Positions 1 to 64,000 of a stretch of 64,000 nt of DNA are shown here, one piece after another. How positions within the stretch are numbered: position 1 is the first letter of the stretch; every line of letters starts with the position of its first letter. The DNA lies in contig JBGTBM010000010.1 of the NCBI GenBank assembly GCA_041749335.1, forward strand, positions 221,110-285,109. Direction: 5' to 3'. Position numbers and translations under genes: made by a program. The stretch is from Patescibacteria group bacterium (GTDB lineage: Bacteria > Patescibacteriota > JABMPQ01). The notes under the pieces are model-generated. The model saw nothing but the letters and a program-made list of their open reading frames with translations, had not been told where the DNA came from and searched no databases.

Positions 1-487
1 TATCCAAATCACTTATCTTAATAACATTTTCAAAAGTAGCTAAGGGGCTTATATCAACTTTTATTTCTTTAGGAAGATCTTTTGGCAAACACTCTACTTC
101 AATTTCATCAATGCTGGCAACTAGAGTTCCCCCTTCATCTTTTACTGCCTTAGACTGTCCAAAAAATTGAAGCGGAACAAAAGTTGTAATCTTTTTTAAC
201 ATATCCACTTCATATAGATCGGCATGAATAATTTTATCAGTAACAGGATGATACTGGATCTCCTTAACCAAGACTCCCCTTTTCTTTCCCTGCACTTCTA
301 ACATAATAATTGTACTTTCTCCCGCTTCGTTGTAAGCCTTTTTAAAACTATTATATTCAAAAACCAAAGGAGTAGTTTTAATTTTATTACCATAAACAAC
401 TGCAGGGATTTTATCCTGTAGCCTTAATTCGTTATTGTTTTTTTGAGATTCGGCTCTAATTTCAGCTTTAATATTTATTTCCGGCAT
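1..487 (-). CDS. rplY: 50S ribosomal protein L25 / general stress protein Ctc (N-terminal part; gene runs off window start)
   Basis: Reverse-strand translation from ATG (cat at 485-487) gives MPEINIKAEIRAESQKNNNELRLQDKIPAVVYGNKIKTTPLVFEYNSFKKAYNEAGESTIIMLEVQGKKRGVLVKEIQYHPVTDKIIHADLYEV..., typical of L25/Ctc (IPAVVYG motif). Absent from the ORF track because it is truncated by the window edge. Confidence 0.7.
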   Translation of the reverse strand, partial: MPEINIKAEIRAESQKNNNELRLQDKIPAVVYGNKIKTTPLVFEYNSFKKAYNEAGESTIIMLEVQGKKRGVLVKEIQYHPVTDKIIHADLYEVDMLKKITTFVPLQFFGQSKAVKDEGGTLVASIDEIEVECLPKDLPKEIKVDISPLATFENVIKISDLD

Positions 488-575
488 ATTTTTTTTAAGT
501 TCAATCTGTAATTATAATGATAAAATACAATAAGACAAGCCCTTTTTATTTACTTATCAACAATAATACTAATAA

Positions 576-1709
576 TTATTCAAAAGTCAAACCTTTATTC
601 CTTACATAAACACTTTGCAAAATTCCCATTAATATCAGAATGCTAATCAGCGAGCTGCCTCCATAGCTCACAAAAGGCAAAGGAATACCAGTCACTGGCA
701 AAAGGCCCATATTCATACCCACATTGACCAATATTTGAAATATTAATATTAAAACCGCCCCAATTCCAATCATTAAGCCAAACTCGTCGCGAGAATTTTT
801 AGAAATATTAATAATGCGAAGCAATAAAATAAAAAATAATGTCAGCAAAAGTAATCCGCCAAAAAATCCCAGCTCTTCGGAAAGAGCGGCAAAAATAAAA
901 TCTGTTTGCTGGGCAGGTAAAAATTTTAACTGGCTTTGAGAGCCATACCCCAAGCCTTTACCTAAAAGCCCTCCGGAGCCAACCGCAATTTTAGATTGAA
1001 TAATATTATAGCCAGACCCCAAAGGATCTCGATTTGGATGCAAAAAGGTTAATATTCTTTCCTTTTGATAATCTTTAAAAACAAATTGCCAAACAATCCA
1101 TCCAATAAAGGTTCCCGATCCTCCCAATATCGCAATATAGTTTCTTTTTATACCGGAAATAAATAACATAACAAACCATAAAAATACAAGCACCAGGGCA
1201 GATCCAAAGTCTGGCTGCATCATAATTAAGCCTACGGGTATAAATGTAATAATTCCAGAAATAATTATATGCCTAAACATACTAAGTTTACCGGAAATGC
1301 TGGCAAAATATTTAGCTAAAATAATTAATAATATTATTTTAGCTAACTCAGCCGGCTGAAACTGAAAGAAGCCAAAATTAAACCAACCCTTGGTGCCTCT
1401 AATCTCGCTACCAAAAATTAAAACTGCCACTAGAAGAACAATCATCAAAATATATAAAAAATAAGCAAAATTTTTAAAAAGTTTGTAATCGATAAAGACT
1501 AATAAAATAAAAAATATTATGCCGATGGCTACCGCCAATATTTGCTTCTTTAGATTTGCGTAATCAAACATGCCGGATGCCGATGCTGATGTGCTATAAA
1601 TCAACAGTAATCCTAAACTTATCAATAAAACTACCGCTACTACCATAATCCAATCAATTTTTCCCGCTAATTTTAAATATTTATTCATTAAAATAAAAAT
1701 TAATCGCAT
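576..1709 (-). CDS. ftsW: SEDS-family peptidoglycan glycosyltransferase (FtsW/RodA)
   Basis: 377 aa polytopic membrane protein; conserved SEDS block GSGYNIIQSKIAVGSGGLLGKGLGYGSQSQLKFLPAQQTDFIFAALSEELGFFGG. FtsW vs RodA is not resolvable from sequence alone. Confidence 0.85.
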   Translation of the reverse strand: MRLIFILMNKYLKLAGKIDWIMVVAVVLLISLGLLLIYSTSASASGMFDYANLKKQILAVAIGIIFFILLVFIDYKLFKNFAYFLYILMIVLLVAVLIFGSEIRGTKGWFNFGFFQFQPAELAKIILLIILAKYFASISGKLSMFRHIIISGIITFIPVGLIMMQPDFGSALVLVFLWFVMLFISGIKRNYIAILGGSGTFIGWIVWQFVFKDYQKERILTFLHPNRDPLGSGYNIIQSKIAVGSGGLLGKGLGYGSQSQLKFLPAQQTDFIFAALSEELGFFGGLLLLTLFFILLLRIINISKNSRDEFGLMIGIGAVLILIFQILVNVGMNMGLLPVTGIPLPFVSYGGSSLISILILMGILQSVYVRNKGLTFE

Positions 1710-1784
1710 TCAATAAATTAACATAATGAGATGATTTTTCAAGCATAAAAAAGCTGGATGAATCCAGCAATTTTTTATATTTAT

Positions 1785-2714
1785 CTAATATTCCAAAACC
1801 TGACCGGTCCCATATATGTTAATAAAGCTACTCGTTTGAAAAACATTAACGCTGGGCTCAATATATATTTTTTCCACATTTGCAAATATTGTTTCGGGCC
1901 ACTGAGCTATAAAAGACCGCCGAGTTTTAGTGACAAATGGTCCGAAGTTAGTATAATTTAAGCCTACAACATTCCCTGCTTTATCGTATAGAACGACTCC
2001 GACATTCACCCGATCAAAAGTAAAGGGAGAATCATTAAATAAGGTCCCTTCCACGATGCCCTTGTTGTTACTCACAGAATAAGAACTTTTTTCTACTTGA
2101 ATATTAAGATCGATGTTTTGTTTTAATTTTTGAATCTCCTGTAAGTCAACTTCCAATTCAGCTTTATCAACCACGCGATCAGTTTTAACGCCTACCTCTA
2201 TCAAACTTTTTTCTTCACCAGGCAAAATAAAGCTGATTCTCTCCTTTTCTCCGACCACTTTATCAAATTTATCCAGTAGTAGGATTTTGTATTTCAATCG
2301 ACTAACACCCCATTCAGCATTATTGTTTTTTAGCTGAACCAAAATATCATAATTAGTTTCTCCTTTTATCGGCTGCAAAAGAGTGATTTTTTTAGTTTCA
2401 ATAGTGAAGTCCTCGGGCGGAAGATCCTCCTCAATAACCACGCTATTATCAACCTCTTCCTCAACTTTAAAAATATCTACCACTTTTAACGCGATTATTA
2501 TAAAAGCAATAACCAGCAAAAGACCTAAAACAGACCAACCGACAATTTTAATATATCTCGCAACTTTTTCTTTATGTTTAACCATTAACAATTTCCGCTC
2601 ATATTCCTTTTCGATTTTTTGAGTTTCTTGAGACAAACCACCTCCCTCTGCAGTTAACGCAGGATCGGAGGCAATATTTAAATTTGTTTTTTCATTTGAA
2701 TCTTTTTGGTTCAT
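1785..2714 (-). CDS. hypothetical membrane-anchored protein (single N-proximal TM helix), immediately upstream of ftsW on the same strand
   Basis: 309 aa ORF with a hydrophobic segment IVGWSVLGLLLVIAFIIIALKVV; no recognisable catalytic motif. Confidence 0.45.
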   Translation of the reverse strand: MNQKDSNEKTNLNIASDPALTAEGGGLSQETQKIEKEYERKLLMVKHKEKVARYIKIVGWSVLGLLLVIAFIIIALKVVDIFKVEEEVDNSVVIEEDLPPEDFTIETKKITLLQPIKGETNYDILVQLKNNNAEWGVSRLKYKILLLDKFDKVVGEKERISFILPGEEKSLIEVGVKTDRVVDKAELEVDLQEIQKLKQNIDLNIQVEKSSYSVSNNKGIVEGTLFNDSPFTFDRVNVGVVLYDKAGNVVGLNYTNFGPFVTKTRRSFIAQWPETIFANVEKIYIEPSVNVFQTSSFINIYGTGQVLEY

Positions 2715-2837
2715 TTTTTATTTTTAAAGATATTTTGGTATATTATAACATAAAAAATATAATTAGAAAGTATTTACAAAAAGCTAAAAATTTGATACAA
2801 TTAGTTTGAGAGTTTAAAAAAATAAAGAATAAAACTT

Positions 2838-3143
2838 ATGTTTAACACAAGTACCGATCTCCTTCTCATTGCTATTGCCATATCCGTATTAAGCTTATCT
2901 GGATATTTAAGCTACCTAATCTACTCGTTGGCAAAAGTAGTGCAAGAAAGCAAAAAAACAGTCGAAGACGTCAATAAGAAATTAGAAAAGATTGACCCCA
3001 TCATTGACTCTTCTGCCGAAACAGTTACTTCACTTATGGAAACCTTAAGGACAATTAACAACAATGTTTTAAAGCCAGTGGCATCATTTTCAAAAATCTT
3101 TAATAATGTCAAGCAGGCTATAAGCGTATTTACAAAAAAATAA
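2838..3143 (+). CDS. DUF948-like small membrane protein (YtxG-like)
   Basis: 101 aa with an N-terminal TM helix followed by a helical region; sits directly upstream of a YtxH-like gene, as in the Firmicute ytxG-ytxH arrangement. Confidence 0.45.
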   Translation: MFNTSTDLLLIAIAISVLSLSGYLSYLIYSLAKVVQESKKTVEDVNKKLEKIDPIIDSSAETVTSLMETLRTINNNVLKPVASFSKIFNNVKQAISVFTKK

Positions 3144-3152
3144 CAAAAAAAA

Positions 3153-3449
3153 ATGAACAGAAATAATGACCGATGTTCTCTTGGAGGCTTTTTGGCAGGT
3201 ACCGTGGCAGGAGCATTAATTGGAGCAGGACTAGCTTTATTATATGCGCCAAAAACCGGTGAAGAAACCAGAAAAGACATTAAGGATAAGGTAAAAAAAT
3301 TAAAAAAGGGGGCTGAATCAACTAAAGAAAAAACTATTGCTAAACTAGTCGAAGTGAAAAAAAGTGCCATAAATAAAGCAGAAGATATAAAAGATAGAGC
3401 AAAAAAGGCAGCTTCAGAATTCAAAAAAGAAGAAAAAAACCAGAAATAA
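3153..3449 (+). CDS. YtxH-like general stress protein
   Basis: 98 aa; N-terminal GFLAGTVAGALIGAGLALLYAPKTGEETRKDIKDK matches the YtxH signature (Gly-zipper helix, then APKSGxETR), followed by a lysine-rich helical tail. Confidence 0.6.
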   Translation: MNRNNDRCSLGGFLAGTVAGALIGAGLALLYAPKTGEETRKDIKDKVKKLKKGAESTKEKTIAKLVEVKKSAINKAEDIKDRAKKAASEFKKEEKNQK

Positions 3450-3466
3450 TCATAAGATATTACTTG

Positions 3467-3496
3467 AAAAACCCCTGATATTTTGGGGGTTTTTTA
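3467..3496 (+). terminator. rho-independent terminator after the ytxH-like gene
   Basis: aaaaaCCCCtgatattttGGGGgtttttt: GC stem plus T-run immediately after the stop codon. Confidence 0.6.
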
Positions 3497-3580
3497 TTTG
3501 AATTTATAAATTTAATTCCATTGCTTGGGCAAAATTTTTATTATATACTCAACATACCGTTTAATTAATTTTATATTCCA

Positions 3581-4216
3581 ATGAATAGCAATGACGCTAA
3601 AGAAAAAACGTTATCCTGGGACCAAGTAGAAGATTATGTAAATGAAAAAGATAATGGCGGAGCCGCCATGGCCGTTATTGAAACTGAAAAAATATTCAGC
3701 GAAGTGTTAAAAAAATTAAAATTACCCGGGAAAGATACCGATCAAAAAGTTAAAAGCGCAAAAAATTTATTTTCTAACTACCAATCGCTATCATTATCAA
3801 GAAGTGTCTATAAAAAAATTGTCTTTGAAGTTGGAGCAGAGATTGAAGTTGCAGATTTAAAAGAAATACTAACTTCCTATCACGAAGCCATTAGAGATCT
3901 GACCAAGGCACAAGAAAAAAAATTTACCTCTAAAGAAAGATTTTTGATGTTTATCAAGCACTATATTCCCAATCCAGCCAAGACGGGAAGAAATATAGCA
4001 ATTGGAATTATAGTTTTTTTCTTTACTATTTTTTTATTAGATAGCACCAGCTTTGGACAGGTAATGGTATCCAGCTTAGTCAAAACTGCTCATTTCATCT
4101 TCAGTTGGGTATTATTTACGGTTTTATTGGTCATTGGAATAATTATAATTATTATTGGAGGAATTTTATATTTTGAAAGCAGAAAAAAGAAAAGAAGGCT
4201 CCGCTTAGAAAGCTAA
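3581..4216 (+). CDS. hypothetical protein with C-terminal double TM anchor
   Basis: 211 aa; soluble N-terminal part; C-terminal hydrophobic segments IAIGIIVFFFTIFLL and VLFTVLLVIGIIIIIIGGILYF, then a KKKRR tail. Confidence 0.45.
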   Translation: MNSNDAKEKTLSWDQVEDYVNEKDNGGAAMAVIETEKIFSEVLKKLKLPGKDTDQKVKSAKNLFSNYQSLSLSRSVYKKIVFEVGAEIEVADLKEILTSYHEAIRDLTKAQEKKFTSKERFLMFIKHYIPNPAKTGRNIAIGIIVFFFTIFLLDSTSFGQVMVSSLVKTAHFIFSWVLFTVLLVIGIIIIIIGGILYFESRKKKRRLRLES

Positions 4217-4228
4217 TTTATCTCCAAT

Positions 4229-7200
4229 ATGTCAAATTTTACTCATTTGCATGTCCATAGCCATTATTCACTTTTGGATGGTTTGGCTAAAATTGACGAT
4301 TTATTAGAAAAAGCCAAAAAATATAAGATGGATTCTTTGGCTCTGACTGATCATGGAGTAATGTATGGAGCCATTGAGTTTTATCAAAAAGCTATAAATT
4401 GTGGCATTAAGCCTCTGATCGGAGTAGAAGCCTATATCGCTCCGAACAGCAGAAACATGAAAAGACCTAGAATAGATACCAGGCCATATCATATAGTACT
4501 TATCGCCGAAAACCTCCAGGGATATCAAAATTTACTTAAATTGACTTCCATAGCCCATATGGAAGGTTTTTATTATAAGCCCAGAATAGATTTTGAAATA
4601 TTAAAAAAATATAATCAGGGTATTATCGCCTTGTCGGCTTGCCTGGAAGGAGAAATCCCCCGGCAATTACTTTCGCATAATTACGAAATGGCCGAAGAAG
4701 CTGCAAATAGATACCAGCAAATTTTTGGGAAAGAAAATTTTTATTTAGAAGTCCAAGATCACCCTAATCTTGCTAATCAAGTCAAGGTAAACGAAAAAAT
4801 AATCGAACTAAGCAAATCTCTGAAAATTCCATTAGTAGCTACTAATGATACGCATTATTTAAATTCCGATGATGACAAGGTCCATGACGTTTTAATGTGC
4901 ATCCAAACGCAAAAAACCGTTAATGAAAAAAATCGCATATCTCTTCTTGGACACGATTTGTCCTTAAGAACTCCGGAAGATATGATTACAAGCTTTTCCC
5001 ATATACCCGAAGCTATAGAAAATACTAATATTATTGCCGATCGATGCAACTTTGAAATAGAACTCAAAAAAACTAAACTGCCCTACTATCCAATTCCGGA
5101 TAGATCCACTGATGATGAATATATCCGCAAATTATGTTATTTGGGACTTAAGAAAAAGTATGGCATTGCAAATACTGATAGTATTCCAAACAATATGTCA
5201 GAGGAAACATATAAGGAAATAATTGAAAGATTGGAATATGAGCTTTCCGTCATTGAAAAAACAAAATTTTCTTCTTATTTTTTAATCGTACAAGATCTGG
5301 TTAACTGGGCTAAAAATCATGAGATCGTGGTGGGGCCGGGCCGCGGCAGCGCCGGCGGAAGCCTGGTAGCCTATCTTTTGAATATTACCGACGTTGATCC
5401 CATTAAATATAAACTTTTGTTTGAAAGATTTCTTAATCCGGAAAGAATTAGTATGCCTGATATTGATCTTGACTTTGCTGATACCAGGCGCGACGAGGTA
5501 ATTAAATATGTCAAAGAAAAATATGGAGAGAAAAGAGTAGCTCAAATCATTACTTTCGGAACTATGGCTGCCAGAGCTGCAGTACGAGATTGCGGACGCG
5601 CGCTGGGTTATCCTTACGATTATTGCGATAAAGTAGCTAAAATGATTCCGATGTTTAATTCTTTGGATAAAGCTCTAGAGACGGTTCCGGAACTCAAAGA
5701 CCTCTATACTCACGATCCTCAAGCTACCAAGCTTTTAAATTTTTCAAAAAAACTGGAAGGCGTGGCCCGCCATGCCTCTACCCATGCCTGCGGAACAGTA
5801 ATTTCAGCGGGAGATTTGGATGATTTTATGCCAATACAATACGCCAGCCAAGACGACAAAACTGTTATCACTCAATATGAAATGCACGGCGTAGAAGATC
5901 TTGGATTGTTAAAAATGGATTTTTTGGGGCTAAAAAATTTAACTATTATTGAAAATGCTTTAAAAATAATTGCCAAGGTCCACAAAATAAAACTGGAAAC
6001 CAAGACTTTTCCCCTAGACGATAAATCATCCTATGAACTTTTCCAAAAAGGAAATACTACCGGAATTTTTCAGTTTGAGTCAGCCGGCATGAAAAGGTAT
6101 TTAAAACAGTTGAAGCCGACAGAATTTGAGGATCTAATCGCTATGGTAGCGCTATATCGCCCAGGACCCATGGACTGGATTCCCGACTATATATCGGGTA
6201 AACACGGTAAAAAGAAAATAGCCTATATCCACCCCAAATTGGAACCAATCCTTAATCAAACTTATGGAGTCGCCATCTACCAAGAACAAGTGATGCAGAT
6301 AGCGCGAGATTTAGCCGGATTTACTTTGGCTGAAGCCGATGTATTACGCAAAGCAGTCGGAAAAAAGATCAAAGAGCTTTTAATGGAGCAAAAGAAAAAA
6401 TTTATTAACGGCTGCATCGCTAATGATATTGAAAAAGTGACAGCGGAAAAGATATTCAACTTTATCGAACCTTTTGCGGGTTATGGCTTCAACCGCAGCC
6501 ACGCCGCTTGTTATGCCATGATTGCCTACCAAACGGCATATTTAAAAGCTCATTACCCTACTGAATTTATGGCATCTCTGCTAACCGCCGACCAGGAAAA
6601 TACCGACCGAGTATCTATTGAAATTTCCGAGTGCGACCAAATGGGCATTGATGTTTTGCCTCCCGACGTCAATGAAAGCTTTGCAACTTTTGCCGTTGTT
6701 CCCAATACAAAAAATATTCGTTTTGCTTTTTCCGCCATAAAAAATCTTGGCCACAGCATTATTGAAAGAATTATTGAAGAAAGAAAAGCAAATGGCAAAT
6801 ATGTAAGCCTGGATGATTTTTTACAAAGAGTCAGCTCTAAAGAACTTAATAAAAAATCATTGGAAAGTTTGGCAAAGAGTGGCGCTCTAGATAAATTCGC
6901 CGAACGAAAAAAAATTCTAGGAAATATTGAGACAATTTTGGAATATATTAAAAATATAAAAAAGGCTAACGACTCGGGCCAGACCGATCTTTTTGGAGGA
7001 ATAAATAACGAGGAATCCAATTCACCTAAAATAAAATTAGAAGAGATTGAGCCTGCCGACAAGCACGAAAGACTTTCATGGGAAAAAGAACTGATGGGCC
7101 TCTATATCTCCGAGCATCCCATTGATGAATTTAGGGAGTATTTAATTCATTATAAATATTTAATTAAAGACATAAGAGAGAGAAAAAGCGGTGAGGTTAT

Positions 7201-7738
7201 CAAGGTGGCTGGTATTATTACTAAAGCAAAAAGCATTATAACCAGATCCAATGAATCTATGCTTTTTGCGCAAATAGACGACGGTAAAGATACGATTGAA
7301 GCTATTGTTTTCCCTTCTGTTTTAAAGCAAAATACGGATATTTGGCAAGAAAACAAATTATTATTAATTGAAGGCAAACTGAATGACCGCGATGATGAGC
7401 TTAAAATTCTTTGTGAACATGCCAATATTTTAAATAAAGATCTGGTAGCAACTTGGCAAGCCGCACAGGCTATGCGCCAAAACATTAATGCCCCCCATCC
7501 CGCGCCTGATAATATTAAGTTAACAAATAATAATGTCTTAATAAAAATCCCCACCGGCGTTTCCCCGGAAGTATTTAATTGTTTGAAGAATATTTTTGAA
7601 AATAATCAAGGTAAAAACGCAGTAACGTTGAAGGTTTTAGATAAAAGAGGCGCGGAAAAAGAAATTAAAACCGACTTTTTTATTAATTATAACGAAGATA
7701 TTAAAAAGGAAATAAATTTTGTCTTAAATAAAAAATAG
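4229..7738 (+). CDS. dnaE: DNA polymerase III alpha subunit
   Basis: 1169 aa; N-terminal PHP domain HLHVHSHYSLLDG; conserved polymerase core (GPGRGSAGGSLVAYLLNITDVDP, FNRSHAACYA); C-terminal OB-fold region. Confidence 0.95.
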   Translation: MSNFTHLHVHSHYSLLDGLAKIDDLLEKAKKYKMDSLALTDHGVMYGAIEFYQKAINCGIKPLIGVEAYIAPNSRNMKRPRIDTRPYHIVLIAENLQGYQNLLKLTSIAHMEGFYYKPRIDFEILKKYNQGIIALSACLEGEIPRQLLSHNYEMAEEAANRYQQIFGKENFYLEVQDHPNLANQVKVNEKIIELSKSLKIPLVATNDTHYLNSDDDKVHDVLMCIQTQKTVNEKNRISLLGHDLSLRTPEDMITSFSHIPEAIENTNIIADRCNFEIELKKTKLPYYPIPDRSTDDEYIRKLCYLGLKKKYGIANTDSIPNNMSEETYKEIIERLEYELSVIEKTKFSSYFLIVQDLVNWAKNHEIVVGPGRGSAGGSLVAYLLNITDVDPIKYKLLFERFLNPERISMPDIDLDFADTRRDEVIKYVKEKYGEKRVAQIITFGTMAARAAVRDCGRALGYPYDYCDKVAKMIPMFNSLDKALETVPELKDLYTHDPQATKLLNFSKKLEGVARHASTHACGTVISAGDLDDFMPIQYASQDDKTVITQYEMHGVEDLGLLKMDFLGLKNLTIIENALKIIAKVHKIKLETKTFPLDDKSSYELFQKGNTTGIFQFESAGMKRYLKQLKPTEFEDLIAMVALYRPGPMDWIPDYISGKHGKKKIAYIHPKLEPILNQTYGVAIYQEQVMQIARDLAGFTLAEADVLRKAVGKKIKELLMEQKKKFINGCIANDIEKVTAEKIFNFIEPFAGYGFNRSHAACYAMIAYQTAYLKAHYPTEFMASLLTADQENTDRVSIEISECDQMGIDVLPPDVNESFATFAVVPNTKNIRFAFSAIKNLGHSIIERIIEERKANGKYVSLDDFLQRVSSKELNKKSLESLAKSGALDKFAERKKILGNIETILEYIKNIKKANDSGQTDLFGGINNEESNSPKIKLEEIEPADKHERLSWEKELMGLYISEHPIDEFREYLIHYKYLIKDIRERKSGEVIKVAGIITKAKSIITRSNESMLFAQIDDGKDTIEAIVFPSVLKQNTDIWQENKLLLIEGKLNDRDDELKILCEHANILNKDLVATWQAAQAMRQNINAPHPAPDNIKLTNNNVLIKIPTGVSPEVFNCLKNIFENNQGKNAVTLKVLDKRGAEKEIKTDFFINYNEDIKKEINFVLNKK

Positions 7739-7740
7739 TA

Positions 7741-7769
7741 TTGACATCTTTATTATTTATATTTATAAT
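7741..7769 (+). promoter_or_regulatory. consensus sigma70-type promoter (TTGACA-17-TATAAT)
   Basis: TTGACA at 7741-7746, exact 17-nt spacer, TATAAT at 7764-7769; precedes a small SD-led ORF and the GGDEF gene. Confidence 0.5.
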
Positions 7770-7801
7770 AAAAATGTTCTTTACATAAACATTAGGAGGT
7801 C

Positions 7802-7981
7802 GTGGCTTTGGCTGTAAAAACGGAAAAAACTGGAATTTTACTAACAGAATATCTGAAATTGCTTCCCTTGATGAAACAATTCCCCCATCTCAGCATGGGA
7901 AATTTGATTGCATTAAATAAAAAATATCCAGATCGATCCATTCCGGAATTAATTTTGATAGTTCAAGCCACATTAAAATAA
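7802..7981 (+). CDS. candidate small protein (59 aa, GTG start); not in the ORF track (below its length cut-off)
   Basis: Perfect SD AGGAGG (7794-7799) 2 nt before GTG; ORF VALAVKTEKTGILLTEYLKLLPLMKQFPHLSMGNLIALNKKYPDRSIPELILIVQATLK; followed directly by a terminator-like hairpin. Confidence 0.35.
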   Translation: MALAVKTEKTGILLTEYLKLLPLMKQFPHLSMGNLIALNKKYPDRSIPELILIVQATLK

Positions 7982-7982
7982 A

Positions 7983-8011
7983 AGAGAGGCTGCATTCCTC
8001 TCTTCCTTTTT
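7983..8011 (+). terminator. terminator/attenuator-like hairpin between the small ORF and the GGDEF gene
   Basis: AGAGAGGctgcattCCTCTCT then tccttttt. Confidence 0.45.
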
Positions 8012-8031
8012 AAAAAATAATTTTAAATATT

Positions 8032-9309
8032 ATGACAACAAGCAAAGAAAATTTTTCACCCCAAGAAGCTAAAGAAGAGCCGCAAGAAGGCGGAATGGAT
8101 ATATTATCTTTTCTTAAAGAGAAAAGACCGCCCCGAGAGATGAAAGAGACTTCCCCTGAACAAGTTGGATTAATTGATTCTTTAAAGAAAAAAGTTGATT
8201 CTTATAAAAATAAATTGATCGAAAGCGGCGCAAAAGAAGATGCGGTAGATTCTTTAGCTACAGAATATGCCCATGAACTAAAACAATCTCAACAAGACCC
8301 CAGAAAATATATTGATCTTGGCAATAGAACTTATGCCAACGGTAGATTAAATGAAGAAATTACGGCTCTAATTCCTGAAGATCGCGAACTAACCCTGGAT
8401 GATTTAGATCGAGTTTACCGATTGGATCACGATCTCGATGAATTTAAAACAATCAATGACTACTATGGGCATAAAGCCGGCGATGACATTTTACATACTT
8501 ATTCAGAGATATTAAAAAAGGGAGAATCGGTAGAATGGATTAAAAATACCGGGCTTCTGGTAGAAAAATCTGAAAATGAGCCACAAGCATTTGAAGCCAC
8601 CGTGGAGGGCGGAGAAGAATTCGGCGGCTTATTGGTTTTTAAAGAAGAGTTTTCCCCTTTGGAGCTTGAAGATGGTACAAAATTAAACAGTCGAGAAGAA
8701 GTAGTCCGAGAATTTGTAAAAAAAATTCAGAAAGAAACTAAAGCAAAATTTAAAGATCTCCTTGCACAAAAAGATGCTGAGGGCAATCCTAAATATCCGT
8801 TAAAGGGCAAAGTGCCCGAAGGGATTAAGTTACCTGAAGATTTTGTTGTTGAATCCGGCACTAGTTTTGGCTATGCTTCAGTGAAAGAAGCGACGGAAAA
8901 TATTGAAATTTATGAAGAAGACGACTATGATACAGTGATGCAAAAAATTAGATCACATCTATTTGAAAGAAGCGATAAAAGAGCCTACGGAGATAAACTG
9001 GAAAGAAAAATTCAAAGAGAGCAAAGCGACGATATAAATGCCAAATTAACAGCCGAAATTTCACCTCGCGGACGGGCTGAAATGTTGGAAAGAAAAAATA
9101 TAGAACTATCTGAACAAACTAAAAAAGATCAAGAAAAAATTGAAGCCGGCAATTCAGCAGTAGCTAAATTGGAAAGCCAATTGGCAGGCTTAAAATCTGC
9201 TTTTGAGTCTATTAAAGAACAGCAAGGTTATGAATTGGTGCGCGATACCTTGCTTACTCAAATAACCGCGATGGAAGCTACAATTGAAAGCTTTAAGCAA
9301 GCGGCATAA
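8032..9309 (+). CDS. GGDEF-domain protein (putative diguanylate cyclase) with low-complexity N-terminus and C-terminal coiled coil
   Basis: GNRTYANGRL...LDDLDRVYRLDHDLDEFKTINDYYGHKAGDDILHTYSEIL...ATVEGGEEFGGLLVF: the DxD-FKxxND-GHxxGD signature and an intact GGEEF active-site motif. No recognisable sensor domain. Confidence 0.6.
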   Translation: MTTSKENFSPQEAKEEPQEGGMDILSFLKEKRPPREMKETSPEQVGLIDSLKKKVDSYKNKLIESGAKEDAVDSLATEYAHELKQSQQDPRKYIDLGNRTYANGRLNEEITALIPEDRELTLDDLDRVYRLDHDLDEFKTINDYYGHKAGDDILHTYSEILKKGESVEWIKNTGLLVEKSENEPQAFEATVEGGEEFGGLLVFKEEFSPLELEDGTKLNSREEVVREFVKKIQKETKAKFKDLLAQKDAEGNPKYPLKGKVPEGIKLPEDFVVESGTSFGYASVKEATENIEIYEEDDYDTVMQKIRSHLFERSDKRAYGDKLERKIQREQSDDINAKLTAEISPRGRAEMLERKNIELSEQTKKDQEKIEAGNSAVAKLESQLAGLKSAFESIKEQQGYELVRDTLLTQITAMEATIESFKQAA

Positions 9310-9422
9310 CTATAAATTTAAAATAAGATCCAATGAGAGAGAAATTAAATTCTCTCTCATTTTTTACTTGACATATTATTATAATATAGTATAATAAGGT
9401 AATTTATTAATTAACATTTGTT

Positions 9423-10622
9423 ATGAAAAAATTCTTTGTGTTTATACTAACTCTCGGTTTTTTGTTTATTTCTTCTAATTTTGTGTTGGCGGAAAATAAT
9501 CTAGCCCAGCAAAATGCCGGAAAAATATTACTTCAAGTGCAACAAAACGGAGAAGCATATTATGTTTATCCAAATGATAATAAGCGATATTATTTAGGTA
9601 GTCCCGAGAATGCCTGGTCTATTATGCGTTTTTTTGGAATTGGGATCAGCAACCCTGATTTACAAAAAATCCCCACCGGAATCGACCAACGCATGACAGA
9701 TAATGATTCCGATGGCGATGGCTTATCAGATGATTTAGAAAAAATATTCGGTACTCATATGTATTTACCCGACACTGATCATGACGGTTATTCTGATAGC
9801 TTAGAAATACAAAATAATTACGACCCTCTAAATTGTAATGGCTATCTGTTGCCGATTGATTATACTTTTACTGAAAAGAAAAAAGGTAAAATATTTCTAC
9901 AAGTCGAATCACATGGCGAAGCTTGGTATGTTAACCCCCAAGATGGCAAAAAATATTACATGGGCAGACCAGCGGATGCTTTAAAAATTATGCAATATTT
10001 GGGCCTGGGTATTGCTGATCAAAATCTTAATTTAATCAATGAAAATAATTTAATTGATTTTAGCCCGGAAAACCTTGATCCAAAGTATCAAGATGCCGAC
10101 GTTACCCTAGATTTGAATAGATTAAATTCCGGCACTTATTCCGTAAATACTCATCCTAGTTATTTAGGACCCTCGGCAGGATATGCATGCTATCAATACG
10201 CATCTACAGAACAAATAAAATCCGGATATCACGAAACAGGTTCCTATAAATATAGCACTTGGGGTATGTTAGAATTTTATAATCCCCTTCCCAAGTCCCA
10301 TAAAGCAATAATCAAACTTCGACTTGAAGATAAAAATAAAAAAGTTTTGGATCAGATTAACTACCTAACAATTATAAAAGTTAAATATGAAAATCTTTCC
10401 GGTAAATTTGAAGGATACTGCAGTAAATCTCATGGATTTGAACATATGGTTTTCAGCGATGAAAAAATAAATAAACAAAACCAGTTATTAAAGGATGGCT
10501 ATTTATACTTAGATGTAAGTACTTTAGTAAACCAGGAAAGACCCCTGAATCAATTAGCCATAAACACGATTGGAACGGATTATACATTTATTAAAAATGC
10601 TCAATTACTATTATTTTATTAA
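9423..10622 (+). CDS. secreted protein with signal peptide, two copies of a ~50-aa repeat domain and TSP3-like Ca-binding repeats
   Basis: N-terminal signal MKKFFVFILTLGFLFISSNFVLA. Repeats GKILLQVQQNGEAYYVYPNDNKRYYLGSPENAWSIMRFFGIGISNPDLQKIP and GKIFLQVESHGEAWYVNPQDGKKYYMGRPADALKIMQYLGLGIADQNL. DNDSDGDGLSDDLE and DTDHDGYSDSLE motifs. Confidence 0.6.
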   Translation: MKKFFVFILTLGFLFISSNFVLAENNLAQQNAGKILLQVQQNGEAYYVYPNDNKRYYLGSPENAWSIMRFFGIGISNPDLQKIPTGIDQRMTDNDSDGDGLSDDLEKIFGTHMYLPDTDHDGYSDSLEIQNNYDPLNCNGYLLPIDYTFTEKKKGKIFLQVESHGEAWYVNPQDGKKYYMGRPADALKIMQYLGLGIADQNLNLINENNLIDFSPENLDPKYQDADVTLDLNRLNSGTYSVNTHPSYLGPSAGYACYQYASTEQIKSGYHETGSYKYSTWGMLEFYNPLPKSHKAIIKLRLEDKNKKVLDQINYLTIIKVKYENLSGKFEGYCSKSHGFEHMVFSDEKINKQNQLLKDGYLYLDVSTLVNQERPLNQLAINTIGTDYTFIKNAQLLLFY

Positions 10623-10727
10623 TTAATAGGATCAAAAAAAGCATAGCTATACGGTTATGCTTTTTTATTGATTGAAAAATAATTTTTTGTTGATATAATA
10701 AATAAAGATATAAATTGCTATCTTTTT

Positions 10728-11870
10728 ATGTATATCGGCAAAATTGAAACGGGTAAATCTTATAAAAAGATTATTATAGCATTTCTTTTAATCAGCCTTT
10801 TTCTAATTGCTTTTGTTTCCTATGCTTCCTTTTCTAAAGCGGAAATAAAGGTTAAACCGAAAAAAGAGGAAATTTCTATAGATTATGAAGTAAAAGTGGA
10901 ATCAAACCAAGATATTGATTTATCGAAATTGCAAAATATTAATGGCCGAGTTATTCAAGTTGAATTGGAAGAAACGCAAAAATTTACTGACGTAGCCCAA
11001 AAAAAAGTTGATAATTATGCTACCGGCACCATTATCATTATTAATAATTTAGGACATAGCCAGCCTTTGCTTCCCCGCACTCAATTAATGTCCGACTCTG
11101 GAGTTTTATTCCGAACAAATGACCGAGTGGCTGTCCCCGCCCACGGCCGAGTTGAAGTCGGAATAACCGCGGATCAGCCGGGTGCCAGTGGAAACTTGGA
11201 ACCCACCCATTTTACCGTCGTGAAAATATGGAGTGATTGGCAAAAATCTTTCTATGGGGAAAGCTCATCCCCTACAACCGGAGGCATCAAAGAGGCAAAA
11301 GTCGCCACCCAGGAAGATTTAGACAAAGCGCTAGAAAAAATAAAAGGAGATTTATATATCAAGGGAATTGAGCAGATTAAAAATCAGCTCAATCCATCCG
11401 AAGAAGTTATTGAAAAAGCGACTAATCTGGAATTATTAGAACACCAATATTCCATTGATCCTAATACCGAAACTGAAGAATTTGACGTTCGCGCCAGAAT
11501 AAAATTGACAGCCGCTATATTTAATGAAAAAACATTGATTGATTTAGGCGTGGCCAAATTAAAAAAGAAAATTTCCGCCAGCAAGGAATTTGTAGAAACC
11601 AAGCATGAAAAAACTGATTATGAAGTAATTGAGTATAACGTAGAAGAGAATTGGGCCAAGGTTAAGGTTCATCTCGAGGGTTTTATGATTTCCAAGCTGG
11701 GCAATAACGCCTTTGATAAAGATAATTTATCCGGACGCAACGCAGCCGAAATATTAACTTACTACGAAAATATGCCGGAAATAGAAAGTGCTTTAGTAAA
11801 ATTTTCCCCTTTTTGGGTTAAAAGCGTTCCCAGTTTAAAAGATCATATAGAAATAATTGTGGAGAAATAA
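10728..11870 (+). CDS. membrane-anchored protein with baseplate-J-like (gp47/TssF-like) signature
   Basis: N-terminal TM IIIAFLLISLFLIAFVSYASF. Region ATGTIIIINNLGHSQPLLPRTQLMSDSGVLFRTNDRVAVPAHGRVEVGITADQPGASGNLEP resembles the Baseplate_J pattern (IPAGT..., vFeT, v.VeAeeaGaaGNv) as I remember it. Confidence 0.4.
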   Translation: MYIGKIETGKSYKKIIIAFLLISLFLIAFVSYASFSKAEIKVKPKKEEISIDYEVKVESNQDIDLSKLQNINGRVIQVELEETQKFTDVAQKKVDNYATGTIIIINNLGHSQPLLPRTQLMSDSGVLFRTNDRVAVPAHGRVEVGITADQPGASGNLEPTHFTVVKIWSDWQKSFYGESSSPTTGGIKEAKVATQEDLDKALEKIKGDLYIKGIEQIKNQLNPSEEVIEKATNLELLEHQYSIDPNTETEEFDVRARIKLTAAIFNEKTLIDLGVAKLKKKISASKEFVETKHEKTDYEVIEYNVEENWAKVKVHLEGFMISKLGNNAFDKDNLSGRNAAEILTYYENMPEIESALVKFSPFWVKSVPSLKDHIEIIVEK

Positions 11871-11873
11871 AAA

Positions 11874-13649
11874 ATGAAGAATATAATAGATAAAATTGAA
11901 ATCTTAAGGCATTCAACTGCTCATGTATTAGCGGCCTCAGTGCTTAAAATGTTTCCGGAGGCCAAATTTGCCATTGGCCCAGCGATAGCGGACGGTTTTT
12001 ATTATGATTTTGATCTGCCTCGCACGCTTATTCCGGAGGATTTAGCTTTGATTGAAGCAGAAATGCAAAATATCATCAATAAAAATTATCCCTTTGAAAA
12101 AGCTGTAATCAATATCGATGAAGCAATTAATCTTTTTAAAAAGGCGAAACAAGACTATAAAGTTGAAATTTTGGAAGATTTAAAAAATAAAGGAGAAAAG
12201 GAAGTATCAATTTATCAATCAGATAATTTTGTAGATCTTTGCAAGGGACCGCATTTAGATTCTACCGGAGAAATAAATAAAAAAAGCATTAAACTCATTA
12301 AAATATCCGGCGCATACTGGAAGGGTGATGAAAAAAGAAAAATGCTGCAAAGAATTTATGGGTTAGCTTTTTATACCCCCAAAGATCTGAAAAAACATCT
12401 CGCACAAATGAAAGAAGCAGAAAAAAGAGATCATCGAAAAATTGGCAAAGATCTGGATTTTTTTGTTTTCTCCGACTTGGTGGGAAAAGGCCTTCCCCTG
12501 CTAACCGAAAAAGGTTCAGTGATAAGAAGAGAGCTGGAAAGGTATATAGTTGATGAAGAAATTAAAAGAGGATATCAGCATGTATATTCTCAAGATTTAG
12601 CTAAAGTAGATTTATACCGCAAGTCCGGCCATTATCCATATTATAAAAAGACCATGTATCCTTCCATGATAGTTGACGATGAAGAATTAATACTCCGCCC
12701 AATGGCTTGTCCCCACCATTTTGAATTATACAAATCGAAATTAAGAAGTTATCGCGAATTACCTTTGCGTATCGCGGAAATTGCCAAGTTATACCGGTAT
12801 GAGAAATCCGGAGAGCTTACCGGCTTAATCAGAGTTAGGGATTTTTGCTTGGCAGATTCCCATATATTTTGCCGGGAATCACAAGCCGAGCAAGAGCTAA
12901 AGGATGTTTTACAATTAATTGATGACGTGTCCAGAACCCTAGGATTTAAAAAAAATAAAGATTATCGCTATCGCCTATCCCTGGGCAATAGAAAGGATAC
13001 CAAAAAATATTATAAAAATGATCAAGCTTGGGATAAAGCGGAAAAAATATTGAAAAAGGTTCTCATCGATCTAAAAGCGCCATTTTATGAAGAAACTGAC
13101 CAGGCGGCTTTTTACGGACCCAAAATTGATATCCAGATGAAAAATTTCGCCGGCAAGGAAGATACCGCTTTTACCGTTCAATATGATTTTTGTATGCCGG
13201 ATCGCTTTGATTTGACTTATAAAAACGAAAAAGGTAAAGACGAAAGAGCAATTGTTATCCACAGATCATCTATCGGCTCGATTGAGCGCACTATTGGGTT
13301 CTTGATTGAATATTACGCAGGTTCCTTCCCTTTGTGGCTCTCTCCTATTCAAGTAGCCGTTATACCCGTTTCCGACAAATTCATAAAGCCTGCTCAAAAT
13401 ATAATGGAAAAATTGTTTGCGGAAAAAATCCGCGTGGTAATTGATGACCGTAATGAATCTGTTGGTAAAAAAATATCCGACACTATAAAACAAAAAATTC
13501 CTTACACTATAGTTTACGGAGACAAGGAAGCTAAAAGTAAAAATTTGGCTATTAGAGTAAGAGGATCAAAAGAAATTAAGAATCAAAAATTAGAGGACTT
13601 TATTAAAAACATTAAAAATTTAATTGATAATAAAAGTTTAGATTTATAA
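11874..13649 (+). CDS. thrS: threonyl-tRNA synthetase (lacks N-terminal TGS domain)
   Basis: 591 aa; starts in the N2/editing region (RHSTAHVLAASV); class II aaRS core and C-terminal anticodon-binding domain present. Confidence 0.95.
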   Translation: MKNIIDKIEILRHSTAHVLAASVLKMFPEAKFAIGPAIADGFYYDFDLPRTLIPEDLALIEAEMQNIINKNYPFEKAVINIDEAINLFKKAKQDYKVEILEDLKNKGEKEVSIYQSDNFVDLCKGPHLDSTGEINKKSIKLIKISGAYWKGDEKRKMLQRIYGLAFYTPKDLKKHLAQMKEAEKRDHRKIGKDLDFFVFSDLVGKGLPLLTEKGSVIRRELERYIVDEEIKRGYQHVYSQDLAKVDLYRKSGHYPYYKKTMYPSMIVDDEELILRPMACPHHFELYKSKLRSYRELPLRIAEIAKLYRYEKSGELTGLIRVRDFCLADSHIFCRESQAEQELKDVLQLIDDVSRTLGFKKNKDYRYRLSLGNRKDTKKYYKNDQAWDKAEKILKKVLIDLKAPFYEETDQAAFYGPKIDIQMKNFAGKEDTAFTVQYDFCMPDRFDLTYKNEKGKDERAIVIHRSSIGSIERTIGFLIEYYAGSFPLWLSPIQVAVIPVSDKFIKPAQNIMEKLFAEKIRVVIDDRNESVGKKISDTIKQKIPYTIVYGDKEAKSKNLAIRVRGSKEIKNQKLEDFIKNIKNLIDNKSLDL

Positions 13650-13663
13650 AAAATATGGATAAC

Positions 13664-13697
13664 AAAAAAACGTCTCAAATATTCAAGGCGTTTTTTT
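13664..13697. terminator. bidirectional terminator between convergent thrS and the cupredoxin gene
   Basis: aaaaAACGTCtcaaatattcaaGGCGTTttttttt: hairpin flanked by an A-run and a T-run. Confidence 0.4.
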
Positions 13698-13706
13698 GAT
13701 AAAATA

Positions 13707-15059
13707 TTATTTTGCCGCTTCTTCGACGATAATTGATCCGACCATTCCGGATTCTTTATGACCGGGAACTGAACAATAAAATTCAAATTCACCCACTTGT
13801 TTCGGAGTATATTCGATCGAGACAGTTTCTCCTCCCTGCACTTTTATATCGATACCTAATTCATCTACAGTAAATGTATGCGCCACATCCAAACTGGTAA
13901 GTTCCAGCGTTACTCTCTGTCCATTAACAAGTTTTATAGTAGCGGGTGAATAACCAAAACTGAAAGCCTTCACTGATACGGTTTGGACCGGAATAACTGT
14001 TCCTCCATCATTATCATCGCTTCCATCTAAAATATTAGAAGATTGCTGTTGAGCCTTAGTTAAAGAAAATGTCCCGGATGAAGCAGCTGGCCAATTAGAC
14101 GGCGTACTGCCCATAACATTCCAATTGCCGTTTATTTGTTTGGTTTCATTAGAAAAAATCCCCGAAAATTCCATTTTATATTCTCGCTCCGTTGCCGATT
14201 CATTCACTCCGGCCGCAGAGTCTACTACTGAAAAATAATTAATCAGCATGGCTTTAAAATTATTACCATCCTTTTCAAAAGTAAAATATCCGGTTACCCT
14301 GGATTTATAAGTAATATTTTGTGTGCTGCCGGGGAATACCAATGTACCCGCCATTCTATTATTTTCAGTCAAATTTAGTTTAAATTCAGAAGATTTCGCT
14401 ACTTCGGAAGAAAAAGCTCCCGACCAATCGCCCACAATTATGTCTTTTTCCTCTTGTGATAGATCCTGTTCACCTAATTTGCCTGGACCGGCAGGATTAT
14501 ATCCGGAATCCACTTCAGCTTTATCACTGTAGCCATCGCCGTCAGTATCTTTTTTATTGGGATCGGATTTGTATAAAACTATTTCGTCATAATCAGTTAA
14601 GCCATCTTGATCAGAATCCTGCTTTTTTAAAAATTCCATCACCGGCAGTAAATCCTGTTTGGTAGCATAATCCTTTAATCCCGCCTCAATGGCTTCAACT
14701 TTTTGTTCAAAAGTATCGATTCCCGAAAGATTATTTTCGATCGCATCGACCTTGTCAATCAAAGTATTAATCAAATTCTGATTCTTAATTATTTCAGTAT
14801 TTTGATCTGTATTTTTACTATCAATATCCGAATAAAATATAAATCCTAACACTCCCATGCCAATAATAAATAAAAAAAGTACGGCCATAAGTATTTTGGT
14901 AAGCAATCCACCCGTGCTTGTCTTTTTAGTTTTTGGAGCAATCGCCATCGTCGGCATTTGCGGTCTTCCCGCTGCTATTCCTTGTTCCATAGCGCTCTTT
15001 TTTTGAAACGATTGATCTAATAACTTGTTTAAATTTTGATTTTGATTTGTGTTTACCAT
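13707..15059 (-). CDS. membrane-anchored surface protein with TSP3-like Ca-binding repeats and C-terminal type-1 copper (cupredoxin) domain
   Basis: TM anchor LLTKILMAVLFLFIIGMGVLGFIFY; DTDGDGYSDKAEVD repeat; C-terminal LDVAHTFTVDELG...FYCSVPGHKESGMVG supplies the His/Cys/His/Met ligand set of blue copper proteins. Confidence 0.6.
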   Translation of the reverse strand: MVNTNQNQNLNKLLDQSFQKKSAMEQGIAAGRPQMPTMAIAPKTKKTSTGGLLTKILMAVLFLFIIGMGVLGFIFYSDIDSKNTDQNTEIIKNQNLINTLIDKVDAIENNLSGIDTFEQKVEAIEAGLKDYATKQDLLPVMEFLKKQDSDQDGLTDYDEIVLYKSDPNKKDTDGDGYSDKAEVDSGYNPAGPGKLGEQDLSQEEKDIIVGDWSGAFSSEVAKSSEFKLNLTENNRMAGTLVFPGSTQNITYKSRVTGYFTFEKDGNNFKAMLINYFSVVDSAAGVNESATEREYKMEFSGIFSNETKQINGNWNVMGSTPSNWPAASSGTFSLTKAQQQSSNILDGSDDNDGGTVIPVQTVSVKAFSFGYSPATIKLVNGQRVTLELTSLDVAHTFTVDELGIDIKVQGGETVSIEYTPKQVGEFEFYCSVPGHKESGMVGSIIVEEAAK

Positions 15060-15121
15060 TTTATATAATTAAGTTCAATATTATATAAATTATAGCATAA
15101 CAAGTGCCTTGAGTCAAAAAC

Positions 15122-17347
15122 TTATGCACTGCAATATGAATAGCCGCAACTAGGACAAGTGCTGCAACCTTCCACCTGCCGCATTTTTTTACCGCATTCC
15201 GGACATTTTACTGACTTTTTTCCGCCGTCAGAATTATAATTATTTTCTTCTGCGTTATTTTTCTTCGTCTTATTTTTCTGCGTACCAATATTCAAAACCT
15301 GCATTTCCCTGCTTTTATCACGATAAACCGTCAATCCCTTGCATCCCAATCTATAAGCTAAGCGATAAACCTTATCTACATCTTCCGCAGAAGCATTATT
15401 GGGAAAATTAATAGTCTTAGATACCGCGTTATCTGTATATTTTTGGAAGGCCGCTTGCATTTTAATATGATCTTCCGGATCAATATCCAACGATGTAACA
15501 AATAGATCGCGTACCCTTTGAGGAATTTCTTCCATGTCCTGAATAGAGCCCTTTTGGGCTATCTTTCTCATTAGCTCGTCACTATAGAATCTCTCTCTTC
15601 TGGCAATTTCTTCAAAATATGGATTAACTTCCAATAATTCATCTCCGGTGTCTAAAATGTTTTGTCTAACATAAGAAATGGCAAATAGAGGTTCAACGCC
15701 GGACGAACAACCCGCAATAATGCTAATTGTTCCTGTAGGCGCAATCGTGGTGGTGGTGGCGTTCCGCATTTTTATACCATCATTTTTATCATAGATACTG
15801 CCTTTGTAATTTGGGAAAGTTCCTCTTTCTTCCGCCAGTTCCGCCGACATCTTTTTTGATTCCACATCAATAAATTTCATTACCCTTTCAGCCAGCTTAA
15901 AAGCTCTTTCGGAATTATAAGGAATATCCAATTGTACCAGCATATCGGCCCAGCCCATAACGCCCATGCCGATTTTTCGATTGGCTTCCACCATTTGCTC
16001 AATCTCTTCAATTGGATATCTACTCATATCAATTACATTATCTAAGAAATGAGTTGCCGTTCTAACTACTCTCTTTAATATGCCCCAGTCTACCTGTTTT
16101 TTGCCGTTGACATCTACCACCATTTTAGCAAGATTAATCGATCCTAAATTACAGCTTTCATAAGGCAATAAGGGCTGCTCTCCGCATGGATTGGTACTTT
16201 CCAGTTCTCCAATATGCGGAGTAGGATTAAATTTATTAATCCGATCAATAAAAATTAATCCCGGTTCACCGTTCTTCCACGCCATAGTGACAATCAAATC
16301 AAATACTTTGGCTGCCGGCATTTTTTTCACTATTTCGCCATTGCGTGGATTAATAATATTATAATGGCCGTTTTTGATTACCGCCTGCATAAAATCATCG
16401 GTAATGGCAACCGATATATTGAAATTTGCCAGAATACCTTCTTTCTCTTTACAAGTAATAAAATCTAAAATATCAGGATGATCTACCCGCAATATTCCCA
16501 TATTGGCGCCCCTTCTGGTGCCTCCCTGTTTGATAACATCTGTTGCTTTGTCAAATACCTGCATAAAAGATAATGGCCCGGATGCTACGCCTCCGGTGGA
16601 TTTAACCATATCTCCCGCCGGTCTTAGGCGGGAAAAAGAAAAACCAGTGCCGCCGCCGCTTTGATGAATTAAGGCGGTATTTTTTATCGTTTCAAAAATT
16701 TTCGCCATATTGTCTTCAATCGGAAGTACAAAACAAGCCGCCAGCTGCTGCAAATCTCTGCCAGCATTCATCAGCGTAGGAGAATTGGGAACAAATTCCA
16801 AAGAAGAAATCATATCATAAAATTCTTGAGCGGTTTTTTCCACGCTAACATCTTGGTTATAAAGCGTTTTATATAATTTATCGGCATGGGCGATATTATG
16901 CGCCACTCTCTCAAACAGCTGTTTTGGATTCTCAATAACATTGCCTTCATGGTCTTTAGCTAAATATCGCTTCTTTAAGACCGTTAAAGCGTTAATATTC
17001 AATTTAATATCGGACTTTAACCCCAATATTTCATGTCTTATTTCTCTAAGTCTTTTGTGCCTTTGGCGGTATAAAATATATGCTTTAGCAGCGGCCGTTT
17101 GATCGCCTAAAATAAGCATTTCCTCAACAATATCCTGGATCTGTTCCACTTCCGGAATTTTCTTTTCATCAAAATTTTTATTTATTTTCTGTAAAACTTT
17201 ATCTGCTATTTCCCTAGCTTTTTTCCTGCTTCCGGTTTTGGTGGCATTCATGGCTTTAAAGATCGCGTTGGTGATTTTTATTTGATCAAATTTTACTTTT
17301 CGGCCATCTCGCTTGAGGATAAATGGTACTTTTACTTTTTTAGGCAT
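15122..17347 (-). CDS. nrdJ: ribonucleotide reductase large subunit, probably class II (adenosylcobalamin-dependent)
   Basis: 741 aa; N-terminal ATP-cone; catalytic [21 protein letters not shown]; C-terminal Zn-ribbon CPECGKK...[13 protein letters not shown]; no nrdB in the window. Confidence 0.85.
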
Positions 17348-17352
17348 TTATT

Positions 17353-17829
17353 TTACTTATTTTTTTTATATTTTTTAATTTTGCTATTTTTTAAACTGGC
17401 TAATTCCTTTTTAAATTTATCCGCGCTATCAAACGATTTATAGACGGAAGCAAACCGCAAATACGCCACCTCATCCATACCCTTGAGTTGATTGATGACT
17501 AAATTTCCGATTGTTTTGGAAGAAACCACCGGCTTTTTTCGATCTGAAAGTTTTTTTTCAATATTACTGACTAATTTTAATATTTCTTCGTGTCCAACCG
17601 GTCTTTTTTCACAAGAACGCTCAATTCCAGCTAATAATTTATTACGGTCATAAGCCTGCAAGGTTCCATCCTTCTTTCTTATTTTAAAATTCAAAAGCTC
17701 CATCTCTTCATGGGTGCTAAATCGAAACTTGCACCACAAACACATCCTCCTTCTTCTTATGATTGTGCCCTCTTCTAAAGCGCGAGAGTCTATTACTTTT
17801 GTTTCTTTTTTACAAATAGGACATTTCAT
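17353..17829 (-). CDS. nrdR: transcriptional repressor NrdR
   Basis: 158 aa; MKCPICKKETKVIDSRALEEGTIIRRRRMCLWCKFRFST Zn-ribbon plus ATP-cone; immediately upstream of the RNR gene on the same strand. Confidence 0.9.
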   Translation of the reverse strand: MKCPICKKETKVIDSRALEEGTIIRRRRMCLWCKFRFSTHEEMELLNFKIRKKDGTLQAYDRNKLLAGIERSCEKRPVGHEEILKLVSNIEKKLSDRKKPVVSSKTIGNLVINQLKGMDEVAYLRFASVYKSFDSADKFKKELASLKNSKIKKYKKNK

Positions 17830-17836
17830 CGTAAAT

Positions 17837-17885
17837 ACTATATATTGTGTAGTCTTTATAATTTTAATACAATATGTTCTATTGT
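17837..17885 (-). promoter_or_regulatory. putative tandem NrdR boxes upstream of nrdR-nrdJ
   Basis: actatatattgtgt (17837-17850; reverse complement acacaatatatagt resembles the NrdR-box consensus acaCwAtATaTwGtgt) and acaatatgttctattgt (17869-17885), 32 bp apart (about three helical turns). Confidence 0.4.
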
Positions 17886-17974
17886 CAAATTTTTATTTAT
17901 GGGCGATTTTAACCTAGTTTAAGGTAAATAAAAAAAGGTTTATAAAAACCTTTCCGGCTCTGTGGATAATTTAA

Positions 17975-18559
17975 TTATTCGGCGCTGTTGATAACTGCCT
18001 TAAACTTTTTCTCTTCCTCTTGCGGAGCTTCAAATTTTATTTGCTCGCGCAATTGATCATAATTAGGCATGTCTTTTACGCTGCTTAAGCCCAAATGTTT
18101 TAATAAATCCATTGATGCTTCATAAACGGAAAGCCTTAAATCTTCTTGGCTGGATTTTTTAGTTATCAGCCCCCTAATCAAAAGGCTTCTTAAAATATAA
18201 ATACAATTTACTCCTCTAATCATTTCAATTTCGGAGCGGCTAATCGGACCACGATAAGCAATGATTGCCAAAGTTTCTAAAGCGGCTTTCGATAAATCAT
18301 CCTGTAATTCTGATGTTACTAGCTTCTGCACGCTGTCCGCATTTTCCGGCGCTGATGCTAATTGTGCGCTATCACTTTTAAAAACAATTCTAAATCCACG
18401 CTGATTACTCTGATATTCTGCATTTAATTCATTAAGCAAATCGGCTACTTCTTGCGTTTTTTCTATCTTAAGAATTCCGGCTAATTTTTTATAACCAATC
18501 GGCTTACCTGATACAAAAAGCAAACTTTCCAATCTAGATTTAAGATTATTTTTATCCAT
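17975..18559 (-). CDS. scpB: segregation and condensation protein B
   Basis: 194 aa; LESLLFVSGKPIGYKKLAGIL ... ALETLAIIAYRGPISRSEIEMIRGV winged-helix ScpB signature. Confidence 0.85.
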   Translation of the reverse strand: MDKNNLKSRLESLLFVSGKPIGYKKLAGILKIEKTQEVADLLNELNAEYQSNQRGFRIVFKSDSAQLASAPENADSVQKLVTSELQDDLSKAALETLAIIAYRGPISRSEIEMIRGVNCIYILRSLLIRGLITKKSSQEDLRLSVYEASMDLLKHLGLSSVKDMPNYDQLREQIKFEAPQEEEKKFKAVINSAE

Positions 18560-18565
18560 GACTTT

Positions 18566-19279
18566 TTAATTTATTTCTCTTGATGATTCGATCTCAATAT
18601 CAGAAAAATTTGCAGATTGCCTAACCATCACAAGCTTTTGTTTAATTAGTTCCAGTAATGCCAAAAACGATACAATCGCATCCACTTTTGATTTTGATTT
18701 TTTTATAATACTATTAAACTTGAATTTTGTTTGTGCGGAAAGCATGGATTGGATATCTAAAATTTTTTCTTTAATTGATACCGTGGCTCGCACCGTTTCC
18801 TTCCGCAATCTTTCAAATTTATCCAAAACCCTACTAAGGCCCTGAGCGGCCAGCAGAATAGCATTTTGATCCAGCTGTTCACCGGGATAAAAAGCATGTG
18901 CAACATTTCCAATATAGGTTCTTTCAAATAAGCGATCTTTATTTTTATAAAGAGCGGCCAGCACTTGCGCCGCCTCTTTAAATCTTTTATATTCCCGTAA
19001 CCTAAGTTTTAAATCTTCAATGCTTTCTTCATCCTCTTCTTCAATTTCAATCTCCGGAAGTAAGGCTTTTGACTTCAAAAGAATTAATTTGGCCGCTACT
19101 GACAAAAAATCGGCTAAATTGGCAGGATCTATTTCCTCTGCCCTCTCAAGATATTGCAAATATTGATCCGCCACCTTAGAAAGCGATACTTCGGTAATAT
19201 CCATCTTTTCTTTCTCAATCAGCTCCAGCAGTAAATCCAAAGGCCCTTCAAATTTTTCTATTTTTATTCTATATGCCAT
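18566..19279 (-). CDS. scpA: segregation and condensation protein A
   Basis: 237 aa; FEGPLDLLLELIEKEKMDITEVSLSKVADQYLQYL kleisin N-terminal motif; adjacent to scpB. Confidence 0.85.
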   Translation of the reverse strand: MAYRIKIEKFEGPLDLLLELIEKEKMDITEVSLSKVADQYLQYLERAEEIDPANLADFLSVAAKLILLKSKALLPEIEIEEEDEESIEDLKLRLREYKRFKEAAQVLAALYKNKDRLFERTYIGNVAHAFYPGEQLDQNAILLAAQGLSRVLDKFERLRKETVRATVSIKEKILDIQSMLSAQTKFKFNSIIKKSKSKVDAIVSFLALLELIKQKLVMVRQSANFSDIEIESSREIN

Positions 19280-19294
19280 TTAAAATATTCCGGT

Positions 19295-20308
19295 TTATCT
19301 GTTTAGATATTGTTTTTTATAGTATTCCATATATTCACCCGATTTTATTTTCTTCCACCAAATTTCATTTTGCTGATACCATTCCACGGTCTTTTTAATT
19401 CCCTCTTCAAAATTAACTTGCGGATCCCAGCCTAGATTTCTCAACTTTTGTGTATCAACCGCATACCGTCGATCGTGTCCGGGACGATCCTTGACATACT
19501 CTATCATACTTTCATCTTTGCCGCATAATCTGACAATTGTTTTAGTTAATTCCATATTGGTTATTTCCGGATCATTATTAGCTCCCACATTATAAACTTC
19601 TCCCGAACTTCCTTGATGTAAAACTACGTCAATCCCGCCGCAATGATCTTCTACATAGATCCAATCCCTTATTTGATCCCCCTTGCCATAGATTGGCACC
19701 TTTTGTCCCTCAATTAAATTAGTCACAAATAGCGGAATAATTTTTTCCGGATATTGATAAGGGCCATAATTATTTGTGCCCCTGGTTATCATTACCGGTA
19801 AATCATAAGTCCGATGATATGCCATAACCATTAAATCACCTCCTGCCTTGGAAGCAGAATACGGACTAGAAGCTTCAATTTTATCTGTTTCTTTGGCAAA
19901 CCCCTTGCCCTCATAATCTCCATAGACTTCATCTGTGCTAATAAAAATCGCTTTCTCAATCCCATGCTTTTTAATCGCTTCTAATAAATTATAAGTACCA
20001 AATATATCAGTTTTAACAAAAGCTCCAGCTTCCAAAATTGAGCGATCAACATGGGTTTCAGCGGCAAAGTTTACCAATGTATCCAGCTTTTCTTCGGAAA
20101 ATACCTGATTGATTAATTTTTCATCACAGATATCCCCTTTGATAAATTTGTAACGAGGGTCATTTTCGATATCCTTTAAATTTTCCAAATTGCCGGCATA
20201 AGTTAACTTGTCAAAATTAACTATTTGATAATCCGGATATTTTTTTAACATATGGCGGATAAAATTTGAACCGATAAATCCCGCCCCGCCCGTTACTAAT
20301 ATTTTCAT
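19295..20308 (-). CDS. rfbB: dTDP-glucose 4,6-dehydratase
   Basis: 337 aa; MKILVTGGAGFIGSNF Rossmann motif; SDR YxxxK (YSASKAG); typical RmlB length and blocks. Confidence 0.9.
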   Translation of the reverse strand: MKILVTGGAGFIGSNFIRHMLKKYPDYQIVNFDKLTYAGNLENLKDIENDPRYKFIKGDICDEKLINQVFSEEKLDTLVNFAAETHVDRSILEAGAFVKTDIFGTYNLLEAIKKHGIEKAIFISTDEVYGDYEGKGFAKETDKIEASSPYSASKAGGDLMVMAYHRTYDLPVMITRGTNNYGPYQYPEKIIPLFVTNLIEGQKVPIYGKGDQIRDWIYVEDHCGGIDVVLHQGSSGEVYNVGANNDPEITNMELTKTIVRLCGKDESMIEYVKDRPGHDRRYAVDTQKLRNLGWDPQVNFEEGIKKTVEWYQQNEIWWKKIKSGEYMEYYKKQYLNR

Positions 20309-20324
20309 AATAATTAAAATTTAT

Positions 20325-20729
20325 TTATAAATTTTTAATCAGTTTTTCTGCCACTATTTGTGCTTCTTGTTCTTGATATTTCCGTTGCGGCCACAACCTC
20401 AAGCCGTCGCCTTTTACCCTAGGTATCACATGAAAATGTACATGCGGCACCACTTGCCCCGCCATTGTTCTATTATTCAGCGCTAAATTATATCCTTTAA
20501 CATTCAAGCCCTTTATCATCGCCTGACCAATCTTTTTAACTACTTTGCTCATTTCGCATAATATATTCTCCGGCAACTCTTCAATATTTTCAAAATGTTC
20601 TTTGGGAATTACTAAAGTATGCCCGGGATTAACCGGCATTATATCCAAAAAAGCGAAGACCTGATCGTTTTCATAGATTTTTTCACAAGGCACCTCGCCT
20701 TTTAATATTTTACAGAAAATACAATCCAT
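20325..20729 (-). CDS. HIT-family (HINT-like) hydrolase
   Basis: 134 aa; CIFCKI...NPGHTLVIPKEH...HVHFHVIPR histidine triad. Confidence 0.85.
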   Translation of the reverse strand: MDCIFCKILKGEVPCEKIYENDQVFAFLDIMPVNPGHTLVIPKEHFENIEELPENILCEMSKVVKKIGQAMIKGLNVKGYNLALNNRTMAGQVVPHVHFHVIPRVKGDGLRLWPQRKYQEQEAQIVAEKLIKNL

Positions 20730-20760
20730 AGGTTAGTTATTAGTCAATAGTCATTAGTGA

Positions 20761-21243
20761 TTAGTTGTGCTTAGTCCAATCATATCCGATCTTCTCGTCA
20801 TCATAAGCAATACGCTCTTCGTCCGGACTTTGGGCATTATAGCTTTCAGTGGTGTGATAAAAAAGATGCGCCGGCTTGTCACCCAATACCTTATAACCAT
20901 GAGCCACTCCCACCGGTATTAATATCACCTGCGGGTCATTTTCGCCATCACACAGTATCTCTTGAGTCTCCCCAAATGTCGGAGAATCTTCTCTCAAATC
21001 ATATAAGACTACCACTGCACGTCCGGAAGATATAAACCATAAATCATCCTGCAATTTATGCCAATGAAAAGCTTTTATAGTGCCCGGATGAGCGACCGTG
21101 TAGGTTGTTTGACCATATTTTGAAAGCAGTCCTTCGTCATTTCTTAGCACTTCCATCAAATGTCCCTCTTTCTCCACCGGTTCCCTGGTATCCGGAATGT
21201 CTTTGTGTACTTTAAGTTTTTTAATTTTTACACCGTCTATCAT
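20761..21243 (-). CDS. rfbC: dTDP-4-dehydrorhamnose 3,5-epimerase-like cupin (RmlC family)
   Basis: 160 aa; KAFHWHKLQDDLWFISSGRAVVVLYDLREDSPTFGE...IPVGVAHGYKVL...YHTTESYN matches RmlC blocks. Confidence 0.75.
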   Translation of the reverse strand: MIDGVKIKKLKVHKDIPDTREPVEKEGHLMEVLRNDEGLLSKYGQTTYTVAHPGTIKAFHWHKLQDDLWFISSGRAVVVLYDLREDSPTFGETQEILCDGENDPQVILIPVGVAHGYKVLGDKPAHLFYHTTESYNAQSPDEERIAYDDEKIGYDWTKHN

Positions 21244-21297
21244 GTTCGTATGTTAATTATATAGATAAATTATAGCTTTTTAAAATTTTTATTTCAA

Positions 21298-21333
21298 TAA
21301 AAAAAGCAGAGGTTTTAAATCTCTGCTTTTTTA
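21298..21333. terminator. bidirectional rho-independent terminator downstream of surface-protein paralog 1
   Basis: aaaaaaaGCAGAGgttttaaatCTCTGCtttttt. Confidence 0.6.
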
Positions 21334-21337
21334 ATGA

Positions 21338-22270
21338 TTAATAGACTAAGATAATAAAATTTCTATCTTGTAGATTCCCTGCCCCGGTATCATGCGTATA
21401 AACCTGAACACTATTTGTATTAGAGGCATTGTTAAAGCTATAAGTGGCTAAGGTATCCGAGTCGGACATAGTAGTCCCATCTACAACGACAGAAATAAAT
21501 TTACCAGACACATTAAAACCAAAATTAACCTGATAACTTCCCGCAAGACCCGATCTCGTTATAGTTATATCGTTGGGACCAGCCGATCTTATGATCGATG
21601 GAGTTCCTTTACCATCTACCATTGCCATAGCTTTAACTGCACCATATCTCGCCCAGTGCTGTACAATATCGCCATCTAAAGATAATTTTCCTTCATTACT
21701 AACAGTTAAACCGCCTCCTCCGGTATTTTTACCAATCTCAAGCTCGTCTCCAATAATTTTTGCTCCCGGAACCCATAAAATATCTGCGAGACCGGCATTA
21801 ATATTCCCTTTATTATCAATAGTAAGTGTCACTCCCTTAGAAGGATTTTCCATAAGTAATTTTCCACTTACTTGGACATCTTTTGTCCACACTTCATTCC
21901 ATCTATGCAAAGAATCACCAAAATTATTGATATTAGTTAAGGTGGGAATTATATGATCTGAAATTTTCAGAGGATTATCTCCTCCTTTTTCTGACCGCCA
22001 AATTTCTCCATCGATTCTCACGTCATCTCCAAATGTAACCGGATCGTCGCTGTTATTTACAATTGTTCCATTAAAAAAGGTTACGCCGCCAATTCCCGGT
22101 TCGCCAATATAGGCAGAGTTTGCATAAATAGTGCCATTTACGTCTAAACTTTCATTATAGGTAATCGTTGATGCCGGCTGAAGGACATCAGCATCTGACG
22201 CTGCAGCTACTGCGGAAAACACAAAAACACCCAGCACAATTGCCAGTGTTCCCAGAAGTTTAATTTTCAT
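21338..22270 (-). CDS. secreted surface protein, paralog 1 of a three-member family (conserved N-terminal domain, divergent C-terminus)
   Basis: Signal peptide MKIKLLGTLAIVLGVFVFSAVAAA; N-terminal block LQPASTITYNE..GIGGVTFFNGTIVNN..DGEIWRSEKGGDNPLKISD..PT.TN shared with ORFs 22390..23367 and 36855..38012. Confidence 0.6.
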   Translation of the reverse strand: MKIKLLGTLAIVLGVFVFSAVAAASDADVLQPASTITYNESLDVNGTIYANSAYIGEPGIGGVTFFNGTIVNNSDDPVTFGDDVRIDGEIWRSEKGGDNPLKISDHIIPTLTNINNFGDSLHRWNEVWTKDVQVSGKLLMENPSKGVTLTIDNKGNINAGLADILWVPGAKIIGDELEIGKNTGGGGLTVSNEGKLSLDGDIVQHWARYGAVKAMAMVDGKGTPSIIRSAGPNDITITRSGLAGSYQVNFGFNVSGKFISVVVDGTTMSDSDTLATYSFNNASNTNSVQVYTHDTGAGNLQDRNFIILVY

Positions 22271-22309
22271 TTGTTTTTTATTTATTGTTTTTTTTAACTA
22301 ATTTATTAT

Positions 22310-22339
22310 ATTTTACCCCCCCCCGACTACTTCTGTCAA
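22310..22339 (-). promoter_or_regulatory. promoter of paralog 1 with a G9 (C9 on + strand) homopolymer in the -35/-10 spacer
   Basis: Sense strand: TTGACA gaagtagtc GGGGGGGGG TAAAAT (18-nt spacer); C-run at 22316-22324. Confidence 0.5.
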
Positions 22340-22348
22340 GACGAGATA

Positions 22349-22378
22349 AGAAAAAAGCACCTCCGGAGAGAAGTGCTT
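22349..22378 (-). terminator. rho-independent terminator downstream of paralog 2
   Basis: Sense strand AAGCACttctctccggagGTGCTT then tttttt. Confidence 0.5.
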
Positions 22379-22389
22379 TAAAATTTAAT

Positions 22390-23367
22390 CTAATAGACCG
22401 TTAACATAAATGACGAATCAATATTAGGAATTGTTGTTCCATTATCATCATATACAAATACATCAATTCCTTGAGCACCATTTATCGCTGTTGATATATC
22501 AGTCGGACTAACTCTTATTGGGGTTACTTGCCAATATCTATCATTTATATCAAATGCAAAATCAATAGTATAAACACCCGCTGGGTTTCCATCTTTTCTC
22601 TTACATGTTACTGAAGTATTATTAAATGTCCATGGTCTATTGCACAATCCATTAGATCCGACCATTACTAAGGCCTTAATAGCACCAGATGAATTTCTTG
22701 CTTGATATATATCTCCCTGAACGCCTAAATATGTTCCTACGTTTACATTTTTATCAACCGATATTCCTTCCTTAAACTCAACATTACTATTAAATATTGA
22801 ATTGTTTCCTACTCTTAACTGCCCATAACTATTTATTGTTACACCGCCTTGACTAAATCCTCCCGCAACATTAATGTTTTCAAAATCTGTCACCCCACTT
22901 ACATTTAAATCATTAAAGTTTGCCATCCCACTTATATTTATATCGTTAAAGTTCACATCTCCATTAAAATCAGCATTTTTAGCATACAACTTATTCCATC
23001 TATTTGCAGATGATCCAAAATCATTAGTATTTGTAATGGTCGGAATAACGTTATCAGAAATCTTTATTGGATCTCCACCCTTTACGCCTCTCCATATCTC
23101 TCCGTCCACTCTCATATCATCTGCAACAGTAAATGGATCTGTTGCCCCTTCATTTAGCACTGAACCATTAAAGAAAGTTACGCCACCCAATCCGGCCGTC
23201 CCTACTCTCAAAGAATCTGTATTTAAAGAGCCATTAATGTCTACATTTTCGTTGTAGATAATGTCTGATGCCGGTTGCAAAGTTGTAACATCTGACGCTG
23301 CAACGACTCCCGCGCAGAGGAATACTCCCAAAATAATAGTAAGCATTCCCGTTAGTTTTGTTTTCAT
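22390..23367 (-). CDS. secreted surface protein, paralog 2
   Basis: Signal peptide MKTKLTGMLTIILGVFLCAGVVAA; same N-terminal block as paralog 1; C-terminal half unrelated, rich in NFND/N-x-S/T motifs. Confidence 0.6.
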   Translation of the reverse strand: MKTKLTGMLTIILGVFLCAGVVAASDVTTLQPASDIIYNENVDINGSLNTDSLRVGTAGLGGVTFFNGSVLNEGATDPFTVADDMRVDGEIWRGVKGGDPIKISDNVIPTITNTNDFGSSANRWNKLYAKNADFNGDVNFNDINISGMANFNDLNVSGVTDFENINVAGGFSQGGVTINSYGQLRVGNNSIFNSNVEFKEGISVDKNVNVGTYLGVQGDIYQARNSSGAIKALVMVGSNGLCNRPWTFNNTSVTCKRKDGNPAGVYTIDFAFDINDRYWQVTPIRVSPTDISTAINGAQGIDVFVYDDNGTTIPNIDSSFMLTVY

Positions 23368-23387
23368 ATTTATTTGTTAGTTAATTT

Positions 23388-23424
23388 ATTATATTTTACC
23401 CCCCCCCCCAGCTACTTCTGTCAA
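23388..23424 (-). promoter_or_regulatory. promoter of paralog 2 with a G11 (C11 on + strand) homopolymer in the -35/-10 spacer
   Basis: Sense strand: TTGACA gaagtagct GGGGGGGGGGG TAAAAT (20-nt spacer); C-run at 23399-23409; flanks near-identical to the paralog 1 promoter. Confidence 0.5.
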
Positions 23425-23518
23425 AGCAAGGTGGGGATAAGTTTATTATTCAATTTACATTTAATGTCCTTACTGTAGAGGGACAGAACAATGTTCTGTC
23501 CCTACAAAAAAAATAATC

Positions 23519-23577
23519 CCTGAGCCCAGTCGAAGGGTTATTTTTGTCTAGCCTTCGACTTCGCTCAGGCAATAATT
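23519..23577 (-). terminator. long imperfect hairpin plus T-run (minus-strand terminator for the upstream GT operon)
   Basis: Minus strand reads cctgagcgaagtcgaagg...cccttcgactgggctcagg then gattatttttttt. Confidence 0.45.
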
Positions 23578-23780
23578 TATCTTTACGTTATTATAAATTC
23601 ACGAGATTTTCCTCCTTCAGCGGGCAGGCTTCTATTAATTGGCGGGATCGCAATGACGGAAAAAAAGAATGTTTTGGCATTTTGTAATTTGTTTGTATTT
23701 TGTTTTTTGTATCTTAATTTAATTTTTTTCAGCACCACCCCTTTAATTCCCCTCTCCTCCAAAGGCGGACAGGCTCATCT

Positions 23781-23788
23781 GGGGGGGG
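23781..23788 (+). repeat. orphan G8 homopolymer beside a TATATAAT box in a non-coding island
   Basis: ggacaggctcatctGGGGGGGGagacTATATAAT; homopolymers of 8 or more G/C are very rare at this base composition. Confidence 0.5.
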
Positions 23789-24018
23789 AGACTATATAAT
23801 TTAGTAAAACTGTTTAAGTTATAAGATTATTTTCAATACTTCTTTCTACTTCCTTCAATACTTCTTTCTTCTATTCCAAATTTGCATTTTTATACTAAAA
23901 AAGCGGGGCCACATAGATTGCGCGGCTCCCGCTCGAGGCTTAAATTCTTAAATTTTTGTAAGAATTCTCACCTAGTGAGATTACATAGTTTTTGGCTATG
24001 TAATCCGGTAGATGAAAA

Positions 24019-24207
24019 TTACACGCTTCCCCGCCCTATATTAATATACCGATTTACCAGTAAAAATATCATCAAAGCGAGGCTTGTAAACACCACTCCG
24101 TATTCCGAATAGACATTGGGCTCGTCGGACATAATGTCATGGATGGCTGCCCAGTTAATGCCAATAAAAGGCATTGAAACTAAAATTCTGATTAAATTTT
24201 TTTTCAT
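24019..24207 (-). CDS. possible small membrane protein downstream of the GT4 gene
   Basis: 62 aa ORF MKKNLIRILVSMPFIGINWAAIHDIMSDEPNVYSEYGVVFTSLALMIFLLVNRYINIGRG with two hydrophobic stretches; starts 6 nt after the GT stop. Weak support. Confidence 0.3.
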   Translation of the reverse strand: MKKNLIRILVSMPFIGINWAAIHDIMSDEPNVYSEYGVVFTSLALMIFLLVNRYINIGRGSV

Positions 24208-24212
24208 GTTGA

Positions 24213-25385
24213 TTAATTTACTTCCAGTGCGCTTTCTTTTACTTCCACATATTGTGTAGACAGCACTCGGGCATACAAATTTATTGTTTTTTTCGTGATA
24301 TCTTCCCAGTTGTAATTTTTAGATACATGTTTTTCCGCTTTGGCGCCAGTTTCAGCGACCAATTGAGGATTAGTAAGCAGTAGCTTTAACTTATATTTCA
24401 AATCTGCCACATTCTTGTTTTTAAACATATAGCCATTGCCGGCGAATGCTTCAATATTTTCCGGAATATTACTAACAAGAACTGTATTTCCATATTGCAT
24501 TGCCTCAAGGACAGTTATGGGAAGACCCTCTGATTCAGATGGATGAACATATAAATAAGCATTGTTAAATAGCTGGGATAAAGTTTTTCCAGACTGAAAG
24601 CCGGTAAAAACTATATCTTCCCTACCTTTGGCCAGTTTTTTTAAATAAGTTACATAATCATCGGTATAAGCAGAATCGCCCACTATCACCAGTTTAAGTT
24701 CTTTTAATTTTGATTCCCCTACTTCTTTTTTCAAATCAATAAAAGCCTTAATCAGATAATGAATGCCTTTATGGCGCACCAGCCGCGCGCAGGTCATAAT
24801 GTATGAGTTGGGCCTTAAATTAAATTTTCTGATATTGTCGAATCCTTCATGTTTTTCTATGGCTACTCCATTGGGGATATAATCAATATTGGCATGATAT
24901 TTCTTTAAACCTAAATCTCTAATAATTTTAGAAACGCCAATAGACTGATGGGGAAATTTACATGCGGCATATTCGCCAAACCTTAAGTACATTCTGGCAA
25001 AGCGGCCCCATTTTTGATGAAACTGATCGCGGCAATGAAAAGTAGAGACAACTTTGGCTTTTCTCTTTAATAACCTGGGAATAAAACTTAAAGTAGATGG
25101 TCCTACTCCCTGGTAGTGAATAATGTCAAAATTTCGCCTTAAAGCGTCCAAAGATGCAAAAAGCGTATGAGTAATCGCATCCAGATGCTTAGTCCTCAAA
25201 GAAGGCAAATAAATTAAATTTACTCCTTTATATTTTTTATCTTGATACTGAGTATAATGTTTACGTGAATAAACATAAACATCATGTCCGGCTTTAGCTA
25301 ATCTGATGCTAAGCTCTTCGGCATGCCTTTCTATTCCTCCCGATCTAGCCGGAATTCCTTTTTGTCCTATTAATGCTATCTTCAT
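24213..25385 (-). CDS. glycosyltransferase family 4 (GT-B fold)
   Basis: 390 aa; MKIALIGQKGIPARSGGIERH N-terminus; C-terminal GT4 motif PSESEGLPITVLEAMQYGNTVLVSNIPEN. Confidence 0.85.
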   Translation of the reverse strand: MKIALIGQKGIPARSGGIERHAEELSIRLAKAGHDVYVYSRKHYTQYQDKKYKGVNLIYLPSLRTKHLDAITHTLFASLDALRRNFDIIHYQGVGPSTLSFIPRLLKRKAKVVSTFHCRDQFHQKWGRFARMYLRFGEYAACKFPHQSIGVSKIIRDLGLKKYHANIDYIPNGVAIEKHEGFDNIRKFNLRPNSYIMTCARLVRHKGIHYLIKAFIDLKKEVGESKLKELKLVIVGDSAYTDDYVTYLKKLAKGREDIVFTGFQSGKTLSQLFNNAYLYVHPSESEGLPITVLEAMQYGNTVLVSNIPENIEAFAGNGYMFKNKNVADLKYKLKLLLTNPQLVAETGAKAEKHVSKNYNWEDITKKTINLYARVLSTQYVEVKESALEVN

Positions 25386-25624
25386 ACTTTTAAGTTATTT
25401 TAAGTTAAATTTATTACTTTTTGATCTGGACGCTAGCTTTTTTCCATTCCGATTAAACTATTTTAACTATGATATTTTTTTATGTTTTTATTTTTAAGCA
25501 ATTCATATTAACAGACTATAGTAGCATACTTTAATTTTATTGTCAAGGGTTTTTGACAAAGATTGCTCCAATATAAAAAACACCCTTAATGATGGTGCTT
25601 TTATAGTATTTGCCAGAAATTATT

Positions 25625-26734
25625 TTATTGTTGGTATAACTTCACAATTTCTTGAGTAATTTTATCCCAATTATATTCCTGACGGACATATTCTTTGGCC
25701 TTTTTGCCCGTATTTTTGACATAAACGGGATTCTGCAGCAGTTTATTTAGTTTATCATATAGATCATCAACATTGCCGGTCTTGAAATATCGGCCGAATT
25801 CACCCATGGCCTCAAGATTTTCCGGAATATCAGATATTAAAACCGTTTTCCCATAACTCATCGCTTCAAGAATAGTAATGGAAAGCCCCTCCGCCTCCGA
25901 CGGATGAACATATAAATATGAATTAATAAATAACTGATCCAGCGTCTCTCCTGTCTGATAGCCGGTAAAAATAATATCGTTATCTCCTTGTGCTAATTTA
26001 ATTAAATAATCCTTGTATTCAGAAGGGTAAGGCGACTCTCCTACCAAAACTAATTTTTTATCAGTGTCTAATTTCTTATAGGCTTGTATCAGCCAATGCA
26101 GTCCTTTGTGGCGGATAAAGCGCGCTACCGTAAGAATGTAATTATTGGGCGCAAGTCCCCACTTTTTTGTTTTATCCCCGCCCGCAGCTTCCCAGATTTT
26201 CACGCCATTGGGAATATATTGAGCCTTTTTGCCATATTCCATCTCGCACAGGCGCTGAATCGTTTTTGATACGGCAATTGTTTCGTGGGGAAATTTACAG
26301 GCAGTCCACTCCCCCAGCTGCAAAAACTTAGCCGCCAGCTTTCCCCATTTTTTATGATAACGATCCTGGCTGTGAAAAGTAACAACGGTTTTTGTCCGCC
26401 ATTTCAATAAACGAGGTATAAATGATAACACCGAAGGACCAACGCCGTGATAATGAATCACGTCATATTTTTTAAATAAAGCATGAATGGTTGAAATGAA
26501 AGTGTGAGTAATGGCATCAAAATATTTGGAATTTATTGAAGGAGTAAAGATTAATTTAAGATTTTTTACGCCGGTGCGTTTTTTTAACGCGCGCGGAGTA
26601 TAATGCTTGCGCGAATAGACAAAAACTTCATGGCCCGATAAAACCAGGGTTTTGCTTAGATTTTCCACATGTGTTTCAATCCCGCCGTCATGTGTGACAA
26701 ATATTCCTTTTTGCCCGATCATCGCTATCCGCAT
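25625..26734 (-). CDS. glycosyltransferase family 4, tandem paralog of the previous gene
   Basis: 369 aa; about 50% identical by eye to 24213..25385 (MRIAMIGQKGIFVTHDGGIETH...HPSEAEGLSITILEAMSYGKTVLISDIPEN). Confidence 0.85.
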   Translation of the reverse strand: MRIAMIGQKGIFVTHDGGIETHVENLSKTLVLSGHEVFVYSRKHYTPRALKKRTGVKNLKLIFTPSINSKYFDAITHTFISTIHALFKKYDVIHYHGVGPSVLSFIPRLLKWRTKTVVTFHSQDRYHKKWGKLAAKFLQLGEWTACKFPHETIAVSKTIQRLCEMEYGKKAQYIPNGVKIWEAAGGDKTKKWGLAPNNYILTVARFIRHKGLHWLIQAYKKLDTDKKLVLVGESPYPSEYKDYLIKLAQGDNDIIFTGYQTGETLDQLFINSYLYVHPSEAEGLSITILEAMSYGKTVLISDIPENLEAMGEFGRYFKTGNVDDLYDKLNKLLQNPVYVKNTGKKAKEYVRQEYNWDKITQEIVKLYQQ

Positions 26735-26943
26735 ATGCTTCTTCTTAATATTAATTATGTATAAAAATCCAATTATATTAAATCATTCACTTCTCGTCCC
26801 GACGTTACGTCGGGATTATAGCAATACGCATAAAAAAATTTTGCCTTTTGCCTGGCAGCTAATATCTTTTATCTTTAGGCGTTTAGTTAATATTATCACA
26901 ATAAAAAAAGAGAGTAAATTTCCACTCTCTTTTTTCTTTATAA

Positions 26944-27573
26944 TTAAGCGGCCATATTTTTTATTTCGCGTAGAACTTCCATCTTTCTAGCTATGGTTTT
27001 TTCTTTTCTGACTGATTCTTCAATTTCTTTGCTTAAAACAATATAGCTATCGGTTAATTCATTAAATTTTTCTTCATCTTTAGCTGCCGCTGCCTCTTTT
27101 AATTGTTTTTTTAAATTATTTCTTTGCACTATTAATTCATTCATTTCAGTTATTTCAAGCAGAGTTTCCATCGCTTCTGAAATTTTTTCGTCTAAATCGC
27201 TCAAATCAATATCAAACTCTGACATTTCCGCCTCGGCTTTTGGCAAATTAATGCCAAGCTCGGCGGTGGTTTCCAAAGCAATATTGACATCATTTAATTC
27301 TTCTTCAAGCCGTGCTATTTCCAAATCTATTTGATTGTAATCCTCAATCATTTGCTTTAAATCATCCACATTCTGCTCTTGAGCAATAATCTCAGCTTTT
27401 AACTTTCGTTGCCTCTCCAAATCAGAAATTTGAGCGCTAGTTTCCACAATCTTATTGCGCAGCTCTTGAGCATATTCCGCCGGAGTTTCCTTTTTCTCGC
27501 CCTTTTCAGCCTTTTCCGGCACTTTACCGGTTAATTCTTCTTCTGAAATTGATAGACCTTCTGGATTCATCAT
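26944..27573 (-). CDS. acidic coiled-coil protein, function unknown
   Basis: 209 aa, about 30% Glu/Asp/Lys with heptad-like periodicity (LERQRKLKAEIIAQEQNVDDLKQMIEDYNQIDLEIARLEEEL). Confidence 0.45.
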   Translation of the reverse strand: MMNPEGLSISEEELTGKVPEKAEKGEKKETPAEYAQELRNKIVETSAQISDLERQRKLKAEIIAQEQNVDDLKQMIEDYNQIDLEIARLEEELNDVNIALETTAELGINLPKAEAEMSEFDIDLSDLDEKISEAMETLLEITEMNELIVQRNNLKKQLKEAAAAKDEEKFNELTDSYIVLSKEIEESVRKEKTIARKMEVLREIKNMAA

Positions 27574-27726
27574 ATATATTTATTATTTATTTATGCCTAT
27601 ATATTAACATATTTTATATTTAAAGTCAACGAAATATTATTGACATTATAATTTATTTATTATATACTATGATGATTTACTTGCAGTTTAAGTCTTAAAT
27701 ATTTATATTGAAAACGAAAATATTTT

Positions 27727-30700
27727 ATGAAAACACATTATCGTAAAGACAAATTTCGCTTTCCCCAATATTTTCTTAATAAAGAATTTCCAATTTTTAT
27801 TAAGGTTGTGGCAATTCTGATTATTTTGGCCATTATTCTTTTTATTATTGATACCATCGGATTAACCTATAAACCACAAATAGAAATTGATGCCTATACG
27901 GTTAAACACGATATTGATCCTAATTTATATGGATATAGTATCGATTCTAATTTTACTTATAACCAAAACCTAGTAGGCGCCATCAACCAATACGGCGCGC
28001 AATCTATGAGAATTATGGATGAATATGAGCCGGGAGCGCGTATGCTTTTAAAGATTAATAATGGAGCAAGCTATGTTTTAGCTGCCGACAATGTCCCCTA
28101 TGAGCCCAACCGCAATTACCAAGTTAAAATTCAGGTTAATGAAAGCAATATTAAGCTTTGGATAGACGGCAAACAAATTTTTAGTGTTAACGATTCAACC
28201 TACAAAAATGGTGAAATTGGCTTAACCTCAAGCTTTAATCTTAATTCTTATTTTGATAATGTTGTAGTTCGCAATAATGAGAGTAATATCCTTTTTTCTG
28301 ATAATTTTTCCCGCGGCTTCGATAAATGGGAAAACGGCAATATTCCCGGCTTTTATCAACAAGGCGACTGGCTGCTTGACGATGACAGCTTAAAACACGA
28401 AGGCCAGCAGTCTATTACGCTAAAAAAGGCCGGAGATAATAATTGGAGAAATTATACTATCACCGCCGACTTAAAATCGTCAACGCAAAATATTTATGAG
28501 GCTGGGTTTATTGGCATTGTGTTTCGTTATAATGGAATACTGAACAATTATAAATTTTTATGGCGCTCCGGCTTACGACAACCCTTCTCATCTAATAATC
28601 CTTGGGAAATTGCGGACTATGACGGCCAATTCCGCTTTCTCCAAGAAACAAATTTAAAGCCTAATATGGTCATTAATATGCGCGACGATTCCGTCCAATC
28701 AGCCGCTGATTTGGTGCACGAATTAAATATTGAAAAAAAATTAGGAATAAAATATTGGGAGCTCGGCAATGAAATATGGCTGTGGAGCGACTCTTACATC
28801 CACAACGACCAATATGCTCAAAAAGTAAAAAATTATTCCCGAGCCATGAAAGCGGTAGATCCCAGCATAAAAATCGGCGCCACTCTGCTTTTGGGATTTT
28901 CAGACTGGGATAATTTAGTAATTCGCGAAACTGCTCCTTATATTGATTTTATTGTTTTTCATTTTTATCCCTACTACGTTCAAAGCAATATTTCAGATTA
29001 TCATATATTGGGCGCTCCCTATGCGTTCGGCAATAATTTTAAGAATAATAATGGACAAGGCAAGGGTATTGTAGAAAATGCTAAAGATTTAATCAGGAAA
29101 GAGGCGCCAGGGCATGAAAACAGAATTGAATTTGCAGTAACTGAATATAACACCGGAGACTATGATCAAGGAATTGATCTTATTTACGGCTTGGCAGTCG
29201 CAGATCTTTTAGGCGAAGCGGCTAAGCAGGACATTAAACTTATGCAATTTCATAAGCTAGCCAACGAAACCGCCTGGCATTGGGGAGCTTTTACCGAAGA
29301 TTATCGAGCTAAACCGTCTGCGCTGGCGATCTCAATGTACACAAAACACTTCGGCGATAAAATGTTAGATGCCAAAGTAAAAAATACTCCCACCTTTTAC
29401 GTCCCAGAAAAAATTAATGTGCCGGCAATTTCTAATATACCGTACTTGTCGGTTCATGTTAGCCGCAGCAAAGATGATAAAAAATTATATTTGATGGTAA
29501 TTAATAAGCACGCGGCCGCCGATATGCAAACAACTATAAATATTGCCAACGCTAATATTTCCGCGCAGGCAAAAGCCTATACTTTAAACGGACCCTCCAT
29601 CCATTCCGATAATAATTATGCCGATAATGTAGCCATATCGGAGAAAACAATTAATAATGCCAATTCAAAATTTATCTATAATTTTCCGGCTCATTCCGTA
29701 ACCGCGATTGAATTTAATATTGAAAATTTAATTAAGCCCAAAGTACAAACAGCTATAACTGTCCCAAAAAGCGAAATTAAAAATACGCCCGCTACTCCTG
29801 ATATCGGAGGACCATCAGATAATTCTATTCAGACATCTAAAATTGCCGCTTCCGCCGGTTTGGGCGGAAATCCCCATATAAAAACTTTTGACTCTCTGGG
29901 TAATCAATCTCAAGGTAACTTTTTTGCCTATGATCAAAATTTTAAAGGCGGGGTTTCAATAGCTTTATGCGACTTTGAAGGCGATGGAAAAAATGAAGTG
30001 ATAACCGGCGCGGGAGCGGGCGGCGGGCCGCATCTCAGAGCTTTCCGCGAAGACGGAAGAGAAATCGCCAACTTCTTTCCCTTTGATCCGAATTTCCGCG
30101 GCGGTATTGATGTCGCTTGCGGCGATATAGATAAAGACGGGCGCGATGAAATCGTAACTTCTCAAAATTCCCAAGGCCAAGCCTGGATTAAGGTATATCG
30201 CTACGACACGCGAAAAAGTATCATTGGAGAATGGAATGCTTTTGGGCATGTGGAATGTGGCGCGTCTGTGGCAATGGGAGATGTAGACGGAGACGGCACA
30301 GATGAAGTGATTGTTGGAGCGGGAGCAGGAGGCGGGCCACATATTAGAATTTATGAAGCTGACGGCACTCTAAAGCCATTAGAGTTTTTTGCCTTTCATC
30401 CGAACTACCGCGGTGGTATTTCGGTTGCTGCCGGCGATGCGGATGGAGACGGCCAAGATGAAATTGGCGTATCTCAATCCGGTTATGGCGATCAATCCTG
30501 GACCAAGGTATACAAATACAATAACGAGCATTCGGTCTTAGGCGAATGGAAAGCTTACGGCGATGCGATCTTAAGCGCGCATATTGCCATGGGAGATATT
30601 GACGGCGATGGGCGCGCAGAAGTAGTTACTGGAACGGGCTTGGGCGGAGAACCGCTGGTGCTAACTTTTAATGCTTATGGACAAATTAAGCCGGTTAGTT

Positions 30701-30756
30701 TTTACGTATTTGATCGAGCCTTTGTTGGCGGAATTGAAGTAGATGTTAAAAAATAA
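27727..30756 (+). CDS. membrane-anchored surface protein: two ConA-like jelly-roll domains + clan GH-A glycoside hydrolase TIM barrel + FG-GAP/VCBS beta-propeller repeats
   Basis: 1009 aa; N-terminal TM FPIFIKVVAILIILAIILFIID; DUF1080/LamG-like blocks; catalytic-looking IKYWELGNEIW (acid/base NE) and FAVTEYNTGD (nucleophile E); five repeats of the type CDFEGDGKNEVITGAGAGGGPHLRAF and MGDVDGDGTDEVIVGAGAGGGPHIRIY. Confidence 0.7.
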   Translation: MKTHYRKDKFRFPQYFLNKEFPIFIKVVAILIILAIILFIIDTIGLTYKPQIEIDAYTVKHDIDPNLYGYSIDSNFTYNQNLVGAINQYGAQSMRIMDEYEPGARMLLKINNGASYVLAADNVPYEPNRNYQVKIQVNESNIKLWIDGKQIFSVNDSTYKNGEIGLTSSFNLNSYFDNVVVRNNESNILFSDNFSRGFDKWENGNIPGFYQQGDWLLDDDSLKHEGQQSITLKKAGDNNWRNYTITADLKSSTQNIYEAGFIGIVFRYNGILNNYKFLWRSGLRQPFSSNNPWEIADYDGQFRFLQETNLKPNMVINMRDDSVQSAADLVHELNIEKKLGIKYWELGNEIWLWSDSYIHNDQYAQKVKNYSRAMKAVDPSIKIGATLLLGFSDWDNLVIRETAPYIDFIVFHFYPYYVQSNISDYHILGAPYAFGNNFKNNNGQGKGIVENAKDLIRKEAPGHENRIEFAVTEYNTGDYDQGIDLIYGLAVADLLGEAAKQDIKLMQFHKLANETAWHWGAFTEDYRAKPSALAISMYTKHFGDKMLDAKVKNTPTFYVPEKINVPAISNIPYLSVHVSRSKDDKKLYLMVINKHAAADMQTTINIANANISAQAKAYTLNGPSIHSDNNYADNVAISEKTINNANSKFIYNFPAHSVTAIEFNIENLIKPKVQTAITVPKSEIKNTPATPDIGGPSDNSIQTSKIAASAGLGGNPHIKTFDSLGNQSQGNFFAYDQNFKGGVSIALCDFEGDGKNEVITGAGAGGGPHLRAFREDGREIANFFPFDPNFRGGIDVACGDIDKDGRDEIVTSQNSQGQAWIKVYRYDTRKSIIGEWNAFGHVECGASVAMGDVDGDGTDEVIVGAGAGGGPHIRIYEADGTLKPLEFFAFHPNYRGGISVAAGDADGDGQDEIGVSQSGYGDQSWTKVYKYNNEHSVLGEWKAYGDAILSAHIAMGDIDGDGRAEVVTGTGLGGEPLVLTFNAYGQIKPVSFYVFDRAFVGGIEVDVKK

Positions 30757-30816
30757 TTAAATCAATAAAAAACTCAGTTCTAAATATTTTGGACTGAGTT
30801 TTGTTTTACTGAAAAA

Positions 30817-32034
30817 TTAAATAAGCTTATTATATTCCGTAATTAACTTTGTGTAATACTGCTCGGAATCTAAATTAATTTCTGCAAATTGTTTGGCATT
30901 CTCTCCCATTTTTTGCGCCCGATCCGGCTCTTTGCCAATTTCAATGATTTTATTTTTTAAATCCCGCCAGTCGCCCGCCTTGAAAAGCATGCCCGTCTGA
31001 CCATGCTTCACCAATTCAGGTAGCGCGCCAATATCAGACGCAATTACTGTTTTGCCTTGAGCAAACGATTCGGCAATCGTTAAACCAAATGTCTCGTAAT
31101 TTCTTGAAGGCACCATGACATATTTTGCCCCCCTAATAGCTTTAGTCAAATTTTCACCGGCCAAATATCCAACAAACTCAATGTTATTCAAATTATTCTT
31201 TTTAACAAAATTTTTATAAATATTCTCGTGCGGACCGGTGCCGGCAATCATTAGCCTGTCATTTTTTAGATATTGATAGGCTTTTAATAAATCCATTAGT
31301 CCCTTTTCTTTTATCAATCTGCCGAAATATAAAGCATATTCGCCTGCTTGGCTTGATAAATTTTTTATACCCAAATTAACAAAATGCGGCAGTACAATTA
31401 TTTTTTTGCCGGGCCAGCCATATTCAACCAATTTGTTCCGAACAAACTCGCTGGGACAAATATATAAATCAATATTATTACGATAAATTTTGAGAAGCCG
31501 ATGTAAATACATTTCAACCATATTAACTTTGCTGGCTGCGTAAGAATTTTTGGCGCACCGATGCAGAACACAATTGTAAAACTTGTTCACCTTACATCTT
31601 TCACAGACTTCGCCTTCAGTAAAAAAACTATATACCGGGCATAAAAGCTTAAAATCATGCACTGACATTACTATCGGAATTTTTTTGTCTTTTAAAACCG
31701 TAAGGATTGAAGGGGAAATTTGATGATAAATATTATGAATATGAGCCAGATCGATTTTCTCGTCAGCCAATAAATTTTTTAATTTTCTTTGTGCTTCCCA
31801 CGAATATAAAATCCGTCCGGCCGCCTTGACATCCTGCCAAGAAAACCCGGCCTTCTCGATATTAATCGGACTGACAAAATATTTTTTATAGGGCGTAGGT
31901 TCATTTTTAATATCTTCCATAGCAAAAGGAATAACCCGAAGACCCCTTTTCACTAATAAATCACTAAGGTTAAAATAATACCTTTCCGCTCCCCCTTTTA
32001 GATAATAGAATTTATTTATTTGTAGAATATTCAT
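30817..32034 (-). CDS. glycosyltransferase family 4
   Basis: 405 aa; C-terminal SRNYETFGLTIAESFAQGKTVIASDIGALPELV GT4 motif. Confidence 0.8.
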   Translation of the reverse strand: MNILQINKFYYLKGGAERYYFNLSDLLVKRGLRVIPFAMEDIKNEPTPYKKYFVSPINIEKAGFSWQDVKAAGRILYSWEAQRKLKNLLADEKIDLAHIHNIYHQISPSILTVLKDKKIPIVMSVHDFKLLCPVYSFFTEGEVCERCKVNKFYNCVLHRCAKNSYAASKVNMVEMYLHRLLKIYRNNIDLYICPSEFVRNKLVEYGWPGKKIIVLPHFVNLGIKNLSSQAGEYALYFGRLIKEKGLMDLLKAYQYLKNDRLMIAGTGPHENIYKNFVKKNNLNNIEFVGYLAGENLTKAIRGAKYVMVPSRNYETFGLTIAESFAQGKTVIASDIGALPELVKHGQTGMLFKAGDWRDLKNKIIEIGKEPDRAQKMGENAKQFAEINLDSEQYYTKLITEYNKLI

Positions 32035-32078
32035 TTATGCTCTAATAAATAATTGTTAAACCCGATCACATTCTAAAT

Positions 32079-33005
32079 TTATATTTTTTTATTTACATTT
32101 ATTGCCTTTATTTCTTTCTTTGCTTTTATATATTCTCGCATGCTTATTTTATTTTCTTCTTTAAATATTGATAATATATAATTTTTTAGGATCAACAAGT
32201 TGGTACGCAGTAATATTAAAAATTTCAATATCGCTGCATTCATCATATATTTCTTGAAATAATACAGCAAGCTTTTTGCCTCGTTTACTACTGAACGAGA
32301 AAAATCGGATTTGGCGCTATGTCCATGATGATGGATTACCTCGGCCTTGGGATAATAAATAATTTTGAATCCGGCACGATTGGCTCTTTTGCAAAAATCC
32401 ACATCTTCCACATACATAAACATATTTTCGTCCAACATGCCGATGCTTTGCATTACCGCTTTTTTGATTAACATAAATCCACCCGACACCCAATCCACTA
32501 TTCGCGGATAAGAATATTTTTTCTGCTTTAATTTATGGCTGGGTATTATTTTGCCATAAGGAAAGATTTTGTATAAAAAAGTGCTAAACAATAATTCGGT
32601 CTTAAGCGTAGGATAATTTCCGAAGGATGGCTGCAGGCGATTATCCGGATAAACAAATTTGCAGCCTAAAATTCCAGCCTCATTATCCAAGTTCAAATAT
32701 TTTAAACTGTCGGTTATCGCGTCCCCGACTACCACCATGTCCGGATTCATTAAAAGAACAGCCTTGCCTTGGCTCATTTTTATTCCCCTATTTACCGCCT
32801 TGGCAAAACCCAAATTCTCTCCAGTTTCAACCAGCTTAACTTGGGGAAATTCATTTTTAATAACCGCAACCGTTTGATCTTGTGAATTATTGTCTAACAA
32901 AATTACTTCAAAATTTAAGCCTTGAGTGTTTTGATAAATAGAATTCAGGCAATTTTTGATTACTTTTTCTGACTGATAAGTAACAATTATTATCGATAAA
33001 TCCAT
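32079..33005 (-). CDS. glycosyltransferase family 2
   Basis: 308 aa; MDLSIIIVTYQSEKVIKNCLNSI ... LLDNNSQDQT ... NPDMVV (DxD) ... typical GT2 (GT-A) N-terminal half. Confidence 0.85.
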   Translation of the reverse strand: MDLSIIIVTYQSEKVIKNCLNSIYQNTQGLNFEVILLDNNSQDQTVAVIKNEFPQVKLVETGENLGFAKAVNRGIKMSQGKAVLLMNPDMVVVGDAITDSLKYLNLDNEAGILGCKFVYPDNRLQPSFGNYPTLKTELLFSTFLYKIFPYGKIIPSHKLKQKKYSYPRIVDWVSGGFMLIKKAVMQSIGMLDENMFMYVEDVDFCKRANRAGFKIIYYPKAEVIHHHGHSAKSDFSRSVVNEAKSLLYYFKKYMMNAAILKFLILLRTNLLILKNYILSIFKEENKISMREYIKAKKEIKAINVNKKI

Positions 33006-33006
33006 A

Positions 33007-34443
33007 TTATTTAATTTTTTTTATTTTATTCGTATCAATCAAATATCCTGATGAAATTACCACACCCAAAAATATCCAAAATAAAATTACAAAAAGGTTG
33101 ATATCGAAATACACTCCGAAATTCGCGCCGACAAAAAATAAAATATAACACGCAATAAATCCCAAAACAATCGGTCGCAATTCAGTAGCCTTTTTTAAAA
33201 TATTGATTGTTCTAGCGGCAAAAATTGTCTGGAAAGCGGCAAAGGAAATAAATCCCAATAATCCCATCTGTAAAGCTATTCCGATAAAATTATTATGTAA
33301 ATCCCGAATCTCTATGCGCGCGGGAAAGCCGAAATAATCAAATGTCAGCTTCCGGCCGAAACCGATTCCCAGCACCGGACTTTCCACAAATGTCTCCCAA
33401 GCTTCCTGCCAAGCCAAAAGCCTAAAGGCGGCGCTTTCATCTTCCAAAGATAATGTTAGTGATTGGACCCTGACAATAGTGGTTTTATAAAAATCACTGA
33501 CAAACTCCGGAAACTTTCCCGAAGATAAATAATCAAACCAAACATATAAAGACGCCAGCATAATTACCAAAAAAAGCTGAATCGCAACGATTTTAATTAA
33601 GCTTTTTTTATTCGTGCGTGAAAGCAGTAAAAAAGAAACAAAAACAGCTAGCGCCAAACCAATCCATAAATGCCTGGTTAAAGAACCGACTATGCCCACC
33701 AACATAATCAACACCACGGGAATAGTCATATTGCCAAATAATTTCTTGCCATGGGCAATAAAATTTAAAATTAATACTACCGCCACGCATAAATAAAACG
33801 CATGCGTTGGCGCCAAAAGCCTAGTACCAACTGTAGATAAGGGAGTATATTCAATCCACAAACCGGCGCCTCTAAATACTCCATAAAAAACGAAAAAGAA
33901 TAATGCCACGCCGCTGCCGATAAAAATATAAGTTAATCTTTTTATCTGCTCTTTGGTCCTAATAATATTAATTGTCAAAAAAAACATGATCGCGTAAATG
34001 CCATAGTTCTTTAAAGTACTAAAAGCTTCATTAAATTCTCCCCCGCCCGCTATTCCCAAACCAAAGGATACAACGCAAAATAAAGTAAAAATTATGATAG
34101 CAATCCCTGTGCGCGAAACTCTTAACTTTTCCCGATGAGATCTAATATAATGAATTAAATAGCTTAAAATCGTAACAATTATAATAATATCCAAGGGATA
34201 AAGTTTATACGTATTTTCCTGAAATACCAGCGGCAATAAAGTAAAAAACCTCTCAAAAATAATCGTGCATATTATTATTGTGTAAAGTCCGGATTCCGGT
34301 TTTTGAAATATATAGAAGGAGGCGAAAGCCAAGCAAAATGCATAAAAATAGATATTAAAAGGAATAAAAAAGGTTGATATGATAAAAATACCCAGGGAAA
34401 TTGATGCCACGATCGCGTAAATTACCTCTTTGGAGATCTTCAT
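33007..34443 (-). CDS. polytopic membrane protein, O-antigen ligase/polymerase-like (Wzy/WaaL family)
   Basis: 478 aa with about 10-12 predicted TM helices and a periplasmic loop; sits between GT genes in the glycan locus. Family assignment by context and topology only. Confidence 0.45.
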   Translation of the reverse strand: MKISKEVIYAIVASISLGIFIISTFFIPFNIYFYAFCLAFASFYIFQKPESGLYTIIICTIIFERFFTLLPLVFQENTYKLYPLDIIIIVTILSYLIHYIRSHREKLRVSRTGIAIIIFTLFCVVSFGLGIAGGGEFNEAFSTLKNYGIYAIMFFLTINIIRTKEQIKRLTYIFIGSGVALFFFVFYGVFRGAGLWIEYTPLSTVGTRLLAPTHAFYLCVAVVLILNFIAHGKKLFGNMTIPVVLIMLVGIVGSLTRHLWIGLALAVFVSFLLLSRTNKKSLIKIVAIQLFLVIMLASLYVWFDYLSSGKFPEFVSDFYKTTIVRVQSLTLSLEDESAAFRLLAWQEAWETFVESPVLGIGFGRKLTFDYFGFPARIEIRDLHNNFIGIALQMGLLGFISFAAFQTIFAARTINILKKATELRPIVLGFIACYILFFVGANFGVYFDINLFVILFWIFLGVVISSGYLIDTNKIKKIK

Positions 34444-34548
34444 GTGAATAAGTTTATGTTTATATTATTTTACCACAATTTTAGTCAAAAAACAAGTTAG
34501 ATTCTGTTGCAACTTTTTACTACACAACCTTGATTATTTTATAAAGTA

Positions 34549-35862
34549 TTGGTAAAATTAAGTACTATGAAATATTATATAAAAACATTCGGCTGCCAAA
34601 TGAATATTTCAGACTCTGAAAGAATATCAGCGCTTTTGGAAAATATTGGCTATAAGCCCGCAAGCAAAGCCGATAAGGCTGATTTGATATTGATCAATAC
34701 CTGTTCGGTGCGCAGATCAGCTGAAGATAGAGCATTTGGCGCTTTAAAAAATTGCCAAAAATTGAAAGAAAAAAATCCCGGCCTATTAGTCGCAGTTACC
34801 GGCTGTTTTGCCAGCAAGGAGCCCCAGCGTCTAAAAGGCAAAGCCGATATTATTTTTGATATTACCCAATTATTCACCTTGCCAAAAATTATCAAAACTC
34901 ACATCAATAAAATAAAATTTAATATTCAGGAAGATTTATATAAAAATTACGATTATTTAAAAATAAGCCCTAATTACAGTTCTCACTATCGCGCTTATGT
35001 GCCGGTTATGACAGGATGCAATAATTTTTGCAGCTATTGTGTTGTCCCTTATGCTCGAGGAAGAGAATACAGCCGCAACAGCAAGGATATTGTGGAGGAA
35101 ATTAAAGGGCTGGTGGATAAAGGATATAAAGCCATTACGCTCGTGGGGCAAAATGTTAATTCATATTTAGATAAAAGTCTCTACGGAAAGAGCACTGATT
35201 TCCCCAAATTGCTTAAGAAAGTAAACGACATTCCGGGGGACTTCTGGATTTGGTTTATCACCTCCCATCCCAAAGATATGTCAGATGAACTTTTAGACAC
35301 GATTGCCGGCAGCCAAAAAGTATGTAACTATATCCACCTGCCCGTTCAATCCGGCAGCAATGCCATTCTTAAATCCATGAACCGGGAATATACCAGAGAA
35401 CATTACTTAAATTTAATTGATAAAATTAAAAGTAAATTAGAATATGCTTCGCTATCTACCGATACGATTGTGGGCTATCCTAACGAAACCGAAAAACAAT
35501 TCAATCAAACCGTAGAACTTTATAAACAAGTAAAATATGACATGGCCTATATCGCCCAGTACTCTGCGCGGCCGGGAACAGCCGCTTCTAAACTTGAAGA
35601 TAATGTTCCCTGCGAAGAAAAAAAACGCCGCAAAAACATATTAACCGATATTTTAATCAGCACCGCCATAGAAAATAATCAGCAGCTATTAAATAAAAAT
35701 ATTAATGTATTGGTGGAAAAATATAAAACGGGAACCTTGATCGGTAAAACCATGACATTTAAAACCGTGACTTTCCCCGGCAAAAAGAATCTGGTCGGAA
35801 GCTTTGCTAAAGTTAAAATTTTAAAAGCTAAAGACTGGGGCATTGAGGGAAAAATAATCTAA
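34549..35862 (+). CDS. miaB: tRNA-i6A37 methylthiotransferase (radical SAM)
   Basis: 437 aa; MKYYIKTFGCQMNISDSE UPF0004 domain; radical-SAM CNNFCSYCVVPYARG; TRAM domain. True start may be the internal ATG at 34567. Confidence 0.9.
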   Translation: MVKLSTMKYYIKTFGCQMNISDSERISALLENIGYKPASKADKADLILINTCSVRRSAEDRAFGALKNCQKLKEKNPGLLVAVTGCFASKEPQRLKGKADIIFDITQLFTLPKIIKTHINKIKFNIQEDLYKNYDYLKISPNYSSHYRAYVPVMTGCNNFCSYCVVPYARGREYSRNSKDIVEEIKGLVDKGYKAITLVGQNVNSYLDKSLYGKSTDFPKLLKKVNDIPGDFWIWFITSHPKDMSDELLDTIAGSQKVCNYIHLPVQSGSNAILKSMNREYTREHYLNLIDKIKSKLEYASLSTDTIVGYPNETEKQFNQTVELYKQVKYDMAYIAQYSARPGTAASKLEDNVPCEEKKRRKNILTDILISTAIENNQQLLNKNINVLVEKYKTGTLIGKTMTFKTVTFPGKKNLVGSFAKVKILKAKDWGIEGKII

Positions 35863-35957
35863 GATATAAGGTACAAATAAATTTATTAATATTTTTTGTT
35901 TTTTGTTGCTTGTATTTTGTATCTTAATTACTTAAACATTCATTTATTATCCATATT

Positions 35958-36848
35958 ATGAAATCAAAACTGCCAAAAATTGTCGTTATTTTTGCTCCGA
36001 CCGCTTCCGGCAAGTCTGATTTAGCGATTCGTATTGCTCAAGAAAAAAACGGCGAAATTGTCTCCGCCGATTCCCGCCAAATTTACCGCGGCATGGATAT
36101 AGGCACGGCCAAGGAACCGCTGGATAAAAATCAAGCGGGGTTTGAGCCGGATCGTGAAATTAAATATTTTTATTACGGTTTGGTTAGAAAAATACCTCAT
36201 TACATGATAGATATAGTTGATCCCAACGAAGCATATACGCTGGCCAATTACCAAAAAGACGCGGCTAAAGTTATTGATAATATTTTAGAAAGAAAGAGAT
36301 TACCGATTTTGGTTGGCGGTACCGGGCTTTATATTCAAGCCATTGCCCAAAATTTGAAAATACCCAAAGCCAAGCCGGATTTGAAATTACGCCGGAAGTT
36401 AAATGATAAAGACATTAAAGAGTTGGCTGAAATATATTATAAACTGGATCCGGATGGTTTTAAAGATATTGACTTAAATAATAAAAGACGCTTAATCAGA
36501 GCAATTGAGGTAACAAAGCTAACCAATATTCCTTATTCAAGACAAGTTAAAAAAAATAAGCCCAAATATAATATTGAGATGATTGATATTGGGATGGATC
36601 GCGCTAAATTATACGAAATCATTAATCAAAGAGTGGACGATATGGTTGACGGCGGCCTGATTAACGAAGTAAAAAATTTAATAAAAAAATACCCGCAAAA
36701 TTTACCAGCCTTCACAGGTATTGGATATAAAGAATTTATTGAGTATCTGAATAAAGCAATTGCTAAAGAAGAAGCGATAGAGTTAATCAAACGAAATTCC
36801 CGAAGATATGCTAAAAGACAAATGACGTGGATGAAGAGAGAGGAATAA
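35958..36848 (+). CDS. miaA: tRNA dimethylallyltransferase
   Basis: 296 aa; P-loop IVVIFAPTASGKSDLAI; VSADSRQIYRGMDIGTAK. Confidence 0.9.
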   Translation: MKSKLPKIVVIFAPTASGKSDLAIRIAQEKNGEIVSADSRQIYRGMDIGTAKEPLDKNQAGFEPDREIKYFYYGLVRKIPHYMIDIVDPNEAYTLANYQKDAAKVIDNILERKRLPILVGGTGLYIQAIAQNLKIPKAKPDLKLRRKLNDKDIKELAEIYYKLDPDGFKDIDLNNKRRLIRAIEVTKLTNIPYSRQVKKNKPKYNIEMIDIGMDRAKLYEIINQRVDDMVDGGLINEVKNLIKKYPQNLPAFTGIGYKEFIEYLNKAIAKEEAIELIKRNSRRYAKRQMTWMKREE

Positions 36849-36854
36849 TTTTTA

Positions 36855-38012
36855 TTAGTGCAAAACGACCCAGCTACTGCCATCGCATACCCTTAATTTA
36901 TCGGTTGAATCATCAAACCAAAGCATACCTTTGGTAAAATTATCAGCACATGTATAAGGTGCGCTATTATATGGTAATATTGTTAATGTTCCAACTACTG
37001 AAGAATTGTCCGACTGGACTTTTCCAATACTATAATTAGATCCGATTATAGTTTGAGCATCAATACTGGCATTTACATCAATGGTATTAACATCATTCAA
37101 ACTATGATTACCCATTTCAATATCACCCGACATTGTTCCACCTGCTAAAGGTAGGTACTGACTTACGGTAATATTATCCGGAATATCAGCATCCGCAAGT
37201 CCGGATACTCCGTTGACAGCCAGGTTGCCAGTCAAGACCCCCCCCGTTAATTGAAGATACCTGCCATCAGACTGTGCCTTAGTATAATAGTCGCCCGTAG
37301 AAAGTCCAGTTACCGTTGCTTCGCTAAAATCGACATCGCCAGTAAATTTCACATCATTGCCTTCTAATAAACCGCTAAATTTAGCATTATTTCCCTGCAA
37401 AGAACCGCTCAGCTCTACATCAACACCCTGTAACATTCCAGATAAATATAAATCGTTCCAGCGTTTATTTGCAGATCCTAAATTATTAATATCATCCTTG
37501 GTCGGATACATTGAATCGGAAACAAATAAGGGATCATCGCCATCAATTATTCCTTTTTTAGTGCCACCCCATATTTCCCTACCAACCATAAAATCTTCAC
37601 CATATAAATATCCCGCCAAATAAAGATCTTTCCATCTTTTATCATCAAACCCCAAATTATATGCATTAGTGTCTGTTGGCGTTAAAGAATCAGAAAATTT
37701 AAGCGGCTGGCCATCGGCTTGCCCCTTGCTGGGACCGCGCCAAATTTCACCATCAATCCGCAAATCATCGCCGATCGTAACCGGAATTTGCGGACCGACA
37801 TTAATAATCGTGCCATTGAAGTAAGTAACTCCACCCACTCCTTCATAGCCTACACGCAACGAGCTGACTTGCAAGGAGCCATTAACTGTCATATTCTCAT
37901 TATAAACAATGCTAGCTGGCTGGATCATTTCCGCGGTAGAAGCGTTGGTTGCGCTAGCAAACAAAGCTAAAGCTGTAATTCCTAAAGTTAAACCTAATAT
38001 TTTTGTTTTCAT
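36855..38012 (-). CDS. secreted surface protein, paralog 3; contains an in-frame G8 coding homopolymer
   Basis: Signal peptide MKTKILGLTLGITALALFASATNA; N-terminal block IQPASIVYNE..GVGGVTYFNGTIINV..DGEIWRGPSKG..PLKFSD shared with paralogs 1 and 2; currently an intact 385-aa frame. Confidence 0.6.
   Translation of the reverse strand: MKTKILGLTLGITALALFASATNASTAEMIQPASIVYNENMTVNGSLQVSSLRVGYEGVGGVTYFNGTIINVGPQIPVTIGDDLRIDGEIWRGPSKGQADGQPLKFSDSLTPTDTNAYNLGFDDKRWKDLYLAGYLYGEDFMVGREIWGGTKKGIIDGDDPLFVSDSMYPTKDDINNLGSANKRWNDLYLSGMLQGVDVELSGSLQGNNAKFSGLLEGNDVKFTGDVDFSEATVTGLSTGDYYTKAQSDGRYLQLTGGVLTGNLAVNGVSGLADADIPDNITVSQYLPLAGGTMSGDIEMGNHSLNDVNTIDVNASIDAQTIIGSNYSIGKVQSDNSSVVGTLTILPYNSAPYTCADNFTKGMLWFDDSTDKLRVCDGSSWVVLH
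37238..37245 (-). repeat. C8 (G8 on sense strand) homopolymer inside the paralog 3 coding sequence
   Basis: caagaCCCCCCCCgttaat; sense ACG GGG GGG GTC encodes TGGV in LQLTGGVLTGN. Confidence 0.6.
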
Positions 38013-38138
38013 GTTTATTTGTCAATTATTATTTTAATTTATTATACAGTATTTTGTGATTATAGTTAAATTCATTTTCATGCTTCTTATAACATAGCCG
38101 ATAAAATAAAACATGTAATAGTTTAAGAAAACAATCAG

Positions 38139-39632
38139 TTAAATCTGTTCAATCTTTGCTTTTAGCATCTCCCCAGCCGTTTTTGGATCAGCTTTCCCTT
38201 TGGTAGCCGCCATGACTTGGCCGATTAAAAACTGCAAGGCTTGCTTTTTCCCCGCCTGAAAATCTTTGACTGAATATGGATTGGCTATGATCACCTGCGC
38301 AATGATTTTATTTAGCTCTCCTTCATCGCTTACCTGCGCCAATCCCTGTTCATCTATTACTTGCGATGGGTCAGAGCCATGATCAAACATAATTTTTAAA
38401 ACCTTAACTGCATTTTGCGCGCTAATTTTTTTGTGTGCGATCATCGCCATCAGTTCGGCAAAATTCTCCGGAGTAATTTTACAATCAGCCAGACTAATAT
38501 TTTTTTCCTTCAAAAGCGCGAAAAGCCTGGTAATAATCCAGTTGGTCGCCAATTTGATTATTTCCTTGGCTTCGGTGGATATTTCTTTATTTTCTCCTTT
38601 TAGACTTTGAACCCATTCTTTGCTTTCCGAAATCACGGCTTCAAAATATTCCCCCACTTCCCTCTCCTGGATTAATATTTCAGCGTCATTTCCATTTATC
38701 TCAAATTGCTCCATAAATCTGTTTTTACGATCTTCCGGCAATTCCGGTAAATTTTTGAATATTTGAGCGATTTTTGCATCGCTAAATTCCAATGGAGGCA
38801 AATCCGGCTCCGGAAAATAACGGTAGTCCGCTTCACCCTCTTTGACGCGCTGCTCGATTGTTTCTCCTTTATTTTCATCCCATCCTCTAGTGGCTTGATA
38901 TAATTCGCCTCCCTCATCGAGCACGTCCGCTTGCCTGTTTTGTTCGTACGCCAAAGCTTTTTCCACCGCCTTGAAGGAATTCATGTTTTTTACTTCCGTC
39001 TTGGGTAATAACGTTTTCGCACCCTTTTCACGCAAGGAAATGTTGGCATCACAACGCAGCTGCCCTTTTTCCATATCCGCGTCTGACACTCCGATATATT
39101 TTAAAATCTTTCGCAAAGTCTGCAGGAATATTTTAGCCTCTTCGGGAGATCTAATGTCCGGTTTGGTAACAATTTCCATCAAAGGAGTACTGGCTCGATT
39201 ATAATCTACCAAACTGTAATTAGCTCCTTCCGGATGAATAAGCTTGCCCGCGTCTTCTTCCAAATGGATTCTTTCCAAACTTATTTTTCTTTTTTGTCCG
39301 CCTATTTCAATTTCTAAATACCCCGCACCGCAAAATGGCTGATCGTATTGGGAAATCTGATAGCCTTTGGGTAAATCGGGATAAAAATAATTTTTACGGT
39401 CAAACTTAGCCTGTTTATTTATCCGGCAATGCAGGGCTTGCCCCGCCATAATCGTCCATTCTACCGCCTGGCTATTGATTACCGGCAGCACCCCGGGATG
39501 GCCCATGCAAATCGGACAAATATTAATATTCGGCTCTTTAGGTTCCGCCTCATTGGGACAGGAACAAAACATCTTGCTCTTGGTTTTTAATTGGACATGG
39601 ATTTCAAGTCCAATGATGGTTTCATATTGCAT
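38139..39632 (-). CDS. gatB: Asp-tRNA(Asn)/Glu-tRNA(Gln) amidotransferase subunit B
   Basis: 497 aa; MQYETIIGLEIHVQLKTKSKMFCSCPN ... C-terminal GatB/YqeY domain. Confidence 0.95.
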   Translation of the reverse strand: MQYETIIGLEIHVQLKTKSKMFCSCPNEAEPKEPNINICPICMGHPGVLPVINSQAVEWTIMAGQALHCRINKQAKFDRKNYFYPDLPKGYQISQYDQPFCGAGYLEIEIGGQKRKISLERIHLEEDAGKLIHPEGANYSLVDYNRASTPLMEIVTKPDIRSPEEAKIFLQTLRKILKYIGVSDADMEKGQLRCDANISLREKGAKTLLPKTEVKNMNSFKAVEKALAYEQNRQADVLDEGGELYQATRGWDENKGETIEQRVKEGEADYRYFPEPDLPPLEFSDAKIAQIFKNLPELPEDRKNRFMEQFEINGNDAEILIQEREVGEYFEAVISESKEWVQSLKGENKEISTEAKEIIKLATNWIITRLFALLKEKNISLADCKITPENFAELMAMIAHKKISAQNAVKVLKIMFDHGSDPSQVIDEQGLAQVSDEGELNKIIAQVIIANPYSVKDFQAGKKQALQFLIGQVMAATKGKADPKTAGEMLKAKIEQI

Positions 39633-39721
39633 ATAAATTGAATAAAGAATTTTGAATATAGAATAAAGAATAAATTTTATATATTTACATTATTCATTAT
39701 TCATTATTCAAAATACAATAG

Positions 39722-40408
39722 CTAAATCATTGCTTGGATTGCCGCCCAAATTTTTTCATGTATTTCTTCTCGGCTCATTAACTGATCATCTTTAATACAA
39801 TCAATTTTAACCCAATTATTTTCTTTCTCAACTAAATAAAGATATGTTTCCTGGGCATTTTTCAGATGCTGGCTATCCGCTTCATGAATATCTCTTTTTT
39901 TGCCATTAATGTATTCGCGGGATTTTTTCTGATCGACTAATTTCTGCCCTATTTCCCATGGCACATGCAGATAAATATTTAAATCGGGCTTCGGCAGTCC
40001 GCAGATATTATATTCTAGGTCATACAGCCAATTTAAAAATTCATCCCGGCGCGCCTTATCTGAAATTTTTCCGCCCTGGTGTCCGGCATTAGAACTAACA
40101 TATCTGTTTGATATAACTAAATTTCCGGATTGCAGCAATTTATTTATTTCTTTTTTGGAATCAAAACGATCAAGAGCATAAAATATTGAAGCTAATTGGC
40201 CGCTTACTTCCTCGGCCGAACCATAATTTCCGTTTAGATATTGCTCGACAAAATAAGCTGACTCTTTACCATAGCGCGGATAATCCAGGGTTTTTACTTT
40301 AATATTTTCTTGCTCCAGCCTTTTTTGCAGCAATTCTGTTTGCGTAGCTTTGCCGGAACCGTCTGCCCCGTCAATTACGATAAATTTTCCTGCTGAATTT
40401 TCCTGCAT
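39722..40408 (-). CDS. tmk: thymidylate kinase
   Basis: 228 aa; P-loop FIVIDGADGSGKATQ; DRY-like lid region. Confidence 0.9.
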   Translation of the reverse strand: MQENSAGKFIVIDGADGSGKATQTELLQKRLEQENIKVKTLDYPRYGKESAYFVEQYLNGNYGSAEEVSGQLASIFYALDRFDSKKEINKLLQSGNLVISNRYVSSNAGHQGGKISDKARRDEFLNWLYDLEYNICGLPKPDLNIYLHVPWEIGQKLVDQKKSREYINGKKRDIHEADSQHLKNAQETYLYLVEKENNWVKIDCIKDDQLMSREEIHEKIWAAIQAMI

Positions 40409-40409
40409 A

Positions 40410-40922
40410 TTATTTGATTACACGATAACGCAGCTGAATGGTATTTGGATTAAGCTTTACTAAATCCAATAATTCTAAATTTATATCCAGGGTTTCAGTA
40501 AAAAGGCTCATTCCCCGCCCAAATAACTTAGGCTCAATTGTAATCAACAATTCATCAACTAAATTATTAGCCATAAAGCTTTGATTGACGCTGGCTCCTC
40601 CGCCTAAAATCACCGTTTCAAATTTTCTTTTTTCTAAAAATTCATAAATTTCCCGGGGAGAACCTTTAAAAAATTCCAAAGCGCCCGGTTTCGCAACATC
40701 TTTATAATCCTCAGGATTTTCGGCCAAAATCAAATTCAATCTGCCCGGCAAAGGCCGTCCTATGGTTTCATAAGTATTGCGGCCCATTACAATTACTCCC
40801 GCCTTTTTAGTTTCTTTAATAAAGGCCTGCTTATCTTCTTTTGATGTCCAATCGGCGGCGTGGCTGGTTGATTTAGCAATTTTTCCGTCCGCGGTGACCG
40901 CCATCATTAAAATAATTTTCAT
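40410..40922 (-). CDS. folA: dihydrofolate reductase
   Basis: [24 protein letters not shown] matches the DHFR core ([23 protein letters not shown] in E. coli). Start placed at ATG 40922 (MKIILMMAV), 4 nt after the thyA stop, rather than the longer track ORF to 40943. Confidence 0.8.
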   Translation of the reverse strand: [170 protein letters not shown]

Positions 40923-40926
40923 AAAT

Positions 40927-41799
40927 TTATATTGCGATTTCAAATTTAATCGCGGGATAGCTTTGATAATTCTTTATTTCCGTATCTTCTGCTTTCCAAT
41001 CAAAAATCGTGGTAAAATTTTTTGTCTCCGCTTGTGACAGTGGATATTTATTTACATCACGCTCCAATTGTTCTTTTAATCCATCAATATGATTTAAATA
41101 AATATGGGTATCCGCCAAAAATCCGGTCAGTGTTCCCTCTTGATATCCCGATTCTTTGGCTAATAAGTGCAATAAAGTGGCGTAGCTCGCGATATTAAAA
41201 GGCAGCCCCAAAGCAACATCTACTGACCGCTGGTTCCAGAAAAGGTTTAGCTTATTATCAACAACCGTAACTTGAAATCCATAATGGCAAGGAGGCAGCG
41301 CCATTTGATCTAAATACTGCGGGTTCCAGGCCGATACTATCATACGGCGATCAATGGGATTAGATTTCAGCCTGTCTACTATAATTTTAAGCTGATCCAC
41401 TCCCTGACCGATATAATCAGAATCATAAGAAATATATTTTGCTCCAAAGTGCCGCCACTCCCAGCCATAGATCGGGCCCAAATCCCGCTCGGCCGCCATT
41501 TTTTGCTTAGTTTCTTCGTTATGTCCGTAGGGAACTTTTTGGGGATTGCACCATTCATCCCAAATATGATTATTGCGATCTTGCAGCCACTTTTTATCAG
41601 TTAATCCCTTGATGAAAAATTCCAGCTCGGTTGCTACCAGCCGATAGGGAACTTTTTTAGTGGTAAGTAGGGGAAATCCTTCCTGCATATTATGTTGAAA
41701 TATTGTTCCCGGTATTGATATATTCCCCACCCCGGTACGGTCTTCCTTTTTCTGGCCATGATCCAAAATATCTTTAACGATTTCTAAATATTTTTTCAT
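40927..41799 (-). CDS. thyA: thymidylate synthase
   Basis: 290 aa; EDRTGVGNISIPGTIFQHNMQEGFPLLTTKKV; active-site region ALPPCHYGFQ. Confidence 0.95.
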   Translation of the reverse strand: MKKYLEIVKDILDHGQKKEDRTGVGNISIPGTIFQHNMQEGFPLLTTKKVPYRLVATELEFFIKGLTDKKWLQDRNNHIWDEWCNPQKVPYGHNEETKQKMAAERDLGPIYGWEWRHFGAKYISYDSDYIGQGVDQLKIIVDRLKSNPIDRRMIVSAWNPQYLDQMALPPCHYGFQVTVVDNKLNLFWNQRSVDVALGLPFNIASYATLLHLLAKESGYQEGTLTGFLADTHIYLNHIDGLKEQLERDVNKYPLSQAETKNFTTIFDWKAEDTEIKNYQSYPAIKFEIAI

Positions 41800-41809
41800 T
41801 TATAAAAAA

Positions 41810-42604
41810 CTATTTGATTTTATAAACCGCGTCAATCTTAACCGATACCTCTTCTTGTCCGCTGGGAATTTCGGGAATTATTTCTGCTTCACCCGACAAC
41901 TCCGCCTTATCCATAGCAGCGTAAAACGGACCGGGAATATTCACTTCAGATTCGGTGATGCTAATTACCTCTCCCAGTTCGCTGCCAGAGGCCGTCACCA
42001 AAGCCACCGCTCTCTCCTGCGCATTCTGATAAGCCAAATCCAGCGCGTCTTTTTTAAATTTTTCCATATTTTCTACCGTAAAGCCTACTCCTTGAATATT
42101 ATTTGCCCCGGCTTCGGCTGCCTTGGTAAGCACCCGGCCGACGTTTTGCAAATCGCGAATAATAACATTTATATTTTGATCCGTGCGATAGCCGATTACT
42201 TTTGATCTACCCTCGCTATAATCATATTCCGGACCGATTTGGTAATTCGTCGTCTGCAAATCTTCATCTTTTATATTTTGATTTTTTAACGCTTCAACAA
42301 TTTTATTGATTTTGGCTGAATTTTCGTCTTGGGATTTTTCGGTAGTTTCCGCGATGGTATAAGCGCCGATCGTCACTGTCGCAATATCCGGAGTAATTTT
42401 TATTTTGCCTTCCCCGCTGACGCTGACTTTCTTTTCTTTCTCCACTTCCACAATGTCCGGCTGAATCAACTCAATTCTAAAAGGCTTTAGTATCAACATG
42501 GCTGAAACCGTAACCAAAGCCGCTCCAATCACACTCAACAAAAAAATAATAATAACAGTTGCAAACACCCTTTTTTTAGGTTTGATGTTGGTTTTTTCTT
42601 CCAT
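41810..42604 (-). CDS. SIMPL-domain (DUF541, YggE-like) protein with N-terminal TM anchor
   Basis: 264 aa; VSGEGKIKITPDIATVTIGAYTIAETTEKSQDENSAKINKIVEALK...GYRTDQNINVIIRDL typical SIMPL blocks. Confidence 0.7.
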   Translation of the reverse strand: MEEKTNIKPKKRVFATVIIIFLLSVIGAALVTVSAMLILKPFRIELIQPDIVEVEKEKKVSVSGEGKIKITPDIATVTIGAYTIAETTEKSQDENSAKINKIVEALKNQNIKDEDLQTTNYQIGPEYDYSEGRSKVIGYRTDQNINVIIRDLQNVGRVLTKAAEAGANNIQGVGFTVENMEKFKKDALDLAYQNAQERAVALVTASGSELGEVISITESEVNIPGPFYAAMDKAELSGEAEIIPEIPSGQEEVSVKIDAVYKIK

Positions 42605-42619
42605 ATTATTTTAAATTAT

Positions 42620-43048
42620 TTATTTACCGGTAGATCCGAATGAGCCGGCGCCTCTGGCCGTTTTATCTAAATCGTCCACCTCTTCAATTCCCGCATTCAC
42701 AACCGGCTGGATTAAAATTTGCGCGATTTTATCGCCCTTTTTAACATTATAGCTATTTTTTGAAGTATTAAGAAGCACTATTTTATATTCACCGCGATAG
42801 CCGGCGTCTATTACCCCGCCCATAGTTTTGATGCCATAATTAGCCGCCAATCCGGATTTGTCCCAGATTAATGCCGCATAGCCCTCCGGCAATGAGATTG
42901 ATATCCCTGTTTTAAAAAGATAGCGCTCTCCCGAAGCCAAATTTTTTTCTTCCAATGAAAAAACATCAAGACCGGCATCCCCCGGATGAGCATAGGAGGG
43001 AATTATTGCGTCTTGATGTATTTTTTTAATTTTGATTTTTACTGTCAT
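42620..43048 (-). CDS. dut: dUTP diphosphatase
   Basis: 142 aa; AHPGDAGLDV; GGVIDAGYRGE; C-terminal glycine-rich motif. Confidence 0.9.
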   Translation of the reverse strand: MTVKIKIKKIHQDAIIPSYAHPGDAGLDVFSLEEKNLASGERYLFKTGISISLPEGYAALIWDKSGLAANYGIKTMGGVIDAGYRGEYKIVLLNTSKNSYNVKKGDKIAQILIQPVVNAGIEEVDDLDKTARGAGSFGSTGK

Positions 43049-43169
43049 AAAGCATCTAGTGAGAATAATTATCCACCAATAATTTCAACCGATCGTGATA
43101 ATTTAATTTTCCGTCATCATCTTTAGGTTACAGGTTACATACTGCCTGTTATCTGATCGCCCGTTCGCC

Positions 43170-43847
43170 TTATTTAATTTTAATTCCCGGCCCCATAGAA
43201 GTGCAAACGGTTATTCCTTTGATAAATTCCCCTTTGGTTTTATTGGGTTTTAATTTTTTTAGAGCATCCATTAAAGCATTAAAATTTTCTACCAATTGTT
43301 CATCGGTGTAAGATTTTTTGCCGATAGTTTGATGAATTATCCCCGCCGGATCATTTTTAAAATTAATTTTTCCCGATTGCAACTCATTTATTGCCTTAAC
43401 CGGATCGGGAGTGACAGTGCCGACTTTGGGATTTGGCATTAATCCTTTTGGTCCTAATATTCTAGCAACTTTACTTAAATGCCTCATCATTTCAGGAGTT
43501 GCGATGGCAACATCGAAATCGCATTTTTTGGTTTTATCAATCTCTTCCACCAAATCTTCCGCGCCCACTATTTCCGCACCGGCTTGTTTAGCTTTGGCTT
43601 GAATATCAGCTGGCGCAAAGACTGCGATTTTAACTTTTTTTCCGCTGCCATGTGGCAATACGGCAGAACCTTTAACGTTTTGATCAGATTTTGATACATC
43701 TATGCCCAACTTAATATGCGCTTCAACTGACGCATCAAATTTTTCAAACGATACTTCTTTCACCTTTTTCATGGCTTCCTCTACACCAAAAGATTCGTTG
43801 CCTACTTTTTTTTCCGCTTCTGTAAATTTTTTACTCTTTTTCTTCAT
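43170..43847 (-). CDS. rplA: 50S ribosomal protein L1
   Basis: 225 aa; canonical L1 sequence (FDASVEAHIKLGIDVSKSDQNVKG...). Confidence 0.95.
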   Translation of the reverse strand: MKKKSKKFTEAEKKVGNESFGVEEAMKKVKEVSFEKFDASVEAHIKLGIDVSKSDQNVKGSAVLPHGSGKKVKIAVFAPADIQAKAKQAGAEIVGAEDLVEEIDKTKKCDFDVAIATPEMMRHLSKVARILGPKGLMPNPKVGTVTPDPVKAINELQSGKINFKNDPAGIIHQTIGKKSYTDEQLVENFNALMDALKKLKPNKTKGEFIKGITVCTSMGPGIKIK

Positions 43848-43897
43848 TTTTTTTCCTGTGGTTTTAACGCTTATTGACTAAATAAGCTCCCACTTAA

Positions 43898-44458
43898 TTA
43901 TTTTTTATTCCAATTTAATATTATGGTAGATATTATCTGTGTCAGCAATAGAATTACTCCGATTGCCAAGCTTATTTGTATAAAAATCGTTATCCGGTTA
44001 AATAAAGCTCCAATGGTTAATAAATGGACATTATGCGGAAGCCATTTAATATTCTTCATGCCCTTAAGTTCAATATAATAGCTGGTTAAATGCAGCATAG
44101 CTTCAAGAAAAAGCGCGGCAATGGCAATTTCAAAGGATATTAACGAACTGAAAGCCAGTGCGACCAGCCATGACATTCTCAAGCGATCCGAAACAAAATC
44201 GTAAAATGATCCCAGCTTGGTTTCCTCTTGATACTTACGCGCTAATTTTCCATCAAAAAAATCAAAGGTCCAATCCAAACCGGCCGCCATCCCTCCCCAT
44301 AAAAGCTCGCCTTTCCAAAAAAAATAAAAGGCCACAATAGTTGATAACAAAGAAAGTAATGTGAGCCTATTTCCATTTAGCCCGATTTTGTGCAAAATTT
44401 TGAGAAAACCATCCGGAATAATCTTATCTGAAAATTTTTTATGTTCCGCCACCAACAT
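43898..44458 (-). CDS. CDP-alcohol phosphatidyltransferase family membrane protein
   Basis: 186 aa; exact family motif D-x2-DG-x2-AR-x8-G-x3-D-x3-D in FDFFDGKLARKYQEETKLGSFYDFVSD. Confidence 0.7.
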   Translation of the reverse strand: MLVAEHKKFSDKIIPDGFLKILHKIGLNGNRLTLLSLLSTIVAFYFFWKGELLWGGMAAGLDWTFDFFDGKLARKYQEETKLGSFYDFVSDRLRMSWLVALAFSSLISFEIAIAALFLEAMLHLTSYYIELKGMKNIKWLPHNVHLLTIGALFNRITIFIQISLAIGVILLLTQIISTIILNWNKK

Positions 44459-44511
44459 TTAATTTATTAGAAATAATTAGCGAATATTAAAATTATTAAA
44501 TCTCTTTTTGC

Positions 44512-44937
44512 CTAGCCCTCAACTGTTATACCCATGCTTCTAGCGGTTCCGGCAACAATTTTCATTGCAGCTTCAATATCGTTGGCATTGAGATCCTGCA
44601 TTTTTTTCTCGGCAATTTCTTTAATCTGCGCCCGTGTTACTTTGCCGACTTTTTCTTTATGCGGAATTCCTGATCCCTTTTTAATACCGGCGGCTTTTTT
44701 CAGCAGTTCGGCGGCCGGCGGAGTTTTTAAAACAAAATCAAAGGTTCGATCTTCATAAATGGTAATCTCGGCCGGAATCACATCTCCACCCATGTCTTTG
44801 GTTTTATCATTAAAAGACGTACAAAATTCTTGAATATTTAATCCATGTTGGCCCAAAGCCGGTCCGATCGGTGGAGCCGGAGTGGCTTTTCCTGCAGGAA
44901 TTTGTAATTTTACTACTGTTTTTACTTCTTTTGCCAT
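44512..44937 (-). CDS. rplK: 50S ribosomal protein L11
   Basis: 141 aa; [25 protein letters not shown]... canonical L11. Confidence 0.95.
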
Positions 44938-44971
44938 ATATTTTCTTAATTACTAATAAATTATTTTATTT

Positions 44972-45511
44972 CTACCAACGATTATCTTGAACTTTCAAAT
45001 AATATCCCAAATGATTCATCACAATATGCAATAATGGAAATCCTACAAGTATGGTAAGCATGACCTGTCCGGATGGTACATAAATTATTGAAACAAATAA
45101 TATGAAACCGATTATAAAATCAATCTGATCCCAGGGAATAAATCTATCACCGGGATTGACGCCTAACTGCCTTTTAATCAGGCTCTTAATGGCATCTCCG
45201 AACAGCACGCCAAATCCCATCAAAAATCCTACCAATACCGCATTGTGCTCATCAAAAGGGAACAAAGTTATTTCCCTAAAAAATTCATACCGAAGATAAA
45301 GCGCCTTTTGCAAAAGAGCAATAAGTATTGCGACCAATATCCCAAAAAAGAAGCCGCGAAATGTTTTATGGCTGCCGAATATCGGCTTGCCATTAATCGT
45401 TTTACCAAAGTCTATGGGATAATTTAAAAAATTAATTTTTTTAAAGATTACCGGCGCCATATTGGCTATGCCCCCCGGTAGAAAAAACCAAAAGGCTTTT
45501 AATAAAAACAT
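44972..45511 (-). CDS. small polytopic membrane protein, CarS/CdsA-like CTP:lipid cytidylyltransferase family (tentative)
   Basis: 179 aa, about 5 TM helices; N-terminal LPGGIANMAPV and C-terminal GDAIKSLIKRQLGVNPGDRFIPWDQIDF resemble the K(R/K)xxG...DQxD signature of CDP-archaeol synthase (DUF46) and CdsA-type cytidylyltransferases. Recalled from memory, not verified. Confidence 0.4.
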   Translation of the reverse strand: MFLLKAFWFFLPGGIANMAPVIFKKINFLNYPIDFGKTINGKPIFGSHKTFRGFFFGILVAILIALLQKALYLRYEFFREITLFPFDEHNAVLVGFLMGFGVLFGDAIKSLIKRQLGVNPGDRFIPWDQIDFIIGFILFVSIIYVPSGQVMLTILVGFPLLHIVMNHLGYYLKVQDNRW

Positions 45512-45520
45512 GGTATGGAA

Positions 45521-46066
45521 TTAAAGTTTCTTAATTTGCAAAAAGTCTAACTCTACCGGCGTTTCACGCCCAAACATATTTACCAATACTTTAATTTTTC
45601 CTTTTTCTTCATCTATGGAACTAACTTTGCCGTCAAAATCTTTAAAGGGGCCATCAATAATTTTAACCGATTCGCCTACCGCCACATCAATCTTATATTT
45701 CGGCTCTTCCACGCCCATTCTTTTTTGTAATCCGCTAATTTCTTCGCTGGAAACCGGAGTGGGAATAGTGCCGGAACCGACGAACCCGGTTACATTGGGA
45801 GTATTTCTTACCACATACCACGATTCATCCGTCACAATCATTTCCACCAAGACATAGCCCGGATAAATCTTTTCCTCCACCGTTTGCCGCTTGCCGTTTT
45901 TGATCTTGATCTTTTTTTCTTTAGGCACAATTATATTAAAAATCATATCTTCCATTCCCATAGTCTCAATGCGCTGCTTCAAATTTTCCGAAACATTTTC
46001 TTCATAACCGGAATAGGTATGTAAAACATACCAGGCTCTTTCTTTTGTTCCTACTTGCTTTGGCAT
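45521..46066 (-). CDS. nusG: transcription termination/antitermination factor NusG
   Basis: 181 aa; WYVLHTYSGYEENV NGN domain; C-terminal KOW (GESVKIIDGPFKDFDGKV). Confidence 0.9.
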   Translation of the reverse strand: MPKQVGTKERAWYVLHTYSGYEENVSENLKQRIETMGMEDMIFNIIVPKEKKIKIKNGKRQTVEEKIYPGYVLVEMIVTDESWYVVRNTPNVTGFVGSGTIPTPVSSEEISGLQKRMGVEEPKYKIDVAVGESVKIIDGPFKDFDGKVSSIDEEKGKIKVLVNMFGRETPVELDFLQIKKL

Positions 46067-46126
46067 ATTATTAGTTAAATTTCAAAATTGTTTTTTAAAA
46101 AATTGAAAATTAATTATTTATAAAAA

Positions 46127-46324
46127 TTATACTATCAATTCAAGTACCCAATTAAAGACAAAGTCAAAAACTCCCAAAAATGCAGCGACCGCCAAACTCA
46201 CGGCAACAACAATCAGGGTGTGCCTAAAAAGTTCCGCACGCGTCGGCCACACAACTTTGCCCAGCTCTATCCTGGCTTCTTTAATATAATTTACTACTTT
46301 ATTGTCAGTGATGCTGAATCCCAT
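46127..46324 (-). CDS. secE: preprotein translocase subunit SecE
   Basis: 65 aa; E(L)xKVxWP motif (ELGKVVWPTRAEL) plus a single TM helix; conserved position upstream of nusG. Confidence 0.7.
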   Translation of the reverse strand: MGFSITDNKVVNYIKEARIELGKVVWPTRAELFRHTLIVVAVSLAVAAFLGVFDFVFNWVLELIV

Positions 46325-46698
46325 AATTTTTTATATTTAAAAACAGTGGTCGGGCCACTATTTAGCCCTATTTTACTAAAACATTATAACATGTCAAGAG
46401 AAAAATGAATATTGAATTTGGAATAATATATTTTGGATTGTGAATAAAGAAAATTTTGGAATGACAAAATGAATGAAATGAATTTCGTTATCGTTATTAA
46501 AGATACAAGTAGCAAGAAACAAATAAACTTCAATTATCAATAACCATTTTATAAAATTTTTAGTAATTATTAATTGATTATTGTATCTTAAACATTTATG
46601 GGATTGCTTCGTCCCGACATAGCGTCGGGGCTCGCAATTACTGGTTTTTTATCTGATTCGTGATCTAATTCGTGTTCAATTTGTGATAAAATCATAAC

Positions 46699-48780
46699 TT
46701 AGATATCAAGATTTTTGACATCTTTGGCTCGGCTTTGAATAAACCGGCGGCGCGGTTCCACTTCCGCTCCCATTAGAGTATCAAAAGTTTTATCAGCCTT
46801 TTGCGCTTCTTCTATCTTCACTTGCAGCATAACTCGATTTTCCGGATTCATGGTGGTTTCCCAAAGCTGCGCCGGATTCATTTCTCCCAAACCCTTATAC
46901 CTTTGAATATTTATTTTTGCTCCGCTCTTTACTTCTTTCTTAAATGTTTCCATAATCTCGTTTTTATCCTCTTCGGTGTAGGCATATTGCATCTCTTTGC
47001 CTACTTTAATGCTATACAAAGGCGGTTGAGCGATATATAAATGACCGTCTTCCACCAGCTTTTCAAAATAACGGAAAAATAATGTTAAAAGCAAAGTGCG
47101 GATATGCGCTCCATCAACGTCGGCATCGGTCATAATTATTACGCGATTATAGCGCAGTTTTGTAAGATCCATTTCCTCTCCCACTCCCATGCCCAGAGCG
47201 ATAATCAAAGACTTTATTTCTTTGGAAGATAAAACTTTGTCCAAACGAGCTCTTTCAATATTTAAAATTTTGCCGCGTAAAGGGAATATCGCTTGAAAAC
47301 CACGGTCGCGTCCGCCCTTGGCAGAACCGCCGGCCGAATCTCCCTCCACAATAAAGATCTCGCATTTTTCCGCTTCCTTGGATGAACAATCTGCCAATTT
47401 TCCCGGCAAAGTAAGGCCATCCAGCGCACCCTTTCTGATGACTGTTTCTTTTGCGGCCTTCGCAGCCTTTCTCGCTTTTTGGGCCAGCAGCGTTTTTCCA
47501 ATCATTTGGCGAGCGTCCTGGGGATGTTCCTCCAGAAATTCCGTAAAAGCATCATGCATCAAAGATTGCACTACTGTTCGAACTTCGGCGTTGCCTAATT
47601 TGGCTTTGGTTTGGCCTTCAAATTGTGGATTTCTTAATTTGATGGAAATAATAACCGTTAAACCTTCCCGCACATCGTCTCCGGTCAGATTTTCTTCCTT
47701 GCCCTTAATGTAATCATTTTTACGAGCATAATCATTGATTACACGCGTTAAGGCCGATTTAAATCCCATTAAATGTGTTCCGCCTTCCGGAGTATAAATA
47801 TTATTAGCAAAACTTATCTCAAATCCTTTTATTTCATCGGTATATTGCATCGCGATTTCAACCATAATATCATCCGCTTCCCGCTCCATATAAAAAGGCG
47901 TTTCATGGATAAGATTTTCACCATCATTCAAATGTTTAAGATATGAAACAATTCCTCCGTCAAAATAAAAAGTGAGAATTCTGGGAAATTTTCCCGGCTT
48001 GTCTTCAATTTCTCTTTCATCAATTACTTTTACTCTGACATTTTTGGTTAAATAAGCCTGCTGCCTAATATGGTCGATTATTTTTTTCCAGGAAAATTCA
48101 ATTTTATCAAAAATTTCAGGATCAGGCTCAAAAGTAATAGTTGTGCCTGTTTCCTGCGATCTTTCCCCTTTCTTTACTTTGGTTTTGGGTTTTCCTTTAG
48201 CATATTCCTGCTCAAATTCATAGCCATCTCTTTTCACTTCCGCTTTTAAATAAGAAGATAAAGCGTTAACCACCGAAACACCGACGCCATGTAAGCCGCC
48301 GGCTACCTTATAGCCTACCCCATCAAATTTACCACCGGCGTGTAAAGTCGTAAGGACTGTTTCCAACGCCGATTTTTTCGTTACGCTATGCTTTTCCACC
48401 GGAATACCACGTCCATTATCGCTTACAGTCACGCTGCTATCTTTATGAATAATCACTTCAATATTATTGCAATATCCGGCCATTGCTTCATCGATGGAAT
48501 TATCAACCACTTCCCAGATCAGGTGATGCAGGCCGTCCAAACTGGTACCCCCGATATACATTCCCGGTCTTTTTCTAACCGGATCCAAACCTTCCAGTAC
48601 TGTGATATCTTTGGCAGTATAGGAACCTTCAACTCTGGTGGTCTGTTTTAAGGATAAATTACCCCCGGCTACTATTTTTTTGCCAGCAGCGGGTTTTTTC
48701 CCGGAAGTGTTAATTTTTTTTGCATTTTTGGTATTCTTTTTAGGATTTTCTTTCTTTTTGGAGTTTTTCTTCTTTGGCAT
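46699..48780 (-). CDS. gyrB: DNA gyrase subunit B with about 48-aa lysine-rich N-terminal extension
   Basis: 693 aa; conserved start of the GHKL domain YTAKDITVLEGLDPVRKRPGMYIGGT is preceded by MPKKKNSKKKENPKKNTKNAKKINTSGKKPAAGKK...; Toprim and C-terminal tail present. Confidence 0.95.
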   Translation of the reverse strand: MPKKKNSKKKENPKKNTKNAKKINTSGKKPAAGKKIVAGGNLSLKQTTRVEGSYTAKDITVLEGLDPVRKRPGMYIGGTSLDGLHHLIWEVVDNSIDEAMAGYCNNIEVIIHKDSSVTVSDNGRGIPVEKHSVTKKSALETVLTTLHAGGKFDGVGYKVAGGLHGVGVSVVNALSSYLKAEVKRDGYEFEQEYAKGKPKTKVKKGERSQETGTTITFEPDPEIFDKIEFSWKKIIDHIRQQAYLTKNVRVKVIDEREIEDKPGKFPRILTFYFDGGIVSYLKHLNDGENLIHETPFYMEREADDIMVEIAMQYTDEIKGFEISFANNIYTPEGGTHLMGFKSALTRVINDYARKNDYIKGKEENLTGDDVREGLTVIISIKLRNPQFEGQTKAKLGNAEVRTVVQSLMHDAFTEFLEEHPQDARQMIGKTLLAQKARKAAKAAKETVIRKGALDGLTLPGKLADCSSKEAEKCEIFIVEGDSAGGSAKGGRDRGFQAIFPLRGKILNIERARLDKVLSSKEIKSLIIALGMGVGEEMDLTKLRYNRVIIMTDADVDGAHIRTLLLTLFFRYFEKLVEDGHLYIAQPPLYSIKVGKEMQYAYTEEDKNEIMETFKKEVKSGAKINIQRYKGLGEMNPAQLWETTMNPENRVMLQVKIEEAQKADKTFDTLMGAEVEPRRRFIQSRAKDVKNLDI

Positions 48781-48972
48781 GGTATTTTTAGCTTATTTAA
48801 GGTAAATAATTACAAATATTCGGTATTTGCATATGGTAAAAATATACCATAATCACAATATTATATCAACAATAAAAAAGTGAATTTTACTTGACGGTTT
48901 ATATTAATTCTGTTAATATATTAAATTCTAAATATAGAATGATCTTTAAAAAAGAATGTGAAGGAGAAGCTC

Positions 48973-49911
48973 ATGGAAAAGGCAAGATTGATACTGGTAA
49001 CACACAAGAAACCTGACCTAGATGCAGTCGCATCTCTCTTTTTGTGGCTGATGGCGCATCGGATTCCGTGGGACAGCGGCGAGGATATTTACAAAATGAA
49101 GTTCGTCAATCCGGGTCAAAGGTTAGAGGTTCCCCCCGAAGGAGAAAATATTCGGATTATCCACTTTGATACCGGAAGAATGCATGATGATTACAACTAT
49201 GATCACCATCAGCTAGGGTCGCGTGCGATCTCCGCTACCGGCCTGGTCTGGCAGCGATTCTTCAAACCGGGTGAAAATCCGGCGATCGACGAAATGGTCG
49301 CCGTTATCAATCATTCCGATAACGGTCTTAGATATCATACCGAAGATTTGGGAGCGAGAAATTTATTCGCCTTTGGCTTTATTCTCAGCGGAATTAATAA
49401 GTTTGATCCCCGCGGATCAGACTTCAGCCATACCATGATTACGGGTTTTAGCATGTTGGACGGCTATTTGGCTAACTGCGAAGAAGTGCAAGTCCTCAAT
49501 AATATTACTAACAATATGCCGATTTTCCAAACTTCACTGGGGCAAACCATCGCCCTAGACAATGTGCCGGGGGATTCCTCGGCTATCCGCAGCTATTTGA
49601 AAAAATATTACAACGGCACAAGGGGGCCCTTGGTCAATACCTGCGTGGTAAAATTCTCGGAAGGGTCAATCGGAGTAATTGTCTGCATTGATCCCGGAGA
49701 GGAACAGGATCTTAACGAAGATGCAGGCAATGACAATTACCCCGAAGCAATTTCATTATTTGGAGAAATGAAACGCATTTATAATGAGTTAAAGGATTTG
49801 GATTCCAGTCAAGGCAGTAACATTTACCTTCATTATTCCGGCTTCGCTCTTTACATAAACCGTTCGCAAAAAATAGCCTTGGCGGATGTGCTAAGGCTAA
49901 TCGCAATATAA
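48973..49911 (+). CDS. DHH-superfamily phosphoesterase-like protein (GC-rich, probably horizontally acquired)
   Basis: DHH motifs: LVTHKKPDLDAVAS (I), IHFDTG (II), YDHH (III). Start chosen at ATG 48973 after SD AAGGAG (48961-48966); the track ORF begins at GTG 48958. Local GC about 45-60% versus about 34% for the window. Confidence 0.5.
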   Translation: MEKARLILVTHKKPDLDAVASLFLWLMAHRIPWDSGEDIYKMKFVNPGQRLEVPPEGENIRIIHFDTGRMHDDYNYDHHQLGSRAISATGLVWQRFFKPGENPAIDEMVAVINHSDNGLRYHTEDLGARNLFAFGFILSGINKFDPRGSDFSHTMITGFSMLDGYLANCEEVQVLNNITNNMPIFQTSLGQTIALDNVPGDSSAIRSYLKKYYNGTRGPLVNTCVVKFSEGSIGVIVCIDPGEEQDLNEDAGNDNYPEAISLFGEMKRIYNELKDLDSSQGSNIYLHYSGFALYINRSQKIALADVLRLIAI

Positions 49912-49975
49912 TAATAGGTAGAAATTATTATGAGTTTTCACAAAGACACTAACAAAAGTGTCTTTTTTTTATTAT

Positions 49976-52345
49976 TTAATCGCGCAATTTGGCATCAAAT
50001 CTCTGGAGAATTTTATCTACCACGCGCTGATGAATGTTTTTAACTTCTTTATCTGCCAAAGTTTTATCATCAGAGCGATATTCTAAATGGTAAGCCAGGC
50101 TTTTTTTATTGGCTCCCAGATTTTTACCCACGTAGATATCGAATAATTCCGCACTTCGTAAAAGCGGCCGGCCGGCCTGAATCAGTTCCTGCTCAATTTC
50201 CTGGGCTTTGATTTTTTGGTCAAAAACAAAAGCAACATCCAACATAACCGGAGGATATTTTGGCAGAGGATTATATTTTATATCACGATTGGCTAATTCA
50301 GTTATTTTATTAAGCGATAAATTGAAAAAGGCGATTTCTTTATTTTTGATATTAAAATTTTTCACTACCCGCTGATCAGTTAAAGCCAAGGTGCCTAGCA
50401 GCTCTTCTCCCGCTTTGTACTGCAGGCATTTTCCTTCGGCATACATATTAAAATATTCACAATTCACTTCTTTTTTTAAGGCCATAGTCTGATAATCAAT
50501 ATTTAATTTTTTTAATAAAATATTGATTATGCCTTTGGCTTGATAAAATATTTTTTCATTATCACCCAATAGCGCGGCCGACACGGACTGGCACTCGCAC
50601 TCTTCAAAATAAACATGCCCCATTTCAAAAATCTTTATTTCAGCGATATTTTTAATATTTTTTTCAACCAGATTAAATAAATATGGCAGCAATGAGGTCC
50701 GCAAATATTTAAGCTCCTGGGATATAGGATTTTCCAACTCAATATGATCCCGCGGAGTTAATAAGCACTTGCCCAGCAGCCGCTCGCCATAAAAAGAATA
50801 GTTCATAACTTCGCTCATACCCAGACCCACTAAAATATTTTCAATATGATTTCTCCAATAGATATCACGATCCTGTTCCACCGGTTTAATCGCCCCGGAA
50901 AGATCAATGGGCTTAATATTGCCATAACCGTAAATTCTGGCCACCTCCTCTATCAAATCTTCCTCAATGCCGATATCCATACGATATAAGGGAACTGTTA
51001 CTTTAAATTTTTTACTTCCCACCACCTTAAAATTCAAATTTTGTAAAATCTTTTTAACTTTTTCGGGCTTAATTTCATGGCCGATATATTGATTCAGCTT
51101 ATCAATATCTAAGGTTAACTTCTGTTCTTTTGGCTTCGCTATTTGAGTATCGTAAACCCCGCCGGATAATTCCGCTCCAGCGTATTTAATTAATAATTGT
51201 ATTGCCCTGTTTATGCCCAATTCAGCCAGATATGGACTCAATCCCTTTTCAAATCTAGTTAAAGCTTCAGTCCGCAAAGATAATCTCTGAGCGGTTTTTC
51301 TGACATTAAACGAATTGAAATTAGCCGACTCTAAAATAATTTTTTTGGAATTCTGATCAATTTGAGTTTCTCGCCCGCCCATAATGCCGGCAATGGCGAT
51401 CGCTTTTTGGCCATCCGCTATCACCAGATCACTACCGGATAAGACCCTTGGTTTTTCGTCTATGGTATTTATCTGCTCTTTATTTTTAGCCAATCTCACT
51501 ATAATTTCCTTTTTATCGCCGGATATTTTATCGTAATCGAAAGCATGCAGGGGCTGTCCAAATTCCAACAAAACATAATTGGTTATATCAACAATATTAT
51601 TGATCGGCCTAATCCCGCAAGCTCTCAATCTAGATTGCATCCATTCAGGGGAGTCGGTAATTTTAATATGGCCTAAAACTGCTGCCAGATAGCGCGGACA
51701 TAAAGTTTTGTTTTTTATTTTAATCTTTAAGCTGTCCTTTTTAATTTTTTGTTTAATGTTAGCAACATTGGGAAGGTTTATTTTTAAATTTAATATCGCC
51801 GCCAATTCTCGAGCAATGCCAATATGCCCAAATAAATCCGAACGGTGCGTTAATGATTTATTATCAATTTCCAAAATTTCATCTTCCTCCAAACCAAGAT
51901 GGCGGCCAAAATCCATGCCGATTTTTGCTTGCGTATCCAGTACCATAATTCCCTGTGATTCAGCCTTGAGCCCCAGCTCCTGCTCCGAACAAATCATACC
52001 CTCGGAAATAACTCCCCGAATTTCCGCTTTTTTAATTTTCAAGCCATTCGGCAGCTGCGCGCCGATAACGGCAACCGGAACTTTTTGCCCTTGTTCTAAA
52101 TTATCCGCTCCGCAGACAACGTTTAATATTTTATTTCCAACATCAACTTTTGCGATCGATAAGCGATCGGCATTGGGATGCTTCTCTTTTTTTACAACCT
52201 GCCCAACTACAACTCCGGATAAATTATTATTTATTTTTTCTATGCCTTCCACTTCCGCAATTCCCATAGTAAGCGCATCGGCAATCTCCGTAGAAGTTTT
52301 ATTTATTTTAATATAGTCCGATAGCCAATTTAGAGATATTTTCAT
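49976..52345 (-). CDS. pheT: phenylalanyl-tRNA synthetase beta subunit
   Basis: 789 aa; tRNA-binding, B3/B4, B5 and C-terminal ferredoxin-like domains in canonical order. Confidence 0.95.
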   Translation of the reverse strand: MKISLNWLSDYIKINKTSTEIADALTMGIAEVEGIEKINNNLSGVVVGQVVKKEKHPNADRLSIAKVDVGNKILNVVCGADNLEQGQKVPVAVIGAQLPNGLKIKKAEIRGVISEGMICSEQELGLKAESQGIMVLDTQAKIGMDFGRHLGLEEDEILEIDNKSLTHRSDLFGHIGIARELAAILNLKINLPNVANIKQKIKKDSLKIKIKNKTLCPRYLAAVLGHIKITDSPEWMQSRLRACGIRPINNIVDITNYVLLEFGQPLHAFDYDKISGDKKEIIVRLAKNKEQINTIDEKPRVLSGSDLVIADGQKAIAIAGIMGGRETQIDQNSKKIILESANFNSFNVRKTAQRLSLRTEALTRFEKGLSPYLAELGINRAIQLLIKYAGAELSGGVYDTQIAKPKEQKLTLDIDKLNQYIGHEIKPEKVKKILQNLNFKVVGSKKFKVTVPLYRMDIGIEEDLIEEVARIYGYGNIKPIDLSGAIKPVEQDRDIYWRNHIENILVGLGMSEVMNYSFYGERLLGKCLLTPRDHIELENPISQELKYLRTSLLPYLFNLVEKNIKNIAEIKIFEMGHVYFEECECQSVSAALLGDNEKIFYQAKGIINILLKKLNIDYQTMALKKEVNCEYFNMYAEGKCLQYKAGEELLGTLALTDQRVVKNFNIKNKEIAFFNLSLNKITELANRDIKYNPLPKYPPVMLDVAFVFDQKIKAQEIEQELIQAGRPLLRSAELFDIYVGKNLGANKKSLAYHLEYRSDDKTLADKEVKNIHQRVVDKILQRFDAKLRD

Positions 52346-52351
52346 ATTATA

Positions 52352-52627
52352 TTAACTTAGTATTTTCTTTAAATTATCGATTGCTCCGCCGTTATAAACG
52401 CCCTCAATTCCCTGTAATTTTAAAATTTCTACCGCCTCCCCGCTGCGCACACCGCTATGGCAGTATAAAATAATTGGCTTTTTCATGCGCTCAAATTCAT
52501 CAATTTGATAAATTATATCAGCAAGTGGAATATTAATTGCCCGATTAAGATGATCACTCGCGTATTCCGCTTCAGTTCTCACATCGACCAAGGTGGCCTC
52601 ATTCAGATTTATATCCGCAATTTCCAT
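52352..52627 (-). CDS. single-domain rhodanese-like sulfurtransferase
   Basis: 91 aa; active-site loop YCHSGVRS. Confidence 0.8.
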   Translation of the reverse strand: MEIADINLNEATLVDVRTEAEYASDHLNRAINIPLADIIYQIDEFERMKKPIILYCHSGVRSGEAVEILKLQGIEGVYNGGAIDNLKKILS

Positions 52628-52628
52628 A

Positions 52629-53546
52629 TTATTTTTGTATTCTCGCTAAATATTTAGCAGCCTTAATCAAAGCGATGCATCCCTGGCCGGCGGAAATAAT
52701 ATATTGATATTCATGAACATTGGCAACATCACCGGCTGCAAAAACGCCCGGGACTGAAGTTTGAGTTTGGCAATCGACGATAATATGTTGATGCTTATTT
52801 AGTTCCAATAAATCTTTTACGATCTCAACATTGGGCGTTCTTCCAATTTCAATAAATACGCCATCAACCGCTAAATTATTTTCTTGCTTATTTTTCAAAT
52901 ATGTAATGCCGCTAACAAATTTCTCGCCGGTAATGCCGATAGTTTCCGCCTTATTAATTACTTCAACATTTTTCATCCCTGCCAACCTATCCACTAAATA
53001 TTGAAATGCGGTAAACTGCTCTTCAATATTAATCACAAATATTTTTTGGGCAATATCCTTCATAAAATCCACCGACTCCAAGGCTGAATTACCTCCACCG
53101 ATTATCGCCACTTTTTTCTGGGTATAAAGCGGGCCATCGCAAATGGCGCAATAATGCACGCCCTTGTTAGCAAATTCCGCTTCACCCGGCACATTTAATT
53201 TTTTGGGGCTGGATCCGGTAGCCACAATTACGGTATAGGTGGAATAACTTCCCTTATCCGTTTTTACTGCAAACATTTTCCCCGATTTTTTTACTTGCTC
53301 CACTTTTTCGCCTTCATTAATACTAAAACCATTAAACTCTACCTGCTTTTTTAAAATTGATCTTAACTCTCCGCCCGTGGTTGTGATAATCCCGGGATAA
53401 TTCAAAACCTCTCCGGAAATATTCATCTGACCGCCAAATTCTTCCGCGATTACCAGGAAATTCATTTTTTTTCTCGCAGCATATATTCCAGCGGTAATTC
53501 CCGCAATTCCCGCACCGATTATAATTGTCTCGTAGGGCTTTTGCAT
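52629..53546 (-). CDS. trxB: thioredoxin reductase (low-Mr type)
   Basis: 305 aa; FAD motif IIIGAGIAGITAGIYAA; redox-active CAICDG; NADPH motif. Confidence 0.9.
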   Translation of the reverse strand: MQKPYETIIIGAGIAGITAGIYAARKKMNFLVIAEEFGGQMNISGEVLNYPGIITTTGGELRSILKKQVEFNGFSINEGEKVEQVKKSGKMFAVKTDKGSYSTYTVIVATGSSPKKLNVPGEAEFANKGVHYCAICDGPLYTQKKVAIIGGGNSALESVDFMKDIAQKIFVINIEEQFTAFQYLVDRLAGMKNVEVINKAETIGITGEKFVSGITYLKNKQENNLAVDGVFIEIGRTPNVEIVKDLLELNKHQHIIVDCQTQTSVPGVFAAGDVANVHEYQYIISAGQGCIALIKAAKYLARIQK

Positions 53547-53549
53547 GAA

Positions 53550-54593
53550 CTAAAATTGATTAATAAATCTTAAATCGCCGTCCATAAATAATCTAATATC
53601 GTCTATGCCATATTTCAACATAGCTAAGCGCGACCATCCCATGCCAAAAGCGAAACCGGTATATTTGCCTTGTGGGTATCCGGCCGATTTAAAGACATTG
53701 GGATGAATCATGCCGCATGGTATCAGCTCCACCCATCCGGTTTTTTTACAGACGCTGCATCCCTTGCCATTGCAGATTACACAGCTTGTGTCTAATTCAA
53801 ACCCGGGTTCAACAAAAGGAAAATATCCCGGACGAAGCCTAACCTTCACATCCTTTTTAAATATTTTGCTTAATAATGTTTTTTGCGTTTGAATTAAATT
53901 TGCGATGGAAATATTTTTATCCACGACAAAGCCTTCTATTTGATGAAAGGTGTGCTCATGTGACGCATCAGTCGCTTCGTTCCTAAAAACCCGGCCCGGC
54001 ACAATAACGCGCAGCGGCGGCTGATTATTTTCCATAATCTTAACTTGCATGTTAGAGGTATGCGCCCTCATCACTCTCCGTTTTTTTAATTCAATTTTTT
54101 TAGTTTCATCCTCTTTGATAAAAAAAGTGTCATAGCTGTCCATGGCCGGATGATTTTCCGGAAAGTTAAGCGACAAAAAGTTATAATGCAAATTGGTAAG
54201 CTCATCTCCTTCATAAATCTTGAATCCCATGGAAATAAAAATTTCTTCAACTTCCCTGCGGATTTTAGCCAAGGGGTGATGGTGCCCCTCGGGCATTTTT
54301 TCCGCGGGCAAAGTTTCATCAAAAAATATATTTTTTTCCGGCGGAATATTTTTCAAGCCGGTATTTTTGTTTTTGATTTCTTTTTCAATTTCTGCCCTTA
54401 CAACATTGGCCAAACTGCCAATCGCCTTTTTTTGATCTGCCGGCAAAGAGCTGATCGCACGCAATATCTTATTTAATTTTCCATCCTTTCTCCCTAAAAA
54501 TTCAATCCTCACGGCTTCCAAATCCGCGGTATTTTGGGCTTGAGAAATTTTTTCGATAGCTGCACTTTTTATTTGTTTAATTTTGTCTATCAT
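53550..54593 (-). CDS. pheS: phenylalanyl-tRNA synthetase alpha subunit
   Basis: 347 aa; class II aaRS motifs (FRNEATDASHEHTFHQIEG ... GFAFGMGWSRLAML). Confidence 0.95.
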   Translation of the reverse strand: MIDKIKQIKSAAIEKISQAQNTADLEAVRIEFLGRKDGKLNKILRAISSLPADQKKAIGSLANVVRAEIEKEIKNKNTGLKNIPPEKNIFFDETLPAEKMPEGHHHPLAKIRREVEEIFISMGFKIYEGDELTNLHYNFLSLNFPENHPAMDSYDTFFIKEDETKKIELKKRRVMRAHTSNMQVKIMENNQPPLRVIVPGRVFRNEATDASHEHTFHQIEGFVVDKNISIANLIQTQKTLLSKIFKKDVKVRLRPGYFPFVEPGFELDTSCVICNGKGCSVCKKTGWVELIPCGMIHPNVFKSAGYPQGKYTGFAFGMGWSRLAMLKYGIDDIRLFMDGDLRFINQF

Positions 54594-54599
54594 AGATTT

Positions 54600-54977
54600 T
54601 TATCTACTTAGAAAGTAAAATTCCAATAAAGCAACCGAGGCAATAAATAATGCCCCGTCCCACCAAGTCAATAGCCTGAAGGATTGTAAAAACAAAGATC
54701 CCGTTAGTATTAAAGATAATAATATCCCCTGGCGGAAAGCCGGCCCGACATGGGCGAAAAGTATTTCATTTTTAGAAAACCAGACTCGCATATAAAAACC
54801 GACTAAAGTCAAAAGGCCGATTAAAGCAAAAAATAAACTGACATAAAAGGCCGCCAAACCGACAAAACCGGTAGTTTGAGGATCTACATAATAAAGGATC
54901 ATCCCCCATGATATCCAGCAAAATACGGTGGAAACCATCATACCTAACAAATATTTTTTTAAAGTCATATTTTTCAT
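54600..54977 (-). CDS. hypothetical 4-TM membrane protein
   Basis: 125 aa, four hydrophobic helices; no motif recognised. Confidence 0.45.
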   Translation of the reverse strand: MKNMTLKKYLLGMMVSTVFCWISWGMILYYVDPQTTGFVGLAAFYVSLFFALIGLLTLVGFYMRVWFSKNEILFAHVGPAFRQGILLSLILTGSLFLQSFRLLTWWDGALFIASVALLEFYFLSR

Positions 54978-55196
54978 TAAAACAAAACATCATGAAAACA
55001 TCAAAATACTTACACCATTTGTTTTCATATTATTTTGTCATTTTGTTTTCATGTTAATATTACACTTTTTTAGAGTGGGAGTAAAGTCGGTTATTATTAT
55101 AAAAAGCTAGGTTGAGCGCACCCAATTAGGAGGGTAACGGGGCGTTTCACCTAGCTTCAAATTATTTTAATATTTTTATCGCTAGTGTCAATAATT

Positions 55197-57773
55197 TTAA
55201 CTGAATACTTGATAGTTAGAGCCATTATTGTCTTTGTATACCTCAATGCGGGACGGAAACGCGTCTTTTAGATCTTGAATATGAGTTACTACTATAATTT
55301 TTTTAAAATCATCTGCAATGGAATTTATTGCCTGAATTAAATTTTCACGGCCCATCATATCCTGGGTACCAAAGCCTTCATCAATCACTAAAAATTGCAG
55401 CCTGGCTCCGGTTCTATTCGCCAAAAGCCTTGATAGCGCGATCCTAATCGCAAAATTAATTCGGTAAGCTTCGCCTCCGGAAAACATTTCATAATTTCTC
55501 GTCCCATATTCATCCTCAATAATAATATCCAGCGTATCAATTAGATCGCCATCGGTTTTCTTTTCCTTTTTCGTTTTTAATTGTACCCTCATTTTGCCAT
55601 CGGTCATTTTATCGAGCAGCCGATTAGTATCGGCTTCTATTTCCGGCACCGCCGCTTCAATAATCATGGCCTGAATGCCATTTTTACCGAATGCTTTGAC
55701 TAATTCATCGGCGATAATCTTTTCTTGTAATTTTTCCGACTGGCTTTTTTTATTTTCTTTCAATTCTTTTTCCATTTTTTTAACCCTATGGATTTTTTCA
55801 TTTAAAGCGCCGGACTCGCCCTGCCTAGCGTTCATTTCTTTCCTCAAATCAACCAAGCGCTTATTTATTTCTATAATTTTGTTTTCAATTTTTTCCAGCT
55901 TTTCGTAATCCATCTTGATTTTATTTCTCCTGGTTTTATTCCGCAGCAATTCTTTCTCTTTTTCTATCCTGTTTTTTATTAACTTATTTAAATATATTTC
56001 CTGCTGTTTGATGCCCGACTTGATATTTTCCAGTTTATTTTTCTGCTCTTCATAAACGCTAAGATTGATTATTTCTTTTTTTATCTCTTCGTGCTTAGGT
56101 TCATTGTAATTTAATTTTTTTAAACGCCGATCAATCTCTTCTAATTTATGATGGTTGCCCTTGTCGTAAGTGCCAGTATCCAATTTTTGCTGGATGTCTT
56201 TCAGCGCTATTAAAATATTATCTTTCTCCGCTTGGTATTTTTTTAATTCCGCGATTTTATCATTCAATACCATTATTTGTCCTTCCAGCCGCGCCTTGGG
56301 TTCTGTTTTATTTTTATAATCTTCAATTTTGGTGATTATGTCTTTTTGTTTTGCTTCTAGTTTAGCGATAATCGTTCTGGTCTTCACATATTTTATCGCC
56401 ACCTGATTTTTTTTATTCAATAAGTCTTTTATCACATTCTTTTTATGAATATCCGACAGTAATTGCCCGCATAATGGGCAGTCCGAACCCTGCACGGAAT
56501 CCAGTTCAATGATCTTTTGCTTTAATTCTTTCCCCCTTGATTCCAGCTGACTAAAATTGGATTTAAATTCGTGTAGGTCGTCTATCAATGTTTTTAATAT
56601 ATTTTCCGCGCGTAACTTTTTTTCGGCAATTTTATTGATTAATTCAAGATCTTGTTTTATTTCCTTCAGCTGCGCTTGATATTGAGAATAATTAGTTAAA
56701 TCCCGTTCGATCGCGCCTAATCTATATTCCAAATTACCTTTTCTTTGCAAAATTTCGCTTTTTTTGTTTAAAATATTTTTTTCTGTATCATTTTTTTCGA
56801 AATCAATCTTACTTTTTATTTTAAGCAAATTTTCCATGTCTTCGTTTACTTTTTTTAGCTGCTGTAATTTTTTATACGATTTAATTATCTCCTCTTCGTT
56901 GATTAAAAATTTTTTATCCCGCTCGATATTGTCATAATTTTCGGTAATATCCGTATTAATTTTTTCCAGGTCTAATGAAATATTTTTGGTTCTTTCGTCC
57001 AGATTGCTGGCTTCATCAATTTTTTTATCTTGCAGCTCTTTCCCATGGTTTAAAATATTTAATTTTTGATCTAATTCATTGATTTGGTTTTCAATTTTAT
57101 CCAGATCTTTTTTCATCGTACGAGCTTCATCATCAAGGTTTTCCTTAATTTTAATTTCCGATTCAATAAATTCTATTTTTTTATTTAAGCTCTCCTGCTC
57201 AACAAACAAATTTCTTGCTATATCTTTTACCGCCAAAACCAGCTTATCGTAATAATGTAAATTTAATATTTGTGCGAGAACTTTTTTTCTTTCATTCGGC
57301 TTCTTGATGGTAAATTCATCAGCTCGCCCCTGCCGAATAAAAGCCGAATTAATAAAGGTATCGTAAGTCATTTTTAAGGTAGCAATAATGAAATCCTGGG
57401 TTTCAGCTTTTGTTCCGCCGGAAATTGAAATCCAATCAACTTCTTTTGAAGCATTATCGCCTCTTTTATAAAATTCTAAATTGCTCTGCCCTTTTCCGCT
57501 TTTAGATTTCTTTCTGATAACCCGGTATTCTTCATTGTTTAAAGAAAAAATAAAATCTACCCAGGCTTCATTAGCGCCTTGCCTGATTAAATCATCATCT
57601 GATTTTGCTCTTGATTTTCCCCATAAAGACCAGGCGATCGCTTCCAAGATCGTACTTTTGCCGACTCCGTTTAATCCCACCAAACAAGCTAAATCAATTT
57701 TAGTAAAATCCAATACATCCAGGTTTTCCCCGTATGACATGAAATTATTTAATTTTAATTTCTGTGGAATCAT
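55197..57773 (-). CDS. sbcC: SbcC-type DNA repair ATPase (Rad50-like)
   Basis: 858 aa; Walker A GLNGVGKST; long coiled coil with CPLCGQ zinc hook; C-terminal signature/Walker B/D-loop (LFLVIDEGFGTQD). Confidence 0.85.
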   Translation of the reverse strand: MIPQKLKLNNFMSYGENLDVLDFTKIDLACLVGLNGVGKSTILEAIAWSLWGKSRAKSDDDLIRQGANEAWVDFIFSLNNEEYRVIRKKSKSGKGQSNLEFYKRGDNASKEVDWISISGGTKAETQDFIIATLKMTYDTFINSAFIRQGRADEFTIKKPNERKKVLAQILNLHYYDKLVLAVKDIARNLFVEQESLNKKIEFIESEIKIKENLDDEARTMKKDLDKIENQINELDQKLNILNHGKELQDKKIDEASNLDERTKNISLDLEKINTDITENYDNIERDKKFLINEEEIIKSYKKLQQLKKVNEDMENLLKIKSKIDFEKNDTEKNILNKKSEILQRKGNLEYRLGAIERDLTNYSQYQAQLKEIKQDLELINKIAEKKLRAENILKTLIDDLHEFKSNFSQLESRGKELKQKIIELDSVQGSDCPLCGQLLSDIHKKNVIKDLLNKKNQVAIKYVKTRTIIAKLEAKQKDIITKIEDYKNKTEPKARLEGQIMVLNDKIAELKKYQAEKDNILIALKDIQQKLDTGTYDKGNHHKLEEIDRRLKKLNYNEPKHEEIKKEIINLSVYEEQKNKLENIKSGIKQQEIYLNKLIKNRIEKEKELLRNKTRRNKIKMDYEKLEKIENKIIEINKRLVDLRKEMNARQGESGALNEKIHRVKKMEKELKENKKSQSEKLQEKIIADELVKAFGKNGIQAMIIEAAVPEIEADTNRLLDKMTDGKMRVQLKTKKEKKTDGDLIDTLDIIIEDEYGTRNYEMFSGGEAYRINFAIRIALSRLLANRTGARLQFLVIDEGFGTQDMMGRENLIQAINSIADDFKKIIVVTHIQDLKDAFPSRIEVYKDNNGSNYQVFS

Positions 57774-57779
57774 GATTAA

Positions 57780-59048
57780 TTATTCTTCCAAGCTCTTAAT
57801 TATTTTTTCCGCATACCGCTTGTATGTCTGTAGCTGCTTATCCTTAATCCCCTTGCCGGATAAATACTTTTCCAAAGCCTTAATTGGGGAAAAACTTTCA
57901 ATATCCTTGATCTCTTCGCCCGCTTGGATTTGATTTTTTATTATTTCTTTATTGATTGAAGCAATATAATAAGCGCCGTCTAGATATTTCATTATCTCTT
58001 GGTTATTAATTAATCCGGCTAAATCTTCCGGAACTTTTATATTAACTTTCACCACCATTTCCTGAAAATCGTGCTTGCTTATTTCGGCCTTTATTATCTC
58101 CATTGGCTCTATGCAATTTTCTTCAATGTCAATTGTTAGTGATATAAATTTTCTCGCGGGAGTCTGAATAAAATTATATTTCGTTGGGGCATCTTTCTCG
58201 ATCTCAGCCGCTACAAATCCCTTATCTTCCGACTCTTCTGAAAAGTCCACTCGATCAATGCTGCCTGAATATATCACTGGAGGATTTTCCGACAATACTT
58301 GAAATTTATGCAAATGCCCCAAAGCAACATATTTCCACGGCTCCATTAAGTTCGTATGCGGAATTACAATATCGCTGCCGACATATACTTTTCTCTCCGC
58401 CCCAAAAACGGCTCCAGCTACCGTAGCATGCGCCACCATTACCGCCGCATATTGAGGATCAACCCGAGATGCCAAGTTTTTGATCACATCAGCGATTTTG
58501 TTTCCAATCAATTTATTCACTTCTTCAATCGTTTTATCTTTATAATCCTTTTTTCCTATTAGCTCACTTTTTGAAATCCAAGGAAGCGCCGCGATCTGAA
58601 AACACTCGTTGGCAAATCCCGGCACGCTTACGTCATTGGCTAATTGCCAGCTTTTTTCACCCATCTTGCGGAATTTAAAAATTTGCGGATCTTTTGCAAT
58701 GTACACATTTTCCACTTCCAAAGTTTTATATATATCCAATGAATCAGCCTTGCCAAAAGCATTGGGCAAATCATGGTTGCCAATCACTAAAATTACCTGA
58801 ATATTATTCCGAGATAATTTTTTTATTCTTTTAGCAAACTCCCTTTGCTGCGTCTGGGTAGGCTCTCTGGTTTTGAAAGCATCACCGGCAAATAAAAAAA
58901 ATTCTATCTGGTTTTCGATAGCATAATCAATCGCATAATCAAAATTTTTTAAAAAATCAAGCAATCTGGAGTTGATGCCTGATTTATCCGTCCGGCCGTA
59001 ATTTTCCATTCCCAAATGAATGTCGGCTAAATGTAAAATTTTTACCAT
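57780..59048 (-). CDS. sbcD: SbcD-type nuclease (Mre11-like calcineurin phosphoesterase)
   Basis: 422 aa; MVKILHLADIHLG ... FLFAGDAF ... GNHD ... GHLH phosphoesterase motifs. Confidence 0.9.
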   Translation of the reverse strand: MVKILHLADIHLGMENYGRTDKSGINSRLLDFLKNFDYAIDYAIENQIEFFLFAGDAFKTREPTQTQQREFAKRIKKLSRNNIQVILVIGNHDLPNAFGKADSLDIYKTLEVENVYIAKDPQIFKFRKMGEKSWQLANDVSVPGFANECFQIAALPWISKSELIGKKDYKDKTIEEVNKLIGNKIADVIKNLASRVDPQYAAVMVAHATVAGAVFGAERKVYVGSDIVIPHTNLMEPWKYVALGHLHKFQVLSENPPVIYSGSIDRVDFSEESEDKGFVAAEIEKDAPTKYNFIQTPARKFISLTIDIEENCIEPMEIIKAEISKHDFQEMVVKVNIKVPEDLAGLINNQEIMKYLDGAYYIASINKEIIKNQIQAGEEIKDIESFSPIKALEKYLSGKGIKDKQLQTYKRYAEKIIKSLEE

Positions 59049-59080
59049 AAAATAATTTTCAGTTCATCATACTATATTAC

Positions 59081-59109
59081 TTGCATCATTTCAATAACTT
59101 TATTATAAT
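59081..59109 (+). promoter_or_regulatory. sigma70-like promoter for the tRNA cluster
   Basis: TTGCAT (59081-59086), 17-nt spacer, TATAAT (59104-59109), about 60 nt upstream of tRNA-fMet. Confidence 0.45.
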
Positions 59110-59168
59110 AGGAAAGAATATTTTCGCGTAAACCTACAACGCCAAAATATCCGAAAATGCCATATTAA

Positions 59169-59245
59169 CGCGGGGTGGAGCAGTCTGGCAGCTCGTGAGG
59201 CTCATAACCTCAAGGTCGCTGGTTCAAATCCAGCCCCCGCAACCA
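59169..59245 (+). tRNA. tRNA-Met (CAT), initiator type (C1:A72 mismatch), CCA encoded
   Basis: cgcggggtggagcag...ggctCATaacc...ggttcaaatccagcccccgcaacca; acceptor 5' CGCGGGG pairs with CCCCGCA except at position 1/72. Confidence 0.8.
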
Positions 59246-59480
59246 TTTGACTTAAAATTCCAAGAGACAAGCACCAAATTCCAAACTATTTTTTCAAGCA
59301 AAATTTCTTGCTTTGCCGCATCTCCGTTTGGTTATTGATATTTGTAGATTGGAATTTGTTTGTAATTTATTTGATAAAATAATTATTCAAGACAGCGCCC
59401 TGTTAGAAGTATCTGTAATTAATATAAGGAAGATAATAAATTGTTAGATAGGGGCTTTTGATTATTAATACTTCTAACTG

Positions 59481-59554
59481 GGCAGGGTAGCTCACCTGGT
59501 TAGAGCGCGAGACTCATAAGCTCGAGGTAGTGGGTTCGAGTCCCACCCCTGCTA
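59481..59554 (+). tRNA. tRNA with CAT anticodon (elongator Met or lysidine-modified Ile2), CCA not encoded
   Basis: ggcagggtagctcacctggttagagcgcgagactCATaagctcgaggtagtgggttcgagtcccacccctgcta; cloverleaf with one G-U pair in the acceptor stem. Confidence 0.7.
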
Positions 59555-59669
59555 TATATTTTCTCAATAAATTTCAAACGCTAAATTTTGTTCGATGCTT
59601 TTTAAAATTATTTCCGCATTTTAATTTAATAATTGCTATTTGTTGGTTGTTAATTTGATTATTTATTTT

Positions 59670-59743
59670 GGGCTCGTAGCTTAGCGGTTTAAAGCGCCTG
59701 CCTGTCACGCAGGAGATCGCCGGTTCAAATCCGGTCGGGCCCG
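59670..59743 (+). tRNA. tRNA-Asp (GTC), CCA not encoded
   Basis: gggctcgtagcttagcggtttaaagcgcctgcctGTCacgcaggagatcgccggttcaaatccggtcgggcccg. Confidence 0.8.
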
Positions 59744-59765
59744 TTTTTTATTATTTTTAAATTAA

Positions 59766-59800
59766 ATAAAAACTCCCTGAATTTTTCAAGGAGTTTTATT
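59766..59800. terminator. bidirectional terminator between the tRNA cluster and the convergent membrane-protein gene
   Basis: aaaaCTCCCTGAAtttTTCAAGGAGtttta flanked by A- and T-runs. Confidence 0.55.
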
Positions 59801-59817
59801 TTAAAGCTTATGCTATT

Positions 59818-60780
59818 TTATTGCTTGTTCTTACCGCTTTTTCTTCTTACCGCCCACACGATCAACCATATTAATATGGCTACCGGACCGACAAAGATTA
59901 TCGCCCAAACCAAGACATCCGCCAGCCATTGCAGGGACTGCACCCAATAACTGAAAGCCGTTTTAAAATTATTGAGCGGACGCCACTTGGAAGTCGGCAC
60001 CTCCACCCTCACCTCCTCTACCAAATAGATTGTAATGGTGGAAAAATCAGTCACGCTTTCTAAATATTTCAATCGGCCTTCAATCGTCTCAATATTGCCT
60101 CTGACGATAGACAGCTGTTTAGTAACTTTTAGAATATCGTCAATCGTCGTCGCTTTTTCCAAAATACTTAAATATTGTTCTTCTTCGGCCCGATAATTTT
60201 TCAGTTGCGCCTGCAAATCCACATATTCCTCGGTAACATCTTTGCCCGAGATATCTTCTCTTTCAATATTTATAGCTAATTTTTTAATCTGCTCATAAAC
60301 ATTTTCAAATTTATCCGCGGGAACTTTAATCGTAATTGTGCTATTTTGCTTTCCGTCGGAATCAGTCCGGGTATTAGCGCTTTGCACAAAACCCTCGCTT
60401 GCTTGCGCGATATCGGTTATTTCACTGCCGGCATCATCAATTTCTTCCACCTCTATCTTCATGCTGCCCGTCTTGATAACTTTTTTTTCGGTTATTTCTC
60501 CGGCCGCTGTGCTTATTACTTTATCTTCTACAACGTCTAGGTCTTCATTGCCGATATATTCTGGCGCTCCTTCCTCTACTACCGCTTCCTTCGCCAATGA
60601 GTCTTCTCCTTGATAACTTTCGCTGGAATAATAATCAACCGAATCGCTGGTTTTATTATTGGAAACTTGCGCGATCCAATATATCATCACCGCAATCCCG
60701 ATAGTAGCGATAATAAAGAAAACCACTAGGCTTAACAATATCCACAGCCAGGCCTTTTTCTTTTTTGTTTTTGTTGGCAT
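59818..60780 (-). CDS. bitopic membrane protein with coiled-coil ectodomain (DUF4349-like)
   Basis: 320 aa; N-terminal TM WLWILLSLVVFFIIATIGIAVMIYWI, central coiled coil, C-terminal TM VLVWAIIFVGPVAILIWLIVWAV. Confidence 0.45.
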   Translation of the reverse strand: MPTKTKKKKAWLWILLSLVVFFIIATIGIAVMIYWIAQVSNNKTSDSVDYYSSESYQGEDSLAKEAVVEEGAPEYIGNEDLDVVEDKVISTAAGEITEKKVIKTGSMKIEVEEIDDAGSEITDIAQASEGFVQSANTRTDSDGKQNSTITIKVPADKFENVYEQIKKLAINIEREDISGKDVTEEYVDLQAQLKNYRAEEEQYLSILEKATTIDDILKVTKQLSIVRGNIETIEGRLKYLESVTDFSTITIYLVEEVRVEVPTSKWRPLNNFKTAFSYWVQSLQWLADVLVWAIIFVGPVAILIWLIVWAVRRKSGKNKQ

Positions 60781-60785
60781 TTTTT

Positions 60786-61730
60786 TTATTTATTTATTAA
60801 AAATAATAATTTTTTCATTTCATCATCAATATGTTTTTGCATGATGCCAATAATATGCTTGTTCTTTTCTTTAAATAAATGGCTGAATCGCCCTTGATGT
60901 TTAATAAATTCCGTTATTGGCTTTCTTTTAGCGGGCTGGTAATTCAACCGGTACTTCCCGTTAATAATTTCATATAGCGGCCAAAAATTTGTTTCCACTC
61001 CCAAGCGGGCCATGGTTATTCCCATGTCTTCGGGAAATTTCCAGCCCAGCGTACAGGGGGCAAGAACATTGATAAAAGCCGGGCCTTTAACGGCTAAACC
61101 TTTTCTGACTTTTCTCAAAAAATCTTCCCGATGAGACACGGCAACAGTCGCCGCATATTCAATATCATGAGCCGCGACTATTTTGGTAAGATTTTTCCGA
61201 AAAACATTTTTACCATCCTGTTTCTTGCCATCTGGCGTAGTTGATGTAACAGCGCCATAAGGCGTGGCTGATGACCTTTGGTTGCCGGTATTCATATAGC
61301 CGCCGTTATCGTAACAGACAAACAAAAAATTGTGTCTTCTTTCCAATGCTCCCGAGAGCGCCTGTAGACCGATATCATATGAGCCGCCATCTCCGGCAAA
61401 GACGATAAATTTTGGCTCTTCCTCGACTTTAATTTTTCCCTGTTTTTTCAAAGATTTATAAGCCGACTCTACTCCCGAGATTGTTGCGGCCGCATTGCCA
61501 AAAACGCTATGAATATACGGCACATTCCAAGAAGTATAGGGGTAGATAGTGGTAGTTACCTCCATGCACCCGGTGGCATTTGCCACCACGCATGGCCCCT
61601 TAACCTGAGATAATACATAGCGAGCAGTATGCGGGACAGCGGTACATCCACGGCAGCTGCGATGACCCGAAGCTAACTTTTGACAATTTTCCATATTTTT
61701 TTCAATATTAATACTATTCATTATAATCAA
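60786..61730 (-). CDS. porB: 2-oxoacid (pyruvate):ferredoxin oxidoreductase beta subunit (TPP-binding)
   Basis: 314 aa; N-terminal CRGCTAVPH; TPP-binding FAGDGGSYDIGLQALSGALERRHNFLFVCYDNGGYMNTGNQRSSATP. Confidence 0.85.
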   Translation of the reverse strand: MIIMNSINIEKNMENCQKLASGHRSCRGCTAVPHTARYVLSQVKGPCVVANATGCMEVTTTIYPYTSWNVPYIHSVFGNAAATISGVESAYKSLKKQGKIKVEEEPKFIVFAGDGGSYDIGLQALSGALERRHNFLFVCYDNGGYMNTGNQRSSATPYGAVTSTTPDGKKQDGKNVFRKNLTKIVAAHDIEYAATVAVSHREDFLRKVRKGLAVKGPAFINVLAPCTLGWKFPEDMGITMARLGVETNFWPLYEIINGKYRLNYQPAKRKPITEFIKHQGRFSHLFKEKNKHIIGIMQKHIDDEMKKLLFLINK

Positions 61731-61773
61731 TTTCTTTATAAAAATAAATAAAACTCCAAGATAATTCTTGGAG

Positions 61774-62277
61774 CTAGATTAACATTCCAAATTTTTGAGC
61801 AAATTCCAGCGCTTCGGCTTCGCTTAAACCATAATTAATATCTTCGGATTTTATCAATTTTATTTTTTCACCGTCTCTTTCAACCAGATACCCGCCATCA
61901 GCCTGTTTTCGAGCAAAATATTTTTTATCTCTTTCAAATTCAATTAAACCCATGGCGATAATGTTTCCAAAACTGGCGCCGGTTTTGTGGCTAAAGATTA
62001 CCACCGAAACATACCTGACCGCCAAATCCGTGTCTGCGCCAAAATTTGTTTTAATTAAATTGACACAAACCCAAGCTCCGCCCCGCTTGATAAACCGATC
62101 AGCGCCGCCAGCAATAGAAAGCCAGCCAATCCCCTTCTGCCGGCCGCACAATTCACCAAGATCAGCAACAAGCGCGCTTTCCAGAGCGCCTTGATTTTTT
62201 AAATTAGCGCTCAAAAGATATTTCCGGTAAATTTGTTGAGATAATTCTAGGCACTGGCGCACGATCTCGTTATACAT
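61774..62277 (-). CDS. hypothetical protein co-directional and immediately upstream of porB
   Basis: 167 aa; no match to PFOR alpha/gamma/delta subunit signatures (no GxGGQG, no Cys cluster). Confidence 0.45.
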   Translation of the reverse strand: MYNEIVRQCLELSQQIYRKYLLSANLKNQGALESALVADLGELCGRQKGIGWLSIAGGADRFIKRGGAWVCVNLIKTNFGADTDLAVRYVSVVIFSHKTGASFGNIIAMGLIEFERDKKYFARKQADGGYLVERDGEKIKLIKSEDINYGLSEAEALEFAQKFGMLI

Positions 62278-62457
62278 TCTTCACCTTCCGCCTATCTTGG
62301 TTAGCACCTTAGATCTTACCTTTTTTCTCTTAATATGGAATTTATAAAATGAACGATTTGTAAATAATATCTAAAATAAATTAATCGAGCAAGCCTTGAC
62401 TAAAATAAGAATGTATTATATTTTTTAGTGATGTTCATTGCACACAGGGAGGACAAG

Positions 62458-62793
62458 ATGAGCGACCAGAGAGTATTTTTTTCAATCGCCGCCATTAAGG
62501 ACAAATTCAAAAATTCCAAACTTTTGCCGATTCTTGTAAAAATTTTTGTAGCCACCAATGGTTTGCGTGAGAAAAGCTCGGTTCGCTTATCTGGTGAAGA
62601 AAAAATTTTGCTAATAAATGAATGTAAAAATAAGGGATTCGAACCCGCTTGGTCCCTAATGACTTGCCTGGGAACACTTTTCCCCGATGTCGATGAAATT
62701 CTGGCTAGAGATAAATTCAAAAAAGCCACCGGACTCGAAATCTCAGTAATCATCAATCAATTCTTTGCCCTCATCAAAATCAATACTTGTTGA
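62458..62793 (+). CDS. hypothetical small protein (111 aa)
   Basis: Strong SD GGGAGG 5 nt before ATG at 62458 (MSDQRVFFSIAAIKDKF...). Preferred over the overlapping antisense ORF 62400..62756 and over the longer track start at 62428. Confidence 0.45.
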   Translation: MSDQRVFFSIAAIKDKFKNSKLLPILVKIFVATNGLREKSSVRLSGEEKILLINECKNKGFEPAWSLMTCLGTLFPDVDEILARDKFKKATGLEISVIINQFFALIKINTC

Positions 62794-63985
62794 ACCAAGC
62801 CCTTTTGCTTGGTTTTCTTATTGCCAATAGAATAAAGGCTAAAAGCAAAATACTTCCAATGATAATTAAATCATTGATTTTTATTCCCGCCGCAGGGATA
62901 TCTCCTGCTCCAAACACATTTTTTCCGGTTTGCAAATCCTCCTGGTATCGAGGCATAACGCGATATCCGGTGGAAGTTTGCCCGACCACACCGGTTATTG
63001 TTACCCAATCGCCTTTCTTCCATTCCGGTTTTTTGATATTGGTAGATTTTTGAATATAAATTTTTATTTCTCCGCTGCCGTCATCGATATAAAAGGTATT
63101 GCCTGATTGTTTGGTAATCTGTCCGGATACTCTTACCAGGCTGCCTTCAAAATTTTCTTTGACTGATCCGGTGGTTATTTCCGCCGGAGTCCGATTATTG
63201 CCGGCTGAAATTATTTTAATATCATTTTTATCGGCAATATTGATTTTTTTCTCTCCGCTTATTTCTGAAACTTTTCCCGAAACTTCAATCTGATCGCCTA
63301 ATTTGAGATTAGGGAAATCCTTTTTAGAAAAATAAATCTGCACTCCGGCCGTATCGTCCTGAATATAAAAGTAAGTTTCACTTATTACTTTGGGAGGAAC
63401 CGTTACCACGCCGCGAACCTTCACAGCGGTATTTTTATCTTTGGCTTTGGCTTGGCTAATGGAAATTATATTTATTTCGTCAGCCTCTGAATCACTACTC
63501 GCGCTTACAGTAGTGGAACTTGAATTTACGGACGCGGCATCTGATTCATCATCATCTTCCTCTTCCGCCGGCAGATTAATAACATTTTTCTTGCCCGGCG
63601 TTAAGGTATTAGTCCATTGAAAACTCCCCAAATCGTCTCGGGCATATGACTGATCGTCCTTGGCGCTGCCTTCATATCTTTGTTCATCGGCTATCTTTTC
63701 ATCCGGTGAAATTAATCTCACCGCGTCCCCCGAATTATTGATAGAAATTTTTGTGTCGCTATTATAAAAAACCAGATACCCGCCGGCCGCAATTGACGTT
63801 CCTTCTGAAATCGTATACGGGCTGCTACCGCCGTCTTCATCATCAATTTTCCATCCGGAAAGATTTACCGCCGCCTTCCCTTGATTATAAAGCTCAATAA
63901 ATTCGGCATTGGTGTCTGTGCCCGCGGGATTAGGTAAAAATTCATTCACAATCACTTGGTCAGAATAGGGGCCGGAATCAATCAT
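62780..63985 (-). CDS. cell-surface protein with lamin-tail domain (LTD) and OB-fold domain, C-terminal TM anchor; N-terminus may lie beyond the window end
   Basis: VIVNEFLPNPAGTDTNAEFIELYNQGKAAVNLSGWKIDDEDGG is a textbook LTD; VKVRGVVTVPPKVISETYFYIQDDTAGVQIYF...GDQIEVSGKVSEISGEKKINI is OB-fold-like; C-terminal IIIGSILLLAFILLAI anchor. The reading frame is open through position 64000. Confidence 0.6.
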   Translation of the reverse strand: MIDSGPYSDQVIVNEFLPNPAGTDTNAEFIELYNQGKAAVNLSGWKIDDEDGGSSPYTISEGTSIAAGGYLVFYNSDTKISINNSGDAVRLISPDEKIADEQRYEGSAKDDQSYARDDLGSFQWTNTLTPGKKNVINLPAEEEDDDESDAASVNSSSTTVSASSDSEADEINIISISQAKAKDKNTAVKVRGVVTVPPKVISETYFYIQDDTAGVQIYFSKKDFPNLKLGDQIEVSGKVSEISGEKKINIADKNDIKIISAGNNRTPAEITTGSVKENFEGSLVRVSGQITKQSGNTFYIDDGSGEIKIYIQKSTNIKKPEWKKGDWVTITGVVGQTSTGYRVMPRYQEDLQTGKNVFGAGDIPAAGIKINDLIIIGSILLLAFILLAIRKPSKRAWFNKY

Positions 63986-64000
63986 GCTTTTTTCCGCTAT

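What the first reader, a model, noticed from the sequence alone, without database searches (positions are those of the whole stretch)
21338..23367. Three-member paralogous surface-protein family: conserved ~110-aa N-terminal module, unrelated C-terminal halves
ORFs 21338..22270, 22390..23367 and 36855..38012 share signal peptides and an N-terminal block. The block reads (I/L)QPAS.I.YNE....NG......SL.VG..G.GGVT(F/Y)FNG(T/S)I.N......P.T.(G/A)DD.R(I/V)DGEIWRG.KGG..P(L/I)K.SD...PT.TN...G....RW. C-terminal halves are unrelated to each other; paralog 2 carries NFNDxNxSG repeats and paralog 3 carries LxGxDVxxSG repeats. A conserved anchoring or secretion module plus a variable distal module, combined with on/off switching, is the architecture of antigenically or functionally variable adhesins, pilins and tail-fibre-like proteins. 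In an episymbiotic CPR-like organism this could be a host-attachment repertoire.
Basis: seen in the sequence. Interest (0 to 1): 0.55.

Follow-up and report, generated by a model that had tools for sequence, protein, structure and literature searches.

The report
Switchable tail-fibre-like surface fibres
Three genes in this tiny-genome (Patescibacteria/CPR) bacterium encode secreted proteins built like phage tail fibres, with a shared base and exchangeable tips, each carrying a slippery run of G's that probably switches it on or off; these are plausible, untested candidates for how such symbionts choose and grip their hosts.

Summary
The three ORFs are real and share a signal peptide plus a ~100-aa N-terminal module.

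The module defines an unannotated family. It has no Pfam or NCBIfam model and 687 representative clusters, and every named member is Patescibacteria. It sits directly after a Sec signal peptide. Individual MAGs contribute many loci, often tandem arrays, scattered among housekeeping genes.

The same module is fused to at least 27 C-terminal types, including Peptidase_S74 chaperone domains. The p2 tip model resembles phage tail-fibre and tailspike receptor-binding domains. A module sub-motif matches solved phage spikes and fibres.

The layout matches the Bdellovibrio MAT fibres. Homology of the N-domains could not be tested.

All four G/C runs of 8 or more in the 64 kb lie at these genes. These are G9 and G11 in the promoter spacers of p1 and p2, and G8 inside p3. 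Related strains show G7–G11 in the same block, giving spacers of 15–20 nt. This is a classic slipped-strand switch design, apparently unreported in CPR.

Trimer formation, surface display, switching and host binding are all inferred.

The parts
21338..22270 (-). p1: secreted fibre protein, 310 aa. Signal peptide aa 1-25, N-module aa 30-128 (nt 21887-22183), class-A '...ILVY' tip from about aa 200 (nt 21341-21673).
   Evidence: Identical to P0035. A near-identical copy, P0210, occurs in another sample.
22310..22339 (-). p1 promoter: TTGACA (22334-22339), 9 nt, G9 (22316-22324), TAAAAT (22310-22315). Spacer 18 nt.
   Evidence: (best promoter match in the region, 11 of 12).
21299..21332 (-). p1 intrinsic terminator (hairpin gcagag...ctctgc followed by a T run).
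   Evidence: Read directly. The weak Rfam hits at 21300-21332 are terminator-like only.
22390..23367 (-). p2: secreted fibre protein, 325 aa. Signal peptide aa 1-25, N-module aa 30-128 (nt 22984-23280), ~10-residue repeats aa 130-165, class-A beta-sandwich tip aa 230-325 (nt 22393-22680).
   Evidence: (AF2: tip pLDDT about 90).
23393..23424 (-). p2 promoter: TTGACA (23419-23424), 9 nt, G11 (23399-23409), TAAAAT (23393-23398). Spacer 20 nt, outside the usual 16-18 range.
   Evidence: Not reported by the 16-18 nt promoter scan.
22354..22379 (-). p2 intrinsic terminator, so p2 and p1 are separate transcription units.
36855..38012 (-). p3: secreted fibre protein, 385 aa. N-module aa 30-131 (nt 37620-37925), duplicated sub-module aa 146-192 (nt 37437-37577), tail-fibre-type repeats (YLQLTGGVLTG, YLPLAGGTMSG), class-B tip 'C..G.LWF....L.VC.G..W' aa ~345-385 (nt 36858-36980).
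37238..37245 (-). G8 tract inside the p3 coding sequence (codons ACG GGG GGG GTC, aa 255-258). Loss of one G gives a stop at 259 aa and gain of one G gives a stop at 275 aa; both remove the tip.
   Evidence: this codon combination has P of about 0.002 from the window's codon usage.
38041..38048 (-). p3 extended -10 (TGTATAAT). This promoter has no homopolymer.
23781..23788 (+). Fourth long tract (G8 on the + strand) in the 845-nt intergenic region upstream of p2. It reads GACAGgctcatctG8agacTATATAAT, a degenerate copy of the promoter block inverted relative to the genes. Function unknown.
   Evidence: The same GGCGGACAGGCTCATCT block lies in the gene orientation in L085.

Best explanation
p1, p2 and p3 are Sec-exported, probably trimeric surface fibres of a Patescibacteria (Parcubacteria-type) cell, built on the plan of phage receptor-binding proteins.

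Proposed working model:
- After signal-peptide cleavage (A-x-A site a few residues before LQPAS), a conserved ~100-aa N-terminal module is proposed to hold the fibre on a cell-surface element. This role is inferred.
- A short repeat stalk follows.
- A variable C-terminal tip is proposed to bind a ligand, most likely a glycan or protein on a host or partner cell. This is also inferred.
- Tips are exchanged by recombination within the conserved 5' part. This is shown as mosaicism in a relative, and as different tip classes at the orthologous slot in different strains.
- Each gene is its own transcription unit.
- p1 and p2 are switched by slipped-strand changes in a poly-G tract that sets the -35/-10 spacing. 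G8 gives the optimal 17 nt. In this assembly p1 has 18 nt (probably on or weak) and p2 has 20 nt (probably off).
- p3 has an ordinary promoter but a G8 tract in its coding sequence. A +1 or -1 slip there truncates the protein before the tip.
- The expected outcome is a population in which cells display different combinations of fibres.

Shown here: the family, the signal peptides, the modularity, the S74-bearing members, the similarity of the tip fold and the sub-motif to phage proteins, and the position and length diversity of the tracts.

Inferred: trimer formation, surface anchoring, actual switching, and host binding.
For: Family and export:
- The N-module profile finds 687 representative clusters (454 at E<=1e-10). 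The module nearly always lies at aa ~30-135.
- Nearly all of the 111 module-bearing ORFs with a called start in 84 loci begin with a signal-peptide-like sequence.
- AF2 predicts an N-terminal helix followed by a break.
- There is no Pfam, NCBIfam or PDB assignment.

Cellular, not viral:
- Genes are monocistronic among gatB, miaA and miaB, ScpA/B, recA and efp, and the str operon.
- One genome supplies many loci, often in tandem.

Fibre nature:
- Members with the same N-module end in Peptidase_S74 (32.7-45.3 bits against a cutoff of 22) with the SSIRYK motif.
- A module sub-motif matches tail spike 6EU4 (E 1.1e-4), cyanophage fibre 8I4M (E 0.007) and, weakly, T5 fibre 4UW8. There are also weak End_tail_spike and PHROG tail-fibre hits.
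- The p2 tip model matches 32 BFVD proteins at E<=1e-3, and most of the named ones are tail fibres or spikes.
- The N-module has pLDDT 74-87 but no intrachain sheets, as expected for one chain of an intertwined trimer.

Modularity:
- There are 27 C-terminal clusters among 150 members.
- The slot upstream of the dTDP-sugar isomerase holds a class-A tip in the window and L085, but class B in L005 and L208.
- Paralogs P0007, P0010 and P0016 are 98-100% identical in DNA from -45 to about +250 and about 45% identical after that.

Switch:
- The only four G/C runs of 8 or more in 64 kb are at these genes. Expected: 0.19 under an iid model, about 1.2 under a first-order Markov model.
- The TTGACA-N-Gn-TAAAAT block recurs in 9 promoters from at least 4 samples, with G7-G11 and spacers of 15-20. 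One promoter has an interrupted tract (GGGAGGGG, 16 nt).
- The same design shows length differences at orthologous promoters in unrelated gut bacteria.
- The codon choice of the p3 tract is improbable.
Against: - No multimer model or experiment shows trimers. p1, p2 and p3 themselves lack S74.
- The p3 model is poor (pLDDT 57.8). tblastn of the p3 C-terminal part against phage records found nothing.
- No reads were available, so within-population tract heterogeneity is unproven.
- The two p1 orthologues seen in different samples both have G9.
- Homopolymer lengths in metagenome assemblies can be off by one.
- The poly-G promoter is confined to this clade (plus one possible case, L017) and is not a family-wide feature.
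- Promoter spacing rules are taken from model bacteria.
- Nothing shows what the N-module or the tips bind.
Confidence: 0.62

Rival explanations
1. The genes are receptor-binding proteins of a prophage, tailocin or other phage-derived particle. They would be assembled in the cytoplasm rather than displayed on the cell surface.
For: There is fold and motif similarity to phage tail fibres and spikes. Some members carry S74 domains. The mosaic tips are typical of phage receptor-binding proteins.
Against: - Nearly every member has a Sec signal peptide. Virion fibres assembled in the cytoplasm do not have one.
- No phage structural genes lie nearby. The neighbours are housekeeping and cell-envelope glycan genes in six different contexts.
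- Single genomes contribute many unlinked loci.
- No match was found in 50,697 phage records.
Confidence: 0.06
2. They are secreted lectins or glycan-binding or glycan-degrading proteins. They would serve the cell's own envelope (S-layer or wall glycopolymer assembly) or nutrient scavenging, not partner recognition. The conserved N-module would be a wall-binding domain.
Against: - p1, p2 and p3 are too short (310-385 aa) to hold a depolymerase beta-helix, and no enzyme family is detected.
- Extreme tip diversity, many copies per genome, and individual stochastic switches fit recognition of variable external targets better than a housekeeping envelope role.
Confidence: 0.2
3. The poly-G tracts are not switches. 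They would be neutral mutational or assembly features, or fixed promoter elements, and the genes would be expressed constitutively.
For: No read-level heterogeneity was seen. p1 and its orthologue both have G9. Most family members in other lineages have ordinary promoters.
Against: - The tracts occur at exactly the same promoter position in 9 genes from at least 4 samples, even though the adjoining spacer bases differ. Their lengths span G7-G11.
- They are the only long G/C runs in 64 kb of 37% GC DNA.
- One promoter has an interrupted tract that restores a 16-nt spacer.
- p3 places a tract in its coding sequence using rare codons.
- Orthologous promoters of the same design in other bacteria do vary between samples.
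Confidence: 0.15

Closest known systems
Bdellovibrio bacteriovorus MAT (mosaic adhesive trimer) fibre superfamily (Caulton et al. 2024, PMC10769870)
   Same: [quoted passage not shown] That domain is presumed to sit on the predator's surface. A trimeric beta-helix or prism stalk follows. Tips are diverse and swappable, 13 with S74 and 8 without, and there are 21 copies per genome. The cell that uses them must recognise other bacteria. The family here shows the same order of parts, both S74 and non-S74 members, many copies per genome, and mosaicism.
   Different: - The host lineage is different, and the envelope probably is too (the envelope point is my own knowledge, untested).
- The proteins are much shorter, mostly 220-450 aa against roughly 600-1000 or more.
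- Homology of the two N-domains could not be tested. No Bdellovibrio name appears among the hits, and AFDB was unavailable.
- The parts of the MAT paper read here do not mention phase-variable promoters.
Phage tail fibres and tailspikes with C-terminal Peptidase_S74 intramolecular chaperone (K1F endosialidase, T5 pb1) and related receptor-binding tips
   Same: They share a sequence motif (D..IP..tN.ydLGss..rw...Y) with 6EU4, 8I4M and 4UW8. Family members carry S74 domains. The tip fold resembles phiAB6, Pam1, AP22 gp53 and pyocin fibres. Tips are shuffled modularly.
   Different: They are exported through Sec and encoded by chromosomal, monocistronic genes with no virion genes nearby. The conserved part is a cell-specific N-module, not a baseplate or tail attachment domain.
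Promoter-spacer homopolymer phase variation: Neisseria meningitidis porA (poly-G) and opc (poly-C), and the Mycoplasma hyorhinis vlp family (poly-A), from my own knowledge of the literature
   Same: A mononucleotide run lies between the -35 and -10 boxes. Its length sets the spacing and therefore transcription. As in vlp, several paralogous surface-protein genes each carry their own tract, which would allow combinatorial on/off display.
   Different: Switching has not been demonstrated here. The organism is a CPR bacterium, and no paper in the searched library reports phase variation in that group. One paralog (p3) uses a tract in the coding sequence instead.

Membership tests
Bdellovibrio MAT fibre superfamily | [quoted passage not shown] | tested here: met
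   Signal peptides are seen in nearly all 111 ORFs with a called start. The module lies at aa ~30-135 in the best 150 representatives. This matches in architecture only.
Bdellovibrio MAT fibre superfamily | N-terminal domain homologous to the MAT N-domain | not testable with these tools
   No MAT N-domain sequence or structure was available. PDB entries hold only C-terminal fragments, and the A2 profile found none of them. AFDB50 was not installed. No Bdellovibrio name appears among the hits.
Bdellovibrio MAT fibre superfamily | C-termini either Peptidase_S74 or diverse non-S74 tip domains | tested here: met
   P0073, P0125 and P0159 carry S74 above the cutoff. There are 27 tip clusters. p1, p2 and p3 themselves are non-S74.
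Bdellovibrio MAT fibre superfamily | Intertwined trimer along the fibre | tested here: inconclusive
   Only monomer AF2 was possible. The N-module and stalk are confident locally but have no intrachain sheets. The presence of S74 in relatives implies trimers for those relatives.
Phage tail fibre / tailspike receptor-binding proteins | Encoded within a virion structural module and assembled without a secretion signal | tested here: not met
   The neighbours are housekeeping genes in six contexts. Sec signal peptides are present throughout. No phage record matches.
Phage tail fibre / tailspike receptor-binding proteins | Distal receptor-binding domain fold and fibre sequence motifs | tested here: met
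Promoter-spacer homopolymer contingency loci (porA / opc / vlp type) | Mononucleotide tract of 8 or more between the -35 and -10 hexamers | tested here: met
   p1 is TTGACA-N9-G9-TAAAAT and p2 is TTGACA-N9-G11-TAAAAT.
Promoter-spacer homopolymer contingency loci (porA / opc / vlp type) | Tract length differs between strains or paralogs so that the spacing crosses the functional range | tested here: met
   G7-G11 gives spacers of 15-20 nt across 9 promoters, plus one interrupted tract at 16 nt.
Promoter-spacer homopolymer contingency loci (porA / opc / vlp type) | Length heterogeneity within a population, and expression that tracks length | not testable with these tools
   No reads or expression data were available. 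Two assemblies of one sample agree (G10).
Type IV pilins | Class III signal peptide (short basic leader, G/FTLIE-type cleavage site) | tested here: not met
   The N-termini are classic Sec type, for example MKTK + an 18-residue hydrophobic stretch + AAS/ASA.
Sortase-anchored (LPXTG) adhesins | C-terminal LPXTG motif, hydrophobic segment and basic tail | tested here: not met
   The C-termini read ...NFIILVY...SFMLTVY and ...SSWVVLH. A sortase gene lies near one relative (L003), but that arrangement is not conserved.

The most novel reading that the evidence does not exclude
Patescibacteria carry a phylum-wide, so far undescribed family of Sec-exported, phage-receptor-binding-protein-like trimeric fibres. 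Their interchangeable tips would set which host or partner cell an episymbiont can attach to. In at least one Parcubacteria lineage each fibre gene would be an independent contingency locus, switched by a poly-G tract in the promoter or the coding sequence. A clonal population would then continuously sample combinations of host specificities. This would be the first phase-variation system reported in CPR bacteria, and a cellular counterpart of phage host-range switching.
Probability: 0.35. Interest if true: 0.85.

Novelty: new variant of a known kind. Interest (0 to 1): 0.68.

Why it matters
How ultrasmall CPR/Patescibacteria episymbionts find and bind their hosts is an open question. A 2025 ISME J abstract retrieved says the mechanisms 'remain largely unknown', and type IV pili are the main candidate studied so far.

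This finding supplies a concrete, sequence-defined candidate repertoire:
- It is an unannotated family with a recognisable N-module profile.
- It has hundreds of tip variants, including S74-processed ones.
- It occurs in many copies per genome.
- It looks like phage receptor-binding proteins and parallels the Bdellovibrio MAT fibres.

This makes several things testable. Tip-to-host pairing could be predicted from co-occurring genomes. Tips could be expressed and used as probes for the unknown hosts of uncultivated CPR. The poly-G promoters could be checked in existing read sets for population heterogeneity.

If switching is confirmed, contingency-locus biology would extend beyond pathogens and mycoplasmas to environmental ultrasmall bacteria.

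Tried and rejected
- Pfam, NCBIfam and PHROGs scans of p1-p3 gave only sub-threshold hits.
- phmmer of p3 and the N-module profile against PDB sequences gave nothing usable. The best match was the YdcK left-handed beta-helix at E 0.16.
- Foldseek against the PDB with the p2 model gave no hit at E<=0.001.
- The AFDB50 fold search, meant to test similarity to Bdellovibrio MAT N-domains, was unavailable on the machine.
- The second homologue search with the module profile returned mainly short fragments. It added only taxon names.
- The AF2 model of p3 was too poor for fold searching (pLDDT 57.8).
- tblastn of the p3 stalk and tip against 50,697 phage records found no match.
- Exact look-ups of p1, P0001 (p2) and P0012 in the contig index found no record, so I could not compare tract lengths between independent assemblies of this same genome.
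It recovered no family member.
- Rfam found no RNA family in the long intergenic region upstream of p2.
- Considered and rejected on sequence features: pilins (no class III leader), LPXTG adhesins (no sorting signal), lipoproteins (the Cys in the p2 leader has no lipobox and is absent from p1), and prophage fibres (signal peptides and chromosomal context).
- The Gracilibacteria 'hypervariable surface protein' paper (PMC6851277) describes a different, repeat-based system.
Full report
**1. Observation**

The three ORFs are present on the minus strand exactly where stated: p1 21338..22270 (310 aa), p2 22390..23367 (325 aa) and p3 36855..38012 (385 aa).
- All three start with a classic Sec signal peptide. 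It has an MK(T/I)K start, about 18 hydrophobic residues and an A-x-A site.
- All three share a conserved block at aa ~30-130. BLASTP gives 2e-54 (p1/p2), 1e-33 (p1/p3) and 3e-38 (p2/p3).
- tblastn finds no other copy in the window.

- p1 and p2 align over their whole length at 35% identity and end in the same domain.
- p3 differs after the stalk.
- p3 also carries an internal duplication of the second half of the module.

**2. The family**

p2 has only 30 relatives at the 90% cluster level among 5.8 billion proteins. None has a Pfam domain, and the only names are 'hypothetical protein' from Patescibacteria or Parcubacteria.

I built a 22-sequence alignment of the module (A2) and used it as a profile.
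- It finds 687 clusters among 1.84 billion representatives, of which 454 reach E<=1e-10.
- The module almost always lies at residues ~30-135.
- In species-representative genomes, 119 stretches encode it. Nearly all are in Patescibacteria MAGs (Parcubacteria, Kerfeldbacteria, WWE3, Doudnabacteria and some bins with other labels).
- Single MAGs contribute 7 or more loci among the best 80, often as tandem arrays.
- Nearly all of the 111 module-bearing ORFs for which a start could be called begin with a signal-peptide-like sequence.

The invariant core is LQPA...G.GGVTFFNGT...(P)VT.GD..R.DG. The following sub-module (EIWRG..KGG.P.K.SD..IPT..N.NDLGS..RW...Y) can be single, duplicated (p3, P0028, P0125) or absent.

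**3. Modularity**

The last 110 residues of the 150 best members fall into 27 BLAST clusters.
- 47 end in ...LTVY (p1, p2).
- 28 end in ...PLP or ...SPD.
- 17 carry C..G.IYY....GC.G..W (p3).
- 17 end in ...SFSFVIY.
- 10 end in ...WIAVGY.
- 4 carry Peptidase_S74.
- There are also several smaller clusters and 18 singletons.

A close relative (ERZ4787356, a 551-kb contig) is syntenic with the window. Its gene order is GT4, GT4, two family genes, dTDP-sugar isomerase, HIT, epimerase, ScpA. Its two genes carry class-B tips where the window has class A.

Two further strains fill the slot directly upstream of the isomerase differently. One carries class A (L085) and the other class B (L208).

In the relative, three paralogs at two loci are 98-100% identical in DNA from about -45 to +250. 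After that, identity drops to about 45%. That sharp boundary is a recombination or gene-conversion signature and a route to tip swapping.

**4. What kind of protein**

Sequence libraries give only sub-threshold hints for p1-p3: End_tail_spike at E 0.007 and PHROG tail fibre or spike families at E 0.002-0.06. Four stronger lines of evidence follow.

(a) Members with the same N-module end in Peptidase_S74, the intramolecular chaperone of trimeric phage fibres.
- Scores are 32.7-45.3 bits against a cutoff of 22, and the SSIRYK Ser-Lys motif is present.
- P0125 and its tandem neighbour sit between sugar-nucleotide genes and the str ribosomal operon. These are cellular genes.

(b) Family profiles match solved phage proteins through the sub-module motif. 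The matches are tail spike 6EU4 (E 1.1e-4), cyanophage P-SCSP1u fibre gp28 8I4M (E 0.007) and T5 L-shaped fibre 4UW8 (E 0.25).

(c) The AF2 model of p2 has mean pLDDT 77.7.
- The C-terminal beta-sandwich (aa 230-325) is confident, with pLDDT about 90.
- The N-module scores 74-87 but has no intrachain sheets. This is what one chain of an intertwined trimer tends to look like, although that reading is an inference.

The p3 stalk carries the familiar tail-fibre repeats YLxLxGGxxxG.

Against a viral origin:
- Signal peptides are present throughout the family.
- The neighbours are housekeeping genes in six independent contexts.
- No match was found in 50,697 phage records.

**5. The switch**

The window has 37% GC and contains only four G/C runs of 8 or more. 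Expected: 0.19 under an iid model, about 1.2 under a first-order Markov model. There are no runs of 7. All four lie at this family.

*Promoter tracts.* p1 and p2 each have their own promoter and terminator.
- p1 reads TTGACA-GAAGTAGTC-G9-TAAAAT, an 18-nt spacer. It is the best promoter match in the region.
- p2 reads TTGACA-GAAGTAGCT-G11-TAAAAT, a 20-nt spacer, outside the 16-18 range.

The same block recurs upstream of relatives from at least four samples:

| Gene(s) | Tract | Spacer |
|---|---|---|
| P0004 | G7 | 15 nt |
| P0007 | G8 | 17 nt |
| P0015 | G8 | 18 nt |
| p1, P0210, P0016 | G9 | 18 nt |
| P0005, P0010 | G10 | 19 nt |
| p2 | G11 | 20 nt |
| P0003 | interrupted GGGAGGGG | 16 nt |

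The bases between the -35 box and the tract differ among these promoters while the tract persists. That argues for maintenance of the tract itself.

*Coding tract.* p3 has an ordinary extended -10 promoter but a G8 in its coding sequence (ACG GGG GGG GTC).
- That codon combination is expected about 0.2% of the time.
- The homologous GG motifs of P0003 never use it.
- A -1 slip gives a stop at 259 aa and a +1 slip gives a stop at 275 aa. Either removes the tip.

*Fourth tract.* The run at 23781-23788 lies in a degenerate copy of the promoter block, inverted relative to the genes, and remains unexplained.

*The design elsewhere.* A metagenome scan for the block found no family member. It did show that promoters of this design in unrelated, mostly gut bacteria carry G8-G11 at clearly orthologous sites in different samples. 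The design therefore does vary in nature.

*Limits.* By the spacing rules of sigma-70 promoters (established knowledge from model bacteria), G8 would be optimal, p1 would be on or weak, and p2 would be off in this assembly. No reads were available, so switching within a population is inferred. Homopolymer lengths in assemblies can also be off by one.

The poly-G promoter is confined to this clade, with one other possible case in L017 (G9 near the -35 box).

**6. Mechanism proposed**

1. The proteins are exported through Sec and the signal peptide is cleaved.
2. The conserved N-module holds the fibre on a cell-surface element. The recurring neighbourhood of glycosyltransferase, sugar-nucleotide, Wzy and LytR genes suggests a wall glycopolymer as partner or modifier. 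This is speculative.
3. The stalk and tip project outward and bind a ligand on a host or partner cell.
4. Recombination within the conserved 5' cassette exchanges tips.
5. Slippage in the G tracts turns individual fibres on and off, giving mixed populations.

Shown: the family, the signal peptides, the modularity, the S74 members, the tip and motif similarity to phage proteins, and the tract positions and lengths. Inferred: trimer formation, anchoring, switching and host binding.

**7. Comparison with known systems**

*Architecture.* The closest known match is the Bdellovibrio MAT fibre superfamily. It has a signal peptide and a conserved ~130-aa beta-rich N-domain with no PDB homologue, presumed to sit on the predator surface. 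It also has a trimeric stalk, S74 and non-S74 tips, tip swapping, and 21 copies per genome (PMC10769870).
- Membership could not be decided. I had no MAT N-domain to compare, AFDB50 was unavailable, and no hit carries a Bdellovibrio name.
- I therefore call this MAT-like in design, not a MAT.

*Regulation.* The closest known cases are promoter-spacer homopolymers in Neisseria porA and opc and the Mycoplasma hyorhinis vlp family. This comparison rests on my own knowledge, not on papers read here.

*Excluded.* It is not a phage gene, a pilin or an LPXTG protein. Defining features of each were tested and not met.

**8. Novelty and score**

The searched library holds no paper linking Patescibacteria/CPR with phase variation or with tail-fibre-like adhesins. 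That is absence from this library, not proof of absence.

Both building blocks are known kinds. What appears undescribed is this particular family, its breadth in CPR, and its coupling to homopolymer switches. I rate it a new variant of a known kind, with interest 0.68. It gives the host-recognition question in CPR biology a concrete, testable set of candidates.

Noticed in passing
window 23368-24212: The 845-nt intergenic region upstream of p2 holds non-coding blocks conserved with the relative (L005 8500-8860). These include an attacatag...ctatgtaat hairpin, a terminator (gcgggagccgcgcaatctatgtggccccgctttttt) and the hairpin gtagggacagaacattgttctgtccctac. There is also a 62-aa membrane-like ORF at about 24019-24207 (-) and an inverted, degenerate promoter block with G8 at 23781-23788. 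Rfam finds no family here.
   Followed up: partly
L086-L205 (metagenome contigs, mostly human gut): The promoter design TTGACA-N9-G(8-12)-TAAAAT is common in unrelated bacteria. Clearly orthologous promoters, with identical flanks, carry G8, G9, G10 or G11 in different samples. One example is ...GGCGCGGATA TTGACA AAAATGTGT with G9 in L086 and L105 but G10 in L111 and L178. The downstream genes were not analysed.
   Followed up: partly
window 23425-23445 and 22340-22355; L001, L004, L005, L085, L208 upstream regions: A conserved TTATCC(C/A)CA(C/T)(C/T)T motif lies 5-10 nt upstream of the -35 box of most poly-G promoters in this clade. It is degenerate in p1. It could be an UP element or a regulator-binding site.
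   Followed up: no
L004 9830-10230; L005 8765-9165 and 9830-10230: In the relative's genome, three paralogs at two loci about 100 kb apart share a 98-100% identical cassette covering the promoter, 5'UTR, signal peptide and the first ~85 codons. Their 3' parts are unrelated. This points to recent gene conversion. In the window's own genome the paralogs are only 58-70% identical over that stretch.
   Followed up: yes
window 27727-30756 (+): This ORF encodes a 1009-aa protein with an N-terminal membrane anchor and C-terminal FG-GAP-type repeats (GDxDGDGxxE). It sits in the same cell-envelope glycan island. It is conserved in synteny in the relative (L005 947-3973), and a GH18 + FG-GAP protein lies next to P0003 (L003 3753-5870). 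It may be a second surface protein associated with the fibre genes.
   Followed up: no
window 24213-34443: The fibre genes flank a cluster for surface glycan synthesis. It contains two GT4 glycosyltransferases, a coiled-coil protein, another GT4, a GT2 and an O-antigen-ligase/Wzy-like membrane protein. The dTDP-sugar isomerase and epimerase lie at 19295-21243. Family members in other genomes also sit next to sugar-nucleotide, Wzy or LytR genes (L003, L209).
   Followed up: partly
L017 about 2834-2842: A distant family member in Parcubacteria bin.624 has a G9 run about 71 nt upstream of its start codon. The run overlaps the expected -35 region of a GGTATAAT promoter. It may be an independent homopolymer switch.
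   Followed up: no
L005 4144-5115: The relative has an IS-type transposase (HTH + rve integrase domains) inserted between the FG-GAP gene and the glycosyltransferases. The window has no such insertion at the equivalent position.
   Followed up: no

Follow-up and report, generated by a model that had tools for sequence, protein, structure and literature searches.

Two adjacent genes on the minus strand of the window (the whole 64-kb stretch of DNA that was analysed) encode paralogous proteins, and upstream of each lies a sigma-70-like promoter sequence in which an uninterrupted run of G separates the -35 hexamer and a nine-nucleotide segment from the -10 hexamer. A third paralog lies elsewhere in the window. 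The features referred to below are the following:

21299..21330, minus strand: terminator-like hairpin after paralog 1 (agcagag...ctctgct followed by a T-run), recognised by eye and absent from the scan output
21338..22270, minus strand: paralog 1, 310 aa; signal peptide, conserved N-terminal domain of ~125 aa, variable C-terminal beta domain ending ...ILVY
22310..22339, minus strand: putative promoter of paralog 1; -35 TTGACA 22339-22334, N9 gaagtagtc 22333-22325, G9 22324-22316, -10 TAAAAT 22315-22310
22354..22379, minus strand: intrinsic terminator of paralog 2; 11-bp stem and T-run, 14 nt upstream of the paralog 1 -35
22390..23367, minus strand: paralog 2, 325 aa; N-terminal architecture as in paralog 1, divergent middle and C-terminal parts
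23393..23424, minus strand: putative promoter of paralog 2; -35 TTGACA 23424-23419, N9 gaagtagct 23418-23410, G11 23409-23399, -10 TAAAAT 23398-23393
23430..23440, minus strand: box ttatccccacc directly 5' of the paralog 2 -35, partly conserved in six of nine promoter copies
23765..23807, plus strand: degenerate inverted promoter copy, GGACA-ggctcatct-G8-agac-TATATAAT, facing away from paralog 2
36855..38012, minus strand: paralog 3, 385 aa; ordinary promoter without poly-G

Read on the minus strand, the sequence upstream of paralog 1 is cTTGACAgaagtagtc-G9-TAAAATATAAT (plus-strand C-run at 22316-22324), with a spacer of 18 nt between the hexamers; the -10 box and the ATG are 39 nt apart. The corresponding sequence upstream of paralog 2 is tTTGACAgaagtagct-G11-TAAAATATAAT (C-run at 23399-23409), with a 20-nt spacer and the ATG 25 nt beyond the -10 box. 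A preliminary description of this DNA had reported TTGACA...G(n)...TAAAAT before both paralogs, with G9 and G11 and spacers of 18 and 20 nt, and the sequence confirms it. The near-identity of the two promoters, also claimed there, holds for a promoter core of ~45 bp, to which the likeness of the upstream regions is confined; the genes themselves have diverged (35% protein identity along the full length, 56% within the N-terminal ~132 aa, and 65% nucleotide identity in the initial 390 nt of the CDS). The GC content of the window, put at ~34%, computes to 36.8%.

In a promoter scan of 20500-25500 that took spacers of 16-18 nt only, the paralog 1 site is the top sigma-70-like match, at 11 of 12 positions; the 20-nt site of paralog 2 lies outside that range and also matches at 11 of 12 positions in a separate scan admitting a spacer of this length. 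The six other best promoters of the window (at least 11 of 12 positions, upstream of ORFs) have spacers of 16-17 nt and no G-run. Judged against this local norm, 18 nt would be slightly long and 20 nt clearly too long. (What this means for the earlier claims is that the spacer of paralog 2 is indeed over-long, at 20 nt against 16-17 nt, and that the spacer of paralog 1, held to be near optimal, exceeds the norm only slightly but is less clearly optimal than claimed.) Since the terminator at 22379-22354 lies between them, paralog 1 and paralog 2 are separate transcription units.

The box directly 5' of the paralog 2 -35 is possibly an UP-like element or a regulator site. A hairpin between its CCCCACC and the poly-G tract was considered and dropped, the C-rich box not being conserved in the promoter copies of a related locus (L004, below). 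The degenerate inverted copy is probably inactive as sampled because its spacing is 21-23 nt. Inversion of a promoter segment between oppositely oriented arms (23381-23422 and 23768-23807) was also considered; the one observation that speaks for it is a difference of orientation relative to two related loci (L207 and L001, below). Rfam models at gathering thresholds find three tRNAs and nothing else, and a permissive RNA-family scan of 23380-24260 returns hairpin-like matches only, all far below threshold.

Runs of G or C of this length are rare. The number expected in 64 kb is 0.04 (base composition) to 0.3 (first-order Markov) for runs of at least 9 nt and, under the same two models, 0.0015-0.02 for runs of at least 11 nt, which upholds the earlier statement that runs of 9-11 nt are unlikely by chance; the two tracts count as one event because the promoters are paralogous. 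All four G/C runs of at least 8 nt in the window lie in or beside the paralog family (P ~2e-5 to 3e-4): two are the promoter tracts, one is in the degenerate inverted promoter copy, and one is inside the CDS of paralog 3 (G8 at 37238-37245, codons acG GGG GGG Gtc). In 392 kb of other Patescibacteria DNA there are five runs of at least 8 nt. Within the window, G(5+)-TAnnnT with an upstream TTGACA is found at the two family promoters only.

The gene family and its promoter copies

Both products carry signal peptides, in agreement with the prediction that they are secreted; the signal peptide of paralog 1 has no Cys, and the VFLC of paralog 2 departs from the canonical lipobox. An alignment of 32 homologs displays an N-terminal hydrophobic helix or signal peptide with a conserved AxA-type cleavage site, a conserved N-terminal domain of ~100 residues (GGVTFFNG, DDxRxDGEI, FGSSxNRW), and C-terminal modules that are mutually unrelated and of at least three types. 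An AF2 model (pLDDT 69, pTM 0.39) is confident only in the N-terminal helix and a C-terminal beta-sandwich. Foldseek finds no match in the PDB at E <=0.001, and neither Pfam nor PHROGs gives a match above threshold; the best fold and profile matches, all sub-threshold, are to phage tailspike and tail-fibre receptor-binding domains. The viral contigs searched hold no homolog of the window protein, so that a phage origin of the family is unsupported. Neither CDS contains a tandem repeat according to TRF, and the homolog search returns only unnamed or hypothetical proteins of Patescibacteria/Parcubacteria. It is reasonable to predict, from sequence and model together, that the products are secreted, fibre-like, modular binding proteins, and in silico they are candidate surface or interaction determinants.

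The DNA around the closest homologs provides seven further copies of the promoter, making nine in total from four assemblies:

L001/P0005, ENA 551-kb contig: N gaaagcatc, G10, spacer 19 nt
L004/P0010, ENA 551-kb contig: N gaaagcatc, G10, spacer 19 nt
L004/P0016, ENA 551-kb contig: N gagagcatc, G9, spacer 18 nt
L003/P0007, ENA 551-kb contig: N gagagcatc, G8, spacer 17 nt
L207/P0032, Logan SRR19071534, CDS ~97% identical to paralog 1: N agatgtatt, G9, spacer 18 nt
L206/P0004, Logan SRR19071534: N tattccgc, G7, spacer 15 nt
L205/P0003, ENA, second contig of the sample behind the 551-kb contig: N taattcta, GGGAGGGG (interrupted), spacer 16 nt

(The contig of a further homolog, L208/P0006, starts 8 nt before the ATG; its promoter is outside the contig and is left out of the nine.) Neither TTGACA nor TAAAAT differs in any of the nine copies. 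An uninterrupted G tract is present in eight, with lengths of 7, 8, 9, 9, 9, 10, 10 and 11, and the spacers of the nine are 15, 16, 17, 18, 18, 18, 19, 19 and 20 nt. Wherever the tract is uninterrupted (eight copies), its G's lie on the non-template strand and abut the -10 box. Two of the three paralogs of the window have a poly-G promoter of their own, as do all four family members found on the 551-kb contig, and in ~42 kb from that 551-kb genome the runs of at least 7 nt are the four promoter tracts and no others.

The window and L004 have a common gene order, GT4-GT4-[two paralogs]-RmlC-HIT-RmlB-ScpA-ScpB, which allows copies to be compared by position. On the claim that tract length varies the comparison is divided: lengths run from G7 to G11 among copies with conserved flanks, but next to RmlC the tract is G9 in each of the three genomes sampled (window, L207, L004), a sign of stability or of selection for one state. 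The other positional orthologs have G11 in the window and G10 in the 551-kb contig. The tract is also kept where the 8-9 nt directly 5' of it have been replaced (agatgtatt in L207 vs gaagtagtc in the window, next to coding sequences that are ~97% identical). N9 is nearly uniform within a genome and replaced between genomes; the uniformity suggests that the promoter cassette evolves in concert, with the tract retained throughout.

Among more distant homologs the arrangement is rare. A protein-alignment scan with one genome per species gave 79 loci (25-54% identity, often ~10 per genome), and a G/C run of at least 7 nt within 300 nt upstream is found at one of the 79, in a different context. The poly-G spacer is thus a narrow lineage feature and not one of the whole protein family. 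Exact-protein look-ups of the window paralogs and of P0001 and P0012 matched no contig.

The promoter pattern itself occurs apart from the gene family. In a metagenome scan with this pattern, ~85% of the matches listed are one human-gut locus, and in none of the matches listed is the pattern followed by a gene for a homolog of the window protein. At the gut locus, which belongs to a bacterium of ~60% GC, TTGACAGAATGC(C)-G(n)-TAAAAT stands upstream of a lipoprotein gene. Its spacer in 86 contigs among the matches listed is 15 nt (27 contigs), 16 (44), 17 (9), 18 (2), 19 (2), 20 (1) or 22 nt (1); a tract in the promoter position that it has in the window therefore does differ in length between natural populations.

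Proposed slippage in the tract and the alternatives to it

The reading that we favor, with a probability of roughly 0.55, is that strand slippage in the tract makes transcription of these genes variable, as happens in a similar way in the vlp family of M. hyorhinis. Each paralog would have its own sigma-70-type promoter, in which the G-run abutting the -10 box fixes the distance between the -35 and -10 elements. Runs of 9-11 G would gain or lose a base by slipped-strand mispairing at replication, shifting the spacer in 1-nt steps around the norm of 16-17 nt, and the output of each secreted fibre-like protein would as a consequence rise or fall between cell lineages, in a heritable and reversible manner and separately for the two paralogs. 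With the tract lengths present in this sequence, moderate activity would be expected of paralog 1 (18 nt), and weak or no activity of paralog 2 (20 nt). The G that the run places at -14 might serve as half of an extended -10 box and would then make the effect graded instead of all-or-none. We infer, then, that the hexamers are a real promoter, that the tracts slip in populations, that expression follows, and that selection maintains the arrangement.

The component steps have precedents. Homopolymers of such length slip during replication, and sigma-70 promoters respond to spacer length (PMC11868660, PMC2268961); spacer indels switch transcription of vlp, maa2 and vmm in Mollicutes (PMC2268961). 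The length looked for in a slipping homopolymer is ~7-8 nt or more, uninterrupted, and the G9 and G11 of the window, as well as the G7-G10 runs of six related copies, are all of this kind. The sequence examined, which covers part of each genome, contains no MutS or MutL motifs, an absence that is uninformative at this coverage; the presence of mismatch repair varies among CPR groups (PMC8406219).

A doubtful but possible alternative is that the G-run next to TAAAAT is a static promoter element, recognised as such or structural, in which case the different lengths would be fixed constitutive settings for each paralog and slippage a by-product. (Its roles could include a partial extended -10, through a G at -14, binding of a regulator, or alteration of helical twist.) One line of evidence for it comes from IMGVR_UViG_3300015214_000001, a 208-kb phage-like contig found in a promoter-pattern scan of viral contigs. 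About 22 runs of G7-G9, nearly all G8 or G9, lie in ~40 kb of this contig, and no fewer than 13 of these conform to the consensus aTTGACAaata(a/t)tc-G8/9-TA(G/A)AAT before unrelated ORFs (one copy is G7). The likeness to the window is close (TTGACA, a short N segment, (a/t)TC, G8/9 and TA(A/G)AAT, with the run touching the -10), and the differences are that there are at least 13 copies in ~40 kb, that the N segment is N7 and not N9, that spacers are mostly 15-16 nt, and that G length is nearly fixed. These sequences make it evident that in this contig a G-run next to the -10 belongs to a class of promoters, one that is undescribed as far as can be told. Eight ORFs of the contig match no PHROG family, and likeness to annotated phages is absent except for a pyrophosphatase gene.

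A static element would also fit the recurrence of the ...TC-G(n)-TAAAAT layout in unrelated low-GC contigs, the constant G9 of the RmlC-adjacent copy, and the invariable strand of the G's and their contact with the -10 box; the T-tract of M. agalactiae provides a precedent for an inert homopolymer (PMC2268961). On the other hand, the other strong promoters of the window have no G-run, which means that RNA polymerase there needs none; fixed settings tuned to an optimum would not readily account for tracts of 10-11 G with spacers of 19-20 nt; and the interrupted tract of the L205 copy, with its 16-nt spacer, means that an uninterrupted run is not required. The statistical comparison is divided. 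Variance of G length is 1.55 in the CPR copies vs 0.36 in the phage-like contig (F test p=0.013; Levene p=0.11), with ranges of 7-11 vs 7-9, and spread of spacer length does not differ between the two sets (p=0.69).

That the promoter has been wrongly assigned, with transcription starting elsewhere (from the TATAAT that overlaps TAAAATATAAT, or upstream) and the tract belonging to a 5' leader or to non-functional DNA, is very improbable. The region is AT-rich and does offer alternative -10-like hexamers. However, the overlapping TATAAT is missing from the L001, L003, L004 and L205 copies and would entail a spacer of 23-25 nt, and the 25-39 nt between -10 box and ATG in the present assignment agree with the other promoters of the genome. 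TAAAAT is the likelier -10 box because, like TTGACA, it is invariant in the nine copies and the overlapping TATAAT is not conserved. The earlier placement of the tracts in promoter spacers of separate genes is in this way sustained by the flanking hexamers and the intergenic terminator, with the proviso that the hexamers are assigned as promoter from sequence and conservation.

An origin of the tract lengths in errors of sequencing or assembly, with no real difference between G9 and G11, can scarcely be credited: short-read assemblies can miscount a homopolymer by one, and several contigs that contain family members break off close to the promoter (L002, L208), but the tracts are bordered left and right by unique sequence in no fewer than four independent assemblies, for which different assemblers were used (NCBI MAG, ENA SPAdes, Logan), the ENA and Logan assemblies of one locus agree on G10, and a 2-nt difference inside one assembly is unlikely as an error. 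The end of the L002 contig 21 nt upstream of the tract was considered as a sign of polymorphism and rejected; it presumably arises because a 37-nt repeat common to two promoters exceeds Logan's k of 31.

Known systems and the meaning for Patescibacteria

Slippage in the tract, as favored here, has well-known parallels in other bacteria. The porA (poly-G) and opc (poly-C) genes of Neisseria meningitidis have spacer tracts of ~9-14 nt that give graded or on/off expression. Like the window they combine a G/C homopolymer in the -35/-10 spacer with an outer-surface protein gene (a candidate one in the window); they differ in being single-copy genes of a pathogen with a normal-sized genome, whereas the window has a conserved cassette across a paralog family. 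Bordetella pertussis fim2 and fim3 are paralogous surface-structure genes with promoter poly-C tracts that switch independently for each gene. What they have in common with the window is that paralogs carry a homopolymer near the promoter; the difference is in what the tract sets, which in fim is the distance from the BvgA activator site to the -10 and in the window that from the -35 to the -10.

The closest comparison is with Mollicutes. As outlined in PMC2268961 (citing Citti & Wise 1995), each vlp paralog of M. hyorhinis has a conserved promoter in which homopolymer indels between -35 and -10 switch transcription. M. hyorhinis vlp, and also M. arthritidis maa2 and M. mycoides vmm, resemble the window in joining a reduced genome, surface-protein paralogs (candidate ones in the window) and a homopolymer spacer. 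The vlp tract is poly-A and that of the window poly-G; vlp products are lipoproteins with in-frame tandem repeats, and the window paralogs have neither a lipobox nor a tandem DNA repeat in the CDS; the phyla differ, and switching is proven for vlp but inferred for the window. The vpma genes of M. agalactiae serve as a caution, since they too have a homopolymer (a T-tract) immediately upstream of the -10 in a variable surface-protein promoter, and by experiment this tract is not the cause of variation, which is due to Xer1 inversion (PMC2268961).

Patescibacteria (CPR) are ultra-small, mostly uncultured and thought to be host-attached, and surface variation in them is known mainly through diversity-generating retroelements, a recognised mechanism that diversifies surface and binding proteins in CPR genomes. 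Those elements alter protein sequence; the system in the window would alter expression level, and would do so without reverse transcriptase or template repeat. A search of the literature library at hand turned up no paper that connects phase-variable promoters with CPR, Patescibacteria or Saccharibacteria, and the nearest report in CPR is of an intragenic hypervariable repeat in a Gracilibacterium (PMC6851277). The preliminary description had called such loci essentially undescribed in reduced-genome CPR-like bacteria; for CPR this agrees with the search, and for reduced genomes it is overstated in view of vlp, maa2 and vmm of the Mollicutes (PMC2268961). The mechanism is textbook and already known, and it is the phylum that would be new.

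A more far-reaching and rather unlikely proposal is that Parcubacteria-like episymbionts have a vlp-style combinatorial display, in which attachment proteins resembling tail fibres, built on a common N-terminal anchor with receptor-binding C-termini that have been exchanged, are each placed under a slipping promoter cassette that evolves in concert, together with a second layer of variation and a promoter class that crosses phyla. Were this so, single cells would show different sets of adhesins as bet-hedging for host attachment; the second layer would consist of the intragenic G8 of paralog 3 and the inverted promoter copy; and TTGACA-N-G(n)-TAAAAT would be an undescribed, tunable promoter class of several phyla, found also at the gut lipoprotein gene and in the jumbo-phage-like genome. 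The poly-G spacer layout is in any case also present in organisms unrelated to Patescibacteria. For Patescibacteria themselves, control by slippage would, if true, be a cheap form of bet-hedging on attachment or a cheap means of evading phages.

Repeated and inverted elements around the window paralogs

The third window paralog has an ordinary promoter and carries its G-run within the coding sequence. The features of the window considered here, with their counterparts elsewhere, are:

Window 36855-38012 (minus strand): paralog 3, 385 aa, with G8 in the coding sequence at 37238-37245
Window 23765-23807 (plus strand): GGACA-ggctcatct-G8-agac-TATATAAT, an inverted and degenerate copy of the promoter of paralog 2
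Window 23479-23503 and 23503-23585; L004 (ENA 551-kb contig) 5746-5775 and 5800-5880: hairpin/palindromic element
L001 (ENA 551-kb contig) 7820-7905; L207 (Logan SRR19071534) 45-115: hairpin/palindromic element

The G8 of paralog 3 reads acG GGG GGG Gtc (T-G-G-V) inside a tail-fibre-like YLQLTGGVLTGNL motif, and a one-base slip in either direction would truncate the protein at about 259-275 aa. GGGGGG occurs only here among the 81 Gly-Gly codon pairs of long ORFs, but about one such case is expected by chance; as a candidate for translational phase variation the tract is therefore weak.

The inverted promoter copy lies 345-373 nt from the real paralog-2 promoter and is directed away from it; no credible ORF follows it on the plus strand. 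Homologous elements in L207 (1-45) and L001 (7740-7790), their G-rich stretch interrupted, stand in gene orientation, whereas the window copy is inverted; an inversion therefore took place at some point. Two further elements recur upstream of genes of the family in several genomes: a perfect hairpin with a 12-bp stem (agggacagaaca/tgttctgtccct), and a palindrome of greater length, ...cctgagcg.agtcgaagg...ccttcga...ctcagg... They may act as terminators or represent small mobile repeats; Rfam gave hairpin matches below threshold only.

A different G-run cassette in Parcubacteria

G-runs also occur in another arrangement, upstream of TATAAT:

L140 (JABMPQ010000030, Parcubacteria bin.624) 709-760 and 2409-2460: two copies of a different repeated cassette
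L172 390-399: G10 about 21 nt before TATAAT, similar to the L140 cassette

The cassette reads GTGGATAAGTGA-G8 or G9-ATAGG...GGTATAAT, with about 24 nt separating the G-run from the TATAAT downstream. Of the two copies, one stands ahead of an unrelated secreted repeat protein of 535 aa and the other ahead of a member of the gene family.

Poly-G/TAAAAT promoters of unrelated origin

Most poly-G/TAAAAT promoters of unrelated origin have a TC dinucleotide directly 5' of the G-run. The promoters concerned are:

Window paralog 1
L001, L003 and L004: loci with homologs of the window paralogs
L059, L065, L079 and L101: matches of a metagenome scan for the promoter pattern
IMGVR_UViG_3300015214_000001: phage-like contig

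The L065 promoter (TTGACAGAAGTAATC-G9-TAAAAT) differs by a single base from that of window paralog 1, but serves an unrelated gene that lacks a signal peptide. In L079 (about 2195-2290, plus strand), a ribosome-binding site and then ATG-A8 come after TTGACAgaaatattc-G8-TAAAAT. The assembled sequence puts this start in a different frame from a signal-peptide ORF; A7 in place of A8 would restore the frame, so the gene could have two tracts, one in its promoter and one in its coding sequence.

A further locus comes from a human-gut bacterium of about 60% GC:

L006-L125 (for example L006 6137-6164, minus strand): promoter-pattern matches ahead of a lipoprotein gene (MKLFKKVLAAALAGVLALSVLTGC...), reading TTGACAGAATGC(C)-G(n)-TAAAAT

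Among the matches listed, 86 contigs assembled from different samples show spacers of 15 to 22 nt at this locus. The promoter is itself a strong candidate for phase variation.

In about 40 kb of the 208-kb phage-like contig there are about 22 runs of G7-G9, nearly all G8 or G9. None of eight of its ORFs matched a PHROG family, and no annotated phage resembling it was found, bar a pyrophosphatase gene. At least 13 of these G-runs conform to one recurring promoter consensus, aTTGACAaata(a/t)tc-G8/9-TA(G/A)AAT; the promoters precede unrelated ORFs and also two paralogs. They appear to constitute an undescribed class of promoter with a poly-G spacer.

Follow-up and report, generated by a model that had tools for sequence, protein, structure and literature searches.

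The run of eight guanines (G8) within the coding sequence of par3, a gene for a predicted secreted fibre-like protein in a Patescibacteria group bacterium, is a real, lineage-specific homopolymer that results from codon choice at a conserved Gly-Gly of a 34-residue fibre repeat. At a probability of roughly 0.55, our preferred reading is that the run is incidental, or at most a young and low-frequency slippage-prone run, and not an established contingency locus. The original prediction had proposed translational phase variation of par3, and in formal terms the proposal stands, with an in-frame G8, a truncating slip, a signal peptide and paralogues that carry poly-G tracts; the recurrence in orthologues that would be expected of such a locus does not. 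The promoter tracts of the paralogues par1 and par2 are a stronger lead than the par3 tract, and appear to be established contingency loci in a way that the par3 tract does not.

The G8 tract and the par3 gene

The analysed stretch of 64,000 nucleotides (hereafter the window) is chromosomal DNA of 36.8% G+C, carrying genes for DnaE, GyrB, PheT, RNR, ThrRS, SbcCD, GatB and MiaA. Table 1 lists the positions of the features discussed here. Read from the window sequence, the tract is CCCCCCCC, a C8 run on the + strand that fills exactly the positions given in the table. On the sense strand of par3 its surroundings read TTA ACG GGG GGG GTC TTG, encoding L-T-G-G-V-L, and the run starts at nt 768 of 1158, 66% along an open reading frame that is intact. 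The predicted in-frame G8 encoding TGGV is thus correct by both sequence and translation. The run takes two of the four GGG codons of par3, which has 47 Gly codons in all, and places them side by side; it also requires ACG upstream and a Val codon downstream, at a position where Thr is commoner than Val.

Table 1. Features of the window that bear on the par3 tract and on its paralogues. Positions count from the first nucleotide of the window.
Feature	Position	Strand	Remarks
par1 CDS	21338..22270	(-)	in tandem with par2
G9 in par1 promoter spacer	22316..22324	(-)	TTGACA-18-TAAAAT, upstream of par1 CDS; promoter scan 11/12
par2 CDS	22390..23367	(-)	in tandem with par1
G11 in par2 promoter spacer	23399..23409	(-)	TTGACA-20-TAAAAT, upstream of par2 CDS
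miaA	35958..36848		neighbour of par3
par3 CDS	36855..38012	(-)	between gatB and miaA; 385 aa; predicted secreted fibre-like protein, family restricted to Patescibacteria
C-terminal Cys-bracketed beta domain	36858-36980	(-)	residues ~345-385; kept in P0002, P0003, P0004, P0015 and P0020
Part removed by a +1 or -1 slip	36858..37238	(-)	residues 259-385: remainder of repeat 1, all of repeat 2, C-terminal Cys-bracketed beta domain
Two 34-residue fibre repeats	37062..37265	(-)	residues 250-283 and 284-317; each opens with YLxLxGGxxxG; the GG of the first is encoded by G8
Gly-Gly of repeat 2 (YLPLAGGTMSGD)	37137..37142	(-)	codons GGT GGA; internal control
Stop TGA in the +1 frame (G9)	37186..37188	(-)	ends the 275-aa product; from simulated tract lengths
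Stop TGA in the -1 frame (G7)	37232..37234	(-)	ends the 259-aa product; from simulated tract lengths
G8 homopolymer, candidate slippage site	37238..37245	(-)	codons ACG GGG GGG GTC = T256-G257-G258-V259
Family-defining N-terminal domain	37593..37931	(-)	residues 28-140; QPAS, GGVTYFNGT, PVTxGDDxRxDGxIWRG, LGxxxxRWxxLY; common to par1 and par2
Predicted Sec-type signal peptide (MKTKILGLTLGITALALFASATNA)	37941..38012	(-)	residues 1-24; read from the translation, putative cleavage site
par3 promoter-like site TTAACT-17-TATAAT	38041..38069	(-)	match to consensus alone
gatB	38139..39632		neighbour of par3

The encoded protein fits an unnamed family of secreted Patescibacteria proteins defined by their N-terminal domain (GGVT[YF]FNGT ... 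DGxIWRG), in which a signal peptide precedes a conserved domain some 110 residues long, and it has all of the family-invariant columns (G55, G60, G61, V62, G67, N71, P77, D82, R85 and D87). At E <= 1e-3, an exhaustive HMMER scan gave matches in 924 representative clusters, most of them to residues 1-140. Wherever sources are named, the homologues belong to Patescibacteria/Parcubacteria MAGs, and individual genomes have several copies. Downstream of the N-terminal domain, the IWRG...LGxxxxRWxDLYLxG module is duplicated within par3, and short beta-helix-like repeats follow. The second of the two 34-residue repeats encodes its Gly-Gly without a G run (Table 1), and thus the motif needs Gly-Gly and not a GGG GGG homopolymer.

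AlphaFold2 (AF2) placed an N-terminal helix at residues 2-22, and was confident only for the C-terminal 40 residues (pLDDT 74-88); the monomer models were otherwise poor and mostly extended coil, with a mean pLDDT of 41.8 from 10 sequences and 60.6 from 39 sequences, as would be expected for what is probably a trimeric fibre. When the fold was compared with the PDB by Foldseek, no hit came within E <= 0.001, the E-values being 4 or more. Searching the PDB by sequence and by profile brought no meaningful relative either, and no Pfam, PHROG or PDB family matched par3 above threshold. Below threshold, PF12219 End_tail_spike reached 16.9 bits, short of its cut-off of 25, and the profiles phrog_7121 (tail fiber) and phrog_1171 (tail spike) gave E-values of 0.0016 and 0.0068, with no single stretch passing alone. 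Neither a lipobox Cys nor a C-terminal LPXTG motif was seen in the par3 translation. Genes for envelope functions, namely Wzy_C, glycosyltransferases, LytR and sortase, lie near par3 or its homologues. Taking this neighbourhood together with the signal peptide and the arrangement of repeats, we infer that par3 encodes a secreted fibre-like protein, and the same three features suggest that it would be located at the cell surface.

Predicted consequences of slippage

Like any G8 run, the tract would be expected to be prone to slipped-strand mispairing. Gain or loss of one unit causes a frameshift and truncation, another feature of phase-variable genes that the par3 tract displays, and simulated tract lengths gave a product of 259 aa for G7 and of 275 aa for G9, as compared with 385 aa for the full-length protein, while G5 and G11 keep the frame. 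The predicted frameshift after approximately residue 255 therefore proved right. A slip in either direction would remove repeat 2 and the conserved C-terminal domain, and if the protein folds as a trimeric fibre the truncated product would probably be non-functional.

By the cut-off taken from the C. jejuni literature, which asks for 7-8 or more G or C in a row within the reading frame, par3 counts as a candidate phase-variable gene.

Absence of the tract from orthologues

Non-homopolymeric codons at the Gly-Gly of orthologues were one half of what was to count against the original prediction, and this half was borne out. The gatB/miaA synteny of par3 recurs in the loci L001, L002, L003 and L205. 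We compared four syntenic orthologues as DNA (P0002, P0003, P0004 and P0005), all of which adjoin miaA, and gatB as well where the contig reaches that far. None of the four carries an equivalent of G8, and no G/C run of 6 or more occurs anywhere in their coding sequences. Instead, the position is encoded by non-homopolymeric codons: ACC GGG GGA ATT, a G5, in P0002 (L002; motif YLQLTGGILTGN), ACC GGC GGA ACA in P0004 (L003) and AGC GGA GGA ACA in P0005 (L206), while P0003 (L205) has Gly-Ser, encoded by GGC TCG. P0006, which is non-syntenic and has approximately six repeats with mixed Gly codons, and P0017 likewise are without the tract. P0004 comes from a sister genome, where neither the promoter nor the coding sequence of the par3 orthologue contains a tract, though a par2-like promoter in the same genome has kept its poly-G (G8). 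This 0 of 4 has to be read with the divergence of the orthologues, which are 53-62% identical to par3, so that synonymous sites are saturated and gain or loss of the tract is uninformative on recent selection. Phase-variable tracts are, moreover, often specific to a strain or species.

Across a wider sample, a genome-collection scan with the family alignment gave 79 distant family loci from other Patescibacteria, in which poly-G had no apparent association with promoters or coding sequence. Counted over whole loci, these 79 contain eight G/C runs of at least 7 in approximately 390 kb, four of them exactly G7, with L049 and L050 being identical; the window's own genome lies outside the collection scanned.

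Chance expectation

Only four G/C runs in the window reach a length of 8, and a length of exactly 7 does not occur. All of the runs of at least 8 other than the par3 tract adjoin par family genes, one of them being an intergenic G8 at 23781-23788. The Rfam matches in the window were limited to three tRNAs, and no credible one lay close to this intergenic run.

How unusual the par3 tract is depends on the scale at which the question is put. In dinucleotide-preserving shuffles of the whole window we found a mean of 1.8 G8 matches. Synonymous-codon shuffles of 53 genes gave an expectation of 0.30 runs of at least 8 in all coding sequence of the window, with a probability of 0.26 for at least one, and the same shuffles gave 5.65 expected coding runs of at least 6 (5 observed) and 1.35 of at least 7 (1 observed), with neither depletion nor enrichment in these classes. 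For par3 itself, the probability of gaining a run of at least 8 was 0.019 with pooled codon usage and 0.007 with its own usage, both values being nominal and post hoc; the latter is low because par3 has only four GGG codons. Within-gene shuffles of par1 and par2 gave about 0.018 each, and the gene-wise values for par1-par3 imply a chance of about 4-5% that at least one member of the family carries a coding run. GGG accounts for 11.9% of Gly codons in the window, and GGG GGG encodes one of its 90 Gly-Gly dipeptides. In summary, the G8 is unusual for par3 at the 1-2% level, a nominal and post hoc figure; somewhere in 57 kb of coding sequence, such a run would be nothing unusual.

Search for length variants

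The exact par3 protein is present on two contigs with G8 in both, and the DNA is identical in the one that was retrieved; the two assemblies may share reads. Among 45 homologues drawn from approximately 5.8 billion protein clusters we found no truncated near-identical par3 of 259 or 275 aa, the next best homologue being at most 62% identical. A metagenome scan with six exact octapeptide patterns of par3 returned 63 pattern matches and no relatives, and exact-protein look-ups of par1, par2 and P0008 had nothing recorded.

Promoter tracts of par1 and par2

Three further parts of the original prediction, namely that par3 is the third member of a paralogous family, that its own promoter lacks poly-G and that all three genes carry a homopolymer of at least 8, were borne out. 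The par3 protein is 45% identical to par1 over 146 aa (E ~1e-30) and 38% identical to par2 over 235 aa (E ~1e-37), and tblastn of all three against the window gave no extra copies and no pseudogene fragments. The promoter-like site of par3 and its upstream region contain no G/C run, so the feature of a promoter-spacer switch is missing from par3, while it is present in par1 and par2. The homopolymers are accordingly the G9 and G11 of the par1 and par2 promoters and the G8 of the par3 coding sequence.

The promoters of par1 and par2 are near-identical (TTGACAGAAGTAG..-Gn-TAAAATATAATAAATTA, with n = 9 and 11, respectively). The homologous promoter is found in the sister genome that carries P0004 (ERZ4787356, NODE_1), where the promoter of the par2-like P0020 reads ...TTATCCCCACCT..CTTTGACAGAGAGCATC-G8-TAAAAT with a spacer of 17. 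A spacer of 17 nt is the optimum between promoter hexamers. A homologous promoter tract has thus been kept across species while differing in length (8, 9 and 11), which is the signature expected of a spacer switch.

A Logan contig (SRR28170473) that is 100% identical to the window across the stretches compared stops 19 nt beyond the par2 G11, and its last 31-mer consists of T, G11 and 19 nt. Logan assemblies use k = 31, and reads with G12 or more, if present, would give the next k-mer two predecessors and so break the contig at this point. The break suggests heterogeneity of poly-G length, biological or sequencing-derived, in the population. The same k = 31 assembly passes uninterrupted through the par3 G8; assemblers collapse minor variants and bubbles, so this read-through is no proof of invariance. 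When metagenomes were scanned for promoters of the form TTGACAGA-N7-G7+-N0-8-TAAAAT, none of 119 matches lay upstream of family genes. Most of these matches belong to an unrelated human-gut element.

Alternative explanations for the par3 tract

A selected translational contingency locus, at which high-frequency replication slippage would turn the full-length fibre ON (G8) or OFF (G7 or G9), is a possible but doubtful explanation of the G8. The sequence criteria of phasome pipelines are satisfied (in-frame poly-G/C of at least 7, with variability in C. jejuni from 8), a stop follows immediately upon either slip, and the tract would act on a gene whose signal peptide, fibre-like repeats and nearby Wzy_C and glycosyltransferase envelope genes suit a switched surface structure; yet G8 is minimal in length, as Campylobacter tracts peak at 9-10, and it sits two-thirds into par3, so that even the OFF state would still yield a secreted fragment of 259-275 aa. 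The gene-specific chance probability is just 0.007-0.019, whereas the expectation per window is not small (0.30 by codon shuffle, 1.8 by dinucleotide shuffle). Much of the appeal of such a locus comes from its relatives: the TTGACA-Gn-TAAAAT promoters of par1 and par2 differ in n, the sister homologue combines n = 8 with the optimal 17-nt spacer, the k = 31 contig break at G11 suggests heterogeneity in the population, and the family evidently uses poly-G of evolving length (G8, G9, G11) at homologous promoters. The tract in par3, however, is missing from four of four syntenic orthologues, including that of the sister genome which keeps the par2 promoter tract, and neither a length variant nor a truncated allele was seen in two assemblies and the protein collection. 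We therefore favour an incidental run, or at most a young one that slips at low frequency.

Two other explanations would leave the DNA out of the matter or question its reading. Transcriptional slippage or ribosomal frameshifting at G8 could set a fixed ratio of full-length to truncated protein from one allele with unchanged DNA. Homopolymers can make RNA polymerase slip, and both shifted frames end soon, which would give defined short isoforms; but there is no X XXY YYZ slippery heptamer with a stimulatory structure at G8, and the orthologues are without the run, so that a conserved two-isoform strategy is not apparent. Productive transcriptional slippage occurs mainly at A/T runs of 9 or more, and we consider this explanation very improbable. 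We give least credence to an assembly or sequencing artefact, by which the true length would not be 8. Homopolymers are error-prone and both assemblies possibly derive from the same reads, but the tract lies within a 31-kb contig and within another of approximately 300 kb rather than at a contig end, and the G8 frame continues into repeat 2 and the C-terminal domain, which are conserved in orthologues. Since the frame runs through these conserved parts, the consensus frame is correct up to a multiple of 3. An artefact of poly-G read ends in particular was rejected, with the tract lying inside long contigs and the conserved frame being kept.

Comparison with known systems and significance

The closest parallels to an intragenic G8 switch are the phasome of Campylobacter jejuni (as catalogued with PhasomeIt) and the poly-G loci within the Neisseria hmbR and lgt reading frames. 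Shared with these are an in-frame G/C homopolymer of at least 7-8, a slip that truncates the product, a target predicted to belong to the envelope or surface, and a paralogous family with tracts in other members. The par3 locus differs in its minimal length of 8, in that no orthologue has the tract, in having G8 alone in both assemblies, and in its host, an uncultured Patescibacteria bacterium. In C. jejuni, variability of poly-G/C is documented for tracts of 8 or more, with the phase-variable ones peaking at 9-10. In Mycobacterium tuberculosis, the 7C tract of glpK and other homopolymers are reported to undergo reversible frameshifting at a useful rate, and these runs of 7-9 nt are not universally conserved. 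In those cases, variants were observed across thousands of isolates, whereas par3 is effectively a single population sample.

Promoter-spacer switches made of repeats are known from the poly-C/G tracts of Neisseria meningitidis opc and porA and from the TA repeats of Haemophilus influenzae hifA/B. The par1 and par2 promoters are alike in that the spacer is fixed by how long the homopolymer is (18 in par1, 20 in par2 and 17 in the sister genome), since the run lies between the -35 and -10 hexamers. In contrast, par3 has a plain TTAACT-17-TATAAT, and any switching of par3 would be translational.

CPR/Patescibacteria are believed to spend their lives on the surface of host cells and, to our knowledge, how they vary their own surfaces is essentially undescribed. 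The literature searched contained no account of phase variation by repeats in this group. A small poly-G phasome devoted to one family of secreted fibres, with par1 and par2 under transcriptional and par3 under translational control and with combinatorial fibre repertoires as the outcome, is an idea that we hold to be unlikely. If true, the combinations of par1-par3 would give the population as many as eight surface states with which to attach to hosts or evade phages. As far as known, phase variation mediated by repeats would then be described for the first time in the Candidate Phyla Radiation, with both switching modes in one family. Were the G8 to switch, a translational switch would join two apparent promoter switches, and the family with its 924 clusters would be marked out as a candidate determinant of interaction with hosts or phages. 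If it does not, the case calls for caution, as a single G8 of minimal length at a conserved Gly-Gly could well arise by chance, and the promoter tracts would then hold the stronger signal.

Lastly, the repeats of par3 resemble the YLPLxGGTMTG-type repeats of phage tail fibres and tailspikes. The motif YL(P/Q)LxGGTMTG recurs among long phage-like homologues of par3 (P0032, P0035 and P0037-P0042; AGYLPLKGGTMSGVLDMG). Unlike phage tail fibres, par3 lacks phage genes nearby, has a Sec signal peptide and lies in the housekeeping context of gatB and miaA.

Promoter tracts of the predicted surface-protein genes

Two paralogues of par3, the fibre-like gene with the in-frame G8, carry a poly-G tract between promoter -35 and -10, and a homologous tract lies upstream of P0020, a par2-like protein of the sister genome ERZ4787356 NODE_1. 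The promoter tract is thus kept between species with differing lengths (G9 for par1, G11 for par2 and G8 for P0020). The par1/par2 tract looks like a promoter-spacer phase switch, and the case for switching is better here than at the coding G8 of par3.

A contig of the Logan assemblies that matches the window, SRR28170473_10404, ends 19 nt beyond the G11 tract of the par2 promoter (contig positions 4976-5006 correspond to window 23380-23410), so that its final 31-mer consists of T, G11 and 19 further nt. With k taken to be 31, this end would be a branch point of the de Bruijn graph, given reads with longer G runs, and it hints that the par2 promoter tract either varies in length or was affected by homopolymer sequencing errors.

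At the W-G-G site of par3, a G8 run would arise if both glycine codons were GGG, but mixed codons are actually used; this site probably makes up a large share of the chance probability computed for par3.

Positions of the tracts and neighboring features
Feature	Location	Strand	Details
par1 promoter poly-G	window 22316-22324		G9, TTGACA-18-TAAAAT
par2 promoter poly-G	window 23399-23409		G11, spacer 20
P0020 upstream promoter, sister genome	L084 (locus of this promoter) 3935-3942		TTGACAGAGAGCATC-G8-TAAAAT, spacer 17
par2 upstream intergenic structures	window 23480-23570 and 23832-23868	-	
Fourth long run, G8	window 23781-23788	+	~800-bp non-coding stretch, glycosyltransferase operon to par2
63-aa ORF, unlisted	window 24023-24214	-	MKKNLIRILVSMPFIGINW...
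par3 W-G-G site	window 37563-37571	-	TGG GGT GGC

Region upstream of par2

The fourth long run, in the context GGACAGGCTCATCT-G8-AGACTATATAAT, loosely resembles the par1/par2 promoter layout on the opposite strand; it has no downstream ORF and no Rfam match. The same intergenic region holds a long hairpin with T8 after it (GCCTGAGCGAAGTCGAAGG...CCTTCGACTGGGCTCAGG), a perfect hairpin (GGGACAGAACATTGTTCTGTCCC) and two copies of a 15-nt direct repeat (GAAAGAAGTATTGAA). These elements may belong to a small transcript missing from the annotation, or to the terminators of such a transcript, and Rfam gave only sub-threshold chance matches in the hairpin region. The 63-aa ORF shares 2 nt (24213-24214) with the stop codon end of the glycosyltransferase gene (24213..25385, minus strand), and a hairpin resembling a terminator lies beyond it at ~23908-23926. 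Its predicted product looks like a small membrane protein.

Related families and elements

Among the loci from the genome-collection scan (L005-L083), the N-terminal-domain family occurs in multiple copies on the contigs of single Patescibacteria genomes, with at least seven in MFD02416.bin.1.123, at least seven in OS_PC_MetaG.mb.121 and at least six in MEGAHIT-group-2.138. C-terminal regions of the members are strongly variable, and together with the copy number this suggests a family of surface proteins or adhesins that is diversifying. The titles of some records name Gammaproteobacteria, Ignavibacteria or Pirellulales instead, probably through mis-binning or mislabelling.

The metagenome promoter-pattern scan (L085-L203) also returned a recurrent human-gut element unrelated to the par family (e.g., L093 72-99, L181), of the form TTGACAGAATGC[G/C]-G(about 9-17)-TAAAATTTGTG. 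Across ~80 contigs the G run differs in length, and at two or more loci the element lies upstream of a lipoprotein-like ORF (MKLFKKVLA..LTGC); some gut bacterium probably uses it as a phase-variable promoter.

Follow-up and report, generated by a model that had tools for sequence, protein, structure and literature searches.

Introduction

The closest described counterparts of the proteins considered in this study are the CTP:lipid-phosphate cytidylyltransferases CarS and CdsA and the CDP-alcohol phosphatidyltransferases AIPS and PIPS. The cytidylyltransferase superfamily (PF01148) also includes CTP-dependent dolichol and phytol kinases. CarS of A. pernix (PDB 5GUF) and A. fulgidus is a protein of approximately 180 aa with five transmembrane helices. 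Bacterial CdsA (PF01148; PRK11624), of which the T. maritima structure (PDB 4Q2E) is cited in a review (PMC9385802), has the same reaction class and the same place in the pathway, upstream of CDP-alcohol transferases. The purified CarS of A. fulgidus favours unsaturated archaetidic acid (DGGGP) over phosphatidic acid as substrate, and it fails to complement an E. coli cdsA mutant (PMC9385802); a role like that of CdsA can hence not be taken as the norm in the CarS family. AIPS and PIPS (archaetidylinositol and phosphatidylinositol phosphate synthase; NF040950 and NF045883; structures 6H53, 5D92, and 6WM5) are transferases of approximately 190 aa with the full D-x2-DG-x2-AR-x8-G-x3-D-x3-D motif. 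PIPS acts on bacterial lipids. Bacterial genomes with homologues of archaeal membrane-lipid enzymes have been described in the FCB group and in Cloacimonadota; these genomes have GGGPS and DGGGPS without CarS, which is absent from Cloacimonadota (Villanueva et al., 2020; PMC7852524).

In E. coli-type genomes, the secE-nusG and rplKAJL operons hold the genes secE, nusG, rplK, and rplA in this order, rplA is followed by rplJ, rplL, and rpoBC, and L1 autoregulation involves an L1-binding mimic of the 23S rRNA L1 stalk before rplK. An L1-binding RNA class preceding rplA has been described, and the L1 operator lies before rplA, not rplK, in Cyanobacteria, Actinobacteria, and Chloroflexi (Fu et al., 2013; PMC3616713).

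In this study, we analyzed a 64,000-nucleotide stretch of a Patescibacteria group contig (hereafter the window; all coordinates refer to it), in which two putative lipid genes are interleaved with this ribosomal cluster. The prevailing view is that bacteria of the candidate phyla radiation (CPR) and DPANN archaea have no lipid synthesis of their own and rely on lipids from their hosts. We know of no biochemistry for any bacterial CarS-like protein. A literature search returned no description of CarS homologues in CPR bacteria. CarS is not treated by Coleman et al. (2019), and the text matches to "archaeol" in the Kuroda and Minisyncoccus papers proved to be species names.

Results and discussion

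Gene order of the cluster

The ORF listing places six genes on the minus strand in the order secE (46127-46324, 65 aa), nusG (45521-46066, 181 aa), a CarS-like gene (44972-45511, 179 aa), rplK (44512-44937, 141 aa), a CDP-alcohol phosphatidyltransferase gene (43898-44458, 186 aa), and rplA (43170-43847, 225 aa). In gene order, the gaps are 60, 9, 34, 53, and 50 nt. In Pfam and NCBIfam profile searches, SecE (PF00584, E 6.7e-19; TIGR00964, 62 bits against a cut-off of 27.55), NusG (TIGR00922, 213.7 against 135.7), L11 (TIGR01632, 207 against 141.85), and L1 (TIGR01169, 283 against 216.3) each exceeded the bacterial equivalog cut-off. The gene identities given in the initial annotation were thus borne out, as were its descriptions of a co-directional cluster with short gaps and of lipid genes interleaved with rplK and rplA. 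The order secE-nusG-rplK-rplA is shared with the E. coli-type operons. The window differs from them in the two interleaved membrane-enzyme genes and in what follows rplA, namely dut, SIMPL, thyA, folA, and tmk instead of rplJ, rplL, and rpoBC.

Conservation and host

The same gene order was present in independent Logan, NCBI, and JGI assemblies (L001, L003/L004, L086/L087, L090-L093, L095, L096, and L098); at least nine independent assemblies show the interleaving. Genomes with the cluster include GCA_028699085.1, GCA_043826745.1, and ENA/Logan contigs of 551 kb and 1.05 Mb. The recurrence of the order rules out an assembly artefact as the source of the layout; together with the bacterial character of the flanking genes, it also rules out mis-assembly and mis-binned archaeal DNA. 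The gene order described in the initial annotation is not peculiar to this contig: related genomes keep the CarS-like gene, rplK, the transferase gene, and rplA in the same arrangement. Across the loci compared (L001, L003, L086, L095, L096, L098, and the partial JGI contigs L090-L093), identity ranged from 88 to 67% for GyrB, from 77 to 46% for the CarS-like protein, and from 80 to 36% for the transferase; both lipid genes diverge far more rapidly than the genes around them. In the outgroup L097 (Spechtbacterales), which shares the flanking genes, neither lipid gene is present in pheT-gyrB-secE-nusG-rplK-...-dut-tmk-thyA-folA-gatB. The locus is a real, lineage-specific operon variant built from known enzyme families, and the host is a Parcubacteria-type CPR bacterium from a group of tiny cells without cultured members.

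The surroundings of the lipid genes vary within the group. In L086, 23S_rRNA_IVP/bAvd-like ORFs lie between the CarS-like gene and rplK and also after rplA; two ORFs separate gyrB from secE in L098, and in L077 the CarS-like gene is located upstream of secE instead.

Outside the clade, the CarS homologues that come closest (50-56% identity) belong to DPANN archaea. Since the transferase too has its nearest non-clade relatives in DPANN archaea, the sequences suggest inter-domain transfer of a DPANN/CPR-type module. In a neighbour-joining tree of 86 CarS-like sequences (100 bootstraps), the deep branches were not resolved; monophyly of the ribosomal-cluster clade was recovered in 8 of 100 replicates and that of all bacterial sequences in none of 100. 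We therefore limit the claim to DPANN affinity, without a direction or a number of transfers.

The CarS-like protein

The 179-aa ORF, with five predicted transmembrane helices, is a full-length CarS-family protein. It matched PF01864 at 104.1 bits (E 1.1e-29; gathering cut-off, 22), with residues 3-179 aligned to model positions 5-175 of 175. This confirmed the CarS-like assignment that had been proposed from the letters alone. As to the CdsA-like assignment offered beside it, PF01148 matched only residues 48-119 (26.8 bits), the C-terminal signature region that the protein has in common with CdsA. A full-length CdsA match was not obtained: the score against the CdsA equivalog PRK11624 was 14.7 bits (cut-off, 385), CdsA is approximately 100 residues longer judging by models of 264-285 positions, and no CdsA structure was among the matches of the sequence and fold searches.

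In phmmer, the protein aligned end to end with A. pernix CarS (5GUF; E 8.4e-9), and the alignment retained the G-x2-K-T-x2-G, G-D-x3-S-x2-K-R, and D-Q-x-D motifs. Ten residues (K49, T50, G105, D106, S110, K113, R114, D128, Q129, and D131) are invariant in 34 homologues. The AF2 model had a pLDDT of 92.5, and in a Foldseek search against the PDB, 5GUF was the sole match at E<=0.001 (E 7.5e-6, TM 0.67/0.75). The window protein thus resembles the characterized CarS enzymes in length and topology; unlike them, it is bacterial, only 25% identical to A. pernix CarS, and a member of a DPANN/CPR subfamily often linked to PlsC acyltransferases. Against NF003114, the equivalog model of CDP-2,3-bis-(O-geranylgeranyl)-sn-glycerol synthase, it scored 130.3 bits, below the cut-off of 148. 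PGAP nevertheless gives the name of that synthase to a 49%-identical relative.

The CDP-alcohol phosphatidyltransferase

The 186-aa ORF matched PF01066 at 55.9 bits (E 8.4e-15; gathering cut-off, 22). The catalytic motif noted at the outset as perfect is complete (D66-x2-D69-G70-x2-A73-R74-x8-G83-x3-D87-x3-D91). Its eight residues are invariant among relatives, and the same holds for 60 distant relatives apart from R74, which is nearly invariant there. The top NCBIfam models were AIPS (55.4 bits, cut-off 180) and PIPS (46.6 bits, cut-off 170), both aligned over only the N-terminal two thirds. All 60 scanned nearest cluster representatives matched AIPS and PIPS, more than matched any other family; the best E-values were 7.8e-56 for AIPS and 1.1e-43 for PIPS. 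On these sequence grounds, we place the protein in the inositol-phosphate-transferring AIPS/PIPS branch as a divergent member, a placement that rests on model ranking and sequence-space neighbours, with scores under the equivalog cut-offs. It shares length and the full motif with characterized AIPS and PIPS and differs from them in its low scores against both models. The subfamily is tiny: of 1.84 billion cluster representatives, 5 matched at E<=1e-30, and the number rose to 49 at E<=1e-10. An AF2 model computed from 7 aligned sequences reached a pLDDT of 63.7; it was judged poor and kept out of the fold search. Because the scores lie far below every equivalog cut-off and the model is poor, any naming of the alcohol acceptor is a guess. 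A six-frame motif scan of the 64-kb window found no second CDP-alcohol transferase and no further CdsA/CarS signature.

Gene neighbourhoods of CarS-like proteins

The CarS-like protein and a CDP-alcohol transferase form a recurrent unit. A transferase motif ORF was present within the fetched flank of the CarS-like gene in 58 of 80 GTDB loci, and in 18 of these it lies directly upstream on the same strand. Examples include a Nanoarchaeota single-cell genome with the order Psd-PssA-CarS, next to PCNA, TFIIS, and Hef, and Magasanikbacteria with the order MnmA-CDP-alcohol transferase-CarS-AlaRS. The earlier reading of the pair as two consecutive steps of CDP-lipid synthesis is supported. Within the clade, the two lipid genes are parted by rplK and stand in the order opposite to that of the usual cassette, so insertion as a single cassette lacks support.

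PlsC-type acyltransferase genes occur within 5 kb of the CarS-like gene in 19 of the 80 loci, in the DPANN/CPR subfamily, and were confirmed with Pfam in Kerfeldbacteria (CPR; L010) and Woesearchaeota (L047). This frequent adjacency is consistent with ester lipids. In the sister loci L096, L091, and L092, a GGPPS-like polyprenyl synthase gene (PF00348, E 1.8e-63; best PDB match, the archaeal GGPP synthase 1WY0) is located between the CarS-like gene and rplK, and its presence inside the cluster keeps an isoprenoid reading possible. In L033, the nearest DPANN relative of the transferase adjoins a UbiA prenyltransferase. The hint of archaeal-type lipid chemistry in the initial annotation is thus weakened by the PlsC-type genes and kept alive by the polyprenyl synthase of the sister lineages; such chemistry in the host is possible but not favoured.

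Within the 64-kb window, the stretch that these searches covered, no PlsC, CdsA, GGGPS, or inositol-phosphate synthase gene was visible, no DGGGPS or G1P dehydrogenase gene was found, and tblastn detected neither polyprenyl synthase nor PlsC. The window therefore presents a CarS-like gene without GGGPS or DGGGPS, the reverse of the combination in FCB and Cloacimonadota genomes.

An RNA element upstream of rplA

By eye and by pattern search, a putative L1-interacting RNA was identified at 43858-43893 (minus strand), an element that had been overlooked in the initial annotation. It consists of GUGGGAG, a hairpin, and then CGUUAAAACCAC, and it ends 10 nt before the rplA AUG. The element is a predicted mimic of the 23S rRNA L1 stalk, a helix with an asymmetric internal loop. 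All related loci, as well as L077, have the element in front of rplA; conservation was seen in 9 further loci, and the MFE folds agree. The RNAalifold consensus comprises 4 outer pairs without variation and 6 inner pairs, of which 3 show compensatory changes. No Rfam model matched the element; with Rfam, searched over the whole window at gathering thresholds and over 43000-46700 at E<=10, no ribosomal leader or other credible RNA was detected besides three tRNAs. The position fits that of the described L1-binding RNA class. An L1-stalk mimic is common to the window and the E. coli-type operon, with the predicted operator before rplA here rather than before rplK. Because the conserved, predicted L1-binding RNA directly precedes rplA, the insertion would leave the translational coupling of rplK and rplA unbroken and the split of the two genes would be tolerated. 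The transferase gene would have been inserted upstream of the L1 operator, with rplA retaining a translational operator of its own.

Proposed function and alternatives

We propose that the two genes encode a two-step phospholipid head-group module of one Parcubacteria clade, with an ester or scavenged-lipid tail more likely, and put the probability of this reading at roughly 55%. In the first step, the CarS-type enzyme would use CTP to convert phosphatidic or archaetidic acid into a CDP-activated lipid. In the second, the AIPS/PIPS-branch transferase would move the lipid-phosphate to an alcohol acceptor with release of CMP; the most likely acceptor may be myo-inositol-1-phosphate or a similar polyol phosphate. 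The lipid tail is more likely fatty-acyl or a scavenged host lipid. The CarS-like protein would take over the function of CdsA in a cell with a reduced genome, and it may be promiscuous.

Of the other explanations, one gives the pair archaeal substrates: the module would make or remodel isoprenoid lipids, forming CDP-archaeol from (di)geranylgeranylglyceryl phosphate and then archaetidylinositol phosphate, on lipids that the bacterium either builds itself or scavenges from archaea that host it. True membership in the CarS family and a structural match to A. pernix CarS alone speak for it, as do the DPANN affinity of the CarS homologues, the top rank of the archaetidylinositol phosphate synthase model for the transferase, the sister-locus polyprenyl synthase with its archaeal GGPP synthase match, and the UbiA neighbour in L033. 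Characterized CarS enzymes discriminate against phosphatidic acid (PMC9385802), one Parcubacteria genome has been reported with GGGPS and DGGGPS homologues (PMC7852524), and some Parcubacteria parasitize methanogens (PMC10936435). However, GGGPS, DGGGPS, G1P dehydrogenase, and polyprenyl synthase are missing from the window, the PlsC link is repeated in the CarS-like subfamily, and the PIPS model scores almost level with AIPS. The polyprenyl synthase could also supply FPP/GGPP for the undecaprenyl carrier of peptidoglycan synthesis; the window encodes FtsW/RodA. We consider the isoprenoid explanation unlikely. Its fullest form is more improbable still, namely that the clade hard-wired a DPANN-derived CarS and an AIPS-like transferase into the operon, joined in sister lineages by a GGPP-synthase-like gene, and builds or re-head-groups isoprenoid phospholipids, possibly scavenged from archaeal hosts. 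Much the least credible is that the CarS-like protein is a CTP-dependent polyprenol or lipid kinase and that, like DIPP synthase, the transferase works with a soluble CDP-alcohol as donor. Kinases do occur in the cytidylyltransferase superfamily, the polyprenyl synthase adjoins the CarS-like gene in the sister loci, and bifunctional IPCT/DIPPS is among the weaker NCBIfam matches of the transferase (52 of 60 scanned relatives match). Nevertheless, the match is to CarS itself, over the full length and with CarS motifs and fold; CarS-like genes adjoin CDP-alcohol transferase genes in many DPANN and CPR genomes, as consecutive steps would predict, and the PssA and Psd genes beside the CarS-like gene in L002 belong to the classical phospholipid pathway.

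A further explanation concerns placement only and is compatible with the enzymatic proposal: the secE-nusG-rplK-rplA cluster may be a tolerant insertion site, the lipid genes neutral passengers, and their co-transcription incidental. Unrelated genes at the same junctions in L086, L096, L091, L092, and L098, the CarS-like gene upstream of secE in L077, the rapid divergence of the lipid genes relative to their neighbours, and a predicted operator that leaves rplA undisrupted are all consistent with it. Yet the CarS-like, rplK, transferase, and rplA order is kept down to 36% transferase and 67% GyrB identity. In addition, the metabolic genes that gather beside secE in this cluster are all lipid-related and of three different kinds, a pattern that suggests more than coincidence. 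We regard a placement without functional meaning as doubtful.

If the head-group module is read as proposed, the locus is a conserved minimal two-enzyme module of DPANN type in a Parcubacteria clade. It appears to occupy the place expected for CdsA and PgsA, and the gene cluster that contains it is among the most conserved in bacteria. Should the enzymes act on ordinary acyl lipids, the case would be one of non-orthologous replacement and of inter-domain gene sharing between ultra-small symbiont groups. If the isoprenoid explanation were true, these would be bacteria with membranes that cross the "lipid divide" and with head-group synthesis coupled to ribosome synthesis. As a small, clonable gene pair, the module lets one ask if bacterial phosphatidic acid can serve as a substrate of CarS-type enzymes, if scavenged lipids are re-activated in CPR cells, and if archaeal-type lipids occur in any CPR lineage.

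Transcription of the cluster

A promoter-like site (46370-46397, minus strand) lies upstream of secE and consists of TTGACA, a 16-nt spacer, and TAAAAT. In a consensus scan, it agreed at 11 of 12 positions and was the top match on the minus strand within 42500-49000. From secE to rplA, the minus strand showed no terminator-like site. Co-transcription is suggested by the common strand, the small intergenic distances, the strong promoter-like site, and the lack of a terminator-like site; judged from these signals, a single transcript over secE, nusG, the CarS-like gene, rplK, the transferase gene, and rplA is plausible. The lipid genes would then probably be transcribed with the four conserved genes from the promoter-like site upstream of secE. 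A weaker promoter-like site at 44981-45010 agreed at 9 of 12 positions and could allow separate transcription of rplK.

Gene order and the L1 RNA element

Six successive genes were found on the minus strand (ORF table): secE (46127-46324), nusG (45521-46066), a CarS-like gene encoding 179 aa (44972-45511), rplK (L11; 44512-44937), a CDP-alcohol transferase gene encoding 186 aa (43898-44458), and rplA (L1; 43170-43847), with spacings of 60, 9, 34, 53, and 50 nt. The coordinates and order in the initial annotation, which had placed a lipid head-group gene pair within secE-nusG-rplK-rplA, were exact, because the SecE, NusG, L11, and L1 assignments exceeded the bacterial equivalog cut-offs (Pfam, NCBIfam). 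Co-transcription from secE to rplA is plausible, since secE is preceded by a promoter-like site close to consensus (TTGACA, 16 nt, TAAAAT) and the minus strand shows no terminator-like site between secE and rplA. A second, weaker promoter-like site falls inside the CarS-like gene, at its 3' end.

A putative L1-binding RNA of 36 nt (43893-43858, minus strand) lies directly upstream of rplA. It comprises GUGGGAG, a hairpin, and CGUUAAAACCAC, with the rplA start codon 10 nt beyond; it folds into an inner hairpin set off by an asymmetric loop from a 4-bp outer helix, and compensatory changes occur in three of the six inner pairs. It resembles the L1 stalk of E. coli 23S rRNA. The element is kept before rplA in all related loci (L001, 7623-7658; L086, 8107-8143; L090, 686-723; L091, 2894-2929; L095, 10721-10759; L096, 11647-11683; L098, 13188-13235), and also in locus L077 (6844-6873), where rplK adjoins rplA. 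In L086 and L087, it is swallowed by an over-long, GTG-started rplA call. Rfam has no model for it. In kind and place, it matches the L1-interacting RNA that has been described from several phyla in the rplK-rplA spacer (Fu et al., 2013; PMC3616713).

Because the element sits directly before rplA, the transferase gene would have been inserted between rplK and the putative L1 operator; rplA would remain under a translational control of its own, and the insertion would not have had to break any coupling of rplK to rplA. Three relatives (L086, L096, and L098) carry other insertions at the same cluster junctions. Judged from these loci, the region is tolerant of insertions, which supports a partly neutral placement of the lipid genes. 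In the closest relative, L086, small four-helix-bundle genes of the 23S_rRNA_IVP/bAvd-like type sit between genes of the cluster at three places (6621-6956, 8895-9248, and 10681-11073), and such genes also occur in L087 and L088; going by those in L086, the cluster is an insertion hotspot.

Family assignment of the two lipid proteins

The PF01864 (CarS-like) model covers the 179-aa protein end to end with 104 bits (Pfam cut-off, 22), so the initial assignment of this gene to a cytidylyltransferase family holds. The NCBIfam CarS model NF003114 scored 130 bits, slightly below its equivalog cut-off of 148. Bacterial CdsA models reached only a short C-terminal signature (PF01148, 26.8 bits; PRK11624, 14.7 bits against a cut-off of 385). 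CarS from A. pernix (5GUF) aligns along the full protein (E 8.4e-9) and shares its K-T, G-D-x3-S-x2-K-R, and D-Q-x-D motifs; the CarS motif residues are invariant across 34 homologues. The AlphaFold model (pLDDT 92.5) contains five long helices, and its sole significant PDB match was 5GUF (E 7.5e-6; TM 0.67/0.75).

The 186-aa protein matches PF01066 (Pfam) and carries the complete motif D66-x2-DG-x2-AR-x8-G-x3-D-x3-D91, confirming the perfect motif noted initially. Its top named families were archaetidylinositol phosphate synthase (AIPS, 55 bits) and phosphatidylinositol phosphate synthase (PIPS, 47 bits), both far under the NCBIfam cut-offs. The subfamily is very small: among 1.84 billion cluster representatives searched by profile, 5 passed E<=1e-30 and 49 passed E<=1e-10. 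Each of the 60 nearest relatives scanned matched both the AIPS and PIPS models (best E-values, 7.8e-56 and 1.1e-43, respectively), and no other family was hit as often. Because its top named families and the matches of these relatives both point to AIPS/PIPS, the protein is, by profile matching, a divergent representative of the branch that transfers inositol phosphate, which would be a candidate acceptor. Its closest relative outside the clade (71 bits) is encoded in a Woesearchaeota MAG (L033) and adjoins a UbiA prenyltransferase.

Conservation across relatives

The secE-nusG-CarS-rplK-CDPOH-rplA order was found again in independent assemblies. Identities to the window proteins (GyrB, CarS-like protein, and transferase, respectively) were 88, 77, and 80% in L086; 88, 68, and 67% in L001; 75, 52, and 53% in L095 (GCA_043826745.1); 73, 48, and 44% in L096; 68, 49, and 36% in L003 (GCA_028699085.1); and 67, 51, and 40% in the JGI locus L098. 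Partial JGI contigs (L090-L093) also have the interleaved order. These relatives retain the arrangement, rather than having rplK and rplA adjacent with the lipid genes elsewhere.

The outgroup locus L097 (Spechtbacterales; GyrB 64%) has the same surrounding block, pheT-gyrB-secE-nusG-rplK-...-dut-tmk-thyA-folA-gatB, with neither the CarS-like gene nor the transferase; rplA is missing from the locus, and therefore rplK does not always adjoin rplA in this part of the CPR. At L097 4707-5719, a dCMP deaminase gene comes after rplK. In L077, which has no transferase nearby, the CarS-like gene precedes secE (gyrB-CarS-secE-nusG-rplK-rplA). On synteny, the interleaved order is a derived trait of one clade and is stable there.

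Relatives outside the clade and origin

The nearest CarS-like proteins outside the clade (50-56% identity) carry Woesearchaeota, Nanoarchaeota, or Pacearchaeota annotations, apart from a minority encoded by other CPR bacteria (Kerfeld-, Magasanik-, and Komeilibacteria, Parcubacteria, and further Patescibacteria). One locus is unambiguously archaeal: it comes from a Nanoarchaeota single-cell genome, has the order Psd-PssA-CarS, and is neighboured by PCNA, TFIIS, and Hef. The CarS-like gene and a CDP-alcohol transferase form what is, by gene neighbourhood, a recurrent cassette, because a motif scan placed a transferase within the fetched flanks in 58/80 GTDB loci and directly upstream on the same strand in 18. 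The window clade departs from it: the pair is split by rplK and its order is reversed.

In a neighbour-joining tree (100 bootstrap replicates), bacterial CarS-like sequences formed one clade in 0/100 replicates, and the ribosomal-cluster clade was recovered in only 8/100. Because the tree leaves deep branches without resolution, we claim for the module a DPANN affinity and a probable inter-domain transfer, and neither the direction nor the count of transfers.

Which lipid tail

Neighbourhood evidence on the lipid tail runs in two opposite directions. In 19/80 loci, all among L005-L084, PlsC-type acyltransferase genes are found no more than 5 kb from the CarS-like gene (17 DPANN loci, Kerfeldbacteria L010, and Patescibacteria L084). 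In L010 (5544-7460), two PlsC paralogues directly follow the CarS-like gene (Pfam), with a third found by tblastn; in Woesearchaeota L047 (PlsC-type gene at 3416-3973), the cluster also contains a PAP2 phosphatase and a CDP-alcohol transferase with tandem domains. These PlsC neighbours argue that the DPANN/CPR subfamily, labelled by PGAP in relatives as 'CDP-archaeol synthase [Patescibacteria group bacterium]', serves ester lipids, doing the job of CdsA, including in Woesearchaeota-type archaea.

The case for an isoprenoid tail draws on a 348-aa polyprenyl synthase (PF00348, E 1.8e-63) encoded between the CarS-like gene and rplK in three sister loci (L096, 9519-10565; L091, 543-1586; L092, 655-1698), where three lipid-related genes are interleaved with ribosomal genes. 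This GGPP-synthase-like protein has P. horikoshii GGPP synthase (1WY0) as its top PDB match. Purified archaeal CarS favours DGGGP, and it failed to rescue an E. coli cdsA mutant (PMC9385802). The 64-kb window encodes no PlsC and no polyprenyl synthase. We favour, at a probability of about 0.55, an enzymatic explanation in which the CarS-like protein and the transferase would act on an acyl or scavenged lipid; the isoprenoid tail is a live rival that we rate lower, as rather unlikely. Of the archaeal-type chemistry suggested initially, the CarS family assignment stands, and the tail is the doubtful part.

Both proteins belong to known families; their host, subfamily, and operon context are unusual. 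The literature searched held no description of CPR bacteria with CarS homologues, of the DPANN affinity of these proteins, of the PlsC link, or of this operon variant. The bacteria proposed by Villanueva et al. (2020; PMC7852524) as makers of archaeal lipids lack CarS, as those authors stress. An isoprenoid tail, if true, would sharply raise the interest of the locus, which is moderate otherwise.

Host and other genes in the window

The window encodes bacterial FtsW/RodA, DnaE, ThrRS, class I RNR with NrdR, ScpAB, PheST, GyrB, SbcCD, MiaA/MiaB, and GatB, and no lipid genes beyond the pair. Named GyrB relatives are from the Parcubacteria/Patescibacteria group, Spechtbacterales, and Portnoybacteria; the host is a Parcubacteria-type CPR bacterium. 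Three GyrB homologues of related CPR genomes (P0146, P0156, and P0213; 1109-1210 aa) contain an intein domain (PF14890), and the gyrB match in L077 (2302-4956) is interrupted by a gap of ~600 nt.

GC skew takes positive values between ~4 and 14 kb and negative values on both flanks, the second switch (~14000) coinciding with a gene-strand switch at ~13.7 kb. Several ORFs near 8032-11870 had no family match; a 425-aa protein (8032-9309) matches GGDEF across only 36 residues, and a 380-aa protein (10728-11870) has a weak, sub-threshold Baseplate_J-like match. A glycosyltransferase cluster (24213-34443; three GT4, one GT2, and one Wzy_C O-antigen-ligase-like gene) flanks a 1009-aa FG-GAP-repeat protein (27727-30756), and GC is ~0.38-0.41 in the 28-32 kb bins vs ~0.35 on either side. 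Three tRNA genes, two tRNA-Met (CAT anticodon) and one tRNA-Asp, lie at 59169-59744 on the plus strand. A dTMP-synthesis block (dut, thyA, folA, and tmk; 42620-40410, minus strand), in which a SIMPL-family gene separates dut from thyA, follows rplA in the usual place of rplJ-rplL-rpoBC; it holds the same position in relatives, with variable content, as far as the Spechtbacterales outgroup.
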